64,000 nt of DNA from an uncultured Clostridia bacterium (GTDB lineage Bacteria > Bacillota > Clostridia > Christensenellales > UBA1242), in contig CAJOLY010000004.1 of assembly GCA_905235485.1 (NCBI GenBank), positions 175 through 64,174 of the forward strand, in the 5' to 3' direction. The position numbers and the translations under genes were made by a program. Every line of letters begins with the position of its first letter. Within the stretch, counting starts at the first letter, position 1. Positions 1 through 64,000 of this stretch are shown here, one piece after another. The notes beneath the pieces were generated by a model. That model saw nothing but the letters and a program-made list of their open reading frames with translations. It was not told where the DNA came from and made no database searches.

Positions 1-285
1 AGAGAAGGCACAGTTGCAGCAAAAATGCAAATTGTTGATGGAAATATTGTTAACAAACGCGTTAAAGTTTTGGAAGAAGTTAACAGACAAAACAAATTGG
101 AATACATAAAATCTCAAACCACAGTTTTGGAATGCCTAACTGAATGCGTTGAAGGAAATTTTGTTGTTGGCTACACTGAAAATTACATAAAAATTTATCT
201 TGATAAATCAGCACCACTTCACTGCCTTGTGAAAGTAAAAAACTTAATACCATTCAAAGATGGAGCATGCGCTATCATTATATGA
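1..285 (+). CDS. MiaB/MtaB-family radical-SAM methylthiotransferase, C-terminal (TRAM-like) end; 5' partial
   Basis: Frame 1 is open from the window edge. The tail ...VEGNFVVGYTENYIKIYLDK...VKVKNLIPFKDG resembles the TRAM-domain end of MtaB/MiaB enzymes. The N-terminus lies outside the window. Confidence 0.5.
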   Translation, partial: REGTVAAKMQIVDGNIVNKRVKVLEEVNRQNKLEYIKSQTTVLECLTECVEGNFVVGYTENYIKIYLDKSAPLHCLVKVKNLIPFKDGACAIII

Positions 286-381
286 TGATACAACAAACAA
301 TAAAAATTTGTGAAAAATACAAATTTTTGATTGAATAAATTATTCCATTGTGATATAATTCAAATTAGGAGATATAAAGTT

Positions 382-570
382 ATGATGATTGAACCACCTA
401 TTGAAAAAATGAGCGAAAAAATAGGAAATAAATACAAACTTGCTGTTCTTGCAAGCAAAAGAGCAGTTGAACTTCAAAAAAAATATTTAGAAGAAGGTGT
501 TGAGCCTGAAATTGAACTTTCGCAAGCTGCAAATGAAATTTGGAATGATGAAGTTGAAGTTGATGAATAG
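382..570 (+). CDS. rpoZ: DNA-directed RNA polymerase subunit omega
   Basis: MMIEPPIEKMSEKIGNKYKLAVLASKRAVELQ is the canonical omega N-terminus. AGGAG sits 10 nt upstream of the ATG at 382, so the track's upstream extension from 331 is unlikely. Confidence 0.85.
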   Translation: MMIEPPIEKMSEKIGNKYKLAVLASKRAVELQKKYLEEGVEPEIELSQAANEIWNDEVEVDE

Positions 571-658
571 TATTTAGGCAAATATCATATTTGCCTTTTT
601 GTTTTTTTGATAAAGAATATATTTGTAAAATGACAAACAAATTTTTTGAAGAGGTATT

Positions 659-1162
659 ATGAAAATACAAATTATAGGATATTCAGGAAGTGGAAAGTCA
701 ACACTTGCAAAAAAATTGGGTGTAATATACAACATACCAGTTTTGCATTTAGATAACACAAAATTTTATGGCGATTGGCAAGAAAGAACGGCAGAAGAGC
801 AAACAGCCATTGTTAAAGACTTTTTGAATAATAACAAAAATGGTTGGGTTATTGATGGAAGTTATAGTTCCATTTGTCCAGAAAGATTTGAAGAATCAGA
901 TATTACAATTTATATGAATTTTAACCGTTTCAAATGTTTTTGGTCAGCATACAAAAGGTATTGGAAACATCGAAAAGTGAATAGAGATAGTTGTCCTTGC
1001 AGAGATAAATTCGATTTTTCTTTTGCAACATGGATTTTGTTTAGGGGCAGAACAAAAAAAAGAAAACAACAACATTTGGATAACTTAAACAAAACAAAAG
1101 GTAAAAAATACATTTTTAAAAACAGAAAACAAGTTAACAAATTTGTCGATACTTTAAAATAA
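659..1162 (+). CDS. P-loop NTPase, adenylate-kinase-like / topology modulation (FlaR-like) protein
   Basis: N-terminal Walker A (IIGYSGSGKSTLAKKL), about 167 aa. The overall pattern matches small AAA/adenylate-kinase-like topology modulation proteins. Confidence 0.55.
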   Translation: MKIQIIGYSGSGKSTLAKKLGVIYNIPVLHLDNTKFYGDWQERTAEEQTAIVKDFLNNNKNGWVIDGSYSSICPERFEESDITIYMNFNRFKCFWSAYKRYWKHRKVNRDSCPCRDKFDFSFATWILFRGRTKKRKQQHLDNLNKTKGKKYIFKNRKQVNKFVDTLK

Positions 1163-1309
1163 GATGTATTAAAAAACAATGCAATAGCAAAAATCTTTAT
1201 TTTAATAATAGATAGATAAAAAAAACTTAAAAAATAAGCAAAAATCGTAAAAAAATAATAAATATTTGTAAAGTTTTAAGAAAAATATAAATTCATAAAA
1301 GATAAAAGT

Positions 1310-3490
1310 ATGTTTGTAGAAGTTATTGTTGATATTTTAAATAGTGAAGTTGATAGAATATTTGACTATGAAGTCAGCACTCCTGTTGTTCCTGGAACAA
1401 GGGTGCTTGTTCCGTTTGGAAATCGAAAAGTTGAAGGCTATGTATTGAATATAAAAAATGAAACAAAACTAGAAAAATCAAAAGTCAAAAGTGTCTTAAG
1501 TTTTGATGATGAACCAGTACTTATTCCTGAAATGCTAAAACTTATAGATTTTTTGACTCAAAATTTCAATCTCAGAAAGATGGATGCAATTCGCCTTTTT
1601 GTTCCTGCAGGGCTTAGAAAAAACAAAGTTCAAACAAAGTTTGAAACTTTTGCAGTTTTGGCAAATGAAAACTTTGATGTTACAACATTAAAATCCACAG
1701 CAAAAAATCAAAAAAACTTATTTGATTTTATAAAAGAAAAAAATAGAGAAAACATTGTAGAACTAAATAAAAAATTTACTCAAAATGCAGTAAAAAAACT
1801 TGTTGAATTAGGTGTGCTTAAATTAGAAAAACAAAAAGTAATTGCAAAATCAAAGGACTATGGCGCAAAAAACAAAGATGTAATTTTAACTGAAACTCAA
1901 AAAAATATTGCAAATGAGATTGTTCAAAAACCTGACACATATTTGTTGTTTGGAGTTACAGGAAGTGGCAAAACAGAAGTGTATATGAATGTTATAAAAC
2001 AAATATTGTCAAGAAATCAAACTGCAATTATGCTTGTGCCAGAAATTTCTCTTACTCCACAGGTTGTAATGCACTTCAAAGCAAAATTTGGTGATAAAAT
2101 TGCTATTCTCCACAGTGGGCTTTCTGTTAGAGAGAGATATGATGAATGGTTTAGAATATATAATGGAGACGCAAAAGTTGTTGTTGGTGCAAGAAGTGCA
2201 ATTTTTGCCCCAATCAAAAATATTGGTGTTATTGTTGTTGATGAAGAGCACGATACAAGCTATTTTAGTGAGTCAAATCCAAGATATTCAACAATTGAAG
2301 TTGCAAAATTCAGGGCAAAATACAACAATGCTTCACTTGTTCTTGGCAGTGCAACACCTGATGTTGAAAGCTTTTACAAGGCAAAAATAGGTGAATATCA
2401 ACTTTTGGAAATGCCAGAAAGAGTCAACAAAGCACCGATGCCAAACTTTCAAATTGTAGATATGCTCAGTGAAATTAGAAATGGCAACAATTCAATTTTT
2501 AGCAATGCACTTGTTGCTCAGCTTAGTGAATGTTTAAAAAACAAAAAACAAGCAATGATTTATCTTAATCGTCGAGGATATCAAAGTAGTGTTGTTTGCC
2601 GTGATTGCGGATATGTGGTTAAGTGTGAAAATTGTGATGTTCCACTTGTGTATCACAAAGAGGACAATATGCTCAAATGTCACTATTGTGATGCAAGATA
2701 TCACACTTTGCTCACTTGTCCAAATTGCGCAAGCACAGATCTTAAATATGGTGCAATAGGCACTCAAAAAGTTGTTGAAGAACTAAAAAAACTTTTTCCA
2801 AACACAAAAATTTTTAGAATGGACAACGATAACACAAGAACAAAAGATGCACACTTTGAAATTCTCAGTCAATTTGCTAGCACTCCATCAAGCATTTTGG
2901 TTGGCACACAAATGATTGCAAAAGGGCACGATTTTCCACTCGTAACACTCGTGGGAATTGTTGATGCAGATATGGGACTTCATTTTGCAGATTTTAGGGC
3001 AAGCGAAAGATGTTTTTCACTCATAACCCAAGTTGCTGGCAGAGCAGGGCGTGGAGAATATGAAGGCAAAGTTGTGCTTCAAACCTATATGCCAAAAAAT
3101 AACACATATAGATGTGCAGTTAACTATGACTATAAAAACTTTTTCAAGCATGAACTAAACATTCGTGAAGTAACAAAATTTCCACCATTTGTCACAATTC
3201 TTAGAGTACTTGTTTCAGGTGGAGATGAACAAAAAGTCACTGCGAAAACAAAAGAATATTATGATAGAATAAAGGAAATTAAAGAGCAAAATCCAAATAG
3301 TTTTGTATACCTTAATGCTATGAAATGCCCAGTAAAACGCATTCAAAACAAATTTAGGTATCAAATTTTGATGCGAATTGTGCAAAAAGACTATACAAAA
3401 ATAAGAGATTTAATTTATAATATAGATAGAAATTTAAAGCATAAAGATATAATCAGTTTTGTGGAAGTTAATCCTCAAAACCTATCTTAA
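1310..3490 (+). CDS. priA: primosomal protein N' (replication restart helicase PriA)
   Basis: Walker A GVTGSGKTEVY, DEEH box, a Cys4-type zinc-binding insert (CRDCG...CENCD...CHYCD...CPNC), and the conserved priA-def-fmt order. Confidence 0.95.
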   Translation: MFVEVIVDILNSEVDRIFDYEVSTPVVPGTRVLVPFGNRKVEGYVLNIKNETKLEKSKVKSVLSFDDEPVLIPEMLKLIDFLTQNFNLRKMDAIRLFVPAGLRKNKVQTKFETFAVLANENFDVTTLKSTAKNQKNLFDFIKEKNRENIVELNKKFTQNAVKKLVELGVLKLEKQKVIAKSKDYGAKNKDVILTETQKNIANEIVQKPDTYLLFGVTGSGKTEVYMNVIKQILSRNQTAIMLVPEISLTPQVVMHFKAKFGDKIAILHSGLSVRERYDEWFRIYNGDAKVVVGARSAIFAPIKNIGVIVVDEEHDTSYFSESNPRYSTIEVAKFRAKYNNASLVLGSATPDVESFYKAKIGEYQLLEMPERVNKAPMPNFQIVDMLSEIRNGNNSIFSNALVAQLSECLKNKKQAMIYLNRRGYQSSVVCRDCGYVVKCENCDVPLVYHKEDNMLKCHYCDARYHTLLTCPNCASTDLKYGAIGTQKVVEELKKLFPNTKIFRMDNDNTRTKDAHFEILSQFASTPSSILVGTQMIAKGHDFPLVTLVGIVDADMGLHFADFRASERCFSLITQVAGRAGRGEYEGKVVLQTYMPKNNTYRCAVNYDYKNFFKHELNIREVTKFPPFVTILRVLVSGGDEQKVTAKTKEYYDRIKEIKEQNPNSFVYLNAMKCPVKRIQNKFRYQILMRIVQKDYTKIRDLIYNIDRNLKHKDIISFVEVNPQNLS

Positions 3491-3503
3491 AAAGGAGAAA
3501 AAT

Positions 3504-4007
3504 ATGGCATTTAGAAATGTGGTTTATTCAAATGAACCTTTGATAAGAAAAAAAAGTCGCCCAGTGACTGATTTTGATGACAATTTGATTGAACTGCTTA
3601 ACGATATGTATGAAACAATGAAAAAGGAAGATGGAGTTGGAATTGCAGCTCCTCAAATTGGTGTTCTTAGGCAAATTGTTGTTATTGAAGCCAATGGAAT
3701 GAAACTTGAACTTATCAATCCAAAAATTGTGAAAAGTAGTGGAAGTCAAAAAAGTTTTGAAGGTTGTTTGAGTGTTAAGGAATACAATGGCATTGTTGTT
3801 CGCCCTTACAAAGTGACAATTGAAGCACAAGATAGATTTGGCTATCCATTTTCAATGACAGTAGAAGATTTTATGGCAACAGTCTTTTGCCACGAAATTG
3901 ACCATTTGAACGGGATACTTTTCATTGATAAGGCAATAGAACTATTTAGAAAAGATGACAAAAAAGCACTAGAAAAATTTGAAAAAATGATGCAAGAGAG
4001 TAGTTAA
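3504..4007 (+). CDS. def: peptide deformylase
   Basis: All three deformylase motifs are present: GIAAPQIG, EGCLS and HEIDHLNG. GGAG lies upstream of the ATG at 3504. Confidence 0.95.
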   Translation: MAFRNVVYSNEPLIRKKSRPVTDFDDNLIELLNDMYETMKKEDGVGIAAPQIGVLRQIVVIEANGMKLELINPKIVKSSGSQKSFEGCLSVKEYNGIVVRPYKVTIEAQDRFGYPFSMTVEDFMATVFCHEIDHLNGILFIDKAIELFRKDDKKALEKFEKMMQESS

Positions 4008-4050
4008 GTGTTGAAGATAACAAAATTTTAAAACTAAAAAGGAAAAGATT

Positions 4051-5004
4051 ATGAAAATTATTTTTATGGGCACTCCAAAATATGGTGCAATAGTACTCAA
4101 AAAATTGATTGAAAGCAGGCACAAAGTTGTGGCTGTTGTTTGCCAACCAGACAAGCCTGTTGGAAGAAAGCAAATTCTCACACCACCTGAAACAAAAGTG
4201 CTTGCAAAAGAAAATAATATTCCAGTTTATCAATTCAAAAAAATAAGAATTGATGGTGTTGAAACTCTTAAAAAAATTGATGCTGACATCATTGTGACAG
4301 CAGCTTATGGACAAATACTTAGTCAAGAAATTTTGGATATCACCAAATTTGGAGTTTATAATGTTCACGCATCAGTGCTTCCAAAATATAGGGGGAGTAG
4401 TCCAATTCAATGGAGTTTAATAAATGGTGAAAAAACTATCGGTGTAACTATTCTAAAAACTTTGAAAGGACTTGACAATGGACCAATACTCCTCACAAAA
4501 GAGTGTGATATTTTAGACACTGACACTGTTGAAAGTCTTATGGAAAAACTGGGAGAATTAGGTGCTGATTTGATGCTTGAAGGACTTGATTTGCTTGAAA
4601 GTGGAAACTATGTTTTAACACCTCAAAATGAAAATGAAATGACATATTTTCCAATGCTAAAAAAAGAAAATAGCAATATAGATTTTTCAAAGTCAGCGAC
4701 TGAAATTTGCAACTTTGTGAGAGGTATGGTAGAGTGGCCAGTTGCCGTAACAAACATAATGGGAAACGCAACAAAAGTTTTCAAAGCAGAACCAGTCTCA
4801 TATCTTGCAGAGAGAGAATATGCAAACGCAGAAGTTGTATGTGCGACCAGCAAACTTGGACTTATTGTTAAGTGTGGTGATGGCTTTGTGAGACTTTTGG
4901 AAATTCAACCTCAAAATTCAAAAAGAATGAAAGATAAAGATTTTTTGAATGGCAAAAAAATTCCCGTTGGAACAAATCTTTTGAAAGTAAATTTTGATAA
5001 ATAA
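4051..5004 (+). CDS. fmt: methionyl-tRNA formyltransferase
   Basis: N-terminal MKIIFMGTP..., NVHASVLPKYRGSSPIQW motif, located downstream of def. Confidence 0.95.
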   Translation: MKIIFMGTPKYGAIVLKKLIESRHKVVAVVCQPDKPVGRKQILTPPETKVLAKENNIPVYQFKKIRIDGVETLKKIDADIIVTAAYGQILSQEILDITKFGVYNVHASVLPKYRGSSPIQWSLINGEKTIGVTILKTLKGLDNGPILLTKECDILDTDTVESLMEKLGELGADLMLEGLDLLESGNYVLTPQNENEMTYFPMLKKENSNIDFSKSATEICNFVRGMVEWPVAVTNIMGNATKVFKAEPVSYLAEREYANAEVVCATSKLGLIVKCGDGFVRLLEIQPQNSKRMKDKDFLNGKKIPVGTNLLKVNFDK

Positions 5005-5143
5005 TAAATAAAAAAATAATTTTATTTTTTGATAATAAATAATAAAAATAATAAAAATTTATAAAAAATTACTAAAAAAACGTACATTTTTTAATAATTT
5101 TTGTCTGTTTTTTAAAAAAAATAAATATTTAAGCGAGAATAAT

Positions 5144-6193
5144 ATGGATTGTTTACTTGATTTTAGCAAAGAAGAATTAAAAGAAATTCTTGCTTCACTT
5201 GACATAAAAGGCTTTAGGGTGGAGCAAATTTTTGTTGCTTTAAATCAAGGAAAAACTTTCACTGAAATGAACATTCCAAGCGAAATTAAGGAAAAACTTT
5301 CAAACAATTTTATTAGTCAACCAGTTTTGATTTTAGATAAAAAAATTTCTAGAGATGGAACAGTAAAATTTTTATTTAGACTTTTTGACAATAATATTAT
5401 TGAAGGAGTTTTGATGAAGTATAAATATGGTTACACACTTTGTGTTTCAACACAAGTTGGTTGCCGTATGGGCTGTAAGTTTTGTGCAAGCACACTTAAT
5501 GGCCTTGTTAGGAATCTAAGTGCGGGCGAAATACTTGGTCAGGTTATTGTTGCAAACAAGTTTTTGGGTGGTAAACTTGGCGAAAACAGAATGATAACAA
5601 ATATAGTTTTGATGGGATCTGGCGAACCACTTGACAACTATGAAAATGTCACAAAGTTTTTGAAATTAGTTACAAGTCAATACAGCCTGAATATTAGTGA
5701 AAGAAACATTAGTTTGTCAACTTGTGGCGTTGTTGAAAATATAAAAAAACTTGCAGATGACGGTTTCAAAATAACGTTAACAATCAGTTTGCACGCGTCA
5801 AATGATGAAAAACGAAAAGAGCTTATGCCTATTGCAAACAAATATTCAATCAAAAAAATTTTGTCTGCTTGTAAATATTATTTTAAAAAAACAAATAGGC
5901 GAGTTGTTTTTGAATATGTGCTTGTAAAAGATAAAAATGACACACTTGAGGATGCAAAGTCTCTCAAAGAACTTCTCAAAGGCTTTCCAACTCACTTAAA
6001 TGTTATTCCTCTTAATAGTGTTGAAGAACGAAATTTGATTGGCTCAACGCGCGAAAGAGCAAACGAGTTTGTACAAATGCTCACAAAACTTGGTCAAAGT
6101 GCAACATTGAGGCGAACTCTTGGAGAGGATATTGACGGTGCTTGTGGCCAGCTTAGACAAAAATATATTGATAACAATGGAAATATAAATTAA
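5144..6193 (+). CDS. rlmN: 23S rRNA/tRNA (adenine-C2)-methyltransferase RlmN (radical SAM)
   Basis: Radical SAM CRMGCKFCAS motif, the C-terminal catalytic Cys context (DIDGACGQL), and typical length. Confidence 0.9.
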   Translation: MDCLLDFSKEELKEILASLDIKGFRVEQIFVALNQGKTFTEMNIPSEIKEKLSNNFISQPVLILDKKISRDGTVKFLFRLFDNNIIEGVLMKYKYGYTLCVSTQVGCRMGCKFCASTLNGLVRNLSAGEILGQVIVANKFLGGKLGENRMITNIVLMGSGEPLDNYENVTKFLKLVTSQYSLNISERNISLSTCGVVENIKKLADDGFKITLTISLHASNDEKRKELMPIANKYSIKKILSACKYYFKKTNRRVVFEYVLVKDKNDTLEDAKSLKELLKGFPTHLNVIPLNSVEERNLIGSTRERANEFVQMLTKLGQSATLRRTLGEDIDGACGQLRQKYIDNNGNIN

Positions 6194-6228
6194 AAAAAAT
6201 TGATATGTAATTTACTATCAATTTTTTA
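6192..6228. terminator. bidirectional intrinsic terminator between rlmN and the convergent 152-aa gene
   Basis: ATTGATA/TATCAAT stem flanked by an A-run on the left and a T-run on the right. Confidence 0.55.
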
Positions 6229-6243
6229 TTTATTTTAAAAAAT

Positions 6244-6702
6244 TTATATTTTATCAATTTCAAACCCTAAATTACTTGCAAGTTTTTCAAATTTAACAAT
6301 ATTAAATATTCCCCATTGAGTGCAAACAACAACAGTGTTTCCATCTTTCAAATTTAGTTGGTTATTCATAAAATATCTCTTTTCTGGATCCTTAATTTTG
6401 TTTGTATTTTGGGTGGTTTCAACAACATTGAGTGACCCTTGAAGTGATTTATCAAAAACTTCTTGTAATTCAGCTAGAGTAGGGTTTTGGTTTTCAATAT
6501 ATTTTTTTATAACTTCCAAAACAAGTCTATTTTTTGGCAAAATTTTGTTATTAAAGACATATTTTGTTTTGTCTCTGCCTGGCTTTGCTATTGGTTGAGG
6601 AATTTCAAATAGTGTTGTTTGAATCCCATTTTTAGCATTTAACAAATTTTCAATTCTTTCCAATCTACTTTTTAACATTAAAATTTCTAATTCTAAATCC
6701 AT
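6244..6702 (-). CDS. hypothetical protein (N-terminal coiled coil, unassigned C-terminal domain)
   Basis: 152-aa ORF, a lone minus-strand gene with its own terminator. No motif I can assign. Confidence 0.5.
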   Translation of the reverse strand: MDLELEILMLKSRLERIENLLNAKNGIQTTLFEIPQPIAKPGRDKTKYVFNNKILPKNRLVLEVIKKYIENQNPTLAELQEVFDKSLQGSLNVVETTQNTNKIKDPEKRYFMNNQLNLKDGNTVVVCTQWGIFNIVKFEKLASNLGFEIDKI

Positions 6703-6844
6703 AGTTGCATTATATCATAACTCGTAAGTTTTTGCAAGTTTTTTTGTAAAACTTTAATTATTTTTAAAAAACTAAAAAAAACTTTAAAAAACTATTGACA
6801 ACTTAAAAAAACTGTGTTAAATTATAAATGTTTAAGGAGTTAAT

Positions 6845-7255
6845 ATGGAACAAAAGAAAATTATAAGAACAGTTGCTGGAGTGATTGAAAATGAAAACGG
6901 CGAAATTATGTGCACTTTAAGAGATCAAGGAAAGTATGATTATGTGTCTTTCAAATGGGAATTTCCAGGTGGAAAAATTGAGGAAGGTGAAACATTAGAG
7001 CAAACACTTGAAAGAGAATTGAGGGAGGAATTGGAAATAAAAGTTGATATAGAAGAGTTCTTTTATCAAGTTGAACATGATTATCCTGATTTTCATCTTT
7101 CAATGGCAGTTTTTAAATGCAAACTCATCAGTCACAATATTCACATGAATGTGCATAAAGACATAAAATGGTTAAATCCAAAGGATATGCTTGAACTTGA
7201 TTGGGCTGCCGCAGATTTGCCAGTTGCACAAAAAGTATATGATTTGAGTAAATAA
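6845..7255 (+). CDS. NUDIX hydrolase (MutT-like 8-oxo-dGTP diphosphatase family)
   Basis: Nudix box GGKIEEGETLEQTLERELREELEI. Confidence 0.85.
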   Translation: MEQKKIIRTVAGVIENENGEIMCTLRDQGKYDYVSFKWEFPGGKIEEGETLEQTLERELREELEIKVDIEEFFYQVEHDYPDFHLSMAVFKCKLISHNIHMNVHKDIKWLNPKDMLELDWAAADLPVAQKVYDLSK

Positions 7256-7289
7256 TGATTAAAACAAAGATTTTATATTTATTTCAATG

Positions 7290-7312
7290 AAAGCACCAAT
7301 TGGTGCTTTTTT
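7290..7312 (+). terminator. intrinsic terminator after the NUDIX gene
   Basis: AAAGCACC-AATT-GGTGCTTT stem-loop followed by a T-run. Confidence 0.7.
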
Positions 7313-7351
7313 GTTTGCTATAATATTAACAAATTTGATATAATCTAACAT

Positions 7352-8650
7352 ATGGAAGAAATAAATTTGTTTCAAGACACAAAAAAATTTGCGCCACTTG
7401 CTGATAGGGTTAGACCTACAACTCTTGATGAATTTGTTGGGCAAACTCATATTATAAAAAAAGGTGGCATAATTGAAAAAGCTATAAAAAATGGAACGCT
7501 AGGTAGTTGTATATTTTATGGTCCACCTGGAACTGGAAAGACAACCCTTGCAAGCATTATTGCTAGTTCCAGTGGAGCAGTTTTCAAAAAACTTAATGCC
7601 ATAAATAGTGGAGTTGGTGATGCAAAGGAAGTAATTAGCGAGGCAAAACGCAATTTGGAACTTTATGGCAAACGAACATATCTACTACTTGATGAATGTC
7701 ATAGATGGAACAAAGCACAAAGTGATAGTGTTTTGGAAGCAATTGAAAATGGAAGCATAATTTTTATTGGGAGCACAACTGAAAATCCTTATACAAGTAT
7801 GACAAGAGCCATTGTTTCTAGATGCAGGATTTTTGAGTTTAAACCACTTGAAAAAAATGATATTAAACTTGCAATTTTAAACGCAATAAAGTCACCAAAA
7901 GGCCTTGCCGATTTTGATATTGATATAAGGCCAGATGCTTTAGATTATCTTGCTTTTGCAACAGGTGGAGACCTAAGAAAAGCACTTAACACTCTTGAAA
8001 TTGCAAGCACAACTGGAAAGATTGAAAATGGAAGAGTAATTATTGACAAGGAATTGATTTCCGAATGTCTTGATGAAAAAGTTATGAGTATTGATGAAAA
8101 TCAATATTATGATATGCTTTCAGCTTTCTGCAAAAGTATTCGTGGAAGTGATGCTGATAGTGCACTATTTTACGCTTTTCGTTTGATTGAAAGTGGAGTT
8201 GATCCGCTCATCATTTTTCGTAGGCTTATCGCCCACACAAGTGAAGATATTGGAATGGCAAATTCAAATGCAATGGTCGTTGCAGTTTCTGCAATGACAG
8301 CCTATCAAAATATGGGAAAACCAGAAGGACTTATTCCTATGACTCACGCTATAATTTATGCTTGTGAAAGTGATAAGTCAAATAGTGTGATTATTGCCAA
8401 AAATATGGCAGAGTTTGATGCAAAAAACCTAAAAACTGTTACTGTTCCAAATGCATTAAAAAATCATCCTTCAACAAATGATGATGGCACGGGAATGTAC
8501 AAATATCCTCACGACTATGGAGGTTATGTCTATCAACAATATATGCCAAAAGAACTTGAAGGGAAAGTGTATTACACACCACAAAAAAATGGATGTGAAA
8601 AGGATATGACACGCAAAAAAGTGTTTGAAAAGGATAAAAATAATTATTAA
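7352..8650 (+). CDS. rarA: replication-associated recombination protein A (AAA+ ATPase)
   Basis: Walker A GPPGTGKTT, LLLDECHRWNK box, and a MgsA-type C-terminal domain (...YKYPHDYGGYV...). Confidence 0.9.
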   Translation: MEEINLFQDTKKFAPLADRVRPTTLDEFVGQTHIIKKGGIIEKAIKNGTLGSCIFYGPPGTGKTTLASIIASSSGAVFKKLNAINSGVGDAKEVISEAKRNLELYGKRTYLLLDECHRWNKAQSDSVLEAIENGSIIFIGSTTENPYTSMTRAIVSRCRIFEFKPLEKNDIKLAILNAIKSPKGLADFDIDIRPDALDYLAFATGGDLRKALNTLEIASTTGKIENGRVIIDKELISECLDEKVMSIDENQYYDMLSAFCKSIRGSDADSALFYAFRLIESGVDPLIIFRRLIAHTSEDIGMANSNAMVVAVSAMTAYQNMGKPEGLIPMTHAIIYACESDKSNSVIIAKNMAEFDAKNLKTVTVPNALKNHPSTNDDGTGMYKYPHDYGGYVYQQYMPKELEGKVYYTPQKNGCEKDMTRKKVFEKDKNNY

Positions 8651-8797
8651 ATATCATTCAACTTTTTGTCATTTTAGGAGCAAAGCGATGTGAGAGTCAA
8701 CCATAGAAAGCACTCCCTGTCTATCTTTCATTTTTTCAAATTATTTTAATCTTTTGATTTTAAAATTTATTGATATACTGTTATCAAAAGGAGTTTT

Positions 8798-9439
8798 ATG
8801 TTAGTTTCTGTTTCAACAATGCCAGCAGGTAACAATTATTTAAAATATGTGAAAGAAATCGAAAATTTCACTGATTTTATGCACCTTGATGTTTGCGACG
8901 GCGTATATAATCAAACAAAATGCTTTTCGGTTGAGTTTGCAAAAGAAATAAACAGAAATTCAACAATACCTTTGGATTGTCATTTGATGACAAAAAATGC
9001 AATCAATTTTGCAGAAGATTATATAAAGGCTGGAGCAAATATTGTCACTGCACAAATTGAAAGTTTTGAAACAAAAAATGAGGTTTTGAAATATATTAAT
9101 TTTGTCCACGACCGCAATGCACTTTGTGGATTATCACTAGAAATAGAAACTAAATTAGATGAAATTTTACAATATTTAAAATACTTGGATATTATCTTGA
9201 TTATGTCAGTCAAAACAGGCAAAAGTGGGCAAAAATTTGATGAAAGCGTAATATTAAAAATAAAAAAACTGGCTGAATTAAGGCAAAAGAATAAACTTGA
9301 TTTCAAAATTGAAGTAGACGGTGGAATAACTGAAAAAGAGGCAATTATTTTAAAAAATTTTGGCGTAGATATTGTTGTTAGTGGAAATTTTGTATTCTCA
9401 TCACAAAACAAAAAAGACGCAATAAATTTATTGAAATAA
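8798..9439 (+). CDS. ribulose-phosphate 3-epimerase family protein (divergent)
   Basis: Rpe-like metal and catalytic positions are retained (HLDVCDG, DCHLM, LIMSV..G.SGQKF, EVDGG, VSG). The rest of the protein is divergent. Confidence 0.65.
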   Translation: MLVSVSTMPAGNNYLKYVKEIENFTDFMHLDVCDGVYNQTKCFSVEFAKEINRNSTIPLDCHLMTKNAINFAEDYIKAGANIVTAQIESFETKNEVLKYINFVHDRNALCGLSLEIETKLDEILQYLKYLDIILIMSVKTGKSGQKFDESVILKIKKLAELRQKNKLDFKIEVDGGITEKEAIILKNFGVDIVVSGNFVFSSQNKKDAINLLK

Positions 9440-9655
9440 ATGTAACTATTCACAACAATAAAATTTTTTTCATAAAATATCATAGGAGTTTATTCTATGA
9501 TATTTTGTTTTAAGGTTCCAGCATTTTTGTCACCTATTTTAAAGTTGATTTTCAAAAAGCATTTGAAATAATTTTTTACATATTTAAATCAAAAAAAAGG
9601 CTCTTTGAGATATCTCATTTTGAGCCTTGTTTTTCAATTTATCATAATTATATGC

Positions 9656-9838
9656 TTAAGCTTTTTTTGCTGTTTTCAAGCATTTTGTACAAACATATTG
9701 TCTCTTTTCAACACCGTCAACTTCAACATTAACTTTTTGAACATTAGCATTCCATTGTTTGTTTGTCTTTATATTTGAGTGGCTAACTTGATGTCCGCCC
9801 ATTTTTCCTTTTCCGCATATACTGCATACTCTTGACAT
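9656..9838 (-). CDS. rpmB: 50S ribosomal protein L28
   Basis: MSRVCSICGKGKMGGHQVSHSNIKTNKQW... is canonical L28. GGAGGA lies upstream of the ATG at 9838, so the track's longer ORF to 9907 is rejected. Confidence 0.95.
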   Translation of the reverse strand: MSRVCSICGKGKMGGHQVSHSNIKTNKQWNANVQKVNVEVDGVEKRQYVCTKCLKTAKKA

Positions 9839-10035
9839 AAACATTATCCTCCTAGTGAGTTTCGCTTTAAACTGATATATTCTATCAAATAAAATTACAA
9901 AAATCAAGCATATTTCTTTTTTATTTCAAAATTTTCCAAAAAAATATTATAAGGAACAAAAAAAACTATCGAAATCCTTGATTTTATATATATTTTATAG
10001 TAAAATAAATGTTGATTATCTATATAGGGGGATTT

Positions 10036-10386
10036 ATGGCTGTCAAAACTGTTAATAGTTATGGAAAGATAAGTATTAGCGATGAGGCAATTGAAATGGT
10101 TGCTGGTAGCACTGCACTAGAATGTTATGGTGTGGTTGATTTGGTAGCTAAAAGACTTTCAGATAATTTTGCTTTAATGTTTAAAAGGCAACAACTTAAA
10201 AAAGGTGTAAAAGTTTTAACCGTAGACAACAAAATTTACATTGACCTTTATGTAATTCTTAAATACAGTGTAAGTATCAGCGCAGTTGCAGAAAGCTTGA
10301 AAAAAACAGTTAAATATAGCGTTGAAAAATTCACTGGAATGATTGTTGATAGTGTCAATGTCAATGTTTGTGGAATTAGGGTTTAA
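10036..10386 (+). CDS. yloU: Asp23/Gls24 family envelope stress protein
   Basis: MAVKTVNSYGKISISDEAIEMVAG... is an Asp23-family N-terminus. It is divergent from rpmB and upstream of the DAK2 gene, as in B. subtilis rpmB/yloU-yloV. Confidence 0.8.
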   Translation: MAVKTVNSYGKISISDEAIEMVAGSTALECYGVVDLVAKRLSDNFALMFKRQQLKKGVKVLTVDNKIYIDLYVILKYSVSISAVAESLKKTVKYSVEKFTGMIVDSVNVNVCGIRV

Positions 10387-10435
10387 ACTTTTTTTATGAT
10401 ATTATAAGTGTTAATAAAGGAAGGATATTTGCAAT

Positions 10436-12100
10436 ATGCAAAAGAGTATAAATGGAACTATGCTAAGGAAGATGATGCTTGCTGGTGCATCGCTTCTTGA
10501 AGAAAATAAAAATTATGTTGATTCGTTAAATGTTTTCCCTGTGCCAGATGGTGACACAGGTACAAATATGAGCCTCACAATGAAAAGCGTGGCAAGTGAA
10601 ATAAATGATTGTACTGACAATACTATTGATTCACTAGCAGATGCTTTTGCAAAAGGCGCACTTAAAGGGGCAAGAGGAAATAGTGGAGTTATTCTGTCAC
10701 AGATTCTTAGGGGAATGAGTGTTTCTCTGCGTGAAAAATCACTCACAGAAATTGGGCCAAAACAATTTGCTGCAGCCCTCAACAAAGGTGCTGAAACTGC
10801 CTATAAAGCTGTAACAAAGCCAAAGGAAGGAACAATTCTTACTGTTGTTCGTATGATGGCAGAATGTGCTTTGAAACTTTCAAAGAAAAAGATTGACATA
10901 GATGATATGCTTAAGCAAGTTATTGAGCAAGGTGAAGAAACTTTGCAACAAACACCTGAGCTTTTGCCAGTTTTAAAACAAGCAGGAGTTGTTGATAGTG
11001 GTGGAAGAGGACTTGTTATTGTTTTTACAGGCTTCTATAAATCTTTGATCAATGACGAGACTTTAAAAATCAACTATGAAGAATTTGATAAAACTGCTGC
11101 AATAAGCACTTCAAATTATGAGTCAAACGAGGCAATCATAAATCTTGAAAATTTGGGTGATATTCAATTTGCATATTGCACTGAGTTTATGGTTATTCAA
11201 ATGAAAAAGAAAACCACGGAAGCAGATATTGACAAACTGCGTGAAAAACTTATGGAAATTGGTGATTGCGTTATTTGTGTTGGTGACCTAAGCCTTGTTA
11301 AAGTCCACGTACATACAAATCAACCAAATGTTGCACTTGGCTATGCTTTAGAGCTTGGAGAACTCACAAAACTCAAAATTGAAAATATGCTAGAACAAAA
11401 TCGAGCACTCAAAGCAAAAAGAGCCAAAATGGCTGAACTCAAGCCTTATGGTATTGTTAGTGTTTGTGCTGGCGATGGTCTTGAAGCACTTTTCAAAGAT
11501 TGTGGTGTTGATTATTGCATAAAAGGCGGTCAAACAATGAATCCTAGTGCAAATGACATTGCAAAAGCAATTGAAAATGTTCCCGCAAAAGATATTTATG
11601 TTTTGCCAAACAACAAAAACATAATTTTGGCTGCAGAGCAGAGCAAATCTCTTGTCACAAACAAAACAATTCATGTTATACCAACGGCAAGCATTCCAGA
11701 GGGGATTTCAGCTTGTCTTGCATTCAATCCAGAAACTACTCCTGAAGAAAATGAAACTCAAATGATTGATGCAATCAAGGGAGTGAAGTCAAGCAGTGTA
11801 ACTTATGCCGTTAGAAACACTGAAATTGATGGCTTTGCACTCACAGAAGGTGATATTATTGGTCTCAACGAAAAAGCAATACTTGCAAAAGGTCAAGATA
11901 TTCCAGAAACTGTTGAAAAAGTTATTGACAAGCAAATTGATAACGACATTATGAGCATAACTCTTTTCTATGGTGATGGAGTTAGTGAAGACGATGCAAA
12001 TAATCTATGTGAAAAATTGCAACAAAAGTACGAAAATTGTGAAGTTTCTGTTGTTAATGGTGGACAACCTGTCTATTATTATTTGATTTCTATGCAGTAA
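10436..12100 (+). CDS. yloV: DAK2 domain-containing protein (YloV family)
   Basis: The DAK2 motif region (FPVPDGDTGTNM) is present. 554 aa, paired with the Asp23 gene. Confidence 0.85.
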   Translation: MQKSINGTMLRKMMLAGASLLEENKNYVDSLNVFPVPDGDTGTNMSLTMKSVASEINDCTDNTIDSLADAFAKGALKGARGNSGVILSQILRGMSVSLREKSLTEIGPKQFAAALNKGAETAYKAVTKPKEGTILTVVRMMAECALKLSKKKIDIDDMLKQVIEQGEETLQQTPELLPVLKQAGVVDSGGRGLVIVFTGFYKSLINDETLKINYEEFDKTAAISTSNYESNEAIINLENLGDIQFAYCTEFMVIQMKKKTTEADIDKLREKLMEIGDCVICVGDLSLVKVHVHTNQPNVALGYALELGELTKLKIENMLEQNRALKAKRAKMAELKPYGIVSVCAGDGLEALFKDCGVDYCIKGGQTMNPSANDIAKAIENVPAKDIYVLPNNKNIILAAEQSKSLVTNKTIHVIPTASIPEGISACLAFNPETTPEENETQMIDAIKGVKSSSVTYAVRNTEIDGFALTEGDIIGLNEKAILAKGQDIPETVEKVIDKQIDNDIMSITLFYGDGVSEDDANNLCEKLQQKYENCEVSVVNGGQPVYYYLISMQ

Positions 12101-12193
12101 TATTTATCTATAATTATTATAAAAATATAACTAGTCCTTTCCGATATCTGCATAAAAAACTTGTATAATTGAAGTATATTATAATATAGCATT

Positions 12194-12225
12194 AAAAAAG
12201 TTAGCTCTGATGAACTAACTTTTTT
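12194..12225. terminator. bidirectional intrinsic terminator (yloV / small basic ORF)
   Basis: AAAAAAGTTAG...CTAACTTTTTT hairpin with an A-run and a T-run. Confidence 0.65.
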
Positions 12226-12230
12226 GAAAA

Positions 12231-12386
12231 CTATTTTCCACAATTTTTAGCCCTAGAAGTTTTTGTTTTTGAAGTTTTTGTTCTTGTTGTGCTTCCCATA
12301 CGGCTTGAAGTTTCCATTTTTGCTCTAGTTGTTTTTGCTCTTTTTTGAGCTGTTGAACTATTTGCCTTTTTTGATGTACTTCTCAT
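12231..12386 (-). CDS. small (51 aa) highly basic Ser/Thr/Lys/Arg-rich protein, not in the ORF track
   Basis: My own translation is MRSTSKKANSSTAQKRAKTTRAKMETSSRMGSTTRTKTSKTKTSRAKNCGK. GGAGGTG lies 8 nt upstream of the ATG and a terminator follows directly. Confidence 0.5.
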   Translation of the reverse strand: MRSTSKKANSSTAQKRAKTTRAKMETSSRMGSTTRTKTSKTKTSRAKNCGK

Positions 12387-12688
12387 AATAGTTTTCACCT
12401 CCTGTGACGTTAAGGCTTTTGCCTTACAGTAATAGTTTGAGTTTTTTGTTGTAAATAATACAAAAATAGCACAACTTTTATTGGTAAATTATTCTATATA
12501 TTTAGCATAATTTTCCAAATAAAGCTAATTTTATCATATTATTTGTATAGTTAATTTATATAATAACCTAAGTACTATTACTTTAAGATCATATAGCAGG
12601 AAAAAATAAAATTTTTTTTAAAAATTTTTTGAAAACACTTGATTTTTTATTCTATATATGATATTCTTTAAGAGTCAAAGGCAAATAT

Positions 12689-12765
12689 GGGAGTTTAGCT
12701 CAGTTGGCTAGAGCATCTGCCTTACAAGCAGGAGGTCATAGGTTCGAGTCCTATAACTCCCACCA
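12689..12765 (+). tRNA. tRNA-Val (anticodon TAC)
   Basis: Full cloverleaf: acceptor GGGAGTT/AACTCCC, D stem GCTC/GAGC, anticodon loop CTTACAA, T arm ATAGG-TTCGAGT-CCTAT, encoded CCA. Confidence 0.95.
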
Positions 12766-12783
12766 ATCCTTTGACATTTTTAT

Positions 12784-12859
12784 GCGGGAGTGGCTCAGTT
12801 GGTAGAGCGTTACCTTGCCAAGGTAAATGTCGCGAGTTCGAGTCTCGTCTTCCGCTCCA
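12784..12859 (+). tRNA. tRNA-Gly (anticodon GCC)
   Basis: Acceptor GCGGGAG/CTTCCGC, anticodon stem TTACC/GGTAA with loop TTGCCAA, T arm GCGAG-TTCGAGT-CTCGT, encoded CCA. Confidence 0.95.
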
Positions 12860-12861
12860 TT

Positions 12862-12883
12862 ACAGCCTAGTGGCTGTTTTTTT
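12862..12883 (+). terminator. intrinsic terminator after the tRNA pair
   Basis: ACAGCC-TAGT-GGCTGT followed by T7. Confidence 0.75.
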
Positions 12884-12987
12884 AAAAATTTTATATAAAA
12901 TATGTAAATAATACTTGACATTTATTTTTGTTTGACATACAATAAAAATGTAAAGTAAACTTTACAATTATTAAGGGAGATTTTGTA

Positions 12988-13314
12988 ATGGAAAGAGAAG
13001 AAATTTTGGAAAAAAGCAGCCAAACTAAAAATCCAGTCGGAGAAATGGAAAAAACAAGAATCAGCAAAAGTGCGGTTATATCGCTTATTGTCGTTGCAAT
13101 TTTTGCAATTGCGTTTATAATTATTGAAGGTTTACTTGGTCATTTATCGAGCGTATATGCCATTGCAACCTTATGCTACTTGTGGGCATCAGTATTTTAT
13201 ACTCTTCAATATTTTTTGGCAAAAAGACCTTGGCAAGTGCTTATTGGAGCAGTACTTGAAGGACTTGCGGGAATTTATTTTATGATCAGATTTATCCTAT
13301 ATGTGGTGGCATAA
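12988..13314 (+). CDS. small integral membrane protein (3 predicted TM helices)
   Basis: 108-aa ORF with hydrophobic segments. It is translationally coupled to the downstream HTH gene (2-nt gap). Confidence 0.6.
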   Translation: MEREEILEKSSQTKNPVGEMEKTRISKSAVISLIVVAIFAIAFIIIEGLLGHLSSVYAIATLCYLWASVFYTLQYFLAKRPWQVLIGAVLEGLAGIYFMIRFILYVVA

Positions 13315-13316
13315 TT

Positions 13317-13526
13317 ATGGATAATAAAATAGTTTTAAAAAATAATATAAAATTATATAGAACACAACAAAATATCTCACAAGAGGAACTTGCAAAAATT
13401 GTTGGATCAACAAGACAAACAATCATTGCTATTGAAAAAGGTCAGTTTAATCCTTCCGCAAAACTTGCACTTTTAATTAGTTTGGCGCTAAATGTTGAAA
13501 TTGAAAAGTTGTTTTACTTGGAATAA
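13317..13526 (+). CDS. XRE-family helix-turn-helix transcriptional regulator (YozG-like, 69 aa)
   Basis: NISQEELAKIVGSTRQTIIAIEKGQFNPS is a classic XRE/Cro HTH. Confidence 0.85.
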   Translation: MDNKIVLKNNIKLYRTQQNISQEELAKIVGSTRQTIIAIEKGQFNPSAKLALLISLALNVEIEKLFYLE

Positions 13527-13615
13527 CTTAAAGAGGCTGAAATAAGTGTTTCAGTCTTTTTTTTAAATCTACAGTGCTTGTAAAACTTTGTAAATTGTTA
13601 TATAATTAAATTAGT

Positions 13616-14158
13616 ATGAAAATTTATATAATGCGACACGGAACAACAGTTTGGAATGAAAAGGGTATTACTCAAGGGAGAAGTCAAAACAGGTTAAGTC
13701 AAAGTGGCAAGGAACTTGTTGCACAAGTTTCAAAAAAATTTTCTAGTAATAAGATTGATGTTATTATTGCATCTCCACTTATGAGGACTATGCAAACTGC
13801 AAATATGATGAATAGATATCACAATGTGAAGATTATCAAAGATAAAAGATTGATTGAAATTGACAAGGGAATTTTTACTGGAAGAAATAGAAATAGTTTG
13901 ACAGAAAATGAAAAGTATCTTAGAAGTATAAATGACCCTATTTGTAAAATGGAAACTTATGAGCAAGTTTTTGAAAGAGTGAAATTGTTTTTTGATGACA
14001 TTAAATCAAATTGTAAGTTTAAAAATATTTTGGTTATAACACACGGAGTGGTGGCAGGTTTTTTGGAAATTATTATAACTAAAAAAGAATTTGATATAAG
14101 TACAAAAGGAAATATTAAGAAATTTAAGAATGCAGAAATCAAAAATTTTGAAATATGA
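13616..14158 (+). CDS. histidine phosphatase family protein (phosphoglycerate-mutase-like)
   Basis: N-terminal catalytic motif IMRHGTTVWN and a downstream conserved His (ITHGV). Confidence 0.8.
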   Translation: MKIYIMRHGTTVWNEKGITQGRSQNRLSQSGKELVAQVSKKFSSNKIDVIIASPLMRTMQTANMMNRYHNVKIIKDKRLIEIDKGIFTGRNRNSLTENEKYLRSINDPICKMETYEQVFERVKLFFDDIKSNCKFKNILVITHGVVAGFLEIIITKKEFDISTKGNIKKFKNAEIKNFEI

Positions 14159-14162
14159 ATAT

Positions 14163-14186
14163 AAAGCACTATAATGGTGCTTTTTT
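14163..14186 (+). terminator. intrinsic terminator
   Basis: AAAGCAC-TATAATG-GTGCTTT plus a T-run. Confidence 0.7.
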
Positions 14187-14287
14187 GATTAAGTTTATTT
14201 ATAGTCAATTTTTGTTGCCAAGCCGGACTAATGTCACAGCTTTCTTGGGTGGAGATTTCACTCACTTTGTTCGTAGAAACAAAAAAA

Positions 14288-14307
14288 AGTAAGTATTGCT
14301 ACTTACT
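14288..14307 (-). terminator. displaced ancestral tRNA-Leu terminator just outside the distal att repeat
   Basis: AGTAAGTA-TTGC-TACTTACT (8-bp stem) is followed on the minus strand by T8. It lies 1-2 nt beyond the duplicated tRNA 3' end. Confidence 0.6.
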
Positions 14308-14308
14308 C

Positions 14309-14321
14309 TGGTGCCGAAAGC
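14309..14321. repeat. att core direct repeat (distal copy; duplicated tRNA-Leu 3' end)
   Basis: Exact 13/13 match to 18858-18870. Confidence 0.8.
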
Positions 14322-14360
14322 ACCGGCAAAAAATTCAAAAAAGTCAGTAACATGTAGCAC

Positions 14361-14422
14361 TTTGACACACTTTTTAGGGTATAAAATTAAAATTGTTTTT
14401 CAACCTGTTTGACACACTTTTT
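14361..14422 (+). repeat. two copies of TTTGACACACTTTTT (candidate integrase arm-type sites, distal arm)
   Basis: Copies at 14361-14375 and 14408-14422 have the same sequence and orientation as the triple tandem at 18721-18760. Confidence 0.6.
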
Positions 14423-15025
14423 ATCCGGTCCAATAAAATATATGTTTATCTTCCTAAAAATGCACTTATATTTTAAGTGTATTTTTATTTGAGTTAAAAT
14501 AATATTTTTTTAATATAAAAGTAAGTTAAAAATATCTAAAAATATAAAAAATCACTGTCAAATATTCCGTTAGTATAGATACAGAAGAAATTGCCTTTTC
14601 AAGGCCCTTTCTTTTGTATCTATTGAGTGTTAACATAGCGAATATTATAAGCTTTGTGATAGCATATTTTTTTTTGTCTTTGTGGTAGTATAAGTATAAG
14701 TTTATATTACAACTTTTTTAAAGTGATATTATCAGCTTGAGTAGTAGTTTAATATATGAGTTAACATTCAAGGCAGTCAGCGCACTTGTGCTTAATCTGA
14801 CTGCCTTTTTTGAGTTTGTCGATAGAGCAAACTAACTCCGTAACAATCAACAATTTTGTAAAATGTTTGTGAATTAGTATAAATTTTGCCCAATAAAAAA
14901 ATACATTGTACTACAAGGATGGCAAATAAGCAAGTTAATTAGCCAAGAAAAACACAATGTATTTTTATCAATTAACAAGTCATATAACAAAAGTTAGATT
15001 TTTATAGGTTGTTAACTTGTCAAAA

Positions 15026-15043
15026 GGTTGCGATGTCGCAACC
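15026..15043. terminator. bidirectional hairpin terminating the element's leftward operon
   Basis: GGTTGCGA-TG-TCGCAACC perfect stem flanked by CAAAA and ATTTT. Confidence 0.6.
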
Positions 15044-15141
15044 ATTTTCAGATAAGTTGCAAATCTTTTCAAAAGTCATAAACTAACTAATAGTATTATG
15101 ACAAAAATAAATGTTTGTCAACAATTTTTTGAAAAAAAGTT

Positions 15142-15801
15142 TTATTTTTTAAAAAAATTTTGTTCAACATAATTATTTTCTATCAAAATATATTTTAAAT
15201 TTGTTTTAAATTGTTCGATAGTTAATCTTATAAGTTCCCTAGTGACATTAAATTTTCTGCCAATATCAGCAAATGAATAACCCTCTATAAATAAATCAAT
15301 ATATGCTGATATATTATCAGCTTTGCGAATTTTTCCGAATTTTGTTAAGCAGTTTTTTTGCTTTGCTAGTTCAATATATTTTTTTAATGTTTCATAATTT
15401 ATATTTGATTCTACATCATCATTAGACGCAATATAATTAGCAAATGTACCATCATCATCACCTATTTCATAATCAAGTGATAAATTTGCTTGTAATTCAC
15501 CTTTTAAAATTTTGTTATGTTTTAATCCATTACCAAAACGAAAATAAGTACCAACACGAGAACGAAAAACACGAACAATATATGTAGCATAAGACACATT
15601 TTTTGATATATCAAATTTTAATCTATAATGTGGAGCATATGAAATAACATATGCGAAAACATCACTATACAAAGTTTTATTTATACAAATATTTTTAAAA
15701 AACTTATGTAAAGTAAAATATAAAAGCTTACAATCTTCTTTATAATTTTCAAGAGTGTAATTTTCATTTTTTAATGAAACTAGTTTACTACCCATAGTCA
15801 C
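15142..15801 (-). CDS. sigma-70-family-like protein (divergent regions 2 and 4) carried on the integrative element
   Basis: DVFAYVISYAPHYRLKFDISKNVSYATYIVRVFRSRVGTYFR resembles sigma region 2. The C-terminal LFIEGYSFADIGRKFNVTRELIRLTIEQ resembles the region 4.2 HTH. Confidence 0.5.
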   Translation of the reverse strand: MTMGSKLVSLKNENYTLENYKEDCKLLYFTLHKFFKNICINKTLYSDVFAYVISYAPHYRLKFDISKNVSYATYIVRVFRSRVGTYFRFGNGLKHNKILKGELQANLSLDYEIGDDDGTFANYIASNDDVESNINYETLKKYIELAKQKNCLTKFGKIRKADNISAYIDLFIEGYSFADIGRKFNVTRELIRLTIEQFKTNLKYILIENNYVEQNFFKK

Positions 15802-16070
15802 ACCATAACAGAGCTATAATTGATTTGTAAATTTGCACATTTAGTGTTATTATTTGTACTTTTATCAGCCATAAAATAACCAATAAGAAAGTTAATATCA
15901 ACCATAGCAGATTGTAAAGATTTTAAAACAATATTATTTGCAATCATTTGTTTGCTATCATCAATAATATTCTTGTTAAGTTCAGAAAGTGAACCATATA
16001 AAAGACTTAAATAATTACTAATATTTTGCAAATTATTAGATATTTGATTTTTGTTTTCCATAAAAAGCAT
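15798..16070 (-). CDS. hypothetical protein (element)
   Basis: 90-aa ORF in the leftward operon whose stop overlaps the next start. No recognisable motif, and the start is uncertain. Confidence 0.45.
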   Translation of the reverse strand: MLFMENKNQISNNLQNISNYLSLLYGSLSELNKNIIDDSKQMIANNIVLKSLQSAMVDINFLIGYFMADKSTNNNTKCANLQINYSSVMV

Positions 16071-16386
16071 TACTCCTTTTTAAATAATTTTTATCATTTT
16101 TGTTGTACAGTTTGATATGTAGCTCATCACACAGTGCGAATATATCCATTATTAAAAATCGATATTGTGTAATTGCATATTTCAGTTCAGTGTATGTTGT
16201 TTCAGTAATTTGTTTTTCTTCCAGCAGAGTATTTATAAGTTTGTAAATTGGTTGTTCAGCTTCTACTTCTTTTGTAAGAAAATAGTCTATAACTTTGACT
16301 AAATCATCACTTTTTGAATAATACAAAGCATTTTTATTTGTTTGAGTGAGTTCAACATTTTCCATATTTTCCATTATTCCTGACAC
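16036..16386 (-). CDS. hypothetical protein (element)
   Basis: 116-aa ORF in the operon. Alternative starts exist at 16374 and 16365. Confidence 0.45.
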   Translation of the reverse strand: MSGIMENMENVELTQTNKNALYYSKSDDLVKVIDYFLTKEVEAEQPIYKLINTLLEEKQITETTYTELKYAITQYRFLIMDIFALCDELHIKLYNKNDKNYLKRSNAFYGKQKSNI

Positions 16387-16723
16387 TCCCTTTTTCTCTT
16401 TGAGAAAATTGTTTTTTTATTTTCATTACTTTTTCAAATAGAAAATGTAATGTTGTGTAGTTAAGTATAGTCCAGCTTTTATAAAACTTGTAGTCAAGTT
16501 CATTGTCAAGATATGTATTTTTTTGAATAGCTAATATAATGCAGTGGCACATAGTTTCAAAAGTTTTTTTTGTTGATAGTGATTTGTTTAATCTGATAAT
16601 ATTTTGACCATAGTCAATAGTGGCATAATATTTTTTGTCAATGTCTTTGAATGTAATTACATAATTGAGTCCGTAAAAATGCTCATTTAAATTTACATAA
16701 TTGTTATTTTGAATACTTCTCAT
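16352..16723 (-). CDS. hypothetical protein (element)
   Basis: 123-aa ORF. Its start ATG overlaps the end of the small upstream ORF. Confidence 0.5.
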   Translation of the reverse strand: MRSIQNNNYVNLNEHFYGLNYVITFKDIDKKYYATIDYGQNIIRLNKSLSTKKTFETMCHCIILAIQKNTYLDNELDYKFYKSWTILNYTTLHFLFEKVMKIKKQFSQREKGSVRNNGKYGKC

Positions 16724-16856
16724 CCTTAAAACCCCCTTTTAAATAGTCGATAAGTTCGCCAAATGTCTCAATTCCTTGCATTTTGGCTAATTCACTGATG
16801 ACTGTCAGTGTATGGCAAATTTCTTCGATTTTGCCTTCTAATACGATTTTTGACAT
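16704..16856 (-). CDS. small (50 aa) first gene of the leftward operon, possible Cro/excisionase-like HTH; not in the ORF track
   Basis: My own translation is MSKIVLEGKIEEICHTLTVISELAKMQGIETFGELIDYLKGGFKDEKYSK. AAAGGAG lies 10 nt upstream, and the gene is divergent from the XRE repressor. Confidence 0.45.
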   Translation of the reverse strand: MSKIVLEGKIEEICHTLTVISELAKMQGIETFGELIDYLKGGFKDEKYSK

Positions 16857-16874
16857 AACTTTTTTAACTCCTTT

Positions 16875-16955
16875 TTACATAAATTTTATGTTAACAATTT
16901 AAAAATAACATATTCTATATGTATATGTCAAACAAATTACATAAATTTTATGTAA
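16875..16955. promoter_or_regulatory. divergent control region with two copies of the palindrome TTACATAAA-T-TTTATGTAA (candidate operators)
   Basis: Copy 1 at 16875-16893 has one arm mismatch. Copy 2 at 16937-16955 is a perfect 19-bp palindrome. The centres are 62 bp apart, between the divergent genes. Confidence 0.6.
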
Positions 16956-17028
16956 AAAATTTTAAAATTAAAAAATGATTTGTTTTTTTATAAAAAAAAT
17001 GTAAAATTCTTATAGGGGGGAAAAATAT

Positions 17029-17340
17029 ATGAAATTGTTAGAATTAAGAAAACAAAAGAAAATAACACAAAGTGAATTAGCCAAAATATTAGAAATTAAG
17101 CAACAATATTACAGCAGATATGAAAACAATCAAGCCGAGCCAGACATTGAAACACTTTGCAAAATTGCCGATTATTACGGAGTTAGTTTGGACTATCTTT
17201 GTGAACACCAGAGCAAAGCACTTGAATTGCCAGCAAATTTGAGCCAAGACGACAAACAAACTATATTTGCATATTTAGCTTTACCAGAGTTAAAAAAAGC
17301 CGTTATTCGTGGAGAAATAAAGGCACTTGCAATTATTTAA
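17029..17340 (+). CDS. XRE/cI-like helix-turn-helix repressor (element)
   Basis: KKITQSELAKILEIKQQYYSRYENNQAEPDIETLCKIADYYGVSLDYL is a canonical XRE HTH. GGGGGG is the RBS. Confidence 0.85.
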   Translation: MKLLELRKQKKITQSELAKILEIKQQYYSRYENNQAEPDIETLCKIADYYGVSLDYLCEHQSKALELPANLSQDDKQTIFAYLALPELKKAVIRGEIKALAII

Positions 17341-17723
17341 GAGTATTTATCTGATAACCCCAGCAAAGCAAGTTTGCAAGGGTTAAAAATATTTTACTCT
17401 ATCAAAGTTTTGTAAAATTTTTTACGTGTTTATCTCCCGTAAGGCATAAAGCACTAGAAAAATTTGACAAAACAACAACCGAGAGAAAAAAAGGAGTATT
17501 AAAAATAATGTATACAAAATTAGATGAAACATTTTTTTAATACAAAGCACTTACAGAGCTAGAAAACAGCGAGAGAAACAAAGTTGCTTTAATCAGCAAG
17601 CTTGAAATGGAAGTTGCCGAAACTATGGGCAAAATTAAAATATTTAAACAAGTTTGCGAGCAAGCACAAACACAAAATAAAAGTGTTGTTATACCTACAT
17701 ATTTACTACCAAAGGGGGAAAAT

Positions 17724-18725
17724 ATGAAAGGAATAACAAAAAGAAAAGACGGGCGATATATGATAAGACTTGCAATAGATGGGCAAAAAGTATATTATTA
17801 CGCAAGCACATTTGCACGAGCTAAAAAAATACTAGAACTTTTAAAGCAAGAGCAAAAAAAATACAAAAGAGAAAAAAAGCCTGTAAAAAGACCAACAAAG
17901 AAAAAAGGCTTAACATTTAATAAATTTGCTGATAAGTGGTTAGAAACTTACAAAAAGCCATTTGTTAATAACCGAACTTTTAGCGATATAAAATCATTTA
18001 TCAATAGAATTGGTAAAGAACTAGGCGATTACACATTAAAAGAACTTGACGCATTTATAATACAAGAATATTTTAACAAGTTGCCAAAAGGTAGAACAAA
18101 AGAGAAAATGTTTACTTATTTTAATTCTATGTTACAAAAGGCTTGCGACTTAGATATTATTACTAAAAATCCATTTAATGCAGTTGTAAAAGATAAAAAA
18201 GTAAAATGTAAAAGCAATGCATATACTTTTAGCGAACAAGTTAAAATATTACAAGCAATAAAAAATACTGATATTGAACACGAAATTTACGTTTATTTAA
18301 TGTGTGGATGTAGACCAAACGAACTACCAAAAAACAAAGACTTCGATTTTGAGAATAATATTATTAATATTTATGGAACTAAAAACGATAATGCAAAGCA
18401 TAGGCAAGTAGAAATGAGCAAAGTGTTTGCAGAATATATGAAAGAATATTTTAAAATTCACTACATGCAAAATGCAAAATATATATCAACTAAATTTATT
18501 GAAATTTGTAACAAGTTAAAAATTAATAAGCCTTTAATTTATAAATTAAGACACACATTTGCAACTAATCACTTTACACTAGGAACTCCAACAAAGCAAG
18601 TGCAAGAATGGTTAGGGCATAGCAGTATATCAATGACTTTGGATCAATACACAGATATTGATAAGACTGCAACAAAAGAAAAAATAAGAGAACTCTATAA
18701 CCATTTTTATTATGAAAAAATTTGA
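17724..18725 (+). CDS. int: tyrosine-type site-specific integrase
   Basis: The N-terminus MKGITKRKDGRYMIRL is a typical arm-binding domain start. C-terminal catalytic residues are in context (LRHTFAT, WLGHSSISMTLDQYT). AGGGGGA RBS. The in-frame upstream extension to 17607 cannot be excluded. Confidence 0.85.
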   Translation: MKGITKRKDGRYMIRLAIDGQKVYYYASTFARAKKILELLKQEQKKYKREKKPVKRPTKKKGLTFNKFADKWLETYKKPFVNNRTFSDIKSFINRIGKELGDYTLKELDAFIIQEYFNKLPKGRTKEKMFTYFNSMLQKACDLDIITKNPFNAVVKDKKVKCKSNAYTFSEQVKILQAIKNTDIEHEIYVYLMCGCRPNELPKNKDFDFENNIINIYGTKNDNAKHRQVEMSKVFAEYMKEYFKIHYMQNAKYISTKFIEICNKLKINKPLIYKLRHTFATNHFTLGTPTKQVQEWLGHSSISMTLDQYTDIDKTATKEKIRELYNHFYYEKI

Positions 18726-18760
18726 CACACTTTTTGACACACTTTTTGACACACTTTTTT
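18721..18760 (+). repeat. three tandem copies of TTGACACACTTTT (13-bp period) overlapping the int stop codon
   Basis: The tandem units start about 18722, 18735 and 18748. They share sequence and orientation with the two copies near 14361-14422. Confidence 0.7.
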
Positions 18761-18835
18761 GTTAAAAAACTGTTAAAAATTGTTATATATTTATAATAAA
18801 AATTGTTAGTAAAATCAAACAAAATTACACAAAAA

Positions 18836-18856
18836 AAGCGAGTAAAAAACTCGCTT
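18836..18856 (-). terminator. element-borne terminator for the reconstituted tRNA-Leu
   Basis: AGCGAG...CTCGCT hairpin flanked by an A-run (T-run on the minus strand), immediately after the tRNA 3' end. Confidence 0.55.
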
Positions 18857-18857
18857 T

Positions 18858-18944
18858 TGGTGCCGAAAGCCGGACTTGAACCGGCACGGTATTGCTACCG
18901 AGGGATTTTAAGTCCCTTGCGTCTGCCTATTCCGCCATTTCGGC
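18858..18944 (-). tRNA. tRNA-Leu (anticodon TAA), long variable arm
   Basis: Reverse complement GCCGAAATGGCGGAATAGGCAGACGCAAGGGACTTAAAATCCCTCGGTAGCAATACCGTGCCGGTTCAAGTCCGGCTTTCGGCACCA. Acceptor GCCGAAA/TTTCGGC, anticodon loop CTTAAAA. Confidence 0.95.
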
Positions 18945-18947
18945 AAT

Positions 18948-19021
18948 TGGAGGCACCTCTCGGATTCGAACCGGGGATAAAGGTGTTGCAGACCTCTGCC
19001 TTACCACTTGGCTAAGGTGCC
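18948..19021 (-). tRNA. tRNA-Cys (anticodon GCA)
   Basis: Reverse complement GGCACCTTAGCCAAGTGGTAAGGCAGAGGTCTGCAACACCTTTATCCCCGGTTCGAATCCGAGAGGTGCCTCCA. Anticodon loop CTGCAAC. There is one C-A mismatch in the T stem. Confidence 0.85.
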
Positions 19022-19226
19022 ATAAACATAATCTAAAATAGCAAAAAAAGTATTTTTTGTCAAGTGTTAATCATATAATAATATGAATTTTTTTTGTATG
19101 ATGTTATTGCATGATAAATTTACAATTTATATTTACTAAACTTAGAAAATTTGGTTGATTTTGTTGAAAATTGTAACTTTGAGTGATATAATATTATAGT
19201 AAAATTTAATTCAAGGAGAGTGTAAT

Positions 19227-19862
19227 ATGTTAGATTTTATTAAAGACCATTGGCTTTTATTTGTTTTGATATTTATTTTACTTGTGCTTATTATTATTTT
19301 GTTGGTTGTTGCTCACAATGTAAAAAAGAAAAACCGAATAGAAGATGAGCTTGAAAGAGCAAGAGAAGAAGAGCAAAAGAACAAGAACAGGGTTAAGCCA
19401 ATTTTAAAAGAAAATTTAAAAAATAAAAAAGCAGAAGAAAAACAAAAAGAAAAAAAAGAGCAAAAGAATGTAGTTCAACCAAAAAAGGAACTTGTTGAAA
19501 AACAACCTGAAAGCAAAAAAGAAGAGAAAGAAATTCAAATTAAAAAAGAACACAAAAAGCAATCTGCTTCTCAAAAGAAACCTATGGAAAAGGAAATAGT
19601 TAAAAAAGAGCAATTGGAACAAAAACAACCAAAAAAAGTTGAGGAAAAGCAGGAAGAAAAGAAAATAAATGAAAATGAAACTTATAGAGTTGTATATGAC
19701 AAAGAACAAAAAAATTGGATAGTTCGTATTGATGGTGGTCAAAGGGCAAGTAGAAGATGCGCTACAAAAGAGGAAGCCTTAAAAGTTGCAAAAGAATTAG
19801 CAAAGAAAAAAGATGCTGATTTGAGTGTACATAAAAAGAATGGAAAATTTCAAAAGATTTAA
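19227..19862 (+). CDS. membrane-anchored K/E-rich protein with C-terminal DUF2188-like domain
   Basis: N-terminal TM (WLLFVLIFILLVLIIILLVV), a long KEEK low-complexity linker, and a C-terminus YRVVYDKEQKNWIVRIDGGQRASRRCATKEEALKVAKELAKKKDADLSVHKKNGKFQ of the DUF2188 pattern. Confidence 0.6.
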   Translation: MLDFIKDHWLLFVLIFILLVLIIILLVVAHNVKKKNRIEDELERAREEEQKNKNRVKPILKENLKNKKAEEKQKEKKEQKNVVQPKKELVEKQPESKKEEKEIQIKKEHKKQSASQKKPMEKEIVKKEQLEQKQPKKVEEKQEEKKINENETYRVVYDKEQKNWIVRIDGGQRASRRCATKEEALKVAKELAKKKDADLSVHKKNGKFQKI

Positions 19863-19886
19863 AAGATGCAAATTTGCATCTTTTTT
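19862..19886 (+). terminator. intrinsic terminator
   Basis: AGATGCA-AATT-TGCATCT plus T-run. Confidence 0.7.
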
Positions 19887-20022
19887 AATATTTAATTTAT
19901 ATTATTCTTTCTCGTGGTTTGAAATATTTTCAATAGAAAATCATTTTATACAAAAAAATTGTTTTTTTGTCGAATGAAAAATTTTGAGAGTAAACCAAGT
20001 TTATTTGCATAAAATAAAATAT

Positions 20023-20784
20023 ATGGAAGCTAACTTTTGGGAATTTTCATTATACTTTCCTCGTGAACTTTTGTGTTATTTTGAAAAGCTTAAATATGAA
20101 TTAAAAAACAAGTTATCAGATGAAAAAAATTGTGTTAGTATTTCAATTTGTGATGATAATTATATTTTTTTAATTGCTATTGATAAGTATTCATATCAAA
20201 AAAACATTTTGTTTATAAAAGAGAGTATTGCTGATATAATTTTGCTATATTACAAACCTAAAATTATTATTGAATCAATAAAAAATCTTGATATGAGAGC
20301 ACATGATAATGTGATTTTGATAGAAATTTTATCAAGTTTTGATATGATTGAGGATCGAAATGAAATAATCAAAAATTTAAGTTTGTGCAACAAACTATTT
20401 TTGAATTCATTTGTTATATTTAGACTTAAAAATCTCATTTCAAATTGGCATGATACAGGTGAACTTGTCAATCAAAATTCACTCTTTATGGCTGATGAAA
20501 AAGTCAAAAAAGAACTTATGCTATTTTTGATGGACGGATTAGTTAGCCGTGTTGAGAATATTAAAATAAAGTCAAATGGCAATATGATAGAATTTAAAAA
20601 TGAAAATTCACATATATCGACAAACACGGTTTTTTATTCACTTTTAGACTATGATGGTGCATTATTCACTTTGATAAGCAATTATCCAAAAAAAATAGAA
20701 GTGGAAGATTACAAAAAATTTGATGTCCACTTCATTCAAAATTTATATGATTTGTTTGGAAATCGCGTTAAGCTTTTAGATTGA
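20023..20784 (+). CDS. hypothetical protein (possibly YtxC-like sporulation protein)
   Basis: ORF of about 253 aa from the first ATG. The assignment rests only on size and a loose resemblance to the YtxC family. Confidence 0.3.
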   Translation: MEANFWEFSLYFPRELLCYFEKLKYELKNKLSDEKNCVSISICDDNYIFLIAIDKYSYQKNILFIKESIADIILLYYKPKIIIESIKNLDMRAHDNVILIEILSSFDMIEDRNEIIKNLSLCNKLFLNSFVIFRLKNLISNWHDTGELVNQNSLFMADEKVKKELMLFLMDGLVSRVENIKIKSNGNMIEFKNENSHISTNTVFYSLLDYDGALFTLISNYPKKIEVEDYKKFDVHFIQNLYDLFGNRVKLLD

Positions 20785-21921
20785 TTTTTGCTTCTGTAAT
20801 AATTCATCTAAGAGTTTCAAAAACCTTTTAATCTCCCACATTTTATTAAAACTTGAAATAGATACTCTAACAGTTCCACCGTTATTTAAAGTACCTAATT
20901 TTTTATGGCATAAGGGAGCGCAATGTAGCCCAGAACGAATACAAATATTATGATCATTAAAATAACTAACTATTTCACTTGTTGGAATACCTTCAATTGT
21001 AAAAGAAATAACTCCATTGTGACAATTTTTTGGAGTGTAAATTGTAATATAGTTTCTTTTGTAAAGTTCAAAAATTAAATATTTTGTTAATTTTTCAATT
21101 TTTGTATTTATTTTTTCAAAATTTTTGTTCAGATACTTAATTCCGGCATTTAAAGAAAAAATTGCTGGTGTTGGACTTGTTCCCGCCTCTAAACTTTCAG
21201 GATAGCTTAATGGTGGCATCAACATCTCACTATGTGTTCCTGTTCCACCAAATTTAAGAGGCTCAATTTTTATATTCTCATCAAAAAGTAAAACTCCAAT
21301 TCCTTGATTTGCCAGCAGGCCTTTATGTCCAGCCACAGCAAGCATTGATATGTTCATTTTTTGCATATCAATTTTTTTATGCCCAGCACTTTGAGCTCCA
21401 TCAATAAGCAGCATAACATTATGTTTTTTGCAAACTTTTCCAATTTTTTCAATGTCACTTGTAACTCCTGTCACATTGCTTGTGTGATTAACTATTACCA
21501 AATATGTCTTATCATTTATTGCTTTTTCAATATCACTTGCAAGAGTTTCTCCATTTTTTGTTTCGACCAAAGAAATTGTTATTATTCCTTGATTTTTTAG
21601 GTGTTCCAATGGTCTTGCAACAGAGTTGTGTTCGTTTGTGGTATAGACAATATTTCCACCTTTTTTTATAGTTCCAAAAATTGCAAGATTAAGTGCCTCT
21701 GTGCAACCGCTCGTAAAAATTATATTTTCAACATTTTTTGCATTAAAAAATTCTTTCAATAGTTCTCTTGTTTCAAAAACAATATTCCCAGCATTTATTG
21801 AAAGTTTGTGACTGCTTCTACCCGGATTGGCACAATACTTTTTGGATAGAGCATTTAAGCTTGCAAGTTTTACAGAAAACGGTTTTTTATTTGTTGTTGA
21901 TGCATTATCAAGATATATCAT
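20776..21921 (-). CDS. cysteine desulfurase / class V aminotransferase
   Basis: PLP-lysine context (AVAGHKGL), the RSGLHCAP motif typical of NifS/SufS/CsdA-like enzymes, and an N-terminal IYLDNAST. Confidence 0.85.
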   Translation of the reverse strand: MIYLDNASTTNKKPFSVKLASLNALSKKYCANPGRSSHKLSINAGNIVFETRELLKEFFNAKNVENIIFTSGCTEALNLAIFGTIKKGGNIVYTTNEHNSVARPLEHLKNQGIITISLVETKNGETLASDIEKAINDKTYLVIVNHTSNVTGVTSDIEKIGKVCKKHNVMLLIDGAQSAGHKKIDMQKMNISMLAVAGHKGLLANQGIGVLLFDENIKIEPLKFGGTGTHSEMLMPPLSYPESLEAGTSPTPAIFSLNAGIKYLNKNFEKINTKIEKLTKYLIFELYKRNYITIYTPKNCHNGVISFTIEGIPTSEIVSYFNDHNICIRSGLHCAPLCHKKLGTLNNGGTVRVSISSFNKMWEIKRFLKLLDELLQKQKSI

Positions 21922-22223
21922 TCTTTTAACCTCTTTTAAAAATTTGTAAAAAAATTAAGAAAAAATTGATTATTTTTTAGTTTTTTACATGTTTTTTAGC
22001 TATTTTTTTTAAATTGATGCTTAAAAAACTATTTTAATTTTTAGTAACTCACCTTTTTTTTTATTCAATAATAATATATTATAGCGTAACATTTTTTGTG
22101 AATTATTTGGTTTAAATCCAGTGCCTAGAAAAATTATTAAGGAAGTAATTTGGTTGGGCATGCAATAAGGAGTTATAGATCTAATAATTTTGTTGTTACT
22201 ATTTCAAATGATGAGGTGATGAA

Positions 22224-22490
22224 ATGATGGAATATTGTTTAGCAGTTTTTTCTATTAGAACAAGCACGATGCAGTTTTCAATGCTTCTCAATAAAAATGG
22301 TGTTAGAAGTGTTGTTGTTGAAACTCCAAAAGCCATAAGCGCAAGTTGTGGAGTAAGCGTAAGATTTGACACAAGAAATTTGGAACGAGCAAAAGAAATT
22401 TTGAGAAATAATGGTATTAAAAATTTTGTTAGGTTTTATTTTGTGAGTAATTATTATGGCCAAGTTAGATTGACCCCAATTGGAATGTAA
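22224..22490 (+). CDS. DUF3343-like small protein (putative S/Se carrier-like)
   Basis: FSIRTSTMQFSMLLNKNGVRSVVVETPKAISASCGVSVRF matches the DUF3343 pattern (...P.P..is..CG.air). It is divergent from the cysteine desulfurase. Confidence 0.5.
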   Translation: MMEYCLAVFSIRTSTMQFSMLLNKNGVRSVVVETPKAISASCGVSVRFDTRNLERAKEILRNNGIKNFVRFYFVSNYYGQVRLTPIGM

Positions 22491-22641
22491 AAAAGCAAAA
22501 TAATTATGTATTAAAAATGAGATAATATTATTTGTCTTCTTGTTGTCGAAAAATTTTTATTATCATAAAATTATTAACAAAATTTTTTTAAGTTGTGCTA
22601 TTTTAGTGCAACTTTATTTTTTATGTGATATAATAAACAAT

Positions 22642-23298
22642 ATGAAACAAAAAAATGTGCTAGAAAATACACTTGCATACCTTAAAGAACTCTTCCCAGA
22701 TGCAACATGTGAACTTGAACATAAGTCTGCATTTGAACTTTTGGTTGCTGTTATTTTGAGTGCACAATGCACTGATGCAAGAGTTAACAAAGTCACCAAA
22801 GTTTTGTTTCAAAAATATAACACTCCACAAAAACTGGCAAAAGCAAATCAAAAAGAAATTGAGAACATAATTTTTTCGTGTGGATTCTACCATAACAAAG
22901 CAAAAAATTTGATTGAATGTAGCAAAGATATTTTGTTAAAATATAATGGTGAAGTGCCATCAACGCTAGACAAGCTTCAAACACTTGCTGGTGTTGGCAG
23001 AAAAACTGCAAATGTTGTCTATTCGCTTTGGTTTAAAGGGGATGCAATTGCTGTTGATACTCATGTTTTTAGAGTATCAAATAGAATTCCTCTTGCAAAA
23101 GGCGAAACGCCGCTTGATGTTGAAAAAGGACTTATGAAAAACTTTGAAAAAAGTGAATGGTCAAATTTGCATTATAGGCTTGTTCTTTTTGGGAGATATA
23201 AATGCAAGGCGAAAAACCCAGAGTGTGAAGTTTGTAAATTAAACAAATTTTGCGAGTTTTACAAACAAAAAAAAATGCAAACAAAATGCATTAAGTAA
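22642..23298 (+). CDS. nth: endonuclease III (DNA glycosylase/AP lyase)
   Basis: HhH-GPD region (LAGVGRKTANVV), catalytic D (VDTHVFR), and a C-terminal 4Fe-4S cluster motif C-x6-C-x2-C-x5-C. The upstream extension in the track is rejected. Confidence 0.9.
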   Translation: MKQKNVLENTLAYLKELFPDATCELEHKSAFELLVAVILSAQCTDARVNKVTKVLFQKYNTPQKLAKANQKEIENIIFSCGFYHNKAKNLIECSKDILLKYNGEVPSTLDKLQTLAGVGRKTANVVYSLWFKGDAIAVDTHVFRVSNRIPLAKGETPLDVEKGLMKNFEKSEWSNLHYRLVLFGRYKCKAKNPECEVCKLNKFCEFYKQKKMQTKCIK

Positions 23299-23332
23299 TG
23301 TGTAAATTAAAAACAACAAAAAGGAGAACAAT

Positions 23333-24598
23333 ATGTTTGTTGATAAAGTCGTAATTCATATAAAGGCAGGAAATGGTGGAGATGGCGCCCTAAGTTTTTT
23401 GCGTGATAGAAAAACCATGAATGGTGGCCCAGATGGTGGTGATGGTGGAAAAGGTGGTGATGTTATTTTTGAAGTTGACAAAAATAGCAACAATCTTGTT
23501 GATTTTTACTATCAAAAGCATTATAGAGCACAAAATGGAGAAAATGGTGGAAAACATCACTGTGCAGGAAAAGCTGGAGAAGATTTGATTGTTAAAGTTC
23601 CTCGTGGCACAATAATTCGTGATAAAGAAACCAACAGAATAATATGCGATATGTTTTATCCCGATGATAGATACACTGTGCTCAAAGGTGGGCTTGGGGG
23701 TAGAGGTAATCAAAACTTTGCAACTTCAACAAGACAAGCTCCTGCATTTGCAGAAACAGGAATAAAAACAAAAGAATTTGAAGTTGTTTTGGAACTCAAA
23801 ACAATAGCAGATGTTGGTCTTTTGGGATTTCCAAGTGTCGGAAAGAGCAAGATACTGAGTGTACTCACAAGTGCAAAGCCAAAAATAGCAGACTATCATT
23901 TCACAACGCTTTCTCCAAATCTTGGAGTTTCCAATTATGGCGGAAAAACATTTTTGATAGCAGACATTCCTGGACTTATTGAAGGTGCTAGTGAAGGCAA
24001 GGGATTAGGATTTCAATTTTTAAGACATGTTGAGCGTACAAAAATATTACTTCATATTGTCGATATTGCAGAGGTTGATGGTCGTTCTGCAATAGATGAT
24101 TTTAAGGTTATAAACGAAGAACTCGAAAGATATTCAAAAAATCTTGTTGATGTTCCTCAAATTGTTGTTTTGAACAAAATTGATTTGCTTGATGGTGATA
24201 TGACAAAAGTGGAAGAATTTAAAAAACAATATGGAAAAGATTACAAAATTTTGACATATAGTGCTGCGACAAGAGAAGGTGAAACAGAACTTTTGCAAAC
24301 AATTGTAGAATACTTATCAAAACTTCCTGAAAGCAAGCCAGAAGAAGTTGAAATATTCCAACTTGACAAACGAGATTTGACAAAATTTGAAATAATAAAA
24401 CACGGCAACACATATGAACTTGTTGGTGACAAAATTGATGAAATCATTCGTGGAGTTAATCTTGATGAACCAGAAAGTTTTGCGTATTTTCAAAATAGAC
24501 TTCGTGATGAAGGCGTGATGGAAAGGTTAAAGCAAAAAGGACTAAAAGATGGCGACTATGTACGTGTTAAAACATTTGAGTTTGAATATTGGGAGTGA
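23333..24598 (+). CDS. obg: GTPase ObgE/CgtA
   Basis: Gly-rich Obg fold (GGDGG..GG.GG), G1 GFPSVGKS, G3 DIPGLIEGA, NKID, and a C-terminal OCT-like domain. Confidence 0.95.
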   Translation: MFVDKVVIHIKAGNGGDGALSFLRDRKTMNGGPDGGDGGKGGDVIFEVDKNSNNLVDFYYQKHYRAQNGENGGKHHCAGKAGEDLIVKVPRGTIIRDKETNRIICDMFYPDDRYTVLKGGLGGRGNQNFATSTRQAPAFAETGIKTKEFEVVLELKTIADVGLLGFPSVGKSKILSVLTSAKPKIADYHFTTLSPNLGVSNYGGKTFLIADIPGLIEGASEGKGLGFQFLRHVERTKILLHIVDIAEVDGRSAIDDFKVINEELERYSKNLVDVPQIVVLNKIDLLDGDMTKVEEFKKQYGKDYKILTYSAATREGETELLQTIVEYLSKLPESKPEEVEIFQLDKRDLTKFEIIKHGNTYELVGDKIDEIIRGVNLDEPESFAYFQNRLRDEGVMERLKQKGLKDGDYVRVKTFEFEYWE

Positions 24599-24733
24599 CT
24601 CGTATCATTTTTTCTAGGCTGACACTTTGTAAACTACGCAAATGTCGTTGAAAAAATATACTTTGTCACTTGGAAAAATTTTGATGAAGAATGATAGTGA
24701 CTCAATTTAAAATCATAATCAAAGGAGAAAAAA

Positions 24734-25024
24734 ATGATAACAACAAAAGAAAGGGCAAAACTAAGAGGACTTGCGCAAAAACTTGAACCTTGCGTGCAGA
24801 TAGGCAAGGGAGGAATAACCAAAACAGTTATTGATGGTGTGAATTTGGTGCTTGAAAAAAGGGAACTCATAAAAATTCGATTGCTCCAAAATTCAGGACT
24901 AGAAACTGATGAGGTCATGACTGCACTTTGTGATGCGCTTAATTGTGATCCTGTTCAACAAATTGGTAGTGTTGTGGTTATTTACAAAAAAAGCAAAAGA
25001 AAAGATGTAAAACATATATTGTAA
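24734..25024 (+). CDS. yhbY: YhbY/CRS1-family RNA-binding ribosome assembly protein
   Basis: LRGLAQKLEPCVQIGKGGIT...ELIKI is the YhbY signature. Confidence 0.85.
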   Translation: MITTKERAKLRGLAQKLEPCVQIGKGGITKTVIDGVNLVLEKRELIKIRLLQNSGLETDEVMTALCDALNCDPVQQIGSVVVIYKKSKRKDVKHIL

Positions 25025-25169
25025 ATGATTTAAAAATTATAAAGAATTCTGTCATAAAAATTGTTTTATCAACGGAATTTTTTTTATGATTAAAATTTAA
25101 AAAGGGTATTTACAAGTAAAAAAATTTATGTTAAAATTATGCATATTAAAATTTTAAATAGAGGTAAAT

Positions 25170-26243
25170 ATGAAAAACGGGATAAAATTATTTTTTGCAA
25201 TGTTGGCAATTTGTGGTAATTTTGCACTTACTGCTTGTGGACGTAATCACAAAACCCCAACCACATCAACGCCACCAATAGCCGAAACAACGGATGAAAA
25301 AAACACAATTGAAATGCCAGATACAGTAATAATCCCTTCGACATCAAATAAAACTGAAGATCAAACTGTTAACACTGAAGATCAAACTGTTAACACTGAA
25401 GATCAAATTGATCAAGCTGAAAAGCAAAAAGAGCAATTAGGAATCTTGGAAAGTGCAATCGAAAATCAAATTAAAGAAAAATTAAACTTTAAATTTGATG
25501 ATGAAATTGTTTCAAATGTTGATATAAAATATTTTGATTTTGAACAAGATAAGCAATACAATACCACTTTTAGCGCAAACGGAACATTAACTTTTGTTGA
25601 TGATGAAAATGAGTATTCATTTAGATTGGGAATGTCACTTGAAGGTGATGACTTTTTGAATGTTAGTCCACTTTATTATGTTGATATTGACGAAACAAAA
25701 GATTTGGCAGAAAATTATAGCATAGACAACTTAACAGCAGTAAATTCTTATCTTGAAAATCCAGAAATAACTTTTTCAAAAGCAACATTAAATGGTCAAA
25801 ATTGGAATTTGGATGTTTTAACACCTGCCAAAATTGAAACAACTTTGGAAGAAGAATACGAACAAAATGCAAATCAGTTTTTTCTGAACAAATACAATGA
25901 AAGCTATGTTAAAGATATTGATTTTAAGTATATTTCAGTTGTTAATGATGCAGATTATGGATATTTACTTGAATTAAATGGAAATGCAATAAATATCTAC
26001 ACAGAGAAACAAATGCCTTTCACAGTTTCTTTTAGTATAAGTGAAGAAAACTATAACAAATTGAAAAATGAAATTTTAATAACTTCATATGACCAAAATC
26101 TTGATTTAAAAGATAATTACACAGCAGAACAATTAAACAAAGTTTTTGAAATTATTCAAGATGAAGAAACTTATTTAAGGTTATATGTAATAAATAATGG
26201 CAATTATGCAGTTCAGTCAAAAGATGTTGATTTACAAAAGTAG
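25170..26243 (+). CDS. lipoprotein, function unknown (two related internal domains)
   Basis: Signal peptide with lipobox LTAC-G, a TEDQTVN tandem repeat, and two segments of about 130 aa sharing the pattern D(I/F)KY...NG...F..S.S. Confidence 0.7.
   Translation: MKNGIKLFFAMLAICGNFALTACGRNHKTPTTSTPPIAETTDEKNTIEMPDTVIIPSTSNKTEDQTVNTEDQTVNTEDQIDQAEKQKEQLGILESAIENQIKEKLNFKFDDEIVSNVDIKYFDFEQDKQYNTTFSANGTLTFVDDENEYSFRLGMSLEGDDFLNVSPLYYVDIDETKDLAENYSIDNLTAVNSYLENPEITFSKATLNGQNWNLDVLTPAKIETTLEEEYEQNANQFFLNKYNESYVKDIDFKYISVVNDADYGYLLELNGNAINIYTEKQMPFTVSFSISEENYNKLKNEILITSYDQNLDLKDNYTAEQLNKVFEIIQDEETYLRLYVINNGNYAVQSKDVDLQK
25353..25408 (+). repeat. 21-bp tandem repeat ACTGAAGATCAAACTGTTAAC, about 2.7 copies, in-frame (TEDQTVN)
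   Basis: Two exact units at 25353-25373 and 25374-25394, plus a partial third. Confidence 0.9.
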
Positions 26244-26260
26244 GTTATGCCTACTTTTTT
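26237..26260 (+). terminator. intrinsic terminator after lipoprotein 1
   Basis: GTAGG-TTATG-CCTAC with flanking A and T runs. Confidence 0.6.
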
Positions 26261-26359
26261 ATTTACTATTAAAAGATTAAATTATATTTTAAAATATCTA
26301 TATTTTAATTGTGTTTTTTGAAAAATGTGTTATACTAAATATGATAAGATAGGGGCAGT

Positions 26360-28675
26360 ATGCAAAAAAATGGCAAATTGAAAAGAATTTTTATGTTTTT
26401 GATTGCTTTGGTGATGTTTTCATCACCTGTTTTGCTTGCAGGTTGTTCTCTTTTTGATTTTTATCCATCAAACAATAATGATTCGTCGCAAACACATAGT
26501 GGAAATGGAAACAATGGAGGAAACACTTCAGGAGGTAGCGGCTCAGGGGGAAGTGGTGGCAGTGGAAGTAGTTCTGAGGCTCAACCAACCACCACAATTT
26601 ATGACCCACCAACCAAAAATAGAATTTTACTAGATGAATATGATGAATATTTCAAGAATTATAGAATAACTTACAAACCAGGCGAAGTTGATAGAAAAAG
26701 TTTTGATGATGAAATCGTGGCACAAAATCAAAATATTGCAAGACTGGTTTTAAATGGACTATATGATGAATACGGAATAAAACAATATCAGGCACATCCA
26801 AAATTACATAATGATATCGATAATATTCAAATTGAAAATAAATATTTAGCATATGCTAATCAAGATAATGAATTTTTTTTGATTAGGTTAAATGATAATA
26901 ATATAAAGAAACCTTTTACTCACGCAAATGCAATCAACAATGATAGTTTAAATAATGATGAAACTTACAATTATTGGCTTTGGAACACTAACACTAAAGA
27001 TGATAACAACACAGTAACACTTACTAATGTTTCAAAAGAAGAATTTGAAAACGCTGAATTCAAAGCAAAACTTGAACTTGCAGAACTTTTGATACTTTCA
27101 GGTGAAACAATAAATGAAGATGGCAGTGGAACTTTTGCTTATGCCTATAAAACATATTTTGTTGATAATGACACAAAAAAATCATTAAGTTCTAATTATT
27201 TTGAAAATGACAAGTTAAAAGCAGATGCACTTGATGATGTTATTTCAAAAATAAATCATTTAGGATACACTGAACACGACCAAAGTCAACTCAAAAATTT
27301 TGTGCTTAATTACATAATTGGAACAAATTTGGTTAATGCTGATAATCATAGATTTGTTAATTGTTATTATGATGGCAGTCATATTCAAATTGTTAATGAT
27401 TCAAATTATAAAAGATTTTTAACTGATGAAACTTATGCAACAGGCAGAATAATTGGTGACACAATTGGTTTTAGCACTTCAGATAGTGATGATGGCAGTT
27501 TGCTTGGATTGATGTATTATGCAAGCCAATACTTAATATCAACTCAAAATCCAAATTATCAATTTGATGTGTATACTAGCACAAATCCATTTATTGCAAA
27601 CGAAAATAATACAACAACAACTTCAATAAGTTATTCAAATTATAATTTTGACAGTAATGTTAAGGACATTTATGATGCAATTTATAACAATCTCATCAAT
27701 GTTGCAGGGACAAAAGTTAAATTAGATGAATTTGGCAATGCTGAAAAAGATGAAAATGACAATATTATTTATGAATTCAACTCAAATGTTTGGGGATATG
27801 ATGCAAATGGCAATGTAAATTCATTAGATGCAACAGACACTGTTGAGTATAGCGTTGGAACAGGAAGCAATAAAAAAACTTATTCACTTTTTAGTGTTAG
27901 ACTTCCATATTTTAAAAATTATTACAATACTGTTAGTTTCATGATTCGTGATATGTTTCAAGACGAGCCTTCGGCTCAAACAAGAGCAGAATGGGAAAAT
28001 GAGCATGGTTTTGAATATCCTTATGATTCCAATTTTCCAAATGTTCCTTTAAGTTATTTTTCAGATTTCAATTCAGATGAAATGCTTATGGACGATAACC
28101 TAAACATCATTATGAAAGATGCAGGATATCAGTCGTATCAAAGCTTTTTGATAATGCCAAGTCAAGATATTTATTTGAAAGATGCAACGATATGGTTTGA
28201 TGCATCGTCTGGTTATGAATCTGAAGAAAGCAATTTGGAAATTACTTTGTATGCTAGGTATTATGATAAAGAGTCAAAATCTTATGCCGTTTGGGAAAAT
28301 GATGATGGATACACTGAGTTTTACAAAATAGGTACTGTTAATGTTCCATTTATAAATGAATATGGGGACTGTGAATATCTTGACATAGATTTGAGAGAGA
28401 TTCTTGGCAATGCAATTATAAATGGTGAACAAAAAGCAAATTATTTACTCAACGAATTCAATACACCAACTGAAACTGTAGATAAAAAAACCTTAATATC
28501 AAAAGAAAACTATGGCTATTGGTTTGACTATGGCACAACCCCAGAAGGCAAAGAAATTGTGTGCTTTAATGGTAAACTTGCAAATAGCTCAAGTTATCTT
28601 GAAATTGTATTTTACACTGAGTCTGATGCACCATTTATGTTCTCATTTTGTCCAGAAACAAGTTATAAAGTATAA
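26360..28675 (+). CDS. large lipoprotein (771 aa), function unknown
   Basis: Signal peptide with lipobox LLAGC-S, a Gly/Ser/Asn-rich linker, and an N/D/Y-rich body with no recognisable catalytic motif. Confidence 0.7.
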   Translation: MQKNGKLKRIFMFLIALVMFSSPVLLAGCSLFDFYPSNNNDSSQTHSGNGNNGGNTSGGSGSGGSGGSGSSSEAQPTTTIYDPPTKNRILLDEYDEYFKNYRITYKPGEVDRKSFDDEIVAQNQNIARLVLNGLYDEYGIKQYQAHPKLHNDIDNIQIENKYLAYANQDNEFFLIRLNDNNIKKPFTHANAINNDSLNNDETYNYWLWNTNTKDDNNTVTLTNVSKEEFENAEFKAKLELAELLILSGETINEDGSGTFAYAYKTYFVDNDTKKSLSSNYFENDKLKADALDDVISKINHLGYTEHDQSQLKNFVLNYIIGTNLVNADNHRFVNCYYDGSHIQIVNDSNYKRFLTDETYATGRIIGDTIGFSTSDSDDGSLLGLMYYASQYLISTQNPNYQFDVYTSTNPFIANENNTTTTSISYSNYNFDSNVKDIYDAIYNNLINVAGTKVKLDEFGNAEKDENDNIIYEFNSNVWGYDANGNVNSLDATDTVEYSVGTGSNKKTYSLFSVRLPYFKNYYNTVSFMIRDMFQDEPSAQTRAEWENEHGFEYPYDSNFPNVPLSYFSDFNSDEMLMDDNLNIIMKDAGYQSYQSFLIMPSQDIYLKDATIWFDASSGYESEESNLEITLYARYYDKESKSYAVWENDDGYTEFYKIGTVNVPFINEYGDCEYLDIDLREILGNAIINGEQKANYLLNEFNTPTETVDKKTLISKENYGYWFDYGTTPEGKEIVCFNGKLANSSSYLEIVFYTESDAPFMFSFCPETSYKV

Positions 28676-28701
28676 AATATTATAAAATTTTCAAAAAACT
28701 A

Positions 28702-28730
28702 TTCACATTTAAAAAAATATTTGTTATAAT
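28702..28730 (+). promoter_or_regulatory. sigma-A-type promoter TTCACA-17-TGtTATAAT
   Basis: -35 at 28702-28707, a 17-nt spacer, TG at 28722-28723, and -10 at 28725-28730. It lies about 20 nt upstream of the RBS of the membrane protein gene. Confidence 0.55.
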
Positions 28731-28750
28731 ACAAAAAAAGGAGTAGGCTT

Positions 28751-28987
28751 ATGGCAGTATTTCAATTAAATCAATTGATGGGAATCGGCGAGTTCTTTAG
28801 CGAGTTTTTTAGAAGTATTTGGGAACTTATTGGCCGCGCATTTTATTGGTTGATTATTTGTGCAATTGGTAGAATTGCTGATATATGTCAACTAATTTTC
28901 CGTAAGTTTGCTGGTATTTCAAATACTGGTGTACAGATTACTGAAGGTGGAGTTACAACTCAAGTTGATTCTTGCTTTTATCAATAG
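28751..28987 (+). CDS. N-terminal piece (78 aa, 1 TM) of the VirB6-like membrane protein, or a separate small membrane protein
   Basis: Strong RBS AAGGAG and an ATG start. It ends in a TAG that lies inside the open downstream frame. Confidence 0.6.
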   Translation: MAVFQLNQLMGIGEFFSEFFRSIWELIGRAFYWLIICAIGRIADICQLIFRKFAGISNTGVQITEGGVTTQVDSCFYQ

Positions 28988-31118
28988 CAACATCGTTAAA
29001 AACTTGTTTTTTGCATTGCTTATCCTTGCAATTGTAATTTTACTTATCACAACTTTTGCAGCAACAATCAAAACTGAATTTAATAAGGATGGCAACAATA
29101 ATAAAAGAAAAGTTATAAAAAATGCATTTAGAGGCCTTGCAAACTTTGTTCTTGTTCCACTAATTTGCTTTTTTGCTTTGTTTGTTGGCAATATGCTTTT
29201 AAGAGCAATTGATGGAGCGACAAGCGGTGGTAGTTCTGTTTATTTATCAAGACAAATGTTTATGGCTGGTGCATATAATGCCAATCGTGTGAGACAAGAT
29301 GAAGTTGAAGGTGAAGATGCAGTCAGATATAAGGAGACAAGTGATGATCATTTTTCTTATGGGGCACTTATTGTTGGAGTAGATGGTAGTGGCACTGGCT
29401 ATGGTAATTTTGGAATTTTCATTGACGATACTTCCGGAAAAAACCAAAGACGAGCTGCTGATAAGATAGATGATTTTTTTGCTAATGGTTACTCGATTAC
29501 TATTGGTAGTGGTGTCTTTAATGGTGATGAATATTCTAAGATTATAAATAAAAAAAGGGTATCAGATGTTAGTTTTTCGTCAGGCGATTCAGCAAATGCA
29601 AATACTTTAGCGTTCAAAGAAACCGAGTTTTATAATGGTGGAAAGGGAATGAAGATTGCAAGTAATGTTAATTTTTTACATCAAGGAGAAAATGAAGAAG
29701 TAGAAAATAAAAAAGTTGCTGCAAAAACTGGAATGATTACTTTTGAAGAAGGCGACACTGTTTATTTTTCAATTTACAACATTGGATTGGTCTATTATTA
29801 TTATGATTTGACGCTAACTGGATTTAATTACATAATTTCTGCAATTGCATTGTTCTTTTGCGCTTGGGTTCTTATAGTTACCGTTTTAGGACTTATCAAA
29901 CGTATATTTATGTTGTCAACATTGTTTATAATTTCTGCACCAATTTGTGCAATTTATCCTTTGGATGATGGTAAGGCGCTGGAACAATGGCGAAAAGAAT
30001 TTATCAAAGAAACATTGTCGGCTTATGCAGTTGTTGTTGTTATGAATATATTCCTGGCTTTGTTGCCTTTGATGTCAAAAATGAATGTATTTGTTAGTGG
30101 TGAACTATGGATTTTTACAGGTTTTGCAAATCATATTGCAAGAGTACTTATTGTGGTTGCAGCCTTAACATTCTTTAAAGATGCAACAAAAACAATTGCA
30201 TCATTGATTGGCGCTGGAGATTCATATGATGCTGGAGATGGCGCAAAGAAAAATTTCGCAACAAATGTTGGAAGAGTTGCAGCAGGTGGTGCAGTTGCTT
30301 TGGGTACAGGAGCTTTGGTTGGTAAAGGTATTGGTAAACTTATTGGCTTAGGAGCTGGTGCAGTAAGCAAAATGAAAGATAATAGCTTTGCAAAAAGCGC
30401 TGCTAGCAATGAATTGGCTAGACGACAAAAGGCTTTGGAAGAAGCAGGAGTTGAAGGGAAAGCTGAGAATTCTACAGATGCTATAGGTGATGGCTCAACA
30501 TCAATGAATTCCTCAAATGCTTCTAATGTTGTTCAAACTCAATCTAATCCAAATTCTGCAGTATCTAACTCAATGAATAATAACACTGCTCAAAAGGATA
30601 AGCCAATAGATTGGCATTATGAAAGAAAAAAAGCGCAATATGAAAAAAGGCGTAATAATAGAATTACAAGTCTAGAAGCTCGTTATGACAAAAAAACTTC
30701 ATTAGTAGATGGAAATATTGAACTAGAAGATGAAGAAAAGAAAAAAATGAATGAAAAATTAACTAATAAATTGAAAAGGCGAAAAGAAAGAGTTAATAAT
30801 AGGCTTGATAAAAAGGAATATAACTTGACTGATGAAGGTATTAAAGAAAGAAATAAGAAAAGAACCAATTTCATTAAAAAAGTCAAGGATAACCATTTCA
30901 CCAGATTTGTGGGTGGAACAGTGGATGCTATTAAAGGCATTGCAAAAGGCGACTTAAATATGAAAGAGGCTTGGAAAGATTCAACTACCAAAGGAAGCAA
31001 AGCATATAGAGATAAACAACAGAAAGATGCTGAAAAGAAAAAAGCACAAGTTGAAGCAAAACAAAGAGAAGAAATGCTCGAAACCCTTAAGAATATTGAA
31101 AAGAATAGTAAAAAATAA
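28908..31118 (+). CDS. polytopic membrane protein, VirB6/ConG/TrbL-like architecture; start unresolved (probably joined to 28751 by a frame change)
   Basis: At least 6-7 hydrophobic helices, an external loop of about 200 aa, and a long K/E/R-rich C-terminal tail. There is no ATG and no good RBS in the first ~95 codons (only TTG at 28908 and 28965). Confidence 0.6.
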   Translation: MLVFQILVYRLLKVELQLKLILAFINSNIVKNLFFALLILAIVILLITTFAATIKTEFNKDGNNNKRKVIKNAFRGLANFVLVPLICFFALFVGNMLLRAIDGATSGGSSVYLSRQMFMAGAYNANRVRQDEVEGEDAVRYKETSDDHFSYGALIVGVDGSGTGYGNFGIFIDDTSGKNQRRAADKIDDFFANGYSITIGSGVFNGDEYSKIINKKRVSDVSFSSGDSANANTLAFKETEFYNGGKGMKIASNVNFLHQGENEEVENKKVAAKTGMITFEEGDTVYFSIYNIGLVYYYYDLTLTGFNYIISAIALFFCAWVLIVTVLGLIKRIFMLSTLFIISAPICAIYPLDDGKALEQWRKEFIKETLSAYAVVVVMNIFLALLPLMSKMNVFVSGELWIFTGFANHIARVLIVVAALTFFKDATKTIASLIGAGDSYDAGDGAKKNFATNVGRVAAGGAVALGTGALVGKGIGKLIGLGAGAVSKMKDNSFAKSAASNELARRQKALEEAGVEGKAENSTDAIGDGSTSMNSSNASNVVQTQSNPNSAVSNSMNNNTAQKDKPIDWHYERKKAQYEKRRNNRITSLEARYDKKTSLVDGNIELEDEEKKKMNEKLTNKLKRRKERVNNRLDKKEYNLTDEGIKERNKKRTNFIKKVKDNHFTRFVGGTVDAIKGIAKGDLNMKEAWKDSTTKGSKAYRDKQQKDAEKKKAQVEAKQREEMLETLKNIEKNSKK

Positions 31119-31128
31119 TAATTTTTGG

Positions 31129-31161
31129 AAAGAGGATAATGAAAATATATCCTCTTTTTTT
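31129..31161 (+). terminator. intrinsic terminator
   Basis: AAGAGGATA...TATCCTCTT stem plus T-run. Confidence 0.75.
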
Positions 31162-31180
31162 AAAAAGATAGTGATTTATT

Positions 31181-31209
31181 TTGCAAAAAATAAAATTATC
31201 ATATATAAT
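31181..31209 (+). promoter_or_regulatory. sigma-A-type promoter TTGCAA-17-TATAAT
   Basis: -35 at 31181-31186 and -10 at 31204-31209 with exact 17-nt spacing, about 40 nt upstream of the ATPase start. Confidence 0.55.
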
Positions 31210-31249
31210 AATAATACATTATTTGAACAAAATAAATAAGAGGTTTTTT

Positions 31250-33931
31250 ATGATTAGATATATCCCTAGAAAAACAAAAATAAGAATGGAACTTTTACCT
31301 CATGTAACATTGCCTGATGTTATTGTTGGTGTTTTTGCCATTGCAATTCTTATTTTGATTATTACAAGTAATTTGCCATATAAATGGTTTATTGCACTTT
31401 CAGTTCTTGCATTTGAAGTTTTGTTATATTTCCCTGTTGCAGATGGTGAAAGAGCATATTACACAACCATATTATTATTTAGGTTTTTTGCATTCAAGAA
31501 AAAATATTCTAGAGATACGCTAAAGGGTTATGAAAACGTTAATAAGTTAATTCCATATCAACATATATTGGAAGAAAGATTTCTTGATTATGGCGAATAT
31601 TATGGCATGGTTTTGCAAATCACACCTGTCGAATTTTTTCTTCTAACAGAAGATAAACAGGACGCATACATTAGAAGTTTTAAAAACGCACTTGCTCGTC
31701 TCAACGTTGACCAAGATTGTGAACTTGTCAAAATCAATAAAGCAGTTTTGTATGATGACTACATAGCAGATGATGAAAAGAAATATTCTGCTCTTATGGA
31801 AGCAGCAGAGCAAGGTGAAATTACTCAAAAAGAACTTGATGGTAGAACTTATGTTTTCCAATCTCGAGTTAAACAATATATTGCCGCAAATGAAGAAAAT
31901 AAAATGTATGAAGATTGCTTTTATCTTGTTGTGTTTGATAAAGATAAAACTGCTCTTTATGACACAATGGAAGGTCTTCAATCAGCACTAGCTGGTGGTC
32001 AAACGCCGATACATAGCAAAATTTGTATGGCAAAAGATCTTTCAATATTCTTAAAAGCAAACTATACAAAAGAGTTTGACGAGCGAGAAACAGAAGCAAA
32101 AGGTTCAGAAGGTCTTGTTGAATGGACAATGCCTGAAAAAGTGCAATTTAAAACAGCTCAAACGTTGATTGATGGAAAAGCATATAGGCATTTTTGCATC
32201 ACTGATTATCCTCTTCAAGTTGGTAATGCTTGGGCATATAATATCTTTGCAATGCCAGCAACAAAATGTGTTGTAAAAATCAAACCAATGATGCGTTTTG
32301 ATGCTGAAAAGGAAGTTGATAAAGCCATTTTGGAAATGGAAACAAAAACAATGTATTCTGCTCGTGAAAGTAAGCAAATTGAAAATGAAACTCATCTTCA
32401 AACACTAAGACAACTTTTGATCGATATCAAAAACAGCAATGAAAATCTTTACAAATGCAATTTTTTCATCACTTGTGAAGATTATATGAAAAAAGAAATG
32501 AGAGCACTTCTTAAACAATATGGGTTTAAATATTCAGAAATGTTTGGTCGTCAAGTTGATGCTTTTGTAAGTAGTAATATTTCAAGAATCAACACAGTAA
32601 AGGAACATGTACGTGGAATCAATGGAACTCCGCTTTCTGGAATGTTTCCGTTCATTTCGAACACAATAAGTGATCCTGGTGGTTTCTATTTAGGATATAA
32701 CGCAAATGGAAGAGTTTTTGTTAATTTTTTCAGACGTGACGAAGAACGTGTAAATAGTAATATGATGGTTATTGGAAAATCAGGTGGAGGAAAATCGTTT
32801 GCCACCAAAAACATTCTTTCTAATATGGCAGGCGACAACAGCCGAATTTTCGTTCTTGACCCTGAAAGTGAATATGTAAATTTGGCACATAATTTAGGTG
32901 GAAAAACTATTGATGTTGGTAGTGGACTTCAAGGAAGAATCAATCCGTTCCATATCACACCTAGTTTGAAAGGCGATGATGACAGTGAGGTAGCTCTTGA
33001 TGATTATTCTGCACATTTGCAATTTTTGGAAGAATTTTTCCACATTATTTTGGCTGGAATCAATAGTGACGCATTTGAAAAAGTTAATAGTTTGGTTATT
33101 GAATGCTATAAAAATAAGGGAATTGATAGTGACACTGATCTTACAAAGTTAAAGCCAGAAGATTTTCCAATTTTTGACGATTTGTATGCTTTAATTTTAA
33201 GAGATATAAATAAGGAAAAAGATGAATATATCAAACGTATTTATCAAACTATGGAGCTTTACATTAAAAAATTTGCAAAAGGTGGAAGAAATTCAACTCT
33301 TTGGAACGGTCCAACAACACTCGAAACAAAAGAGAACTTTGTTGTATTTAGTTTCCGTTCACTTCTTGCGAACAGCAATAAAACTCTTGCAAACGCACAA
33401 ATGTTGCTTGTTTTGAGATATTTGAACAATGAAATTATTAGAAATAAAGACTACAACACTATGATGGGCTATGGTGAAGCTGACCCTGGAAGAAGAAAAA
33501 TTATCGTTGCAGTCGATGAAGCCCACGTGTTTATTGATGAAGAATATCCAATTGCTTTGAACTTTATGGAAGACTTAGCAAAACGTATCAGAAAATATGA
33601 TGGAATGCAAATTATTATCACTCAAAACATTAAAGACTTCGTTGGTTCAACTGCAATTCAAAAACAAAGTACAGCAATCATTAATGCGAGCCAATTTACA
33701 ATGGTTTTGCCGCTTGCTCCAAATGATATGAGTGACCTTGTTGAACTTTATCGAAATGCAGGAGGTATCAATACTGACGAGCAACAAGCTATTGTTCAAG
33801 CTACTCGAGGTGAAGTTTTCTTTATCACATCAGCCAATTCTCGTGTATTCCTAAAAATTGAAGCGCTTGACGATATTAGGCTTATGTTCCAAACAAAGAA
33901 TTTCTTTGAAGAAAGAAGTAAAGCCTCTTAA
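31250..33931 (+). CDS. VirB4/ConE/TrsE-family type IV secretion ATPase with fused N-terminal two-TM (VirB3/PrgI-like) segment
   Basis: N-terminal TM hairpin (VIVGVFAIAILILIITSNL; WFIALSVLAFEVLLYFPV). Walker A MVIGKSGGGKSFATK, VLDPESEY, Walker B IVAVDEAHVFID, IIITQNIKDF, and a C-terminal RGEVFFI. AAGAGG RBS before the ATG at 31250. Confidence 0.8.
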   Translation: MIRYIPRKTKIRMELLPHVTLPDVIVGVFAIAILILIITSNLPYKWFIALSVLAFEVLLYFPVADGERAYYTTILLFRFFAFKKKYSRDTLKGYENVNKLIPYQHILEERFLDYGEYYGMVLQITPVEFFLLTEDKQDAYIRSFKNALARLNVDQDCELVKINKAVLYDDYIADDEKKYSALMEAAEQGEITQKELDGRTYVFQSRVKQYIAANEENKMYEDCFYLVVFDKDKTALYDTMEGLQSALAGGQTPIHSKICMAKDLSIFLKANYTKEFDERETEAKGSEGLVEWTMPEKVQFKTAQTLIDGKAYRHFCITDYPLQVGNAWAYNIFAMPATKCVVKIKPMMRFDAEKEVDKAILEMETKTMYSARESKQIENETHLQTLRQLLIDIKNSNENLYKCNFFITCEDYMKKEMRALLKQYGFKYSEMFGRQVDAFVSSNISRINTVKEHVRGINGTPLSGMFPFISNTISDPGGFYLGYNANGRVFVNFFRRDEERVNSNMMVIGKSGGGKSFATKNILSNMAGDNSRIFVLDPESEYVNLAHNLGGKTIDVGSGLQGRINPFHITPSLKGDDDSEVALDDYSAHLQFLEEFFHIILAGINSDAFEKVNSLVIECYKNKGIDSDTDLTKLKPEDFPIFDDLYALILRDINKEKDEYIKRIYQTMELYIKKFAKGGRNSTLWNGPTTLETKENFVVFSFRSLLANSNKTLANAQMLLVLRYLNNEIIRNKDYNTMMGYGEADPGRRKIIVAVDEAHVFIDEEYPIALNFMEDLAKRIRKYDGMQIIITQNIKDFVGSTAIQKQSTAIINASQFTMVLPLAPNDMSDLVELYRNAGGINTDEQQAIVQATRGEVFFITSANSRVFLKIEALDDIRLMFQTKNFFEERSKAS

Positions 33932-33937
33932 AATTAG

Positions 33938-33970
33938 AAAAAAGCAAACAATGATTTTGTTTGCTTTTTT
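33938..33970 (+). terminator. intrinsic terminator
   Basis: AAAAAGCAAACA-ATGATTT-TGTTTGCTTTTT. Confidence 0.8.
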
Positions 33971-34140
33971 CTGTGGAAATATAAAAAAATTTTAATTATT
34001 GTTATAAAAATTGCAAAAAAACAGCATTTTTTCTGTTTTTATTTAAAAAATTTAATATTTTTTCAATTTTTTTATAAAAGAAATAAAAATTTAAATATGA
34101 TTATCATTTTTATAAATATAAAAAAATTTTTGAATGGCTA

Positions 34141-34169
34141 TTGCAAAAAAAATATTTATATGTTATAAT
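34141..34169 (+). promoter_or_regulatory. sigma-A-type promoter TTGCAA-17-TGtTATAAT
   Basis: -35 at 34141-34146 and -10 at 34164-34169 with an upstream TG. GGAGGTG RBS follows. Confidence 0.55.
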
Positions 34170-34195
34170 TATGCTAATAATATGGAGGTGATAAT

Positions 34196-36016
34196 ATGCC
34201 TATTGAAAAGAAAAAGAAAAAAGATCAAGAACATGAAGTTCTTTCAGTTGTAAATAACTTTGATATTGCAAATCAGGTAAATGATGTTGCAAGTTCAGAT
34301 GTAATTGATATGATTAAAAATAAAAAAGGTGTTTATGAAGTAAAAAAAGCACAAAATTTTGCACAAGAAAATATAAAAAGTGATGACGACATTTTTAACT
34401 CAGATGATTATTTTTTTGACATCGATAAAAATAAATTATTGGATTTAAATAATTTATCAAAAAATGATGCTAAAAATGATGCTCAAGAATCTGATGATGA
34501 TTTTAATGCATTAGTAAATGAAAAATTCAGTGAGATAATTAAAGCGGATAAAGAAAAAAGTGATAAATTCATTGCAGGCTTGAAAGCATCTCATCCAAAT
34601 GATTATGACAGTTATGTCGAAAAAATTAGAAAAACGAAATATTACAAAAAATGCCTTGATAAATGGACTAAATATTATTCAGATTTGAAGCAAAAATGTG
34701 CAGAAGATCTACAAAATGAAATTGAAGTTGATGCAAAAAATCAAGCATCAAATTTGGCTGATGTAAAAGTTGCTGTGCCACAAATAAAAGAACAATCACA
34801 ATTAAAAGACAATGAGATTCCAAAGGAAAATACAGTTACACCTCCAAGTTTAGAACTCAATATTGACGAACTAGATGCTTCTAGTTATGTTCGTTTAACA
34901 TCTAAAGGTGGCTTGCCAGTTGATTCAAAATTAGTGGCAACAGTTCAAGATGTTTTACTTGATGCTTTGTATAAAAGTTTCCAAGAAACAAGCGATTATT
35001 ACAACAGTTTGAGCGTCTCTCCAAAACTTGCAAAGAAAAATGTTTCTACTGTTGATTTTAGAAAAGAACTTTCAAATAATTTACAGCAAGTTCATAACAA
35101 AGTAATTCCAAATCAATCATCACTTGATATTGCGAATATCAAAGTAATTCAAAAGGATATTGAGGAGCGTGCTGGGGTTAATATGAATGCATTTTCAACT
35201 GCTGAAGTATTTGTAGACAAGTTGTATCATATTGATCTAACAACAAAAGAAGTTTCTGGAATGATTCCTGATTTAGCTTTAGATTTATCAGAAAAAATTC
35301 AAGACATACTAATCTCTAATGGTGTGCCATATTTTAACATTACAAAAGATAATGTTATCGGAATTCTTGATAAAATGGTTGATGATTCAAAACTTGGTGT
35401 GACTTTAAAAGAAGAAACATCAAAAGACAATGAAAATTTATTAGATCTAAAAGCTGGTAATAGGCTTTTGAAAAATACAAATAAGATCGATATTATTTTC
35501 AATTACTTAACTGAGAATTATTTGGAAGATGCATCAGATGCAATGAATGATAACAAATTATCACAATTTAATTATTCAGATGAAAAAGTTAATAATACAT
35601 TAAAAGTAATTTCAGACAGTCTTTTTGGCACAAATACATTAGATATCATTACTTCTAATATAATGGAATGCTTGTCTTTGAGTATTGGACAATGGCTCGC
35701 TTTTGATTTAAAAAATAATGTGAAGCTGAAAAATGATGCCGAATTGGTTAATTTGGTTAAAAAGTTTAATGAGGTAATAAACGCTAATATTGACAAGCTA
35801 ACTATTGATGAAGATAAGAAAGCAACAGCTAACTTGTCTGAGGAAGATAAAAAGATAGCTGCACAAAATCAAGATAGAGCTAAAAAAATTATTTCTGAAT
35901 ATAAAGCTTTGCATGAAGTAATTGTTAATAAAAAATATAAATTACAAAGAGAAGAAGAAATCAATGTAAAAGATAAAATTAAAGAAGTTTACAATAATAA
36001 ATCTGTTGATTTATAA
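34196..36016 (+). CDS. acidic D/N/K-rich 606-aa protein, function unknown (no signal peptide, no TM)
   Basis: Long ORF with a strong RBS and no recognisable motif. Confidence 0.6.
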   Translation: MPIEKKKKKDQEHEVLSVVNNFDIANQVNDVASSDVIDMIKNKKGVYEVKKAQNFAQENIKSDDDIFNSDDYFFDIDKNKLLDLNNLSKNDAKNDAQESDDDFNALVNEKFSEIIKADKEKSDKFIAGLKASHPNDYDSYVEKIRKTKYYKKCLDKWTKYYSDLKQKCAEDLQNEIEVDAKNQASNLADVKVAVPQIKEQSQLKDNEIPKENTVTPPSLELNIDELDASSYVRLTSKGGLPVDSKLVATVQDVLLDALYKSFQETSDYYNSLSVSPKLAKKNVSTVDFRKELSNNLQQVHNKVIPNQSSLDIANIKVIQKDIEERAGVNMNAFSTAEVFVDKLYHIDLTTKEVSGMIPDLALDLSEKIQDILISNGVPYFNITKDNVIGILDKMVDDSKLGVTLKEETSKDNENLLDLKAGNRLLKNTNKIDIIFNYLTENYLEDASDAMNDNKLSQFNYSDEKVNNTLKVISDSLFGTNTLDIITSNIMECLSLSIGQWLAFDLKNNVKLKNDAELVNLVKKFNEVINANIDKLTIDEDKKATANLSEEDKKIAAQNQDRAKKIISEYKALHEVIVNKKYKLQREEEINVKDKIKEVYNNKSVDL

Positions 36017-36054
36017 CGTCAAAAAAATAATAGTGTTGAGGAGACATTGTAATT

Positions 36055-44156: not shown

Positions 44157-45296
44157 ATGGTTAGTAAAGATTTTTTTCAGGCATTGGAAGATTTAGAAAG
44201 TTTAAGAAAAGTTAAAAAGGAAGTGTTTATTGAAGCTTTAGAAACAGCACTCACTTCTGCTTATAAAAGAAATTATGGTGAAGCAAAAAGTGCTTTTGTA
44301 AAACTAAATCCAGACAAATGTAAAATTGAAGTTTTTAGTTATAAAACAGTTGTTGAAAACGAAGAAGAATTCGTTGATCCAGACAAGCAAATTTTGCTCA
44401 GCGATGCAAAACTCATAAAAAAGAGTTACAAGGTTGGAGATCTCGTTCAACAAGAAGAAAATCCTAAGGATTTTGGTCGTATTGCAGTCCAAACAGCAAA
44501 ACAAGTTGTGATGCAAAAACTTAGAGAAGTTGAGAGAAACCAGACAATAAGCGAAATAAGTGAAAAGGAAGACGAACTAGTTACAACAGTGGTTAATCGT
44601 ATTGACGGAGAAAATGTATTTGTTGAATTAGGCACAAATCAAATTGAAGCTGTTATGGGAAAGTCTGATCAAATTCCAGGTGAAAGATATTATGTTAATC
44701 AAAGACTTAAGGTCTATGTTAAAAAAATTAAAGAGGGCGTAAAAGGACCGATGCTTCAAGTATCTCGTGGAAATACAGGTTTTATCAAAAAATTGTTTGA
44801 ACTTGAAATTCCAGAAATTGCAAATGGTGAAGTTGTTATCAATTCAATTTCAAGAGAAGCTGGTTACAGAACAAAAATAGCTGTTTCAACAAGTAATCCA
44901 AATGTTGACCCAATTGGTGCATGCGTTGGAGATAAGGGAATTAGAATAAACACAATCATCACGGAACTTAATGGTGAAAAAATTGATATAATAGAATATT
45001 GTGATGATTTGACTGAATATATTGGCAGATCTTTGAGCCCAGCACCAGTCGAAAGTGTTACAATGATTGGCGAAGGTCAAGCACTTGCAATTGTGCCTGA
45101 TGACAAACTTTCACTTGCTATTGGAAAAAGTGGCCAAAATGTTAGACTTGCTGCAAGACTTACCCACACACGAATTGATGTAAAAAGTCATTCTGCAGCA
45201 CTTGAAGCTAATGCCACAACTAATAAAAATAATGAAATTCCAGACACTGATTTAACAGTTAATCTCGATGACATGTTTAATGATGATGGAGAATAA
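44157..45296 (+). CDS. nusA: transcription termination/antitermination factor NusA
   Basis: S1 and two KH domains (GACVGDKGIRINTI; AIGKSGQNVRLAARL). Confidence 0.95.
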   Translation: MVSKDFFQALEDLESLRKVKKEVFIEALETALTSAYKRNYGEAKSAFVKLNPDKCKIEVFSYKTVVENEEEFVDPDKQILLSDAKLIKKSYKVGDLVQQEENPKDFGRIAVQTAKQVVMQKLREVERNQTISEISEKEDELVTTVVNRIDGENVFVELGTNQIEAVMGKSDQIPGERYYVNQRLKVYVKKIKEGVKGPMLQVSRGNTGFIKKLFELEIPEIANGEVVINSISREAGYRTKIAVSTSNPNVDPIGACVGDKGIRINTIITELNGEKIDIIEYCDDLTEYIGRSLSPAPVESVTMIGEGQALAIVPDDKLSLAIGKSGQNVRLAARLTHTRIDVKSHSAALEANATTNKNNEIPDTDLTVNLDDMFNDDGE

Positions 45297-45302
45297 AACA
45301 TT

Positions 45303-45548
45303 ATGCATAAACCAGTTAGAATGTGTGTTTCGTGCAGAGAAAGACACGAAAAAGATGATTTAATAAGATTGTCAATATCAAATAATGAAATTATTGTTGA
45401 TAACGAAAAAGCATATAATTCTAGGGCGATTTATGTTTGTAAAAATGAAAAATGTATTTCAAACTTAAAAAAGAACAAAGCTATTTCAAGAGCATTTAAA
45501 ACAAATACTAATGATAGCTTTTATGAAAATTTAAAAAATTCAATTTAG
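45303..45548 (+). CDS. ylxR: YlxR/RnpM family RNA-binding protein (DUF448)
   Basis: RMCVSCRERHEKDDLIRL signature, located between nusA and infB. Confidence 0.9.
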   Translation: MHKPVRMCVSCRERHEKDDLIRLSISNNEIIVDNEKAYNSRAIYVCKNEKCISNLKKNKAISRAFKTNTNDSFYENLKNSI

Positions 45549-45558
45549 GAGAAACACT

Positions 45559-47982
45559 TTGAGTAAAGAAACTACAGAAACAAAAAAGAATAATAAAGTT
45601 AGTGCAACTAGTAATCTTAAAAAGCTTGTTGATATCTTTTTTGCAAAGGATGAGTTAAATGCTGTTGATGAGATCAAACAAGCAAGATTGGTTATAAATC
45701 AAATTTGCAAAAATGTTAGAGAAAAGATTTCAAAAATCACAGGTAAACCCGTTGAATTTAGAGAAACAGAAAAAGCAGCAAAAAAAACTACTGCTGTTTT
45801 ACCATCTAAGGGAGTTGACACAAGGGATCCTAACAAGTTGTTTGCTGGAAGTTTTGGAAAAAGCAACCAAAAGCCACAGGGCTCAAGAGTTGGAAGTGCA
45901 AGCTTTGGAGGAAAAAAACCATATGGTGAAAAATCTTTTGCTGGCAAAAATCCGCAAAAACCTTTTGGAAACAAACCTTTTGGACCTAAACCACTAAGTA
46001 GACTTGGAACAGCAGAGGTTGACATTGATCTAAATGCACTCAAAAGCAATGATAGAAATTTTGGAAATAAAAAGAAAACACACGAAGTTCAAGAAAGAAA
46101 GCAAATGAGCAAAAAAGCTCAAATGCGCTGGACTGGTGCGAATGTTGATGATGATAGCGATGTAGTTAGCAGAAAAATTAAAACAAAAAAGAAAGACTCA
46201 AAACCTATTGAAACTGTTAAAATTGAAAATGCTGTTATCAAAACAGAGAATTTAACAGTTAAAATTTTAAGTGAACAAATCGGCGTTGCAGTTCCAGAAA
46301 TCGTAAAAAAATTATTTATTTTAGGAATGATGGCTACAATAAATAGCACTATTGATTTTGAAACAGCTGAACTTGTTAGTAACGAATTTGGTGTAAAGCT
46401 TGAAAAGAAAATTGAAGCTACAGCAGAAGAAAAATTTCAAACAAAACTTGAAAGTGCAATTGATGATGATCCGAGTTTGCTTGTAAAACGACCACCAATT
46501 GTCACCGTTATGGGTCACGTTGACCATGGAAAAACTTCACTTTTGGATGCCATTAGAAAAACAAATGTCGTTTCTGGTGAGGCTGGAGGAATTACCCAAA
46601 GTATTGGTGCGTCAACTACAAAAATCAATGATAGGGTTATCACATTTATTGATACACCAGGGCACGCTGCATTCACTGCTATGCGTGAAAGAGGTGCACA
46701 AATAACAGATATTGCAATTTTGGTTGTTGCAGCTGATGATGGCATAATGCCTCAAACAATTGAAGCAATTGAAGATATAAAGGCAGCAAAGGTACCTATG
46801 ATTGTTGCTATCAACAAAGTTGACAAGCCAGAAGCGAACATTGATAGAGTAATGAAAGAACTAGCTGATCATGGAATTTTGCCAGAAGAATGGGGCGGAG
46901 ATACAATTTGTGTGCCAATTTCCGCAAAGCAAAACAAAAATATTGACAAACTTCTTGAAATGGTTCTTTTGGTTGCAGATGTTCAAGATTTGAAAGCAAA
47001 TCCTTCACGAACTGCAATAGGAACTGTTATTGAGTCAAGACTCGATAAAGGTAAAGGCCCAGTGGCATCAATTCTTGTTCAAAATGGAACATTAAGAGTT
47101 GGTGATACTGTTGTTGCCGGTATCGCTTTTGGTAGAATTCGAGCAATGATGGATGAAAAAGGCAAAAATGTTAAGGAAGCCACGCCATCAATGCCAGTTC
47201 AAATACTAGGTCTTGATGCCGTGCCACAAAGTGGTGATCGATTGATGGTTGTTGATGAAAAGATGAAAGCTGAAATTATTGCTGAAAGAAAGAACAAAAT
47301 CAAGCTATCTAAAATACAATCTCAATCTGCAGTAAGCGTGGATGATTTCTTTAACAAAGTTAAGGAAGGAAATCTTAAACATCTCAACATTATCATAAAA
47401 GCAGATGTTCAAGGTAGTGCAGAAGCTTTAAAAGCAAGCTTAGAAGTACTTAGAAATGAAGAAGCAAAAGTTGTTGTTGTTAATTCAGGCGTTGGAAATA
47501 TCACAGAAAGTGATGTTCTGCTTGCTGAAGCTTCAAGTGCAAAGATTATAGGATTTAATGTTAGAACTGAAGACAAAGCCGAAAACCTTGCAAAACAAGA
47601 TAAAGTTGATATTGAAAATTACAGCATTATTTATGAATGTATAGAAAATGTTGAAAGAGCACTAAAAAGTCTTATGGCTCCAAAATTTGCCGATGTTAGA
47701 ATTGGAACTGTTGAAGTTAGACAATTATTCAAAGTTTCAAGTCTTGGTACAATTGCAGGATGCTATGTTGTGGATGGAAAAGTTAAAAGAGATGCAAAGG
47801 TGCATATCATTAGAAACGGAAAAGATATTGCTGAAGCACCAATTGAAACTTTAAGAGTGCAAAAAGATGAAGTTAAATCTGTTGGAAAAGGCTTTGAATG
47901 TGGAATTAAACTTAAAGACTTTAATGATATTCAAGAACTTGATCAATTTGAAGTGTATGTTACAGAGCAGGTGATGTTATGA
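45559..47982 (+). CDS. infB: translation initiation factor IF-2
   Basis: G domain ([26 protein letters not shown]), TTG start with an AGGAG RBS, and a low-complexity FG/K-rich N-terminal region. Confidence 0.95.
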
Positions 47983-48338
47983 CAAATAGCAACAGATTGG
48001 GCAGAATTGATAGTGAAATTCAAACAGCACTTGCTGATACTTTAACGTATAATATGAATGCAAAAGAACTTGAAGGCGTTATGGTTAGTGTTATTTCATG
48101 CCACACTTCAAAGGATTTAAAACATTGTAAAGTATTGATCAGCATTTTTCCAGACACAGAAAAAGAAAAAAAGTTTTTTGCAGTTAAAAATGCAACACCA
48201 TATTTAAGACGAGAACTTGCAAGAAAAATTAATTTGAGAGTAGTTCCTGAACTTACTTTTGAACTTGACAATAGTGCGGAATATGGAGCAAATATTGATA
48301 GAATCATCGCAAATTTGCATAAAAATGAGGAAAATTGA
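47979..48338 (+). CDS. rbfA: ribosome-binding factor A
   Basis: The RLGRIDSEIQTALADTL... start and position after infB. Confidence 0.9.
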   Translation: MTNSNRLGRIDSEIQTALADTLTYNMNAKELEGVMVSVISCHTSKDLKHCKVLISIFPDTEKEKKFFAVKNATPYLRRELARKINLRVVPELTFELDNSAEYGANIDRIIANLHKNEEN

Positions 48339-49291
48339 TGGAAAATATATTTGATTTGATAAAATCAAGCGAGACAATTGCAATATTTGCTCATATAAAC
48401 TGTGATGGTGATGCAGTCGGAAGTGCTATGGCTTTCAAAAAATATATTGATAGCTTAGGCAAAAAATGTTGTGTTTTTATTCAAAGGCCAATAAGTGAAA
48501 ATTATTATTTTATGGGAATCGACGAGGTCGCAAATAAAGAATCACTAGATAGTTATGACTTAGCAATTGCAGTTGATTGTCCAAACACAAAACGATTTGG
48601 TCAATTTGAAGTAGAATTTTTCAAAGCAAAAATCTCAATCAATATTGATCACCATTTAGATAATGATTTTTTTGGAACACAGAATATTGTTAACACAAAG
48701 ATAAGCAGTGCATGTGAATTGATATTTAATTTGTTCAAAGAAGCAAAAATAAATATAACTCCTGATGTGGCAACTTGTTTATATTCAGGAATAGCAACAG
48801 ACACAGGTAGATTTTCTCATTCAAACACAACATATTCAAGCTTTATTGCAGCGGGTGAATTAGTGAAATTTGGTGCTGACCTTGAAACTTTGAACTATAA
48901 TTTGTTTAATCATATAAAAATGAATGAATTTGATATTCAAAGACTTGCTCTATCAAATACTGAATTTTATGAAAATGGAAAAATTGCGTTTGTTGGAATT
49001 ACAAAAAAGATGCTTGAAACTGCACAAGCAGATTCAACTTGCACATATAGGATTATTGACCAAATAAATAGTATTGATGGCGTTGAAATTGCAGTACTTT
49101 TGACTGAAAATAAATATAAGGAAAATCTAGTTTCAGTTCGTTCGCGAAATTATAGTGCACAGCGAATTTGCAAGGCTTTTGGCGGTGGAGGACATTTGCG
49201 AGCATCGGGATGCAGGATTTTTGTTCCATATAAAATTGCAAAAAATAAACTATTAGAAGAATGCAAAAAGGAACTTAACCGGAATGAATAG
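48338..49291 (+). CDS. nrnA: DHH/DHHA1 family phosphoesterase (NrnA-like oligoribonuclease/pAp phosphatase)
   Basis: DHH motifs (HINCDGDAVGS, AVDC, NIDHH, GIATDTGRF) and DHHA1 GGGGH. ATG at 48338 overlaps the rbfA stop. Confidence 0.75.
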   Translation: MENIFDLIKSSETIAIFAHINCDGDAVGSAMAFKKYIDSLGKKCCVFIQRPISENYYFMGIDEVANKESLDSYDLAIAVDCPNTKRFGQFEVEFFKAKISINIDHHLDNDFFGTQNIVNTKISSACELIFNLFKEAKINITPDVATCLYSGIATDTGRFSHSNTTYSSFIAAGELVKFGADLETLNYNLFNHIKMNEFDIQRLALSNTEFYENGKIAFVGITKKMLETAQADSTCTYRIIDQINSIDGVEIAVLLTENKYKENLVSVRSRNYSAQRICKAFGGGGHLRASGCRIFVPYKIAKNKLLEECKKELNRNE

Positions 49292-50141
49292 TGGAATAAT
49301 CAATATTTTAAAGCCAGCTGGAATGACAAGCAATGCAGTTTTGTCAAAAATCAAAAAGTTATTGCATCCAAACAAAATTGGACATTTGGGTACGCTAGAC
49401 CCAAGTGCATCAGGTGTTCTTCCGATCTGCATAAACAAGGCAACAAAACTTTTTGACTATTATCTCAAAAAAGATAAAACGTACAGAACTATTTTTGTTT
49501 TTGGAAAAGAGACTGACACAATTGATAGCGACGGAAAAACAATCAAAAAAGATGAAAAAAACATCGAAAAAAGCGAAATTTTTGATGTTATTCCAAAACT
49601 TTTAGGAAAACAAAGTCAGATTCCTCCAAATTATTCTGCAAAAAAAATTGATGGAAAGCGGGCATATGACCTAGCAAGAAACGGCTCTGAGTTTGAACTT
49701 AAGCCAAAAGAAGTAGAAATATTTAGCATTGACATAATAGAGCAAATCGCAAAAAACACTTTTTTATTTCAAATCAAGTGTTCTAGTGGAACTTATGTGA
49801 GGAGCATTGCTCGTGATATGGCAAAACTATTGAATACTGTTGCTTATGTTGGTGCAATAATTAGGACTCAAAGCGGTAGTTTTGAAATAGAAAATTCAAT
49901 ATTGATTGATACGGTCTCAACAGATAGCATAATGCCACTCAAAAATATTTTAAAAGATAGGCAAAATGTGTTTGTTTTAGATGAATTATATGATAAAATA
50001 ACTAATGGATGTGAAATTTGCACGGAAATTAAAAATTTAGATTGCTGTGTTGTGTATTGCAAAGGTGAACTCATTGGACTTGGTAATATAGAAGATAGCA
50101 AACTAAAAATCACAACAAATTTGAGGGAGAAAAATGATTAG
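49284..50141 (+). CDS. truB: tRNA pseudouridine(55) synthase
   Basis: GIINILKPAGMTSN..., HLGTLDPSASGVLPI (catalytic Asp), and SSGTYVRSIARD. Confidence 0.95.
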   Translation: MNSGIINILKPAGMTSNAVLSKIKKLLHPNKIGHLGTLDPSASGVLPICINKATKLFDYYLKKDKTYRTIFVFGKETDTIDSDGKTIKKDEKNIEKSEIFDVIPKLLGKQSQIPPNYSAKKIDGKRAYDLARNGSEFELKPKEVEIFSIDIIEQIAKNTFLFQIKCSSGTYVRSIARDMAKLLNTVAYVGAIIRTQSGSFEIENSILIDTVSTDSIMPLKNILKDRQNVFVLDELYDKITNGCEICTEIKNLDCCVVYCKGELIGLGNIEDSKLKITTNLREKND

Positions 50142-50988
50142 ATTTGGCCCTTCTGGAAACAGTCAAATATTTTATGATGATGGTGGAAAAACAAGCTTTG
50201 AAGCACCAAAATGGTGCAAAGAGCACGGTTTACTTGCATATGAATATTCTTTTGGAAGAATGTTTAATATGAGTCACGACAAGGCAAAATTTTTAGGTGA
50301 TGAAGCTGAAAAAAATGAAGTTTTGGTTAGTGTACATGCACCATATTACATAAATTTGGCAAATCCTAGCGACGATGTCTTTGAGAAAAACATCAATTAT
50401 TTAACAACAAGCCTTTCATATTTGCAAGATTTCAAAGGGACTCAATGTGTGTTTCATCCTGGAAGTTGTGGAAAGGAACCACGAAATGTTGCCTTCAATA
50501 GGCTACTGTCTAGAATGGATAAACTTCTTGAAAGCATATATTCTGCTGGGTATGGACATTTGTTTATATGTCCTGAAACAATGGGAAAAAGTCAGCAACT
50601 TGGAAGTGTTGAAGAAATTGTTGAAATGTGCAAATTTGACAAATGTCTTATTCCAACACTAGATTTTGGACATATCAATGCAGTGACAGGCGGTACATTA
50701 AAAACTGTAGACGACTATCGAAAAATTCTAGATTTGGTATATAATGAACTTGGTGAGTTCAAAGCAAAAAATTTACATATTCATTTTTCTAAAATTGAAT
50801 ATACATCAAAGGGAGAAGTTAAGCATCTAACCCTTGATGACACAATCTATGGCCCTGAATTTGAGCCACTTGCCGTGGTATTGAAGGAAATGGGACTTGA
50901 ACCAACCATCATTTCAGAAAGCAAAGGCACAATGATGGAAGATGCTATAAAACTAAAAAATATTTATGAATCTATAGGGGGAAATTAA
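50134..50988 (+). CDS. TIM-barrel AP endonuclease family 2 / endonuclease IV-like protein
   Basis: The pattern MIRFGPSGNS...SVHAPYYINLANP...CVFHPG...LDFGHINA is typical of xylose-isomerase-like TIM barrel (Nfo-related) proteins. Confidence 0.6.
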   Translation: MIRFGPSGNSQIFYDDGGKTSFEAPKWCKEHGLLAYEYSFGRMFNMSHDKAKFLGDEAEKNEVLVSVHAPYYINLANPSDDVFEKNINYLTTSLSYLQDFKGTQCVFHPGSCGKEPRNVAFNRLLSRMDKLLESIYSAGYGHLFICPETMGKSQQLGSVEEIVEMCKFDKCLIPTLDFGHINAVTGGTLKTVDDYRKILDLVYNELGEFKAKNLHIHFSKIEYTSKGEVKHLTLDDTIYGPEFEPLAVVLKEMGLEPTIISESKGTMMEDAIKLKNIYESIGGN

Positions 50989-50990
50989 AA

Positions 50991-51545
50991 ATGCAAACAG
51001 GTGATATTAAATTAGGAATGACATTCAAATACGATGGAAAGATTTATACAGCTGTTGAATGGCAACACGTTTGCCAACCAAGACTTGCTGCTTTTATTCG
51101 TGCTAGAATAAAAAATGTTGAAACAGGTGCAGTACTTGAAAGAAATTTCAAAACAAATGAAAATGTTGAAATTTGCCAAATTGAAAGAAGGGAAATGACT
51201 TATCTCTATAATGACAATGATTTGTATTACTTTATGGATATGGAAACTTATGATCAATTGCCTATTTCAAAAGAAGAAGTTGGCGATGCAATGAAATATG
51301 TTCTTGAAAATACACCAGCAACAATTCAAAGAGTTGATGGAAAAGTTATTGCAGTTGAACCACCACTTTTTGTAAATCTTAAAGTGGTTGAAACTGAGCC
51401 AGCTGTTCAAGGTGATACTTCAAAATCAGCAATGAAATCTGCAAAACTTGAAACAGGTCTGGAAATCAAAGTGCCACTTTTTGTAGGACAAGAAGATACT
51501 GTTAAAGTTGATACAAGAACTGGAACATATCTTGAAAGAGTTTAA
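50991..51545 (+). CDS. efp: elongation factor P
   Basis: 184 aa with EF-P patterns: ...VEWQHVCQPRLAAFIRARIKNVETG... and the C-terminal KVPLFV...G..VKVDTRTGTYLERV. Confidence 0.95.
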   Translation: MQTGDIKLGMTFKYDGKIYTAVEWQHVCQPRLAAFIRARIKNVETGAVLERNFKTNENVEICQIERREMTYLYNDNDLYYFMDMETYDQLPISKEEVGDAMKYVLENTPATIQRVDGKVIAVEPPLFVNLKVVETEPAVQGDTSKSAMKSAKLETGLEIKVPLFVGQEDTVKVDTRTGTYLERV

Positions 51546-51621
51546 GACTATTAGTGAAACAAAATGCTCAAAAAGGGCATTTTTTTCATGCTTAAAAAAT
51601 AGAATATATAGAGGAGTTTTT

Positions 51622-52542
51622 GTGTTAAAAGATATATTGCCAGATTTTTTGAATAAGTCTATTAGTTTTTTAAAATTTGATGACCTATGTGAACTGAGGC
51701 TCAGACTTTCAATGCCAATAACCGTGAACTACAAAAATACATATTATTTTTTGGGTGCTAACGGAGTATGTAATGAAAATGATGCAATCATTTGCACAAA
51801 TGAAATACTTAAATACATTATTTCAAAAGCAAGCAATTACTCAGTTTATGCTGTTAATGATGAGCTAAAAGAAGGTTTTTTGTCAGTTGGCGATGGCATA
51901 AGAATAGGAATCACAGGCACAGTAGTTATGCAAGAAGATAAAATATTAACTGTAAAAAATATTTCATCATTAAATATAAGGATTCCTCATCAAATTGTTG
52001 GCTCATCATATAAGATTTCAAAACTTATATTTGATGATGCGGGACAAGTTCTCAGTACACTTATTATTGGCTCACCTGGCGTTGGAAAAACAACAATTCT
52101 TAGGGATTTATGTGTACAAATCAACAAAGTTAGACGTGATATAAACATATTGCTTCTTGATGAAAGGTTAGAAATTTCGAGTAGTGTGAATGGTGTGCCA
52201 TCCCTTAATGTTGGAACAAGTACAGACATTATATGCGGTGGAAAAAAAGATTTTAATATAACAAACGGCATAAGGAGTATGTCACCAAATGTTGTTATTG
52301 TAGACGAAATAGGCAGCACTAATGATATAAAAGCAATCGAATATGCTATGAATTCAGGTGTTTCCATAATTGCTAGTGTGCATAGCAAGGATATTTTTGA
52401 ATTTCAAAAAAAATATGAGTTTGAAAATTTAATTAAGTCCAGAGCTTTTAAACGCTTTGCTGTGATATCCGGAATCAATGGAAAAGGAACAATTGATAAC
52501 GTTTATGATGAATTTTTAAGACCAATTTTGAGGTATATATGA
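51622..52542 (+). CDS. spoIIIAA: stage III sporulation protein AA (ATPase)
   Basis: Walker A IGSPGVGKTT, Walker B VVIVDEIG, and first position in an eight-gene spoIIIA-type operon. GTG start at 51622 after AGAGGAG is preferred over the efp-overlapping start at 51508. Confidence 0.85.
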   Translation: MLKDILPDFLNKSISFLKFDDLCELRLRLSMPITVNYKNTYYFLGANGVCNENDAIICTNEILKYIISKASNYSVYAVNDELKEGFLSVGDGIRIGITGTVVMQEDKILTVKNISSLNIRIPHQIVGSSYKISKLIFDDAGQVLSTLIIGSPGVGKTTILRDLCVQINKVRRDINILLLDERLEISSSVNGVPSLNVGTSTDIICGGKKDFNITNGIRSMSPNVVIVDEIGSTNDIKAIEYAMNSGVSIIASVHSKDIFEFQKKYEFENLIKSRAFKRFAVISGINGKGTIDNVYDEFLRPILRYI

Positions 52543-53039
52543 TTAAAATTATTTTACTTATAGCTCTTTTTGGTGCCTCAGGTTTTTTGGGATTTCAAAC
52601 AGCAAAAGTATTTGAATCAAAAACAAAATTTTATAAAGATGCATTAGATTTTACAAAAAATATTAAAGCTGAAATTTCTTTTTTAAAAACAGATATAATA
52701 TCACTTCTATCAAAATATAATTTTTCATCAAAATTTGAAAATGTTAAAAATGATATAAAAGAATTATATAAATCAAATAAAGAAATTTCAATTGATGACA
52801 TTAAACATACAATAAATAAATATATAACAATTAAAGATGAAGAAGTAAATATAATATCTCAAATGTTTTTCGAGCTTGGGCAACTAGGATATATAGAGCA
52901 AATAGAAAGACTTGAGTATTACATCAATCACTTTCAATCAGTTCTTTCAAAAGAAAAAGATAGAGCAGATAAAATGATGCCATTTTGCAAAAAAATGGGT
53001 GTTTTGATAGGTTTACTAGTTTGCATAGTACTGATATAG
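52539..53039 (+). CDS. spoIIIAB: stage III sporulation protein AB
   Basis: Size, an N-terminal TM and operon position. The start overlaps the spoIIIAA stop. Confidence 0.8.
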   Translation: MIKIILLIALFGASGFLGFQTAKVFESKTKFYKDALDFTKNIKAEISFLKTDIISLLSKYNFSSKFENVKNDIKELYKSNKEISIDDIKHTINKYITIKDEEVNIISQMFFELGQLGYIEQIERLEYYINHFQSVLSKEKDRADKMMPFCKKMGVLIGLLVCIVLI

Positions 53040-53089
53040 TTTGCATAGTAGTTAATTATAACTATTGCATAGTACTATGCATAGTAGTA
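53017..53089. repeat. cluster of four TGCATAGTA motifs including a perfect 16-bp palindrome TGCATAGTACTATGCA
   Basis: Motif copies at 53022-53030, 53042-53050, 53066-53074 and 53078-53086. The palindrome is at 53066-53081. The cluster spans the spoIIIAB stop and the AB-AC intergenic region. Confidence 0.85.
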
Positions 53090-53114
53090 TATGTACTATA
53101 CAAAGGGGTTGAAA

Positions 53115-53309
53115 ATGGGAATAGAAATAATTTTAAAGATAGCAGCAGTAGGAATTTTAACAAGTGTTGTAAATCAGGTGTTAAAATATTGTGGAAAAGA
53201 GGAAATCAGCACTTTAACAACACTTGCAGGACTAATTGTAGTGCTTGTTATGGTTGTTAATTTGATTAGCCAACTTTTTGACACTGTGAAAAGTTTATTT
53301 TCTTTGTAG
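53115..53309 (+). CDS. spoIIIAC: stage III sporulation protein AC
   Basis: 64-aa two-TM protein with a canonical SpoIIIAC pattern (ILKIAAVGILTSVVNQVLK..GKEE). GGGG RBS. Confidence 0.9.
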   Translation: MGIEIILKIAAVGILTSVVNQVLKYCGKEEISTLTTLAGLIVVLVMVVNLISQLFDTVKSLFSL

Positions 53310-53315
53310 GTTTGT

Positions 53316-53702
53316 ATGGATATAGTTAAAGTTATCGCAATTGGAATTATTACAGCAGTTTGTTCAATTGTTTTAAAACAGATAAAGCCTGAACTTGCTA
53401 TTTTTGCAGTTATTTCTGGATCTATTATTATTTTATCTTTGATTTTGCAATCTGTTGGCGGAGTTCTTGAAGAATACAAGTCAATTATAAACAGGACAGG
53501 CCTTAATGCTGGTATTTTTGCAAATATTTTGAAAATTATTGGGGTAGGTTACTTGGTGGAATTTGCTAGTGATATTTGTAATGATGCAGGAATTGGAAGT
53601 GTTTCAAACAAAATATTGCTGGCTGGAAAAATTTTGATACTTATTATGTGTTTGCCTATTGTTCAAAATTTGCTGGAAATTATTTTAAATTTTATCTCAT
53701 AG
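53316..53702 (+). CDS. spoIIIAD: stage III sporulation protein AD
   Basis: 128-aa four-TM protein (MDIVKVIAIGIITAVCSIVLKQ..PE) in the expected operon position. Confidence 0.9.
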   Translation: MDIVKVIAIGIITAVCSIVLKQIKPELAIFAVISGSIIILSLILQSVGGVLEEYKSIINRTGLNAGIFANILKIIGVGYLVEFASDICNDAGIGSVSNKILLAGKILILIMCLPIVQNLLEIILNFIS

Positions 53703-53713
53703 GTTGAATAAAA

Positions 53714-54946
53714 ATGTGCAAGAAATATATAATTTTTGGTTTTGTTTTTATGTTGATGTTCTCTTGTTTTTTTTGTGCAAAAGATTCAATAAAATCTAAC
53801 GTTTTTGCCTTACAAAATACCTTGAGCACGATTCAAACTTCCACATATCTTGACATATCTACTGATTTGCAGGATCAAGTTGATGAGCAAATTAAAAATT
53901 TGAACACCAATCAATTTGACGAAATTTTAAAAGACTTGGGTGAGAAAGAAAAGACTATTTTTAATGGTGAATCTTTTTTTGAAAAACTTCAAAAAATTAT
54001 AAGTGGAAAGGAGGGTTTTGGTTTTGGTGAAATAATTAAATTATTCCTTTCGCTTTTTTTGGATAACCTATCAGGCATTATACCAATACTTGCACTTATA
54101 TGTGCTGTTGCAATATTAAGTAGTATTTTATTGCAATTTAGGGGAAAATCGATGAATAAGCCACTTGGAGACATTATTCATTTTGCTTGTTATGCAGTTG
54201 TAGTTGTGCTTGTTTTAACTTCTGTTTTTGAACTTGTAAAAATAACAACTAACACTTTAAATTCATTAAAATCGCAAATGGAAATATCTTTTCCAATATT
54301 ACTCACACTTATGGCAAGTTTGGGAGCGGGATCATCAGTGGCCATTTATCAGCCCTTGCTTGCAATTCTTTGTGGAATAATGTTACAGATTTTTTCAGTA
54401 ATAGTTTTACCAATTTTTTCACTTACTTTGATATTTAGTGTTATAGGAAATTTGACTTCATCAGTTAAATTTAACAAATTAACAAAATTTTTGGAAAGCA
54501 CTTTTAAGTACATAATTGGATTTGTTTTTACAATTTTTTCTGGGTTTATGGCTATTTCTGGAATTGTTGCAGGGAGTTATGATGGAATATCTATAAGGGC
54601 AACAAAGTTTGCAATAAAAAGCTATGTACCAATTATGGGAGGCTACATTTCAGATGGGTTTAGTCTGATTATGGCAAGTAGTGTGCTAATTAAAAATGCA
54701 ATAGGATACTCTGGGTTAATCATTTTATTTTTGACAATAATTTCTCCACTTATCAAAATAGTTTTATATAAATTAGGACTTTCTCTTGTCGCTGGAATAA
54801 TTGAATCCGTCGCAGACAAAAGGGTGACGAATTTCGTTTCAAGCACAGCAAAAAGTTTGACAATGTTATCAAGTATCATCTTGGCGTTTTCTTTCTCTTA
54901 TCTAATCAGTGTTGGGCTTTTAATGTGTACTTCAAATGTATTTTGA
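53714..54946 (+). CDS. spoIIIAE: stage III sporulation protein AE
   Basis: 410-aa polytopic membrane protein with a signal-like N-terminus, in the expected operon position. Confidence 0.9.
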   Translation: MCKKYIIFGFVFMLMFSCFFCAKDSIKSNVFALQNTLSTIQTSTYLDISTDLQDQVDEQIKNLNTNQFDEILKDLGEKEKTIFNGESFFEKLQKIISGKEGFGFGEIIKLFLSLFLDNLSGIIPILALICAVAILSSILLQFRGKSMNKPLGDIIHFACYAVVVVLVLTSVFELVKITTNTLNSLKSQMEISFPILLTLMASLGAGSSVAIYQPLLAILCGIMLQIFSVIVLPIFSLTLIFSVIGNLTSSVKFNKLTKFLESTFKYIIGFVFTIFSGFMAISGIVAGSYDGISIRATKFAIKSYVPIMGGYISDGFSLIMASSVLIKNAIGYSGLIILFLTIISPLIKIVLYKLGLSLVAGIIESVADKRVTNFVSSTAKSLTMLSSIILAFSFSYLISVGLLMCTSNVF

Positions 54947-55065
54947 TGTCAAATTACAATTTTTCTTCGTTTCTTATTTAAAGCTTACAAGTGATAAGTA
55001 TAGATTGATGAACAAATTAGTAGGCATTTTAAAAAAATAAAATAATAAAATAATATTGGTGAAAA

Positions 55066-55554
55066 ATGGGTGTAAGTTCATACATTTTAAGTATTATAGG
55101 GATTGTTTTTTTAGGTGTTTTAGTTGATGTAATTATGCCTGAAGGTGAAATGAATAAATTCATTAAAGGGGCATTTTCACTAATAGCACTTTTTGTGATT
55201 GTAAGTCCTGTTCAAAAGTTGTTCAAAAGTAATTTTGATATTGGAGATGTTTTTTATAATCAAAGTTCAATACAAACAGATTCTGATTTTTTGGAAGCAA
55301 CAGCCAAACAAATGAAATTAGAGCTTGAAAACACACTTAAAGTAAAGCTTAAAGATGCCGGTTTTGATAAGGTTGAGGTCGAAATTATGTGTGATTTGTC
55401 AAATAATGTTTTAGATATTAAAAAAGTTTATATTGACATTTCAAAAATGGTTATCAACACAAATTTGGTGCATATAAATAAGTATACAGAGATCAAAAAT
55501 GTAACAATAAATTTTTTGAATGTGGAGGAGAGTGATGTTGTAATAAATGAGTGA
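55066..55554 (+). CDS. spoIIIAF: stage III sporulation protein AF
   Basis: Two N-terminal TM helices (...VLVDVIMPEG...), matching size and position. Confidence 0.8.
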   Translation: MGVSSYILSIIGIVFLGVLVDVIMPEGEMNKFIKGAFSLIALFVIVSPVQKLFKSNFDIGDVFYNQSSIQTDSDFLEATAKQMKLELENTLKVKLKDAGFDKVEVEIMCDLSNNVLDIKKVYIDISKMVINTNLVHINKYTEIKNVTINFLNVEESDVVINE

Positions 55555-56116
55555 AGAAAAAAAAGAAAAGAAGGATGCTTTCAAGTTCTTAAAAAATTGG
55601 GACTTTTTAAAAAAGCTAAAACAGGTCAAGCATATAGGACTAATAATAACTATTATTTTTGTTTTGATATTGCTTATAATTTTATTTGGAGACATAAATT
55701 TATTTAAAACAAAAAGCTCATCTTCGACAGTTCAATCAAGTGTTACATATACATCGAGTAGTGAATATGCAACTGAAATTGAGGACAAGCTTAAAAATTT
55801 AATTTCCAAAATAAAAGGTACTGGTAATGTTGAGGTTATGGTTACACTCGACAGCAGTGCAAGTGTTGTTTTGGCTTCTAATGATGAAACAAAAACAAAT
55901 AATGGCACAACGACTGTTTCAGTTAGTCCAATAATTTTGGAACAAAATGGAGAAAGTTATCCACTTATTGTTGGGGAAGTTTTGCCAAAGATTAAAGGTG
56001 TTGTGGTGGTTAGTAGTGGAGCAAGTAATACTTCAGTTAGGCTTAATATTCTAAATGCAGTACAAACACTTTTGAATTTGAATGATTCGCAAATAAATAT
56101 TTTGGTGGGAGAATAA
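55547..56116 (+). CDS. spoIIIAG: stage III sporulation protein AG
   Basis: A single TM followed by a C-terminal ring-building motif region (...PKIKGVVVVSSGA...), in the expected operon position. Confidence 0.8.
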   Translation: MSEEKKEKKDAFKFLKNWDFLKKLKQVKHIGLIITIIFVLILLIILFGDINLFKTKSSSSTVQSSVTYTSSSEYATEIEDKLKNLISKIKGTGNVEVMVTLDSSASVVLASNDETKTNNGTTTVSVSPIILEQNGESYPLIVGEVLPKIKGVVVVSSGASNTSVRLNILNAVQTLLNLNDSQINILVGE

Positions 56117-56128
56117 AGGAGATTTGTT

Positions 56129-56602
56129 ATGAGTAAAAAGAAAAAAATAGTGATTTTAGCCACAATGTTTGTCTTACTTGTTGTGACAGGATATCTTAAT
56201 ATTGTGTTAAACAATAATGCAACAACAGTAACAAATAGTGAAAATGTTGTAACTGGAAATTTTTTTACAACATATAGAACGGACAGACAGTCAACAAGAG
56301 ATGAAGAAATGGCATATTATGATGCAATAATTGCAAGCGCAACAAGTAGCGCTGAAGCAAAGGCAAATGCAGAGGCAAAAAAACAAAACTTGGTTGCCTC
56401 AATGGAAATGGAACTCGTGACAGAAGGACTAATCAAAGCAAAAGGCTTTGAAGACGTTATTGTTACAAGCTCAAATAATGTAATAAATGTTATTGTTAAA
56501 TCGGGTGCTTTGAAGAGTAGTGAAGTTGCACAGATTGTTTCAATTGTTAAAGAGCAGGCCAATGTTAGTATTGACAATATAAAAATAATACCTGTCGAAT
56601 AA
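56129..56602 (+). CDS. spoIIIAH: stage III sporulation protein AH
   Basis: An N-terminal TM and a YscJ/FliF-like C-terminal region. It is the last gene of the operon and is followed by a terminator. Confidence 0.8.
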   Translation: MSKKKKIVILATMFVLLVVTGYLNIVLNNNATTVTNSENVVTGNFFTTYRTDRQSTRDEEMAYYDAIIASATSSAEAKANAEAKKQNLVASMEMELVTEGLIKAKGFEDVIVTSSNNVINVIVKSGALKSSEVAQIVSIVKEQANVSIDNIKIIPVE

Positions 56603-56609
56603 TAAAATT

Positions 56610-56634
56610 TGAGCGAAAATTATCGCTCATTTTT
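56610..56634 (+). terminator. intrinsic terminator of the spoIIIA operon
   Basis: TGAGCGA-AAATTA-TCGCTCA plus T5. Confidence 0.8.
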
Positions 56635-56699
56635 ATTTTATCTAATAAAAATGTTTGAAACAAAAAAAACTTTGTGATATAATAATTTAGCGAGGTTTT

Positions 56700-57080
56700 A
56701 TGAATTACGAACTTAAAGACGAAATGTACTCAAATAAATCAAACAAAGGCAAAATAAACTACAACAAAAACATTTTGCTTTCCATTATAAGTTTGGCAAC
56801 AAAAGAAATCGCAGGTGTTTCTTCTTTATGCGATAATTTTGGCAGTGGAATAAAAAAACTTTTTTCAAATAATTATACCAATGGCGTTAGAATTCAATAT
56901 GGAAAAAACGGAGTGGTTATTGATGTATACATCAATGTTTTGGAAGGTTATAGTGTTCCAGACATTGCATATAAAGTTCAAGAGAATATTAAAAATGGAA
57001 TCTCAGCTATGATTGATGTGAATATTGATACAATAAATGTTCATGTTCAGGGTGTGGATTTCAGTCAAAAGGTAGATTGA
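56700..57080 (+). CDS. yqhY: Asp23/Gls24 family protein (YqhY-like)
   Basis: Asp23 pattern (ILLSIISLATKEIAGVSSL...VDIYINV...V...V...V), immediately upstream of nusB as in Bacillus. Confidence 0.75.
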   Translation: MNYELKDEMYSNKSNKGKINYNKNILLSIISLATKEIAGVSSLCDNFGSGIKKLFSNNYTNGVRIQYGKNGVVIDVYINVLEGYSVPDIAYKVQENIKNGISAMIDVNIDTINVHVQGVDFSQKVD

Positions 57081-57081
57081 T

Positions 57082-57504
57082 ATGAGTAGACGACTTGCTA
57101 GAGAAGATTGCTTTAAACTAATGTTTGAATTTGAATTTTTAAAAGAGAGAAACGAGCTTTCTCTTTTTGCATATTTAGAAGATGAAAATTTAACAGACGA
57201 AGAAAAAGAATTTGTTAAAAAAGAATATGATGGACTAATTGAAAAAAATTTTGATATTGAAAGCATAATAGAAAAATACTTGAAAGACTATACTTTGCAA
57301 AGAATTTTTAAAGTTGACCTTGCAATACTTAAAATTGCTGTTTATGAAATGTTGTTCAGTGACGAAAATTTGCCCTGTGGTGTTATAATAAATGAAGCAG
57401 TGGAACTTGCAAAAAAGTATTCAACTGACAAAAGTTACAGTTTTGTGAATGGACTTCTTGCTAGTATAAATAAAGGTGAAAATGATGGAACGAAAGCCAA
57501 TTAG
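57082..57504 (+). CDS. nusB: transcription antitermination factor NusB
   Basis: MSRRLAREDCFKLMFEFEF..., ...IINEAVELAKKYS...S..FVNGLL. Confidence 0.9.
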   Translation: MSRRLAREDCFKLMFEFEFLKERNELSLFAYLEDENLTDEEKEFVKKEYDGLIEKNFDIESIIEKYLKDYTLQRIFKVDLAILKIAVYEMLFSDENLPCGVIINEAVELAKKYSTDKSYSFVNGLLASINKGENDGTKAN

Positions 57505-58600
57505 TGTTTCAATTCTTTCAAACTACATAAAACAAATATTTGATGCTGAAACTCTTTTGTTTAATATCGATGTAATTGGCGAAATATCAAGTTACGGAAT
57601 ATCAAATGGAAATGCTTTTTTTACAATTAAAGATGAAAATGCACTGCTAAATTGTGTATTATTTGGAGCAAATAGTTTTCCTAATTTCAAACCTGGTGAC
57701 AAAGTTATTGTGACAGGTACGCCAAAGTACTATGCAAAAGGTGGAAAGCTTAATTTTAACTGTACAAATATAAAATTGTTTGGTGAAGGTGACATCTTTA
57801 AAAGATTTTTAGAACTCAAAGACAGGCTTGAAAAAGAAGGGCTTTTTGATATTGCTCACAAAAAATCAATGCCCGCAAAAATCAATAGAATTGGAGTAAT
57901 AACAAGTGAAACAGGTGCAGTCATTCACGATATTATCACTGTAACAAAAAGAAGAAACTCTGCGCAAGACATTATTTTGTATCCAATAAAAGTGCAAGGA
58001 ATTGGAGCTGATATTGAAATTGCAAAAGCGATAAAATTTTTTTCCGAATATGCAGACATTGATGCAATCATTGTTGGTCGTGGTGGTGGAAGTGATGATG
58101 ATTTGGCAAATTTCAACAGTGAAATTGTTGCAAGGGCAGTTTATGACTGCAAAAAATTTATAGTCAGTGCAGTTGGTCACGAAACAGACGTAACTCTTTG
58201 TGATTATGTTGCTGATCTTAGAGCACCAACGCCCTCAGCAGCAGCGGAACTTCTCACAAAAGATGGAACAGAAAGAAAGAAAACACTTAACTTGTTGATG
58301 CAAAATATAAATAATTTAATTGATCATAAAATTTATGATGGCAAAAGCAGACTAGATAATTTATATACAAAAATTGACACTACTATGCAAACTTTCATAA
58401 ATAATAAAAGCACTCAACTTGAAATATTTTTGCAAAAAATAAAAAATCTTAATCCAAAAGCCATATTAAATTTAGGTTATGCAAAAGTTGAAAGTGGAAT
58501 AGAAACGATTGATAGTGCGAAAAAAGTTAATATTGGCCAAGAGCTAAATATATACTTTGCTGATGGCAAAATCAAAGCAAATGTGAAGGAAATTGAATAA
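57482..58600 (+). CDS. xseA: exodeoxyribonuclease VII large subunit
   Basis: OB-fold N-terminus (...ISVSILSNYIKQIF...), a central IGVITSETGAVIHDI and RGGGS..DL motif. The start is among GTG 57476, ATG 57482 and ATG 57485. Confidence 0.9.
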   Translation: MMERKPISVSILSNYIKQIFDAETLLFNIDVIGEISSYGISNGNAFFTIKDENALLNCVLFGANSFPNFKPGDKVIVTGTPKYYAKGGKLNFNCTNIKLFGEGDIFKRFLELKDRLEKEGLFDIAHKKSMPAKINRIGVITSETGAVIHDIITVTKRRNSAQDIILYPIKVQGIGADIEIAKAIKFFSEYADIDAIIVGRGGGSDDDLANFNSEIVARAVYDCKKFIVSAVGHETDVTLCDYVADLRAPTPSAAAELLTKDGTERKKTLNLLMQNINNLIDHKIYDGKSRLDNLYTKIDTTMQTFINNKSTQLEIFLQKIKNLNPKAILNLGYAKVESGIETIDSAKKVNIGQELNIYFADGKIKANVKEIE

Positions 58601-58806
58601 TGGATTACGAAAAAAATATTGAGGAATTAAGTAATATAATAGAAGCACTTTCAAATCAAAAATTGTCACTTGATGAAAGTGTAAAACTTTATGAAAATGC
58701 TGAAAAGTTATATAAGGAATGTGCTGAATATCTTGAAAAGCAAAGTGGAAAAGTTTACAAAATCAAGCAAGATTTGGAAAAATTTAATGAGGAAGAAATA
58801 GACTAG
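58600..58806 (+). CDS. xseB: exodeoxyribonuclease VII small subunit
   Basis: 68 aa with the pattern LEELSNIIEALSNQKLSLDESVKLYENAEKLYKEC. It overlaps the xseA stop. Confidence 0.9.
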   Translation: MDYEKNIEELSNIIEALSNQKLSLDESVKLYENAEKLYKECAEYLEKQSGKVYKIKQDLEKFNEEEID

Positions 58807-58814
58807 GAGTAATT

Positions 58815-60245
58815 ATGGAAGAAAAAAAATTTGTAGCAGAGCTAACAGATATAAATGAAGATTTATCTCAATGGTACACTGATGTTATTACAAAAGCTGA
58901 TTTGTGTGACTATGGCCCAGTTAAGGGAACTATGGTTATCAAGCCATATGGCTATGAAATTTGGGAGCATATAAAGGAATATTTAGATATTGAGTTTAAA
59001 AAAGCTGGTTCAAAAAATGCATATTTTCCAATGTTTATTCCAGAAAGTTTTTTGAAAAAAGAAGCTGAGCACGTTGAAGGTTTTGCACCAGAAGTTGCAG
59101 TTGTGACATATGCTGGTGGCCAAGAACTATCTGAAAAACTCATTGTAAGACCTACAAGTGAAACCATAATTGGTGAAATGTATAGCAAATGGATAAAAAG
59201 TTATAGAGATTTGCCAATGATTATGAATCAGTGGTGTAATGTTGTTAGATGGGAAAAAACAACTCGCCCATTTTTAAGAACTAGTGAATTTTTATGGCAA
59301 GAAGGCCACACAGTGCAAGCAACAGAAAAAGATGCTGTTGACAATACGATTAAAATGCTTGAAGTGTACAAAAAAATGGCAAAAGAATTGCTTGCAATTC
59401 CGGTTTTAAGTGGCAGAAAAACAGAAAGAGAAAAATTTGCTGGAGCAGTTGACACATATGGAATAGAAGCAGTGCTTAGGGACGGAAAATGTCTGCAGGC
59501 TGGCACAAGCCATTATCTTGGTCAAAATTTTGCAAAATCAGCAGACATCAAATTCTTAGATAAAGATGGGGAATGGAAATATGGCTATACAACTTCTTGG
59601 GGCGTAAGTACAAGACTGATTGGCGCAGTTGTTATGGTTCATGGAGATGAAAGAGGAATCAAGCTTCCACCAAAAATAGCACCTATTCAAACTGTGATTG
59701 TTCCAATTGCATGCCACAAGGAAGGAGTACTCGAAAACGTTGAAAAACTTGCATATAGATTAGAACAAGCAGGTATCAGAGTATATGTTGATGACAGCAA
59801 TCAGACAGCTGGTTGGAAGTTTAATCAATGGGAAATGAAAGGTGTTCCACTAAGGCTTGAACTTGGGCCAAGAGATATCGAAAATGGCACAGTAATGGCT
59901 GTTAGGCGTGATACTCACGAAAAAATTTCACTATCATTAAACGATATAGAAAATTCTATAAAAGAACTTCTAGATAACATTCAACAAAATATGTATGATT
60001 TAGCTTATGACTTTGTAAGGCATAATTCTTTTGATGTTAACACAGTTGAAGATATGGTTAACTGTATCAATCAAAAAAAGGTTGCAATGGCATATCACTG
60101 TGGTGATAAAACTTGCGAAGAAGAATTGAAAGCTGAAACAGGTATTCAAAGCAGAGTTATTATCTGCGAAGCTAATGATGAGCAAAAGTGCATTAGATGT
60201 GGCAAAAAAGCTAAACATAAGGCATATTTTGCAAAACAATATTAA
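58815..60245 (+). CDS. proS: proline--tRNA ligase (archaeal/eukaryote-like short type)
   Basis: The N-terminus ...FVAELTDINEDLSQWYTDVITKADLCDYGPVKGTMVIKPYGYEIWE is typical of the 470-480-aa ProRS form. Class II motifs, a C-terminal zinc-binding-type domain, and a terminal Y. Confidence 0.9.
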   Translation: MEEKKFVAELTDINEDLSQWYTDVITKADLCDYGPVKGTMVIKPYGYEIWEHIKEYLDIEFKKAGSKNAYFPMFIPESFLKKEAEHVEGFAPEVAVVTYAGGQELSEKLIVRPTSETIIGEMYSKWIKSYRDLPMIMNQWCNVVRWEKTTRPFLRTSEFLWQEGHTVQATEKDAVDNTIKMLEVYKKMAKELLAIPVLSGRKTEREKFAGAVDTYGIEAVLRDGKCLQAGTSHYLGQNFAKSADIKFLDKDGEWKYGYTTSWGVSTRLIGAVVMVHGDERGIKLPPKIAPIQTVIVPIACHKEGVLENVEKLAYRLEQAGIRVYVDDSNQTAGWKFNQWEMKGVPLRLELGPRDIENGTVMAVRRDTHEKISLSLNDIENSIKELLDNIQQNMYDLAYDFVRHNSFDVNTVEDMVNCINQKKVAMAYHCGDKTCEEELKAETGIQSRVIICEANDEQKCIRCGKKAKHKAYFAKQY

Positions 60246-60249
60246 GCAC

Positions 60250-60278
60250 TTGATTTATAAATAAAAATTTGATATAAT
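60250..60278 (+). promoter_or_regulatory. sigma-A-type promoter TTGATT-17-TGaTATAAT driving the large ncRNA
   Basis: -35 at 60250-60255 and -10 at 60273-60278 with an upstream TG, directly after the proS stop. Confidence 0.5.
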
Positions 60279-60284
60279 AATTAA

Positions 60285-60860
60285 ACACTAAAAGTAAGAT
60301 GCAGTATTCTAGTCAAAATGTTTTGCTGGAAGGCGATTTAAAGCGTCGTAGAGCACATCGTTGAAGTTCCTTGTGTTTGCTCTGGTTGCCCAAATCGGTG
60401 TGAATGCTGGGAGTTAAGATTTTTGGGAAAGTTATAATGGCATATAATGTCATCCCAAATTTCGTGGAGACCTAAAAGGTAATAAAGCTAAATTTGTTAC
60501 TAATTGGGATTAAACCTGTATTGCGGTGAACAAAAAGCTGTGTGCAGAGTAGCTTGCTTTGAGTGAACTATTCGGATTGCACATCTAAATGTGCTGAATA
60601 TAGGCCATATGAAGCATACTCTATTGGTGTATGAAAGATAGTTTGCAAAAAAAGATAAGAGCAGGGCATTTTGTCAAGGAAAACTTCTAGACTGTTTGAA
60701 AGAGATATTATAGGGATTATAGTGTACTCTAAGTGGCTATTCGGTGTTATCAAGGCATCAAAAGGAAACTGCTTGCACGGTGACGGCAAGTTGCTTTGTG
60801 GGAAATCCGACCGAACCTAAGGTGCAAGGTTTACTTATAATATTATCTTACTTTCAAGTG
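60285..60860 (+). ncRNA. large structured non-coding RNA, probable OLE (ornate large extremophilic) RNA
   Basis: About 570 nt with no credible ORF and noticeably more GC than the flanks. The ends pair over 10 bp (60291-60300 AAAGTAAGAT with 60845-60854 ATCTTACTTT). Several local hairpins are present, e.g. GCACAT-CTAA-ATGTGC at 60579-60594 and TTGGGA...TCCCAA at 60423-60458. It has its own promoter. It sits directly upstream of a 4-TM protein gene in a nusB-xseA-xseB...argR context. Confidence 0.55.
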
Positions 60861-60877
60861 TTTTTTAATTTAAGAAT

Positions 60878-61444
60878 ATGGAAAAAGAAAATAAAACAAA
60901 TCAAAAAAAGCCAACAAAAACTAAATGGTGGGTACAAATATTTTTTATAACACTTTCGTTATCCTTTTGTTTTAGTATTTTAAGCGAGCTTATACTATCT
61001 AGTGTAAAATCTATACTTATTACAATACTTTCGATTGCTGCATTATTTATATTTATTTTAATTGCAGTGTTTTGCGATATGATTGGTGTTGCAATGGCTA
61101 GCGCTGATATTGCACCATTTATGTCAATGGCATCAAAAAAGATTAAGGGTGCAAAAGAAACTATTAAACTCCTTAAAAATGCAGATAAAACAAGTAGCTT
61201 TTTTTGTGATATCGTTGGAGATGCCTGCGGAATTATTTGTGGAAGTATAGGTGCATCAATAGTTGCAACCATTGCAATAAATGGACAAATTTGGGAAATA
61301 ATTATTGGTGCAATTATAAGTGCAATGATTGCAGGAATAACAGTACTTGGCAAAGCAATAGGAAAATCTATTGCCATCAATGAGTCCAATAAAATCGTTT
61401 TTGGGGTAGGGAAGTTTCTTAGTTTGTTCAAAAAACAAAAATGA
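60878..61444 (+). CDS. four-TM small membrane protein, candidate OLE-associated protein OapA
   Basis: 188 aa with four hydrophobic helices and a duplicated FCD(M/I)(I/V)G motif in helices 2 and 3. It lies immediately downstream of the large ncRNA. Confidence 0.5.
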   Translation: MEKENKTNQKKPTKTKWWVQIFFITLSLSFCFSILSELILSSVKSILITILSIAALFIFILIAVFCDMIGVAMASADIAPFMSMASKKIKGAKETIKLLKNADKTSSFFCDIVGDACGIICGSIGASIVATIAINGQIWEIIIGAIISAMIAGITVLGKAIGKSIAINESNKIVFGVGKFLSLFKKQK

Positions 61445-61463
61445 TTTATAACACATAAATATT

Positions 61464-61495
61464 AAGCTAAATATAATCATTATTTAGCTTTTTTT
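61464..61495 (+). terminator. intrinsic terminator
   Basis: AAGCTAAATA-TAATCAT-TATTTAGCTT plus T-run. Confidence 0.75.
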
Positions 61496-61624
61496 ATATA
61501 TATAATTTAAAATTTCTATAGTAACATTAGTCTGTCTTTAATTATAAATATATAACTATTCTGTATAATTACAATTATAAATTTTATACTTATAAATCAT
61601 TTTAAATATTTATAAAATTTTATT

Positions 61625-61717
61625 TGCATAAATATACAAAAAACGCTTGCATAATTATAAAATGTATTGTATAATTATTTCGTATAAAATGAATAAATAT
61701 CAATGTATATTTATACA
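61625..61717. promoter_or_regulatory. cluster of ARG-box-like AT-rich palindromic sites upstream of argR
   Basis: TGCATAAATATACA (61625-61638), TGCATAATTATAAA (61648-61661), TGAATAAATATCA (61690-61702) and TGTATATTTATACA (61704-61717). All resemble the TGAAT-w4-ATTCA ARG box. Confidence 0.5.
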
Positions 61718-61764
61718 AAATGAAAAATTGTTAGTCATTACTGACAAAATTGAGGTGAAAACTA

Positions 61765-62214
61765 ATGGCAAGAAGTTCAAGACAATCAAAAATTTTGGAA
61801 ATAATTCAGTCAAAAGAAATTGAGACGCAAGATGATTTGGTAAGAGAATTACGCGCTTTAAATTATGACATTACTCAAGCAACAATATCTCGTGACATTA
61901 AAGAACTTGGTCTCATCAAGATTATGACTGATGACAAGCGCTACAAATATGCATATGTAGATAATGCGGAACAACAAGTTAGTGGCAAATATATGCTTAT
62001 TTACAAAGAAGCCATCATAAGCGTAAAAGTGGCTCAAAATCTAGTCGTAATAAAAACGCTTAAAGGTGTTGCAAATGCAATTAGTTCTTATATAGATAAG
62101 TTAAACATAAAAAATGTTTTAGGAACAACTTTTGGCGATGAAACTGTTATGGTTATTTGTCCAACAAATATGGATGCAAATGATGTTTGTGAAAAAATCT
62201 CATCAATGTTTTAA
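61765..62214 (+). CDS. argR: arginine repressor
   Basis: The N-terminal winged helix (RQSKILEIIQSKEIETQDDLVRELRALNYDITQATISRDIKELGLIK) is canonical ArgR/AhrC. A C-terminal oligomerisation domain is present. Confidence 0.95.
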   Translation: MARSSRQSKILEIIQSKEIETQDDLVRELRALNYDITQATISRDIKELGLIKIMTDDKRYKYAYVDNAEQQVSGKYMLIYKEAIISVKVAQNLVVIKTLKGVANAISSYIDKLNIKNVLGTTFGDETVMVICPTNMDANDVCEKISSMF

Positions 62215-62280
62215 ACTACCTTTACATAAAAATTTAAGGTAGTTTTTTATTATATAATTAAAATATAATTAAATAAATAA

Positions 62281-62312
62281 AAAAAGCATACTTAATACGT
62301 ATGCTTTTTATT
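62281..62312. terminator. bidirectional terminator between argR and the convergent permease gene
   Basis: AAAAAGCATAC-TTAATA-CGTATGCTTTTT. Confidence 0.7.
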
Positions 62313-62317
62313 TTACC

Positions 62318-64000: not shown

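Follow-up and report, generated by a model that had tools for sequence, protein, structure and literature searches.

A 4.56-kb integrative element at a clostridial tRNA-Leu gene, possibly a non-autonomous relative of inovirus-like prophages

We find that a real integrative element of 4.56 kb is inserted at the end of a tRNA-Leu gene in an uncultured clostridial genome. It occupies 14309-18870 of the window (the whole 64-kb stretch of DNA that was analysed), and we read it, with confidence that is about evenly balanced, as a non-autonomous mini integrative element from a lineage akin to the inovirus-like (filamentous) prophages that integrate into tRNA genes in uncultured Clostridia. Since only integration, repressor and sigma-factor genes are retained, the element, as judged from its gene content, is probably unable to replicate or spread without a helper, and because its relatives share integrase, repressor and att architecture with it, we assign it to a small-element lineage as a Rep-less member that is either satellite-like or defective. 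An earlier note on this DNA, which had seen a minimalist satellite or a stripped-down island, was right in outline, and its proposal can now be given a place, namely in a line of ~5-kb mini-elements related to inovirus-like prophages.

The target of integration is a tRNA-Leu(UAA) gene on the minus strand (18858-18944; ARAGORN, and Rfam tRNA at 58.6 bits), which is adjoined by a tRNA-Cys gene (18948-19021). Its final 13 nt, CCA included, form the attR core (18858-18870), and a distal copy, TGGTGCCGAAAGC, forms the attL core (14309-14321). With one mismatch tolerated, this 13-mer has exactly two matches in the window (0.01 expected by chance), which bears out the proposals that the tRNA 3' end is repeated at 14309-14321, that the repeat marks boundaries rather than being a common sequence and that it encloses a discrete tRNA-Leu element. 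Just inside both ends lies a 14-bp repeat, TTGACACACTTTTT, whose five matches in 64 kb (0.22 expected) all fall within 115 bp of an end: two on the left (14362-14375 and 14409-14422, plus strand; 41 and 88 nt inside attL), which lie on the P' arm, and three on the right, TTGACACACTTT (18722-18759, plus strand), in tandem with a 12-nt period and beginning within the integrase stop codon. Confinement to the two ends is the layout of integrase arm sites, and the tandem copies are likely arm-binding sites of the P arm. The element also carries, as had been suggested, a substitute terminator for the tRNA operon (18834-18858, minus strand; terminator scan and fold) with a 10-bp stem and T7 (z = -7.6).

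All six contigs of the species (L001-L004, L176, L177) have the element, in identical sequence, and an empty site within the species was not found. It is absent from related genera, and the search for empty sites proposed in the earlier note did turn up a related genus with an unoccupied tRNA-Leu site. An excised circular junction, by contrast, was not found: an IMG/VR search gave no attP junction. There is no direct sign of this copy moving, which counts against our preferred reading.

Integrase, repressor and att architecture are common to 11-13-kb prophages with a Zot-like ATPase and a rolling-circle Rep, that is, to inovirus-like elements; these integrating relatives belong to uncultured gut and rumen Clostridia. 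One of them (L170) is assembled as a circle, its contig being a head-to-tail concatemer whose period is 12,963 bp (0 mismatches in 8.1 kb), with attP arm repeats on both sides, and the same element is integrated in a tRNA-Met gene (L171). Two more (L173, L174) encode rolling-circle Rep as well as proteins that resemble Zot (PHROG 197; E = 1.9e-5 and 7.5e-9), and the Zot of L174 is 36% identical to that of Bajarodino virus 12, which is classified in the Inoviridae. The Rep of the lineage matches phage G2P and phage RCR families, and the larger relatives also carry membrane proteins. L086, a locus of at least 11 kb with the closest integrase (69% identity) and a clear homolog of the sigma gene (5e-28), encodes membrane proteins whose homologs occur in the Zot-bearing L173.

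Two relatives are small. L178 (Logan SRR31860950), a hitherto undescribed sister element, is a circular metagenomic contig of 5,054 bp that resembles the window element in its integrase (66% identity), its XRE repressor (E = 1e-46), a homolog of the first operon gene (o50), a sigma-like gene in the same operon, attP design, a 69-nt block and a nearly identical core, TGGTGCCGAAGGC. In contrast to the window element, it encodes a putative metallopeptidase and a rolling-circle Rep of 316 aa (REP_ORF2-G2P); in place of these two the window element has three small genes, o123, o116 and o90. L087 is a Rep-less insertion of ~4.5 kb in the tRNA-Leu(UAA) gene of a different host; its arrangement is the same, and it includes a sigma-like gene and a homolog of o50. 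The P-arm repeats recur in the same number and position in L087, L170/L171 and L178, albeit with a sequence that differs for each; the core-plus-arm layout as a whole, together with a hairpin homologous to the substitute terminator, is found again at attP in L170 and L178, which are both circular.

The tyrosine integrase (17724-18725, plus strand; 333 aa from MKGITKRK, the likely start in an ORF open from 17607) matches Pfam Phage_integrase (6.5e-15) and SAM_3 as well as PHROG 1 (1e-44). It has 214 homologs (49-69% identity), and R197, K220, R276, H299 and Y309 fall in invariant or near-invariant alignment columns; judged from the alignment, the gene is intact and its catalytic positions are conserved. 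Upstream and in frame lies a 10-codon ORF (MYTKLDETFF; 17508-17540, plus strand) with a strong Shine-Dalgarno sequence. Its stop, a TAA, falls inside a T7 run, and L086 and L178 conserve the ORF. Further upstream comes the 69-nt block containing GTTTATCTCCCGTAAGGCATAA (17407-17474, plus strand), present once in the window and 83% identical to a block directly upstream of the L178 Rep gene; it may be an origin, a promoter or a leader. A 22-nt block shared with the L178 Rep-upstream region is inconsistently oriented to neighbouring genes across the three elements that have it.

The repressor (17029-17340, plus strand; 103 aa) is of the XRE/RstR-like type (Pfam HTH_3, 1.3e-20); it matches NCBIfam phage_RstR over its full length at 5.7e-19, with 68 bits, below the cutoff of 80. 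It is divergent from the leftward operon, whose promoter, TTGACA-18-TATTTT (16931-16902), is flanked by two copies of a 19-bp palindrome, TTACATAAATTTTATGTAA, one imperfect (16875-16893) and one perfect (16937-16955), putative operators around the divergent promoter. Relatives have the same immunity-region layout, each with a palindrome of its own.

All ORFs first listed for the element (integrase, XRE and leftward ORFs of 50, 123, 116, 90 and 219 aa) are present. The five leftward genes start with Shine-Dalgarno sequences or are coupled: o50 (16704-16856), o123 (16352-16723, with a strong Shine-Dalgarno), o116 (16036-16386; gene callers prefer a 112-aa start), o90 (15798-16070; an 87-aa start) and the 219-aa gene (15142-15801), all on the minus strand. 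Profile searches of the five, which the earlier note had recommended, were informative for the last and left the four small ones without a family. Neither o50 nor o123 has a family match in Pfam, PHROGs or NCBIfam; motif scans of o123, o116 and o90 gave no HUH, Walker A or TM motifs; and AF2 models, a predicted helical hairpin for o116 (three helices, pLDDT 66) and pLDDT 46 for o123, added no recognised function or fold to the family searches of the four. The first gene, o50, is conserved in the other mini-elements, with homologs of 49 aa in L178 (E = 2.7e-11) and 44 aa in L087 (z = 8.1, 0 of 500 shuffles); o123, o116 and o90 are not, L087 and L178 having different small genes.

The 219-aa protein had been called sigma-70-like, and rightly so. 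It matches PHROG 351/1740 sigma factors (8e-6) and NCBIfam sigma70-ECF (1e-5), and the profile of its 16 remote homologs matches regions 2 and 4 of SigA/RpoD structures in the PDB (E = 1.5e-10); 6 of 15 members of the homolog set match Sigma70_r2. By these profile comparisons it is a genuine but divergent member of the sigma-70 family. In the L087 and L178 proteins sigma homology is weak (hhalign E = 2.9e-5; a phmmer comparison of one with the other gives 3.8e-7), and the L178 protein has no direct profile match. No obvious target genes for the sigma factor lie within the element.

Downstream of the operon the element holds 0.8 kb without genes (no ORF of at least 40 aa in 14322-15141) where L178 has its Rep gene, and a comparison with L178 detected no Rep remnant in 14159-15145. 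About 100 nt past the operon a palindrome, GGTTGCGATGTCGCAACC (15023-15046; fold z = -4.9), is likely an operon terminator or a protein-binding site; within the subset of loci compared for it, TTGCGAnGTnGCAA is confined to this site and its counterpart in L087. An XRE gene fragment, QTFYKIVDCYGVSLLY (14822-14869, minus strand), a pseudogene whose DNA matches 17150-17197 at 85% identity in inverted orientation, shows that some decay or rearrangement has taken place in the non-coding part. A long, nearly perfect hairpin (14575-14623; DNA fold -14.3 kcal/mol, z = -9.8), at which short-read assemblies break (contigs L004 and L005 end there), is a candidate cis-acting site.

Outside the element, the flank at 14213-14308 reads on the minus strand as a degenerate tRNA-Leu 3' end, AGTCCGGCTTGGCA, a ~45-nt spacer and a hairpin with T8 (14280-14307; 8-bp stem, z = -4.7). 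A second short tRNA match noted before is indeed non-random, the 10-mer AAGCCGGACT occurring elsewhere in the window only in the tRNA (0.03 expected by chance), but it lies at 14220-14229 instead of 14218-14228. Less fortunate was the idea that the hairpin at 14288-14307 is the ancestral tRNA terminator displaced by the insertion. It resembles the family's own integrase-side terminator, and the ~95-nt flank seems partly conserved beside the L087 element in another host, so that, from these similarities, it more likely stems from a fragment of an element formerly in tandem. Moreover, 14278-14357 resembles attP of L178, and a 25-nt block is common to the flank and L087 at equal distance from the core. 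The DNA to the left of 14309 is thus unlikely to be naive host sequence, and the flank is probably what remains of a previous element in tandem.

The earlier note had recognised no replication, packaging or transfer genes, and Pfam, PHROGs, NCBIfam, PADLOC and motif scans agree in finding no replication initiator, Zot/pI ATPase, membrane or coat protein or relaxase in the element. For our preferred reading, the following scenario may be envisaged. At rest the repressor would silence the leftward operon; on derepression the operon would be expressed and its sigma factor might redirect host RNA polymerase to promoters of the element or of a helper, while the integrase would excise the element at the 13-bp core. 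Because Rep, assembly ATPase and coat genes are lacking, a co-resident relative would have to supply replication and export in trans, acting on candidate cis sites in its non-coding DNA (for instance hairpins, or the 22-nt block also present upstream of Rep in L178), a role for this DNA that is purely inferred. As long as it is resident, the element may also confer repressor-based immunity to phages with the same operators.

A possible but less probable account sees an inert remnant, a non-transferring cryptic stub left when a full-size or L178-like filamentous prophage lost Rep and late genes; if its persistence has a reason at all, this would be repressor immunity, or else the loss is simply recent. 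Such an account draws on an element that is fixed and identical in all sightings of the species, on the absence of a helper from the 64-kb window, on the XRE pseudogene and geneless DNA lying exactly at the L178 Rep position, and on a left flank whose likeness to an almost wholly deleted tandem copy indicates that such decay occurs at this site. To our minds, it sits less easily with the intactness of all that is retained (the integrase gene, the arm sites at either end, exact 13-bp cores, the two operators and five ORFs) and with L087, which likewise lacks Rep, lies in another host and is nearly equal in size and layout; nor would in-situ decay be expected to leave the Rep undetectable.

We consider it improbable that Rep of the rolling-circle type acts as a relaxase in this lineage and that a conjugative element does the mobilising, with the window copy, as an IME or CIME, keeping only an oriT. 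Small IMEs are described in general terms that also accommodate an integrase with an RCR-type Rep in a 5-kb circle such as L178, and the strong hairpins could be candidates for oriT, yet family searches found no relaxase, T4CP or known oriT in the element, the Rep matches phage families, and the shared module ties the lineage to Zot-like ATPases and a GenBank Inoviridae genome rather than to T4SS or coupling-protein genes. More improbable still is an autonomous novel element in which at least one of o123, o116 and o90 carries out replication or transfer through a mechanism not yet recognised and makes a helper unnecessary. These three ORFs are complete orphans, and the four small ORFs lack detectable homologs of known function or fold, so an unrecognised replication function among them is conceivable; but the orphans are small (87-123 aa), are devoid of the motifs scanned for and are not conserved in L087 or L178, of which the latter uses a canonical Rep. 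Just as improbable is a domesticated cassette, whose repressor and sigma factor the host would keep for its own genes with integrase and att sites as relics: fixation in the species and a sigma factor without obvious internal targets would fit, but integrase and arm sites are fully intact and typical of the family, the sigma gene stands behind a phage-type immunity switch, and related genera are missing the element.

Like RS1 and the TLC satellite phage of V. cholerae (with CTXphi or fs2-type helpers), the window element is very small, integrated and related to filamentous phages, combines an RstR-type repressor and element-specific operators with a lack of morphogenesis (Zot/pI) and coat genes, and would require a helper for any spread. 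RS1 retains its own Rep (RstA) and integrates via host XerCD at dif. The window element differs in having its own tyrosine integrase with arm sites, a tRNA target and no Rep, and in carrying a sigma factor where RS1 has the RstC antirepressor; in contrast to both satellites its host is a Gram-positive-type Clostridia MAG, with no helper in the window. That RS1 is a satellite of CTXphi is described in PMC11389934. In the integrated inoviruses recovered by pI-based mining (Roux et al., 'Cryptic inoviruses', bioRxiv 10.1101/548222), direct repeats 10 bp or more in length mark the att sites in a tRNA gene; these viruses share with the window element such att repeats and an integrase that adjoins a repressor, with genes transcribed divergently. 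Its larger relatives have Zot and RCR Rep genes as these viruses do, and its repressor aligns along its whole length, at 30% identity, with the one annotated in Bajarodino virus 12 (PQ006185.1; 9,828 bp). The window element itself, unlike them, has no pI/Zot, Rep or TM coat protein, has roughly half the length of the smallest of these genomes and would escape pI-based searches. A final parallel is PICMI of the Vibrionaceae, a minimalist integrative element of about six genes with integrase and regulator, large non-coding stretches and pseudogene scraps, whose packaging needs a helper (PMC10803314). Few genes, integrase and regulator, a non-coding stretch and a pseudogene scrap are found here too; PICMIs, however, themselves encode a primase, AlpA and Fis and are parasites of virulent tailed phages, whereas the window element has no replication gene, carries a cI/RstR-type switch with a sigma factor and is related to filamentous rather than tailed phages.

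The 4.56-kb insertion (14309-18870) at the 3' end of tRNA-Leu(UAA) (18858-18944, minus strand), its integration target, is bounded by TGGTGCCGAAAGC (plus strand), i.e. the last 13 nt of the tRNA gene, which has two exact copies in the 64 kb (at 18858 and 14309) and still two when one mismatch is permitted, against a chance expectation of 0.01. This bears out the earlier note, which had placed the repeat at both junctions together with a hairpin plus T-run at each end of the element; both of these structures (tRNA-side and distal-side) fold far better than shuffled sequence. On Rfam (E <= 1), the region 12500-19300 yielded four tRNAs plus noise and nothing else, tRNA-Cys being located at 18948-19021 (minus strand). 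A 14-mer, TTGACACACTTTTT, is found five times in the window (0.22 expected) and exclusively at the element ends: at the left end there are two, 41 and 88 nt inward of the repeat, and at the right end three in tandem, the first one starting within the integrase stop codon. Integrase arm-type sites on the P' and P arms of attP are arranged in the same manner, so the copies, a feature that the earlier note did not contain, further support the element boundaries, and a core-plus-arms design on both sides is also seen in attP of two relatives (L170, L178). Joining the element ends across the 13-bp core gives ...AAAAAACTCGCTTT-TGGTGCCGAAAGC-ACCGGCAAAAAATTCAAAAAAGTCAG as the predicted attP junction, while tRNA-Leu joined to the distal flank across the same core gives ...GCTACTTACTC-TGGTGCCGAAAGC-CGGACTTGAACCGG as the predicted attB junction. 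The predicted attP junction had no match in IMG/VR, i.e. the excised circle that the earlier note had proposed to look for was not found for the element itself, and circles were seen for relatives only. Carrier runs or assemblies are ERR3525316, ERZ27234816, ERZ28573638 and ERZ1667847.

The gene next to the tRNA (133 nt from integrase end to tRNA) encodes, as previously suggested, a tyrosine recombinase (Pfam 6.5e-15; PHROG 1 at 1e-44) with 214 homologs at 49-69% identity, and R197, K220, R276, H299 and Y309 fall into invariant or near-invariant columns of a 24-sequence alignment. The integrase query had no match in IMG/VR, and a scan of metagenome contigs with the integrase alignment returned mostly unrelated integrases. 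The 103-aa XRE protein aligns over its full length with NCBIfam phage_RstR (E = 5.7e-19; 68 bits, below the 80-bit cutoff) and, also full-length, with the repressor of Bajarodino virus 12 (30% identity), an Inoviridae genome. Two copies of a 19-bp palindrome, TTACATAAATTTTATGTAA, lie between the repressor gene and the leftward operon and flank the leftward promoter (TTGACA-18-TATTTT). This is the layout of an XRE repressor divergent from a leftward operon that the earlier note had described.

Upstream of int (17492-17723), a 10-codon ORF (MYTKLDETFF) starts with an ATG at 17508 behind a strong Shine-Dalgarno sequence; its TAA stop lies within a T7 run, and its frame is then open into int. The peptide, T7 run, TAA and downstream amino-acid sequence are kept in relatives L086 and L178; in L087, a small relative, the T7 run is kept and the downstream ORF is in another frame. 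This ORF may act in the control of the integrase, as a leader peptide or as a recoding site. For two loci from the same species as the window (L002, L177), the gene ends of one source differ (e.g. integrase of 389 aa vs 372 aa; sigma of 217 aa) with identical DNA; the difference is one of gene calling rather than sequence variation, possibly caused by another translation table. At L093 (6887-9800), a more distant member of the integrase family (48% identity) lies beside tRNA-Arg, and its gene is preceded by six or more tandem XRE genes, two with duplicated HTH domains and all with a conserved C-terminal motif ...EKQKEL.P.IQ.LN..QCQR.YDY..GML. An 11-bp "direct repeat" at this locus sits within a gene and was dismissed as a coincidental match.

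The ORFs between the repeats match those originally listed. The five leftward ones (o50, o123, o116, o90 and the 219-aa sigma-like ORF) overlap or abut, and four of them have a strong Shine-Dalgarno sequence as read directly. Used as a single sequence, the 219-aa protein encoded by the last ORF matches sigma-factor PHROGs and the NCBIfam sigma70-ECF superfamily weakly and stays under Pfam cutoffs. A full HMMER search, however, retrieved 16 remote homologs, and a profile of 15 of these matched SigA/RpoD in the PDB at E = 1.5e-10, with region 2 and regions 3/4 matched separately; Pfam Sigma70_r2 was matched in 6/15 homologs and r4 in 3/15. The profile match to regions 2 and 3/4 indicates that the protein is a real, very divergent member of the sigma-70 family, in keeping with its original description as sigma-70-like. 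A word-indexed homolog search returned the self-match only, and the sigma gene had no match in IMG/VR and no protein match in INPHARED. Sigma genes are found behind the immunity switch in the window element, in L086 and in an unrelated serine-recombinase element (L175). From this gene position we infer that sigma should act after derepression. As for the four small ORFs that had been listed as unknowns, profile searches gave no match for o50, o123, o116 or o90 in Pfam, PHROGs, NCBIfam or PADLOC, and none of the four has a TM segment, Walker A, HUH or HExxH motif. Queries with o123 and o116 found no match in IMG/VR, and their AlphaFold models (o123, pLDDT 46; o116, pLDDT 66, a helical hairpin) are too weak or generic for a fold search. 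The idea that o123 is a degenerate homolog of a HExxH protein in L087 and L178 was dropped, the alignment being no better than shuffles (z = 0.37).

Among relatives of the element, only integrase and repressor are conserved at the DNA level (70-77% identity), and the relatives form two size classes, a large one (11-13 kb or more) and a small one. A large one, L170, is concatemeric, repeating head to tail every 12,963 bp with 0 mismatches across 8.1 kb, which indicates a circular molecule, and L171 is the same element integrated in tRNA-Met. Comparison of the two defines an attP in which three arm repeats by int are followed by a terminator hairpin, then the core and, beyond it, another three arm repeats; the window shows exactly this design. 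Rolling-circle Rep genes (Pfam Rep_1 or REP_ORF2-G2P; PHROG 3419) are carried by L173, L174 and L092, three further large relatives, as are 276-308-aa proteins with an N-terminal Walker A motif and several proteins with N-terminal TM segments. The Walker A proteins of L173 and L174 (the two scanned) match Zot-like PHROGs (E = 7.5e-9 and 1.9e-5), and the L174 protein shares 36% identity with the Zot annotated in Bajarodino virus 12, whose 9,828-bp circular genome (Inoviridae) also has an integrase and a repressor. L086, with the closest integrase (69%), is of the large type too, and its leftward operon opens with a clear homolog of the sigma gene (E = 5e-28). As a side observation, L170 has three ~30-bp direct repeats (GTTGGTTAGTTTTCATACACAAACTCAATTTT) at 11250-11700, next to attP and near a gene for a DnaD-like protein or replication initiator; they are likely an iteron origin.

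In the small class, L178 is a contig of 5,084 bp with a 30-nt overlap between its ends, and its sigma-like ORF, split across the contig ends, rejoins as an intact 284-aa protein; we therefore take it to be a 5,054-bp circle. It shares with the window an integrase (66% identity), the XRE repressor (E = 1e-46) and a 49-aa o50 homolog (E = 2.7e-11), its attP core (TGGTGCCGAAGGC) is one base off the window core, and it also encodes a putative metallopeptidase, the sigma-like protein, an 80-aa protein and a 316-aa rolling-circle Rep. L087 (~4.48 kb) is inserted in tRNA-Leu(UAA) as well, but in a host clearly different from that of the window, with 83% identity between the two tRNAs. It shows an 11-bp direct repeat and arm repeats (one plus three), and it encodes a homolog of o50 (z = 8.1) and a sigma-like protein of 267 aa (hhalign E = 2.9e-5). 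A Rep gene is absent, and DNA that is mostly non-coding (~1 kb) lies at the place that matches the non-coding part of the window element. These layouts imply that the window element is one of at least three mini-elements sharing a plan, two of which (the window element and L087) are Rep-less.

What the window element lacks was described in the earlier note as replication, packaging and transfer genes, and searches with Pfam, PHROGs, NCBIfam, PADLOC and motif scans agree. Searches of Pfam, PHROGs and NCBIfam gave no pI/Zot-like ATPase (the filamentous-phage morphogenesis protein), and none of the element ORFs has a Walker A motif; neither a HUH motif nor a match to Rep (pII type) was found among them, and no gene for a replication module of its own (primase, or Rep plus ori) is present. 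No 19-residue window in any element protein reaches hydropathy 1.6, as looked for in coat or adsorption proteins; small hydrophobic proteins of coat type are many in the relatives. There is no family match to a relaxase in the element, an oriT not being recognisable from sequence alone, and PADLOC gave no defence genes but generic HTH matches for the repressor. INPHARED had no DNA match to the element, its GC content is host-like throughout, and relatives of the larger elements, which might serve as helper candidates, do not occur elsewhere in the 64-kb window.

With a discrete att architecture typical of the family, intact genes and circular relatives, we consider the reading as an integrative element secure. 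Without Rep, Zot/pI ATPase and coat proteins, it would be unable alone to replicate like its relatives or to form particles and is therefore read as a non-autonomous member of the lineage. It is plausible that the integrase excises it at the 13-bp core; steps beyond excision would need a related helper. Whether such a helper is used, i.e. whether the element is a working satellite or a recently crippled stub, can be argued either way. That every retained part is intact, that a second Rep-less element of equal size and layout resides in another host and that there is no Rep debris all speak for a working satellite, but the element is fixed and identical in all sightings, has an XRE pseudogene fragment inside and has no helper in the window, as would suit a dead end.

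A more far-reaching scenario, which we regard as improbable with all its parts taken jointly, would unite the window element with L087 and L178 in an undescribed family, namely integrative mini-satellites, 4.5-5 kb in size, of Gram-positive filamentous phages. Under this scenario, each would have an integrase of its own, a heteroimmune RstR-type switch and a private sigma that switches on or hijacks helper late genes, and the Rep-less members would be replicated and exported wholly in trans via cis sites within their 0.8-kb non-coding segment. If so, sigma would be a functional analogue of P4 delta and RS1 RstC, here by way of a replaced promoter-specificity subunit of RNA polymerase, and the Rep-less members would be among the smallest integrative satellites known.

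The nearest functional models are the satellite or defective filamentous prophages of Vibrio cholerae, RS1 (PMC11389934) and TLC, and minimalist satellites such as PICMI (PMC10803314). Inoviruses are defined by pI, Rep and coat proteins, all three of which are absent here; the replication module of characterised satellite families is absent too, and no helper is known. The element is most aptly classed as a non-autonomous derivative of integrating filamentous phages. Its novel traits are a tRNA-targeting integrase chassis in Clostridia, a very small size and a main cargo that consists of a sigma factor. One chassis of integrase, repressor and att sites serves both ~13-kb Zot/Rep prophages and 4.5-5-kb elements, some without Rep. 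What is known of filamentous phages in Gram-positive anaerobes of gut and rumen comes, to our knowledge, almost entirely from pI-based sequence mining. Elements without pI are invisible to such surveys (bioRxiv 10.1101/548222), which would hence miss them. Should the small elements prove mobile, the satellite (hitcher) concept would come to include Gram-positive inoviruses, and there would be a case of a mobile element with a sigma factor as main cargo; if they are dead ends, they record the decay of filamentous prophages at tRNA sites and the persistence of a repressor-plus-sigma stub. Either way, attP/attB junctions, operators, arm sites and a candidate origin block are precise, testable sequences.

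The non-coding part, put at 0.8 kb in the earlier note, indeed has no ORF of 40 aa or more (14322-15141). It contains an inverted, in-frame XRE gene fragment (14822-14869, minus strand; reading QTFYKIVDCYGVSLLY) with 85% DNA identity to 17150-17197 of the resident repressor gene, and a plus-strand transcript over this fragment would be antisense to the repressor mRNA. Further features are a long near-perfect hairpin (14575-14623; 23-nt arms, z = -9.8), a plus-strand terminator-like hairpin and a palindrome ~100 nt downstream of the operon; iterons are absent from this part. No trace of a Rep pseudogene was found in 14159-15145, tblastn giving nothing better than E = 1. The Logan assembly of ERR3525316 splits the locus into L004 and L005 exactly at the 14575-14623 hairpin. 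Elsewhere, a 69-nt block in the XRE-int spacer (17407-17474) that contains the 22-mer GTTTATCTCCCGTAAGGCATAA is 83% identical to L178 4174-4241, just upstream of Rep, and its first 12 nt are found again between two genes of L086 (7937-7958, minus strand). The orientation of the block relative to neighbouring genes is inconsistent, and its opposite strand has a conserved 5-codon mini-ORF, MP[YN]GR.

Outside the element, the hairpin at 14288-14307 had been taken for the ancestral tRNA terminator, a view that our comparisons do not favour. The stretch 14278-14357 is 75% identical to attP of L178 in an alignment that crosses the core, and the outside flank of the window (AACAAAAAAAAG plus hairpin) matches the integrase-side terminator of L178. 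The flank then runs on to a degenerate copy of the last ~18 nt of tRNA-Leu, AGTCCGGCTTGGCA, which includes a non-random 10-mer already spotted in the earlier note and supports its suggestion of a scar from an older event. The flank of L087 is similar, with a shared 25-nt block equally far from the core and then a tRNA-like remnant; this similarity scored z = 5.6 against shuffles, but tiled controls scored similarly, so we treat it as moderate evidence. The simplest reading, held with moderate confidence, is that the left flank represents the terminator and distal att scar of a related tandem element that has been almost wholly deleted.

Flanking genes put the window in an uncultured Clostridia lineage whose best GTDB representative is a sheep-rumen MAG (FakA 90% identical). 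An identical element in identical context occurs in six metagenomic contigs, and neither an empty site nor strain polymorphism of the element was found within the species. The vacant site that the earlier note had proposed to look for was seen in a different genus only: in L045 (related genus; FakA 71%), tRNA-Leu(UAA) is directly followed by a terminator and then by a homolog of the gene beyond the element. In another related-genus host (L008 15197-21650), a different element resides in this tRNA-Leu(UAA); its integrase has 427 aa (28% identity), and it also carries a cI/Cro-like pair and an HNH-like gene. The same-species strain L003 equals the window over ~10 kb except for 20 SNPs, all in the DUF6442-XRE-His_Phos genes just left of the element (13135-13879), a patch that looks like local recombination.

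tRNA-Val, Gly, Cys and Leu form a single co-oriented cluster in L008, L045, L046, L088 and L092. In the window they are split into Val-Gly (12689-12859, plus strand) and Leu-Cys (18858-19021, minus strand), with the DUF6442, XRE and His_Phos genes and the element in between, and L087 has the same Val-Gly (plus) / Leu (minus) split, its contig stopping within tRNA-Leu with Cys beyond view. The split orientation implies an inversion with one end between tRNA-Gly and tRNA-Cys, which is possibly connected with the integration site.

Follow-up and report, generated by a model that had tools for sequence, protein, structure and literature searches.

Does the open reading frame at 31250..33931 (+) encode a VirB4-type ATPase that carries its own PrgI/VirB3-like membrane subunit, and does it belong to the chromosome or to a mobile element? 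The frame lies in a 64,000-nucleotide stretch of Clostridia DNA, referred to as the window, and is complete, encoding 893 aa. Our preferred reading, to which we assign a probability of roughly 0.8, is that it specifies the motor ATPase of a monoderm T4SS, with a PrgI/VirB3 module fused to its N-terminus, within a long-resident chromosomal cluster.

The earlier note described a single 893-aa frame with its own ribosome-binding site, promoter and terminator. The frame, a ribosome-binding site AAGAGG (31238..31243, +; 6-nt spacer to the ATG) and hairpins on both sides were all found. Upstream, an intrinsic terminator-like hairpin with a U-run (31127..31162, +), identified by RNA folding and sequence, probably ends the preceding VirB6-like gene; its stem-loop (31127-31159) has a dG of -12.4 kcal/mol (z -3.0 versus 200 shuffles). 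Directly 3' of the stop codon, a terminator-like 17-bp hairpin with an A-tract and a U-tract (33935..33973, +) folds with a dG of -20.2 kcal/mol and a z of -7.1, and none of the shuffles folds as well. The promoter fared less well: a promoter-like site, TTGCAA-17-TATAAT (31181..31209, +), is present and matches the consensus at 10 of 12 positions, but taken alone it is weak evidence because such sites are no more common in the region than in shuffled sequence.

Judged by conservation, the annotated ATG at 31250 is the correct start, because the IPRKTKVK motif that is conserved at the extreme N-terminus of homologues precedes the internal Met13, and because homology to PrgI starts at residue 2-4. 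The concern that the true start might be an internal Met is thereby answered; a start at Met13 would lose the conserved motif and has no ribosome-binding site. A longer frame from the TTG at 31181 was also rejected, as it passes through the promoter-like region and the homologue N-termini begin at M-x-x-IPRK, without an extension.

The body of the protein is that of a VirB4-type ATPase, as had been proposed. Sequence matches and an AlphaFold2 model show the two domains of a VirB4 fold in residues ~96-893, and both Walker motifs, A and B, are intact. The N-terminal domain (residues ~96-470; 31535..32659, +), in which Pfam has no match (PF03135 included), is delimited by the CD1110 VirB4 model and Foldseek, and the C-terminal P-loop ATPase domain (residues ~471-893; 32660..33928, +) by Pfam, 4ag5 and Foldseek. 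The match to 4ag5, the VirB4 C-terminal domain, among PDB sequences has an E-value of 3e-50 with GKSGGGKS and DEAH aligned, and the target TM-score to this structure in Foldseek is 0.88. The Walker A motif GKSGGGKS (residues 509-516; nt 32774-32797, +) and the Walker B residues DE (756-757; nt 33515-33520, +), both aligned to 4ag5, are invariant across 32 homologues. Among NCBIfam models, VirB4_plasma (Mbov_0397, NF045975) scores 556.9 bits and pairs residues 23-874 with positions 25-887 of its 894-position profile. CD1110 VirB4 follows with 161.9 bits and an alignment from residue 98, and TraC and VirB4_CagE (81 bits) match more weakly. By these comparisons Mbov_0397 is the closest curated family; the score is a near miss of its equivalog cutoff of 590 bits, and the window protein appears best treated as a sister subfamily rather than as an equivalog member.

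The protein could instead be a HerA/FtsK-type translocase whose P-loop domain has earned it the wrong label of VirB4 and whose role lies outside secretion, for instance in defense, chromosome segregation or the repair of DNA. Pfam would allow this explanation, as residues 501-820 match only P-loop_TraG, DUF87 (HerA central domain) and AAA_10. HerA and SIR2-HerA structures are also among the Foldseek matches, and many related genomes lack an adjacent T4SS gene beside the virB4 homologue. However, the best Foldseek matches of the AlphaFold2 model (pLDDT 78, pTM 0.66) are full-length R388 TrwK/VirB4 chains (8rtd_T; E 1e-25, 908 columns, TM-score 0.53/0.58), which align over both domains and whose E-values beat those of HerA (no better than 6e-12) by over 13 orders of magnitude. 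In NCBIfam, the models specific to VirB4 match from end to end, a VirB6-like gene adjoins virB4 in the window and in 25 of 81 loci, and VirD4 and a pilin lie close by in relatives. A role of the HerA/FtsK type thus appears extremely improbable.

The N-terminal residues 1-95 (31250..31534, +) form the putative PrgI/VirB3-like module of the fusion. The two hydrophobic helices followed by a basic stretch that the earlier note saw here are borne out by hydropathy, charge and AlphaFold2 helices. Across the full protein, Kyte-Doolittle analysis in 19-residue windows gave no hydrophobic peaks other than the two at ~20-42 (2.7) and ~46-64 (2.0). They correspond to TM1 (residues ~21-41; nt 31310-31372, +) and TM2 (residues ~45-63; nt 31382-31438, +), and the AlphaFold2 helices span residues 21-39, 45-58 and 69-81. 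The flanks of the two segments are basic, with five K/R in the first 19 residues and eight in residues 63-100, and the loop between them has six residues; this charge distribution is consistent with an N-in/C-in topology. The module also holds the N-terminal motif IPRKTKIRMEL, an amphipathic helix (69-81) and the basic stretch FKKKYSR. By hydropathy, charge and AlphaFold2 helices it agrees with the description of VirB3 homologues as proteins of ~100 aa with two TM helices, short cytoplasmic ends and a C-terminal alpha-helix (PMC12857230).

The resemblance to VirB3/PrgI proteins noted earlier goes beyond layout. When the family profile (residues 1-112) was aligned by hhalign to one built from 117 free-standing PrgI proteins, the probability was 96.8% (E 2.2e-10, 88 columns), and the match covers residues 2-89 of the window protein. 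The 117 representatives derive from an exhaustive representative search, which replaced a word-indexed search from the Bacillus thuringiensis PrgI that gave only 4 proteins; hhalign against those 4 sequences had yielded 89%. A PrgI HMM matches the N-terminus in all 120 homologues inspected, each of which has the fusion (8.5-38.7 bits, median 18.2), with composition-preserving shuffles scoring at most 10.6 bits and reversed sequences at most 9.3. The window protein itself reaches 11.9 bits (residues 4-86), barely over the best shuffle, and the case for PrgI therefore rests on family-level evidence.

Alignment of the N-terminus to established profiles gave a divided result. The match to PrgI was obtained by profile-profile comparison, but the Pfam models PrgI (PF12666) and VirB3 (PF05101) have no match in the window protein, so that homology is visible at the profile level only. 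A Pfam scan of residues 1-110 and 1-500 at E<=10 returned no VirB3, PrgI or TcpE match, and Pfam PrgI matches only 2 of 27 family N-termini, weakly (E 0.015). In an exhaustive PrgI-seeded search, the 150 best matches were 62-167 aa long, except one of 333 aa, and the fused form is thus a distinct, distant branch. Short helical hairpins are below the reach of Foldseek, which, with a separate AlphaFold2 model of residues 1-112, found no VirB3 structure (best E 5.7). The sole return of the N-terminal profile against PDB sequences, a PHD-finger (E 0.32), was spurious.

Could the hairpin be a generic membrane anchor of independent origin, with a merely superficial likeness to VirB3/PrgI? The silence of the curated Pfam models and of Foldseek on the isolated module fits such an origin, as does the tendency of TM segments to inflate profile scores through compositional bias. 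Yet the hhalign match includes a non-membrane motif before TM1, IP(R/K)xxKxxxE(F/L), as well as G-x-x-x-(L/Y) after TM2 and then a basic stretch ending in Y, and the shuffled and reversed controls score far lower. Gene order also argues against an unrelated anchor. On B. thuringiensis pBMB68 the order is TrbL(VirB6)-PrgI-VirB4, with PrgI as a separate 111-aa gene, and the hairpin sits exactly in this prgI slot, between a VirB6-type gene and virB4, here in frame with VirB4. We consider a generic anchor very unlikely; homology of residues ~1-95 to PrgI is supported by the profile comparisons.

PrgI is the VirB3 equivalent of MPF_FATA monoderm T4SSs. Like the window module, PrgI of pCF10 (PF12666) has ~100 residues, two TM helices, a C-terminal helix and a conserved N-terminal motif (IPK..K..FE), and its gene occupies the same place between virB6 and virB4. 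In MPF_FATA systems, PrgI is encoded by a separate gene, with a separate VirB4, PrgJ, whereas the window module is covalently fused. The Mbov_0397 family, which comprises CDS17/TraE of mycoplasma ICEs and VirB4s of Spiroplasma plasmids, matches the window protein end to end, including the hairpin. The PrgI HMM also matches the N-termini of three Mollicute ICE/plasmid VirB4s, those of Mycoplasma hyopneumoniae, S. ixodetis and S. citri (two annotated as Mbov_0397 family, one as DUF87), with 14.5-22.8 bits. The M. hyopneumoniae ICE has the order pilin-like, Mbov_0396, Mbov_0397; in the window, a Mbov_0396-like gene likewise precedes the fusion. Pilin-like genes and VirD4 are common to the Mollicute systems and the related Clostridia clusters. 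The Mollicute proteins are only 24-27% identical to the window protein, however, and, unlike Mollicute ICEs and plasmids, the window uses the standard genetic code and has a setting of chromosomal housekeeping genes, without a DDE transposase or other ICE backbone. NCBIfam found no Mbov_0398/0399 match among the downstream proteins. In mycoplasma ICEs, a 2025 FEMS review nominated CDS13 and CDS15 as VirB3-like, not the N-terminus of CDS17 (PMC12857230).

VirB3-VirB4 fusions are already known in Gram-negative systems, and the window protein is a monoderm, PrgI-type variant. A VirB3-like two-TM segment is found at the VirB4 N-terminus in CagE of Helicobacter pylori, on Campylobacter plasmids and on pVT745 (PMC4643968, PMC4027160), and an engineered Agrobacterium VirB3-VirB4 fusion was expressed, according to the citation of Mossey 2010 in PMC4643968. 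The CagE-type fusions belong to Gram-negative MPF_T systems and share the architecture of the window protein in principle. The window protein is of another lineage (81 bits with the VirB4_CagE model versus 557 bits with the Mollicute-type model), and its N-terminus relates to the PrgI family, with no match to the Pfam VirB3 model. Unlike CagE-type systems, the window's envelope is monoderm, without the outer-membrane core VirB7, VirB9 and VirB10. Because both lineage and N-terminus differ from the CagE type, we infer that the fusion most likely arose independently of the Gram-negative ones.

Patescibacteria offer a monoderm parallel, with a chromosomal, relaxase-poor MPF_FATA-like T4SS composed of VirB4, PrgI, VirB6, a pilin-like protein and a coupling ATPase (PMC12102498). 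The window shares with it the monoderm type, a chromosomal position beside housekeeping genes, the absence of a nearby relaxase and an uncultured host. Patescibacteria are a different phylum from the window's Clostridia, that study found no VirB3-VirB4 fusions in its dataset (PMC12102498), and for host dependence a contribution of the T4SS is documented in one Saccharibacterium alone.

The idea of a minimised apparatus in which the fusion tethers the motor with no need of partner genes proved overstated, as genes for a VirB6-like protein and two lipoproteins are found directly upstream. The VirB6-like gene (28752..31118, +) encodes a polytopic membrane protein of the Mbov_0396 / MMCAP2_0566 family with ~13 hydrophobic segments. 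In the window, its frame is broken by an 11-bp deletion at 28969, and function in this strain is not guaranteed on the strength of the sequence. The same contig assembled from another sample (L001) has an intact 792-aa copy, which matches NF045848 (138.6 bits, cutoff 90) and NF045889 (102.7 bits, cutoff 70); TGA recoding was rejected as the source of the stops, since the deletion relative to L001, not a variant code, accounts for them.

The predicted surface lipoproteins are hypervariable. One has 771 aa, the lipobox LLAGC|S and no Pfam or NCBIfam match (26360..28675, +), and is 40% identical to its counterpart in the syntenic locus L091, versus 85% for Obg; the other has 357 aa and the lipobox ALTAC|G (25170..26243, +) and is 28% identical. 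Downstream of virB4 lies an acidic soluble protein of 606 aa (34196..36016, +; no Pfam or NCBIfam match), which is 31% identical to its L091 counterpart and whose slot is filled by a large, very variable protein in related clusters. It is followed by a conserved 82-aa protein (36055..36303, +), which accompanies the cluster downstream of virB4 in 18 loci and is 79% identical in L091. Pfam and NCBIfam searches of the lipoproteins, the large proteins downstream of virB4 and giant neighbours of 2,400-3,300 aa yielded no domains and no relaxase.

No VirD4, pilin or relaxase gene was found within the 64-kb window, and when the relatives' VirD4, pilin-like and lipoprotein sequences were searched against it by tblastn, only the VirB6-like and 82-aa genes matched. 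VirD4 (CD1115 family, 296.7 bits, cutoff 250) and T4SS_pilin (PF18895, 32.2 bits, cutoff 26.6) adjoin in the close relatives L036, L089, L090 and L092, which also contradicts a tether without partners.

These neighbours bear on a further explanation, namely that the gene is part of an ICE or of a decaying ICE remnant, an ordinary mobile-element VirB4 amid housekeeping genes. The nearest curated families, Mbov_0397 and Mbov_0396, are ICE families; the related clusters with VirD4 and pilin resemble conjugation modules; and a tyrosine integrase ORF (17607-18725) lies ~7.5 kb upstream of the cluster. The frameshift in the VirB6-like gene is what decay would predict, but it is missing from the same contig assembled from the other sample. 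The integrase is separated from the cluster by cysteine desulfurase, nth, obg and yhbY, and the cluster region does not stand out from the window in GC content. Inspection of six loci revealed neither a relaxase nor a transposase or integrase within 10 kb, and the best match among 72,556 PLSDB plasmids is only 27% identical to the window VirB4.

Conservation across relatives likewise speaks against a mobile element. They occur in at least 541 GTDB species genomes, with at least 48% identity within the Clostridia group, and in each of the contexts inspected the gene has housekeeping genes on its flanks. In the window, nth, obg and yhbY lie on one side of the cluster and rpsB, tsf and frr on the other. 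The fba-pepM29-gapA-TM2 synteny persists in lineages from 87% down to 59% VirB4 identity to the window protein. Between the window and L091, the divergence of VirB4 tracks that of Obg (87.2% and 85.3% identity), and VirB4's cluster neighbours diverge to 28-47%. We regard an ICE origin as rather unlikely: as seen in these genome comparisons, the gene is stable, slowly evolving and chromosomal across a large group of uncultured Clostridia from the gut, and not plasmid-borne. Our literature search turned up no published description of either a Christensenellales T4SS or a PrgI-VirB4 fusion.

How a fused motor of this kind might work can be proposed by analogy with R388. In that system, VirB3 is wrapped around the N-terminal domain of VirB4 in the inner ring, and the inner-membrane protomer contains VirB3 and VirB4 at 1:2. 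VirB3 (TrwM) binds the N-terminal domain of VirB4 (TrwK) and contacts VirB6 (TrwI) (PMC9259494). In the window protein, the hairpin would insert in the membrane with both ends cytoplasmic and hold the ATPase hexamer beneath the VirB6-like channel protein, and ATP hydrolysis would power assembly of the apparatus, translocation of substrate, or both. The fusion would set the VirB3:VirB4 ratio at 1:1, whereas it is 1:2 in the R388 protomer, and would spare the co-expression and co-stabilization of a separate small protein. On this reading the cluster is not a recent mobile-element insertion but a long resident in the chromosomes of uncultured Christensenellales-type Clostridia from gut and rumen, its ATPase evolving as slowly as core genes and its surface components fast. 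Candidate cargoes are proteins or, by the example of chromosomal transfer in mycoplasmas, DNA.

More tentatively, the PrgI-VirB4 fusion could be the signature of a T4SS-like machine that is inherited vertically and has become a core envelope trait of a large clade of uncultured gut and rumen Clostridia, a possibility we hold to be somewhat doubtful. An ATPase constrained like Obg, together with fast-evolving lipoproteins and VirB6-like channel, is what one would expect of a contact-dependent system and not of plasmid spread. Such a system would serve chromosomal DNA exchange between cells, as in mycoplasmas, or dependence on a partner cell, as proposed for Patescibacteria. It would follow from this tentative reading that in mycoplasma ICEs the function of VirB3 resides within CDS17 and not in CDS13 or CDS15.

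To our knowledge, no essential T4SS subunit is less well understood than VirB3, whose very identification is difficult in monoderm systems. A natural PrgI-VirB4 fusion, conserved across hundreds of species as well as in VirB4s of Mollicute ICEs or plasmids, would identify the VirB3 equivalent there, and a single polypeptide would be convenient for structures of Gram-positive and wall-less T4SSs. The fusion also suggests that the current assignment of VirB3-like proteins in mycoplasma ICEs deserves a second look. The core-like chromosomal conservation of the gene points to an unstudied system of cell-to-cell transfer or interaction in abundant bacteria of the animal gut.

The 893-aa ORF at 31250-33931 (+ strand; ATG at 31250, stop ending at 33931) had been described in the earlier note as a VirB4-type ATPase, and the comparisons support this identity. 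Pfam recognizes only its P-loop region (P-loop_TraG, DUF87, and AAA_10 at residues 501-820), and a PDB sequence search retrieved 4ag5, the VirB4 C-terminal domain of Thermoanaerobacter pseudethanolicus, with Walker A and Walker B aligned (E 3e-50). The nearest NCBIfam model is NF045975, "Mbov_0397 family ICE element conjugal transfer ATPase" (556.9 bits, under its cutoff of 590), in which residues 23-874 match profile positions 25-887 of 894. It is followed by the CD1110 VirB4 family (161.9 bits, from residue 98), TraC, and VirB4_CagE. An AlphaFold2 model built on 32 homologues (pLDDT 78, pTM 0.66) best matched full-length TrwK/VirB4 of the R388 T4SS (top match 8rtd, E 1e-25, about 900 columns); HerA-type structures were many orders of magnitude worse. 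The catalytic motif residues are invariant across the 32 homologues, and the protein is a two-domain VirB4 whose catalytic site is apparently intact.

The N-terminal end of this protein carries the motif IPRKTKVK, which is kept at the extreme N-terminus of homologues. Because this motif precedes Met13, the sole nearby internal methionine, the annotated ATG is correct; a start at Met13 would lie downstream of the conserved residues and was ruled out. The gene was also thought to have its own RBS, promoter, and terminator. An RBS (AAGAGG) is indeed located 6 nt 5' of the ATG, and the gene is bracketed by an upstream hairpin followed by a U-run (31127-31159; dG -12.4 kcal/mol, z -3.0) and a downstream hairpin (33935-33973; dG -20.2 kcal/mol, z -7.1), both missed by a simple terminator scan owing to its loop-length and GC-pair thresholds. 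The promoter is less secure: TTGCAA-17-TATAAT at 31181-31209 matches the consensus, but such matches are no more frequent in this AT-rich region than in shuffled sequences, so that this call is only suggestive. Compared with L001, the same contig from another sample, the gene carries one SNP, at position 32521.

Hydropathy analysis revealed exactly two hydrophobic peaks in the entire protein, at about residues 20-42 and 46-64, separated by a 6-residue loop. The N-terminus ahead of them is rich in K/R (5/19 residues), and the stretch after the second segment is basic, with 8 K/R within residues 63-100, which upholds the original description of the first ~90 residues as two hydrophobic helices followed by a basic stretch. 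AlphaFold2 places helices at residues 21-39, 45-58, and 69-81. This charge pattern fits an N-in/C-in hairpin that would leave the ATPase in the cytoplasm.

The N-terminal part of the protein escapes the curated Pfam models, and its proposed likeness to VirB3/PrgI was therefore examined by a direct profile test. On plasmid pBMB68 of Bacillus thuringiensis, a relaxase gene is followed by genes for VirD4, a hypothetical protein, a TrbL/VirB6-type protein, a 111-aa "PrgI family" protein, and VirB4, in that order. The pBMB68 PrgI and the window protein visibly share the pattern IP(K/R)xxKxxxEL ahead of the first transmembrane helix, followed by two transmembrane helices, a G-containing turn, and a basic amphipathic helix. 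A homologue search with pBMB68 PrgI yielded four proteins, all annotated PF12666, whose alignment served as the seed for an exhaustive HMM search across 1.84 billion representative proteins. This search gave 250 significant matches, and the 150 matches listed are 62-167 aa long, save one of 333 aa. When 117 of these free-standing proteins were made into a profile and compared by hhalign with one built from residues 1-112 of the fused family, the two aligned at a probability of 96.8% (E 2.2e-10, 88 columns), spanning residues 2-89 of the window protein. A PrgI HMM made from the 117 proteins matched the N-terminus in 120/120 fused homologues (8.5-38.7 bits, median 18.2), compared with maxima of 10.6 bits for composition-preserving shuffles (95th percentile 3.7) and 9.3 for reversed sequences. 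The window protein itself scores a modest 11.9 bits, and the conclusion therefore rests on the family and not on the single sequence. Foldseek found no match for the isolated module, as expected for a short helical hairpin. The profile evidence, together with a location after the VirB6-like gene and ahead of the VirB4 body, supports the suspected relationship, and the best reading of residues 1-95 is that they are a PrgI/VirB3 homologue joined covalently to VirB4.

The fusion is widespread. The best 120 homologues in a collection of 5.8 billion proteins are 871-1103 aa long, share 52-100% identity, and cover 98-100% of the query, with the hairpin present in every sampled N-terminus, which excludes an assembly artefact. 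A PrgI-like N-terminus (14.5-22.8 bits against the PrgI HMM) also occurs in three Mollicute VirB4 proteins, from an M. hyopneumoniae ICE and an S. ixodetis plasmid (both annotated Mbov_0397) and from an S. citri plasmid (annotated DUF87), and the curated NF045975 model includes this region. VirB3-VirB4 fusions are known from Gram-negative MPF_T systems, such as CagE, Campylobacter plasmids, and pVT745 (PMC4643968; PMC4027160). The window protein is distant from these (81 bits on VirB4_CagE versus 557 on the Mollicute-type model) and its N-terminus relates to the PrgI family; we infer that the monoderm fusion probably arose independently. A 2025 study of Patescibacteria T4SSs (PMC12102498) sought VirB3-VirB4 fusions in its dataset without finding any, and a 2025 FEMS review of T4SS nomenclature assigns the VirB3-like proteins of mycoplasma ICEs to CDS13 and CDS15, with no mention of the N-terminus of CDS17, the VirB4 of these elements (PMC12857230). 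The evidence supports a monoderm, PrgI-type version of an already known architecture, common to Mollicute ICE and plasmid VirB4 proteins; the searchable literature apparently offers no description of it as such.

The ATPase gene lies in ordinary chromosome, within a cluster of six genes between yhbY and rpsB. Upstream are priA, fmt, rarA, fakA, nifS, nth, obg, and yhbY, and downstream rpsB, tsf, frr, uppS, cdsA, rseP, polC, rimP, and infB. The cluster opens with two predicted lipoproteins, together within 25170-28675, of 357 aa (lipobox ALTAC|G) and 771 aa (lipobox LLAGC|S), followed by a VirB6-like polytopic protein of the Mbov_0396/MMCAP2_0566 family (28752-31118), the fusion ATPase (31250-33931), a 606-aa acidic protein (34196-36016), and a conserved 82-aa protein (36055-36303), the last two without a family match. 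The suggestion that the fusion tethers the motor without partner genes is therefore inaccurate. The 82-aa protein is found downstream of virB4 in 18 related loci (31-79% identity) and appears to be an unrecognized constant member of the cluster. The VirB6-like gene is intact in L001 and broken in the window by an 11-bp deletion at 28969 (TGGTGATATTG, at L001:7709-7719), which shifts the frame after ~72 codons; the contigs are otherwise near-identical, and the deletion may reflect strain variation, an indel resembling phase variation, or a misassembly. Position 26247, in the intergenic region just past the first lipoprotein gene, differs from L001 by a 1-bp indel. About 7.5 kb upstream of the cluster are genes for a tyrosine recombinase of the phage-integrase family (17607-18725) and a DUF2188 protein (19227-19862); cysteine desulfurase, nth, obg, and yhbY stand in between, with no evident link to the T4SS genes. 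Ribosomal protein S2 (36449/36557-37501) has a lysine- and glutamate-rich C-terminal extension of ~80 aa past its conserved domain.

Related genomes encode further components. Directly upstream of VirB4 proteins 59-69% identical to that of the window are a VirD4 coupling protein (CD1115 family, 296.7 bits versus a cutoff of 250), a T4SS_pilin/Mbov_0395-like small membrane protein (PF18895, 32.2 bits versus a cutoff of 26.6), and a giant protein of 2,400-2,800 aa, which stands beside VirD4 in loci L089 and L090 and beside the pilin-like gene in L092. The module order of these relatives is that of the M. hyopneumoniae ICE. VirD4, pilin, and the giant protein are all absent from the 64-kb window, and a search for relaxase domains within 10 kb was negative in all six loci inspected. 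In 22 related genomes, a giant protein of ~3,300 aa bearing a lipoprotein signal peptide immediately follows virB4 (for example in L031, L038, L047, L051, and L081, at L081:12743-22724). These ~3,300-aa proteins have no Pfam domain, and the giant proteins may be adhesins or substrates of the T4SS-like system. In many loci (types B-D), the VirB6-like gene is not adjacent to virB4, so the remaining apparatus is presumably encoded elsewhere or the ATPase has additional roles. Examples without any adjacent T4SS gene are L060:5872-9783, after the rpsM-rpsK-rpsD-rpoA-rplQ operon, and L021:6697-9932, after nifS-nifU-gpmI; in such genomes, the apparatus may be encoded at dispersed sites, or else the ATPase was co-opted alone.

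These comparisons show a PrgI-type membrane hairpin covalently joined to an apparently catalytically intact VirB4 and encoded behind a VirB6-like channel protein. In R388, each inner-membrane protomer combines a single VirB3 with two VirB4 and three VirB8 tails, and this VirB3 touches the N-terminal domain of the central VirB4 as well as VirB6 (PMC9259494). By analogy, the hairpin would dock the ATPase ring beneath the VirB6-like protein, and ATP hydrolysis would drive assembly and/or substrate transfer. The fusion would impose a 1:1 VirB3:VirB4 ratio, and hence either a hairpin on every subunit of the double ring or a ring architecture unlike that of R388. DNA or protein export to another cell is the most likely role, because relatives carry VirD4 and pilin and because the cluster is similar to mycoplasma ICE modules that mediate chromosomal transfer.

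The distribution of the ATPase points to a resident system. Relatives occur in at least 541 genomes (pattern scan, one genome per GTDB species), the best 80 of which derive from the guts of humans, ruminants, rabbits, and chickens and are either uncultured Clostridia or MAGs of Christensenellales type, with 48-85% identity over the full length; among PLSDB plasmids, nothing is nearer than 27% identity. The neighbours vary by lineage but are housekeeping genes in every context inspected, including rpsM-rpsK-rpsD-rpoA-rplQ, nifS-nifU-gpmI, greA, comEC-holA, fba, and hflX. Downstream, fba, peptidase M29, gapA, and TM2 form a block common to loci whose VirB4 is 87%, 69%, 67%, and 59% identical to that of the window, and the GC content of the cluster region is unremarkable. 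In a comparison of the window genome with L091, a syntenic relative (variable genes at L091:3261-7152 and 12814-15189), identity is higher for VirB4 (87.2%), Obg (85.3%), the 82-aa protein (79%), and YhbY (66.7%) than for the VirB6-like protein (47%), the 771-aa lipoprotein (40%), the 606-aa protein (31%), and the 357-aa lipoprotein (28%). Exposed or accessory proteins at 28-47% identity, where Obg and VirB4 retain 85-87%, represent extreme divergence beside a highly constrained motor, and identity within VirB4 itself rises from the PrgI module (78%) through the N-terminal domain (85%) to the C-terminal domain (92%). This pattern fits long vertical residence, a strongly constrained motor, and rapidly diversifying exposed parts. 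Beyond the original finding of a fusion, the most interesting aspect is the cluster to which virB4 belongs, which is chromosomal, core-like, and of T4SS type, has hypervariable surface components, and is found in a large clade of uncultured gut Clostridia.

Follow-up and report, generated by a model that had tools for sequence, protein, structure and literature searches.

The window, by which we mean the whole 64-kb stretch of DNA that was analysed, contains a gap of 632 bp between the stop codon of proS at position 60245 and the ATG of the next real gene at position 60878. While analyzing this gap, we found four ORFs, at 60313-60453 and 60568-60789 on the minus strand and at 60671-60820 and 60744-60950 on the plus strand. 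All of them are short and overlap one another, in agreement with the original prediction that the gap holds no credible ORF. At 37.5%, the G+C content of the RNA region exceeds both the window mean (30.5%) and that of the next intergenic stretch, 61400-61700 (13-20%), so that the enrichment over neighbouring intergenic DNA claimed in that prediction was also observed. The features in and around the gap were as follows.

60250-60278, plus strand: predicted sigma-70-type promoter with an extended -10, consisting of TTGATT (60250-60255), a 17-nt spacer and TGaTATAAT (60270-60278)
60285-60866, plus strand: very probable OLE RNA gene (ole), ~580 nt, from the base of the extended stem P1 to a U-run
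60861-60866, plus strand: six U residues adjoining the 3' strand of the extended P1, a candidate site of 3'-end formation or partial termination
60878-61444, plus strand: oapA, encoding a membrane protein of 188 aa that matches CNNM/DUF21 weakly
61464-61495, plus strand: intrinsic-terminator-like hairpin after oapA, in which a 10-bp stem closes a 7-nt loop and is followed by a U-run (-11.9 kcal/mol, z = -3.65)
61765-62214, plus strand: argR (by Pfam), a conserved neighbour of ole-oapA

The region had been called a probable OLE RNA from its letters and context, and a search with the OLE covariance model had been proposed as a check. An Rfam scan returned a significant, end-to-end match to RF01071 (OLE RNA) at 60280-60865 on the plus strand, with a score of 361.5 bits (gathering score, 50 bits; E = 1.2e-103) and covering model positions 1-616 of 616; together with the OapA homologue encoded downstream, this match upheld the call. 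For comparison, we assembled three MAG loci from a species-level genome collection, four contigs from ENA and Logan assemblies that belong to this organism, six loci reached via OapA homologues and 120 metagenome OLE loci, the last retrieved by means of a conserved 23-base pattern that spans the P13 region. The relatives are Clostridia or Christensenellales MAGs, and OLE is followed by oapA in all of them. Highly conserved nucleotides account for about 25% of the positions in OLE. When the window RNA was compared with 91 complete OLE RNAs, 149 of the 154 positions (97%) that are at least 95% conserved in other OLEs were identical, and 131 of the 145 Rfam model pairs having both residues in the window were canonical or G-U. 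The 582-nt stretch from 60285 to 60866 had an MFE of -161.9 kcal/mol (z = -3.41 vs dinucleotide shuffles). The window structure was then projected onto an alignment (A1) of 82 OLE RNAs with a mutual identity below 93%, in which 84.4% of cells were paired; column shuffles gave 68.3%, and sliding of the partners 47.7% at most. Changes on both sides were seen at 149 of 178 pairs. The window RNA itself carries a compensatory change from G-C to A-U at 60726/60823. These results make it very probable that the gap holds the ole gene, which encodes the ornate, large, extremophilic (OLE) RNA, a well-known membrane-associated RNA of bacteria; the host is an uncultured spore-former of the class Clostridia with AT-rich DNA. 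OLE has been reported in 2,822 Bacillota species, and uncultured gut Clostridia have already been surveyed (PMC11332333).

The start of the downstream gene lies 11 nt past the end of the RNA. Its product matches Pfam PF01595 with 26.4 bits, which is below the cut-off of 28.4, and its hydropathy profile consists of two long hydrophobic regions (approximately residues 17-79 and 112-162), leaving room for the four membrane spans of the original prediction. No family was matched in an NCBIfam scan of the protein, and a sequence search of solved structures gave only a chance match to PsbX. We found 146 database homologues, and in 103 of the 111 independent OLE loci from metagenomes a homologue with 31-53% identity closely follows OLE in the same orientation; the ORF at 60878-61444 is thus identified as oapA. 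Its weak CNNM/DUF21 transmembrane-domain match is common ground with the MpfA/CorB-type CNNM transporters, which are all-protein relatives of OapA, but it differs from them in having neither CBS nor CorC domains and in being paired with an RNA gene.

The wider gene order, yqhY (Asp23)-nusB-xseA-xseB-proS-[RNA]-[membrane protein]-argR, was borne out by Pfam. The rearranged context noted in the original prediction, lacking ispA and dxs, is not a peculiarity of this genome, as that order is common to the whole lineage: a spoIIIA operon lies upstream of the locus, the lineage order is spoIIIA-asp23 (yqhY)-nusB-xseA-xseB-(proS)-OLE-oapA-argR, and ispA and dxs are absent throughout. The proS gene varies: the window and relative L010 have an archaeal-type gene, L011 has a bacterial-type gene that includes an editing domain, and L008 and L009 have none. 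In the relatives argR is followed by recN-spoIVB-spo0A, whereas this organism has ABC-transporter and PadR genes on the opposite strand instead. ArgR has been named as an OLE partner on the basis of unpublished data (PMC12265935).

The predicted promoter lies just upstream of the RNA and places the transcription start at ~60285, which is the base of stem P1. A single promoter match was rejected as evidence, since the scan gave 20 sites as compared to 21.6 expected in shuffles; it is only positional conservation that counts as evidence for this predicted element. The pattern TTGAyw-17-TGnTAtAAT occurs at an identical offset in 8/8 clade relatives, although the flanking sequence differs, and a site scoring at least 10 of 13 was present at that position in 68 of 91 OLE loci (75%) vs 1.5% of shuffled upstream sequences. 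On this basis the promoter proposed in the original prediction, TTGATT-17-TGaTATAAT, is taken to be real. In B. halodurans, expression of OLE from a plasmid was more than 100-fold higher with a proximal promoter, and the 5' ends of OLE map near the start of P1 (PMC3413148).

The structural elements of the RNA are listed below, with helix names assigned by aligning the Rfam model to the literature descriptions.

60285-60300, plus strand: 5' strand of stem P1, whose core (60291-60300 with 60845-60854) is a perfect 10 bp
60301-60312, plus strand: 5' strand of P2, with near-invariant bases
60314-60327, plus strand: 5' strand of the long-range P3/P3.1, 14 bp, partner 60660-60673
60332-60347, plus strand: P4a hairpin GGCGAUUUAAAGCGUC, 16 nt vs the usual 20, without the conserved CCUAAAAA loop motif
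60348-60368, plus strand: J4a/5, one strand of a candidate k-turn (OapC site), with invariant columns of A1
60367-60413, plus strand: stem P5/P5.1 with loop GCCCA, 94.8% paired, 17 of 20 pairs covarying
60418-60463, plus strand: stem P6 with a conserved AAUGGCAU loop (Rfam match, A1 helices)
60471-60547, plus strand: stems P7 (60471-60508) and P8 (60516-60547), with lengths within the family range
60556-60655, plus strand: P9 arch, full length
60704-60844, plus strand: domain 2 (Rfam match, A1 helices)
60704-60714 with 60834-60844, plus strand: P12
60723-60727 with 60822-60826, plus strand: P12.1
60740-60745 with 60810-60815, plus strand: P12.2
60746-60748, plus strand: site of the missing P13, only GUU, with 19 model positions skipped between P12.2 and P14
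60750-60757 with 60792-60799, plus strand: P14
60771-60791, plus strand: P14.1, with a GUGA tetraloop at 60780-60783
60800-60808, plus strand: P15 GGGAAAUCC

The 10-bp pairing between the two ends of the RNA noticed in the original prediction corresponds to stem P1. P1 is not annotated in the Rfam consensus, and its terminal helix was present in both the MFE and the centroid folds. Across the 82 OLE RNAs 9 of its 10 pairs covary, with 85.9% of cells paired. In the window, P1 is extended by pairing of ACACU (60285-60289) with AGUGU (60857-60861), and the extended duplex has a predicted stability of -15.6 kcal/mol. Adjacent to it, GCAGU (60301-60305) pairs with ACUGU (60691-60695) and CUAG (60309-60312) with CUAG (60687-60690) to form the P2 helices, which are 98.7% and 99.7% paired in the same RNAs with almost no variation; an OapA contact region has been placed in or near P2 (PMC12265935). 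All 14 pairs of P3/P3.1 covary (79.6% paired in the 82 OLEs), and this helix, whose name is taken from the published model, is the one proposed there to span the membrane (PMC12265935). The k-turn formed by J4a/5 and J6/7 is the OapC site (PMC9723947, PMC12286853); in the window the invariant U-G-A of J4a/5 is kept at 60362-60364, as is the GUGGAGA of the partner strand J6/7 at 60464-60470.

Segment lengths, obtained by alignment-based counting of nucleotides between anchors, were close to the family medians for P5 (48 nt in the window, median 48), P6 (44, median 45), P7 (39, median 45), P8 (30, median 26) and P9 (90, median 87); this counting replaced a chain of strict regex anchors that just 8 sequences satisfied. 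P11 has only 2 bp left. The palindromic loop L9.3 reads GGCC at 60603-60606 and changes from GGCC to GCGC to GUAC in the relatives. Cryo-EM has identified L9.3 as an intermolecular kissing-loop dimer contact (PMC12286853), and a palindrome that is kept while its letters change is as expected for such a loop. In P14.1 the tetraloop is of the GNRA type in 82/82 aligned sequences. The original prediction had also listed four local helices, two of which fit the family structure (60423-60458 lies within P6 and 60772-60790 equals P14.1). The helix at 60535-60555 matched no conserved pairing, and 60579-60594 is a thermodynamically predicted hairpin of the centroid fold that competes with the Rfam pairing of P9.

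The canonical OLE carries, at the position occupied in the window by GUU, a P13 hairpin of ~20 nt with a GNRA loop. This hairpin, with its GNRA loop and a bulged nucleotide, is the high-affinity, primary binding site of OapB, and P14.1 is a weak secondary site (PMC7936274). The distance from AGUGG to GGAAAC, which is 27 nt in the window, was 26-29 nt in 8/8 fetched relatives (L001-L003, L008-L011 and L013), all of which are without P13. Among the 120 metagenomic OLEs the same distance was 43-46 nt in 106, 34-39 nt in nine and 25-28 nt in five, making absence of P13 rare (5/120 sampled). The deletion converts the four-way junction of domain 2 into a three-way junction, and in the P13-less OLEs P12, P12.1, P12.2, P14 and P14.1 are still 86-100% paired. 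In the shortened P4a hairpin of the window, two bases with 98-99% conservation in the family are replaced, at positions 60338 and 60339; the shortening of P4a, like the absence of P13, is shared by all close relatives. Rfam scores were 480-530 bits for canonical OLEs, 409-414 bits for those with a short P13 and 325-392 bits for those without P13. The absence of P13 is the truly distinctive feature of this RNA, and it went unnoticed in the original prediction.

The P4a loop motif was missing in 12 of 13 P13-less OLEs and kept in 80 of 82 P13-bearing OLEs. On a neighbour-joining tree, the P13-less state required only two changes, and 13 of 14 P13-less sequences formed one group. Because of this, the association between loss of P13 and remodelling of P4a, which is essentially one evolutionary event, carries no statistical weight and was rejected as evidence of coupling.

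In 8/8 clade OLEs the 3' strand of P1 is followed by 5-9 consecutive U, and 16 of 91 other OLEs have such a run within 25 nt; the extended terminal duplex had predicted stabilities of -7.8 to -17.5 kcal/mol. We infer that partial termination or 3'-end formation may take place at 60861-60866. In that event, stem P1 followed by U6 would allow the RNA to accumulate well above the level of oapA mRNA, a picture that fits the behaviour of OLE in B. halodurans, where OLE RNA rises strongly and oapA mRNA barely changes. No recognisable Shine-Dalgarno sequence precedes oapA in the window (one is present in L003, L009 and L010), and there is no room for a promoter of its own, implying that any termination would have to be leaky. 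With 550 nt between its two strands, P1 would be a non-standard terminator helix, and the U-run could instead be a processing site.

The same arrangement could be read differently, with the structured region acting in cis alone, as the 5' leader of oapA mRNA, in a riboswitch-like role or in translational control, and not as a stand-alone stable RNA. The 11-nt spacing between the RNA and the oapA ATG, the lack of a canonical local terminator hairpin between them, and an oapA that has neither its own promoter nor a Shine-Dalgarno sequence are all compatible with a leader. Nevertheless, OLE of B. halodurans is an abundant, very stable and discrete RNA, which ethanol raises ~7-fold with little change in oapA mRNA (PMC3413148). 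Moreover, in L009 and L011, where the spacer to oapA is longer, the U-run still adjoins P1 and not the ATG, and in two P13-less loci (L032 and L051) an ordinary hairpin terminator is found between OLE and oapA. We regard a mere leader as quite improbable. It is likewise very improbable, and to a degree that leaves little room for it, that the RNA is a decaying relic, with the low score, lost P13 and short P4a as signs that its function has been lost from a reduced gut genome. Its score is ~130-170 bits below the canonical range, P13 is gone, the loop motif of P4a is lost and P11 is down to 2 bp, as decay might produce, but 97% of the family-invariant positions are kept, the change at 60726/60823 is compensatory, the promoter and oapA are intact, and the architecture is maintained across relatives in which OapA identity falls to 45-80%.

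As for coding capacity or membership of another RNA class, the ORFs of 46-73 aa on both strands could in principle specify one or more small proteins. A protein-coding gap was rejected, given that these short ORFs not only overlap each other but also run across covarying stems, and substitutions in the relatives preserve pairing and not reading frames. At E values up to 1, Rfam gave no other family apart from mir-276 (E = 0.21) and DUF805b (E = 0.47), two chance-level matches that lie elsewhere in the window and not in the interval. The probability of either reading is next to nil.

Compared with the canonical OLEs of Halalkalibacterium halodurans and Clostridium acetobutylicum, the window RNA has stems P1 to P12.2, P14, P14.1 and P15, retains both k-turn strands (J4a/5 and J6/7) and the palindromic L9.3, is preceded by a proximal extended -10 promoter and is immediately followed by oapA. 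Its neighbours include yqhY, nusB, xseA, xseB and argR, and its host is an anaerobic spore-former. It differs from them in having no P13, in a P4a of 16 instead of 20 nt that is without the CCUAAAAA loop, in the lower Rfam score, in the U-run directly after P1 and in the absence of ispA, dxs and recN from positions adjacent to OLE within the window. An own promoter and stem P1 are already published features of OLE (PMC3413148), as are the oapA neighbour and OLE variants without the OapB site. The locus is a further example of OLE from a minority lineage without the OapB-binding hairpin, that is, a known kind of element and not a new concept, and it will not surprise specialists.

Fernando and Breaker (2024) distinguished three OLE classes by bit score with their own model: full-length OLEs (at least 390 bits), variant 1 (310-390 bits), which is found mostly in the TANB77 gut clade and has short P7-P9 and often no OapB site, and variant 2, which is without P7 and P8 (PMC11332333). 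Variant 1 resembles the window RNA in its uncultured gut or rumen Clostridia hosts, in missing the OapB-binding nucleotides of P13 and in keeping the highly conserved nucleotides. The 310-390 band includes the window score of 361.5 and overlaps the 325-392 bits of the window's close relatives, but these scores were obtained with the Rfam model and not with theirs, so that the assignment is approximate. Unlike variant 1, the window RNA has full-length P8 and P9 (30 and 90 nt vs 26 and 87) and a P7 that is only slightly short (39 vs 45), and its loss of P13 extends to the entire hairpin and is not confined to the tip. The RNA is within the published variation of OLE, at the full-length end.

None of OapB, OapC and MpfA is encoded within the 64-kb window, and no member of the L7Ae or KOW families, to which OapC (YbxF/L7Ae) and OapB (KOW-type, YbzG family) respectively belong, was found among its called genes; two small unannotated ORFs, at 36055-36303 and 38865-39056, matched nothing in NCBIfam or the PDB. 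The TANB77 and RF39 gut clades have been reported to lack OapB and OapC (PMC11332333). The OLE ribonucleoprotein is characterised by its location at the membrane, by the binding of OapA, OapB, OapC and bS21 and by stress phenotypes. By analogy with published work on OLE of H. halodurans and C. acetobutylicum, the RNA would dimerise through the retained GGCC loop of L9.3 and other contacts, would be anchored to the membrane by the CNNM-like OapA and would serve in a ribonucleoprotein for stress adaptation. The particle of this lineage would function with no OapB at P13; OapB itself would be either absent, as in other gut clades, or make use of the retained GNRA loop of P14.1.

Since all other conserved elements are kept, neither the OapB site P13 nor the canonical P4a loop appears to be required for the core job of OLE and OapA. 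A bolder proposal is that this is a natural minimal form of domain 2, in which the particle works without P13-docked OapB, the P13 and P4a modules are linked, and P1 with its U-run is a leaky terminator by which the ratio of OLE RNA to oapA mRNA is set. According to this proposal, P13 would have been lost and P4a remodelled together because the OapB/P13 module is linked, functionally or physically, to the P4a module on the OapA side. We consider this combination unlikely, if worth stating; were the P13-P4a link true, it would bear on the debated model in which domains 1 and 2 lie on opposite sides of the membrane. As OLE is among the largest conserved bacterial RNAs of unknown biochemical function, natural deletion variants are useful, and the smaller domain 2 with its three-way junction is on offer for structural work.

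Sequences immediately 5′ of the terminal stem (P1) of OLE were compared across the 91 loci with a complete OLE among 120 metagenomic OLE loci (L014-L133). A promoter with an extended -10 (TGnTATAAT) and a -35 resembling TTGACA was found just 5′ of P1 in 75% of these loci vs. 1.5% of shuffles, and the loci possessing it spanned all G+C contents. The extended -10 promoter upstream of P1 is a family-wide feature of OLE, which is consistent with experiments in B. halodurans.

The start of oapA lies only 11 nt downstream of the U-run at the 3′ end of OLE, and its ATG has no recognisable Shine-Dalgarno sequence (UUUAAGAAUAUG; 60867-60880). In the clade relatives L003, L009, and L010, GGAG or GAGG occurs before oapA. 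A distant OapA homolog with 45% identity was found in L012 (6350-6942) in a different gene context, with a glycosyltransferase gene upstream and bipA downstream, and an OLE RNA (340 bits) still precedes it. Retention of OLE before oapA in this different neighborhood indicates that the two move together as a unit.

The gene directly 5′ of OLE differs among the window (58815-60245) and relatives L008-L011, and proS was absent from this position in L008 and L009. The ProRS types encoded there were as follows:
Window 58815-60245 and L010: archaeal-type ProRS (ProRS-C_1 domain)
L011: bacterial-type ProRS with an editing domain

Gene order also diverges 3′ of argR, where relatives carry recN-spoIVB-spo0A and the window's organism does not. 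The region after argR (window 62318-64000; 11441-20448 of L004, a contig of the same organism from ENA/Logan assemblies) contains, in order:
Minus strand: ABC-2 permease, ABC ATPase, and PadR-domain genes
Thereafter: YgjP-like, CD-NTase C-terminal domain (CBASS-like), integrase, and LexA genes
The 320 bp upstream of argR (61445-61764) are extremely AT-rich (13-20% G+C) and contain several promoter-like sites on both strands.

Elsewhere in the window, an L7Ae-type gene (ylxQ) is missing from the stretch that separates ylxR and infB in the nusA-ylxR-infB operon (44157-47982). In this operon pyrH is also absent from the interval between tsf (37513-38169) and frr (38299-38865), so that frr is the next gene after tsf.

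Two putative mobile elements were also observed. Just upstream of rpsB (26360-36303), several conjugation or ICE-like genes lie together and probably represent an integrated conjugative element or what remains of one. Besides large ORFs that match no family, this block includes:
28908-31118: Mbov_0396/MMCAP2_0566-family transmembrane protein
31181-33931: DUF87/TraG-type ATPase
At 15142-19021, a small island of minus-strand unannotated ORFs, together with genes for an HTH regulator and a tyrosine integrase, resembles an integrated element of the tRNA-associated kind:
17607-18725: tyrosine integrase
18861-19021: two tRNA genes, adjoining the island
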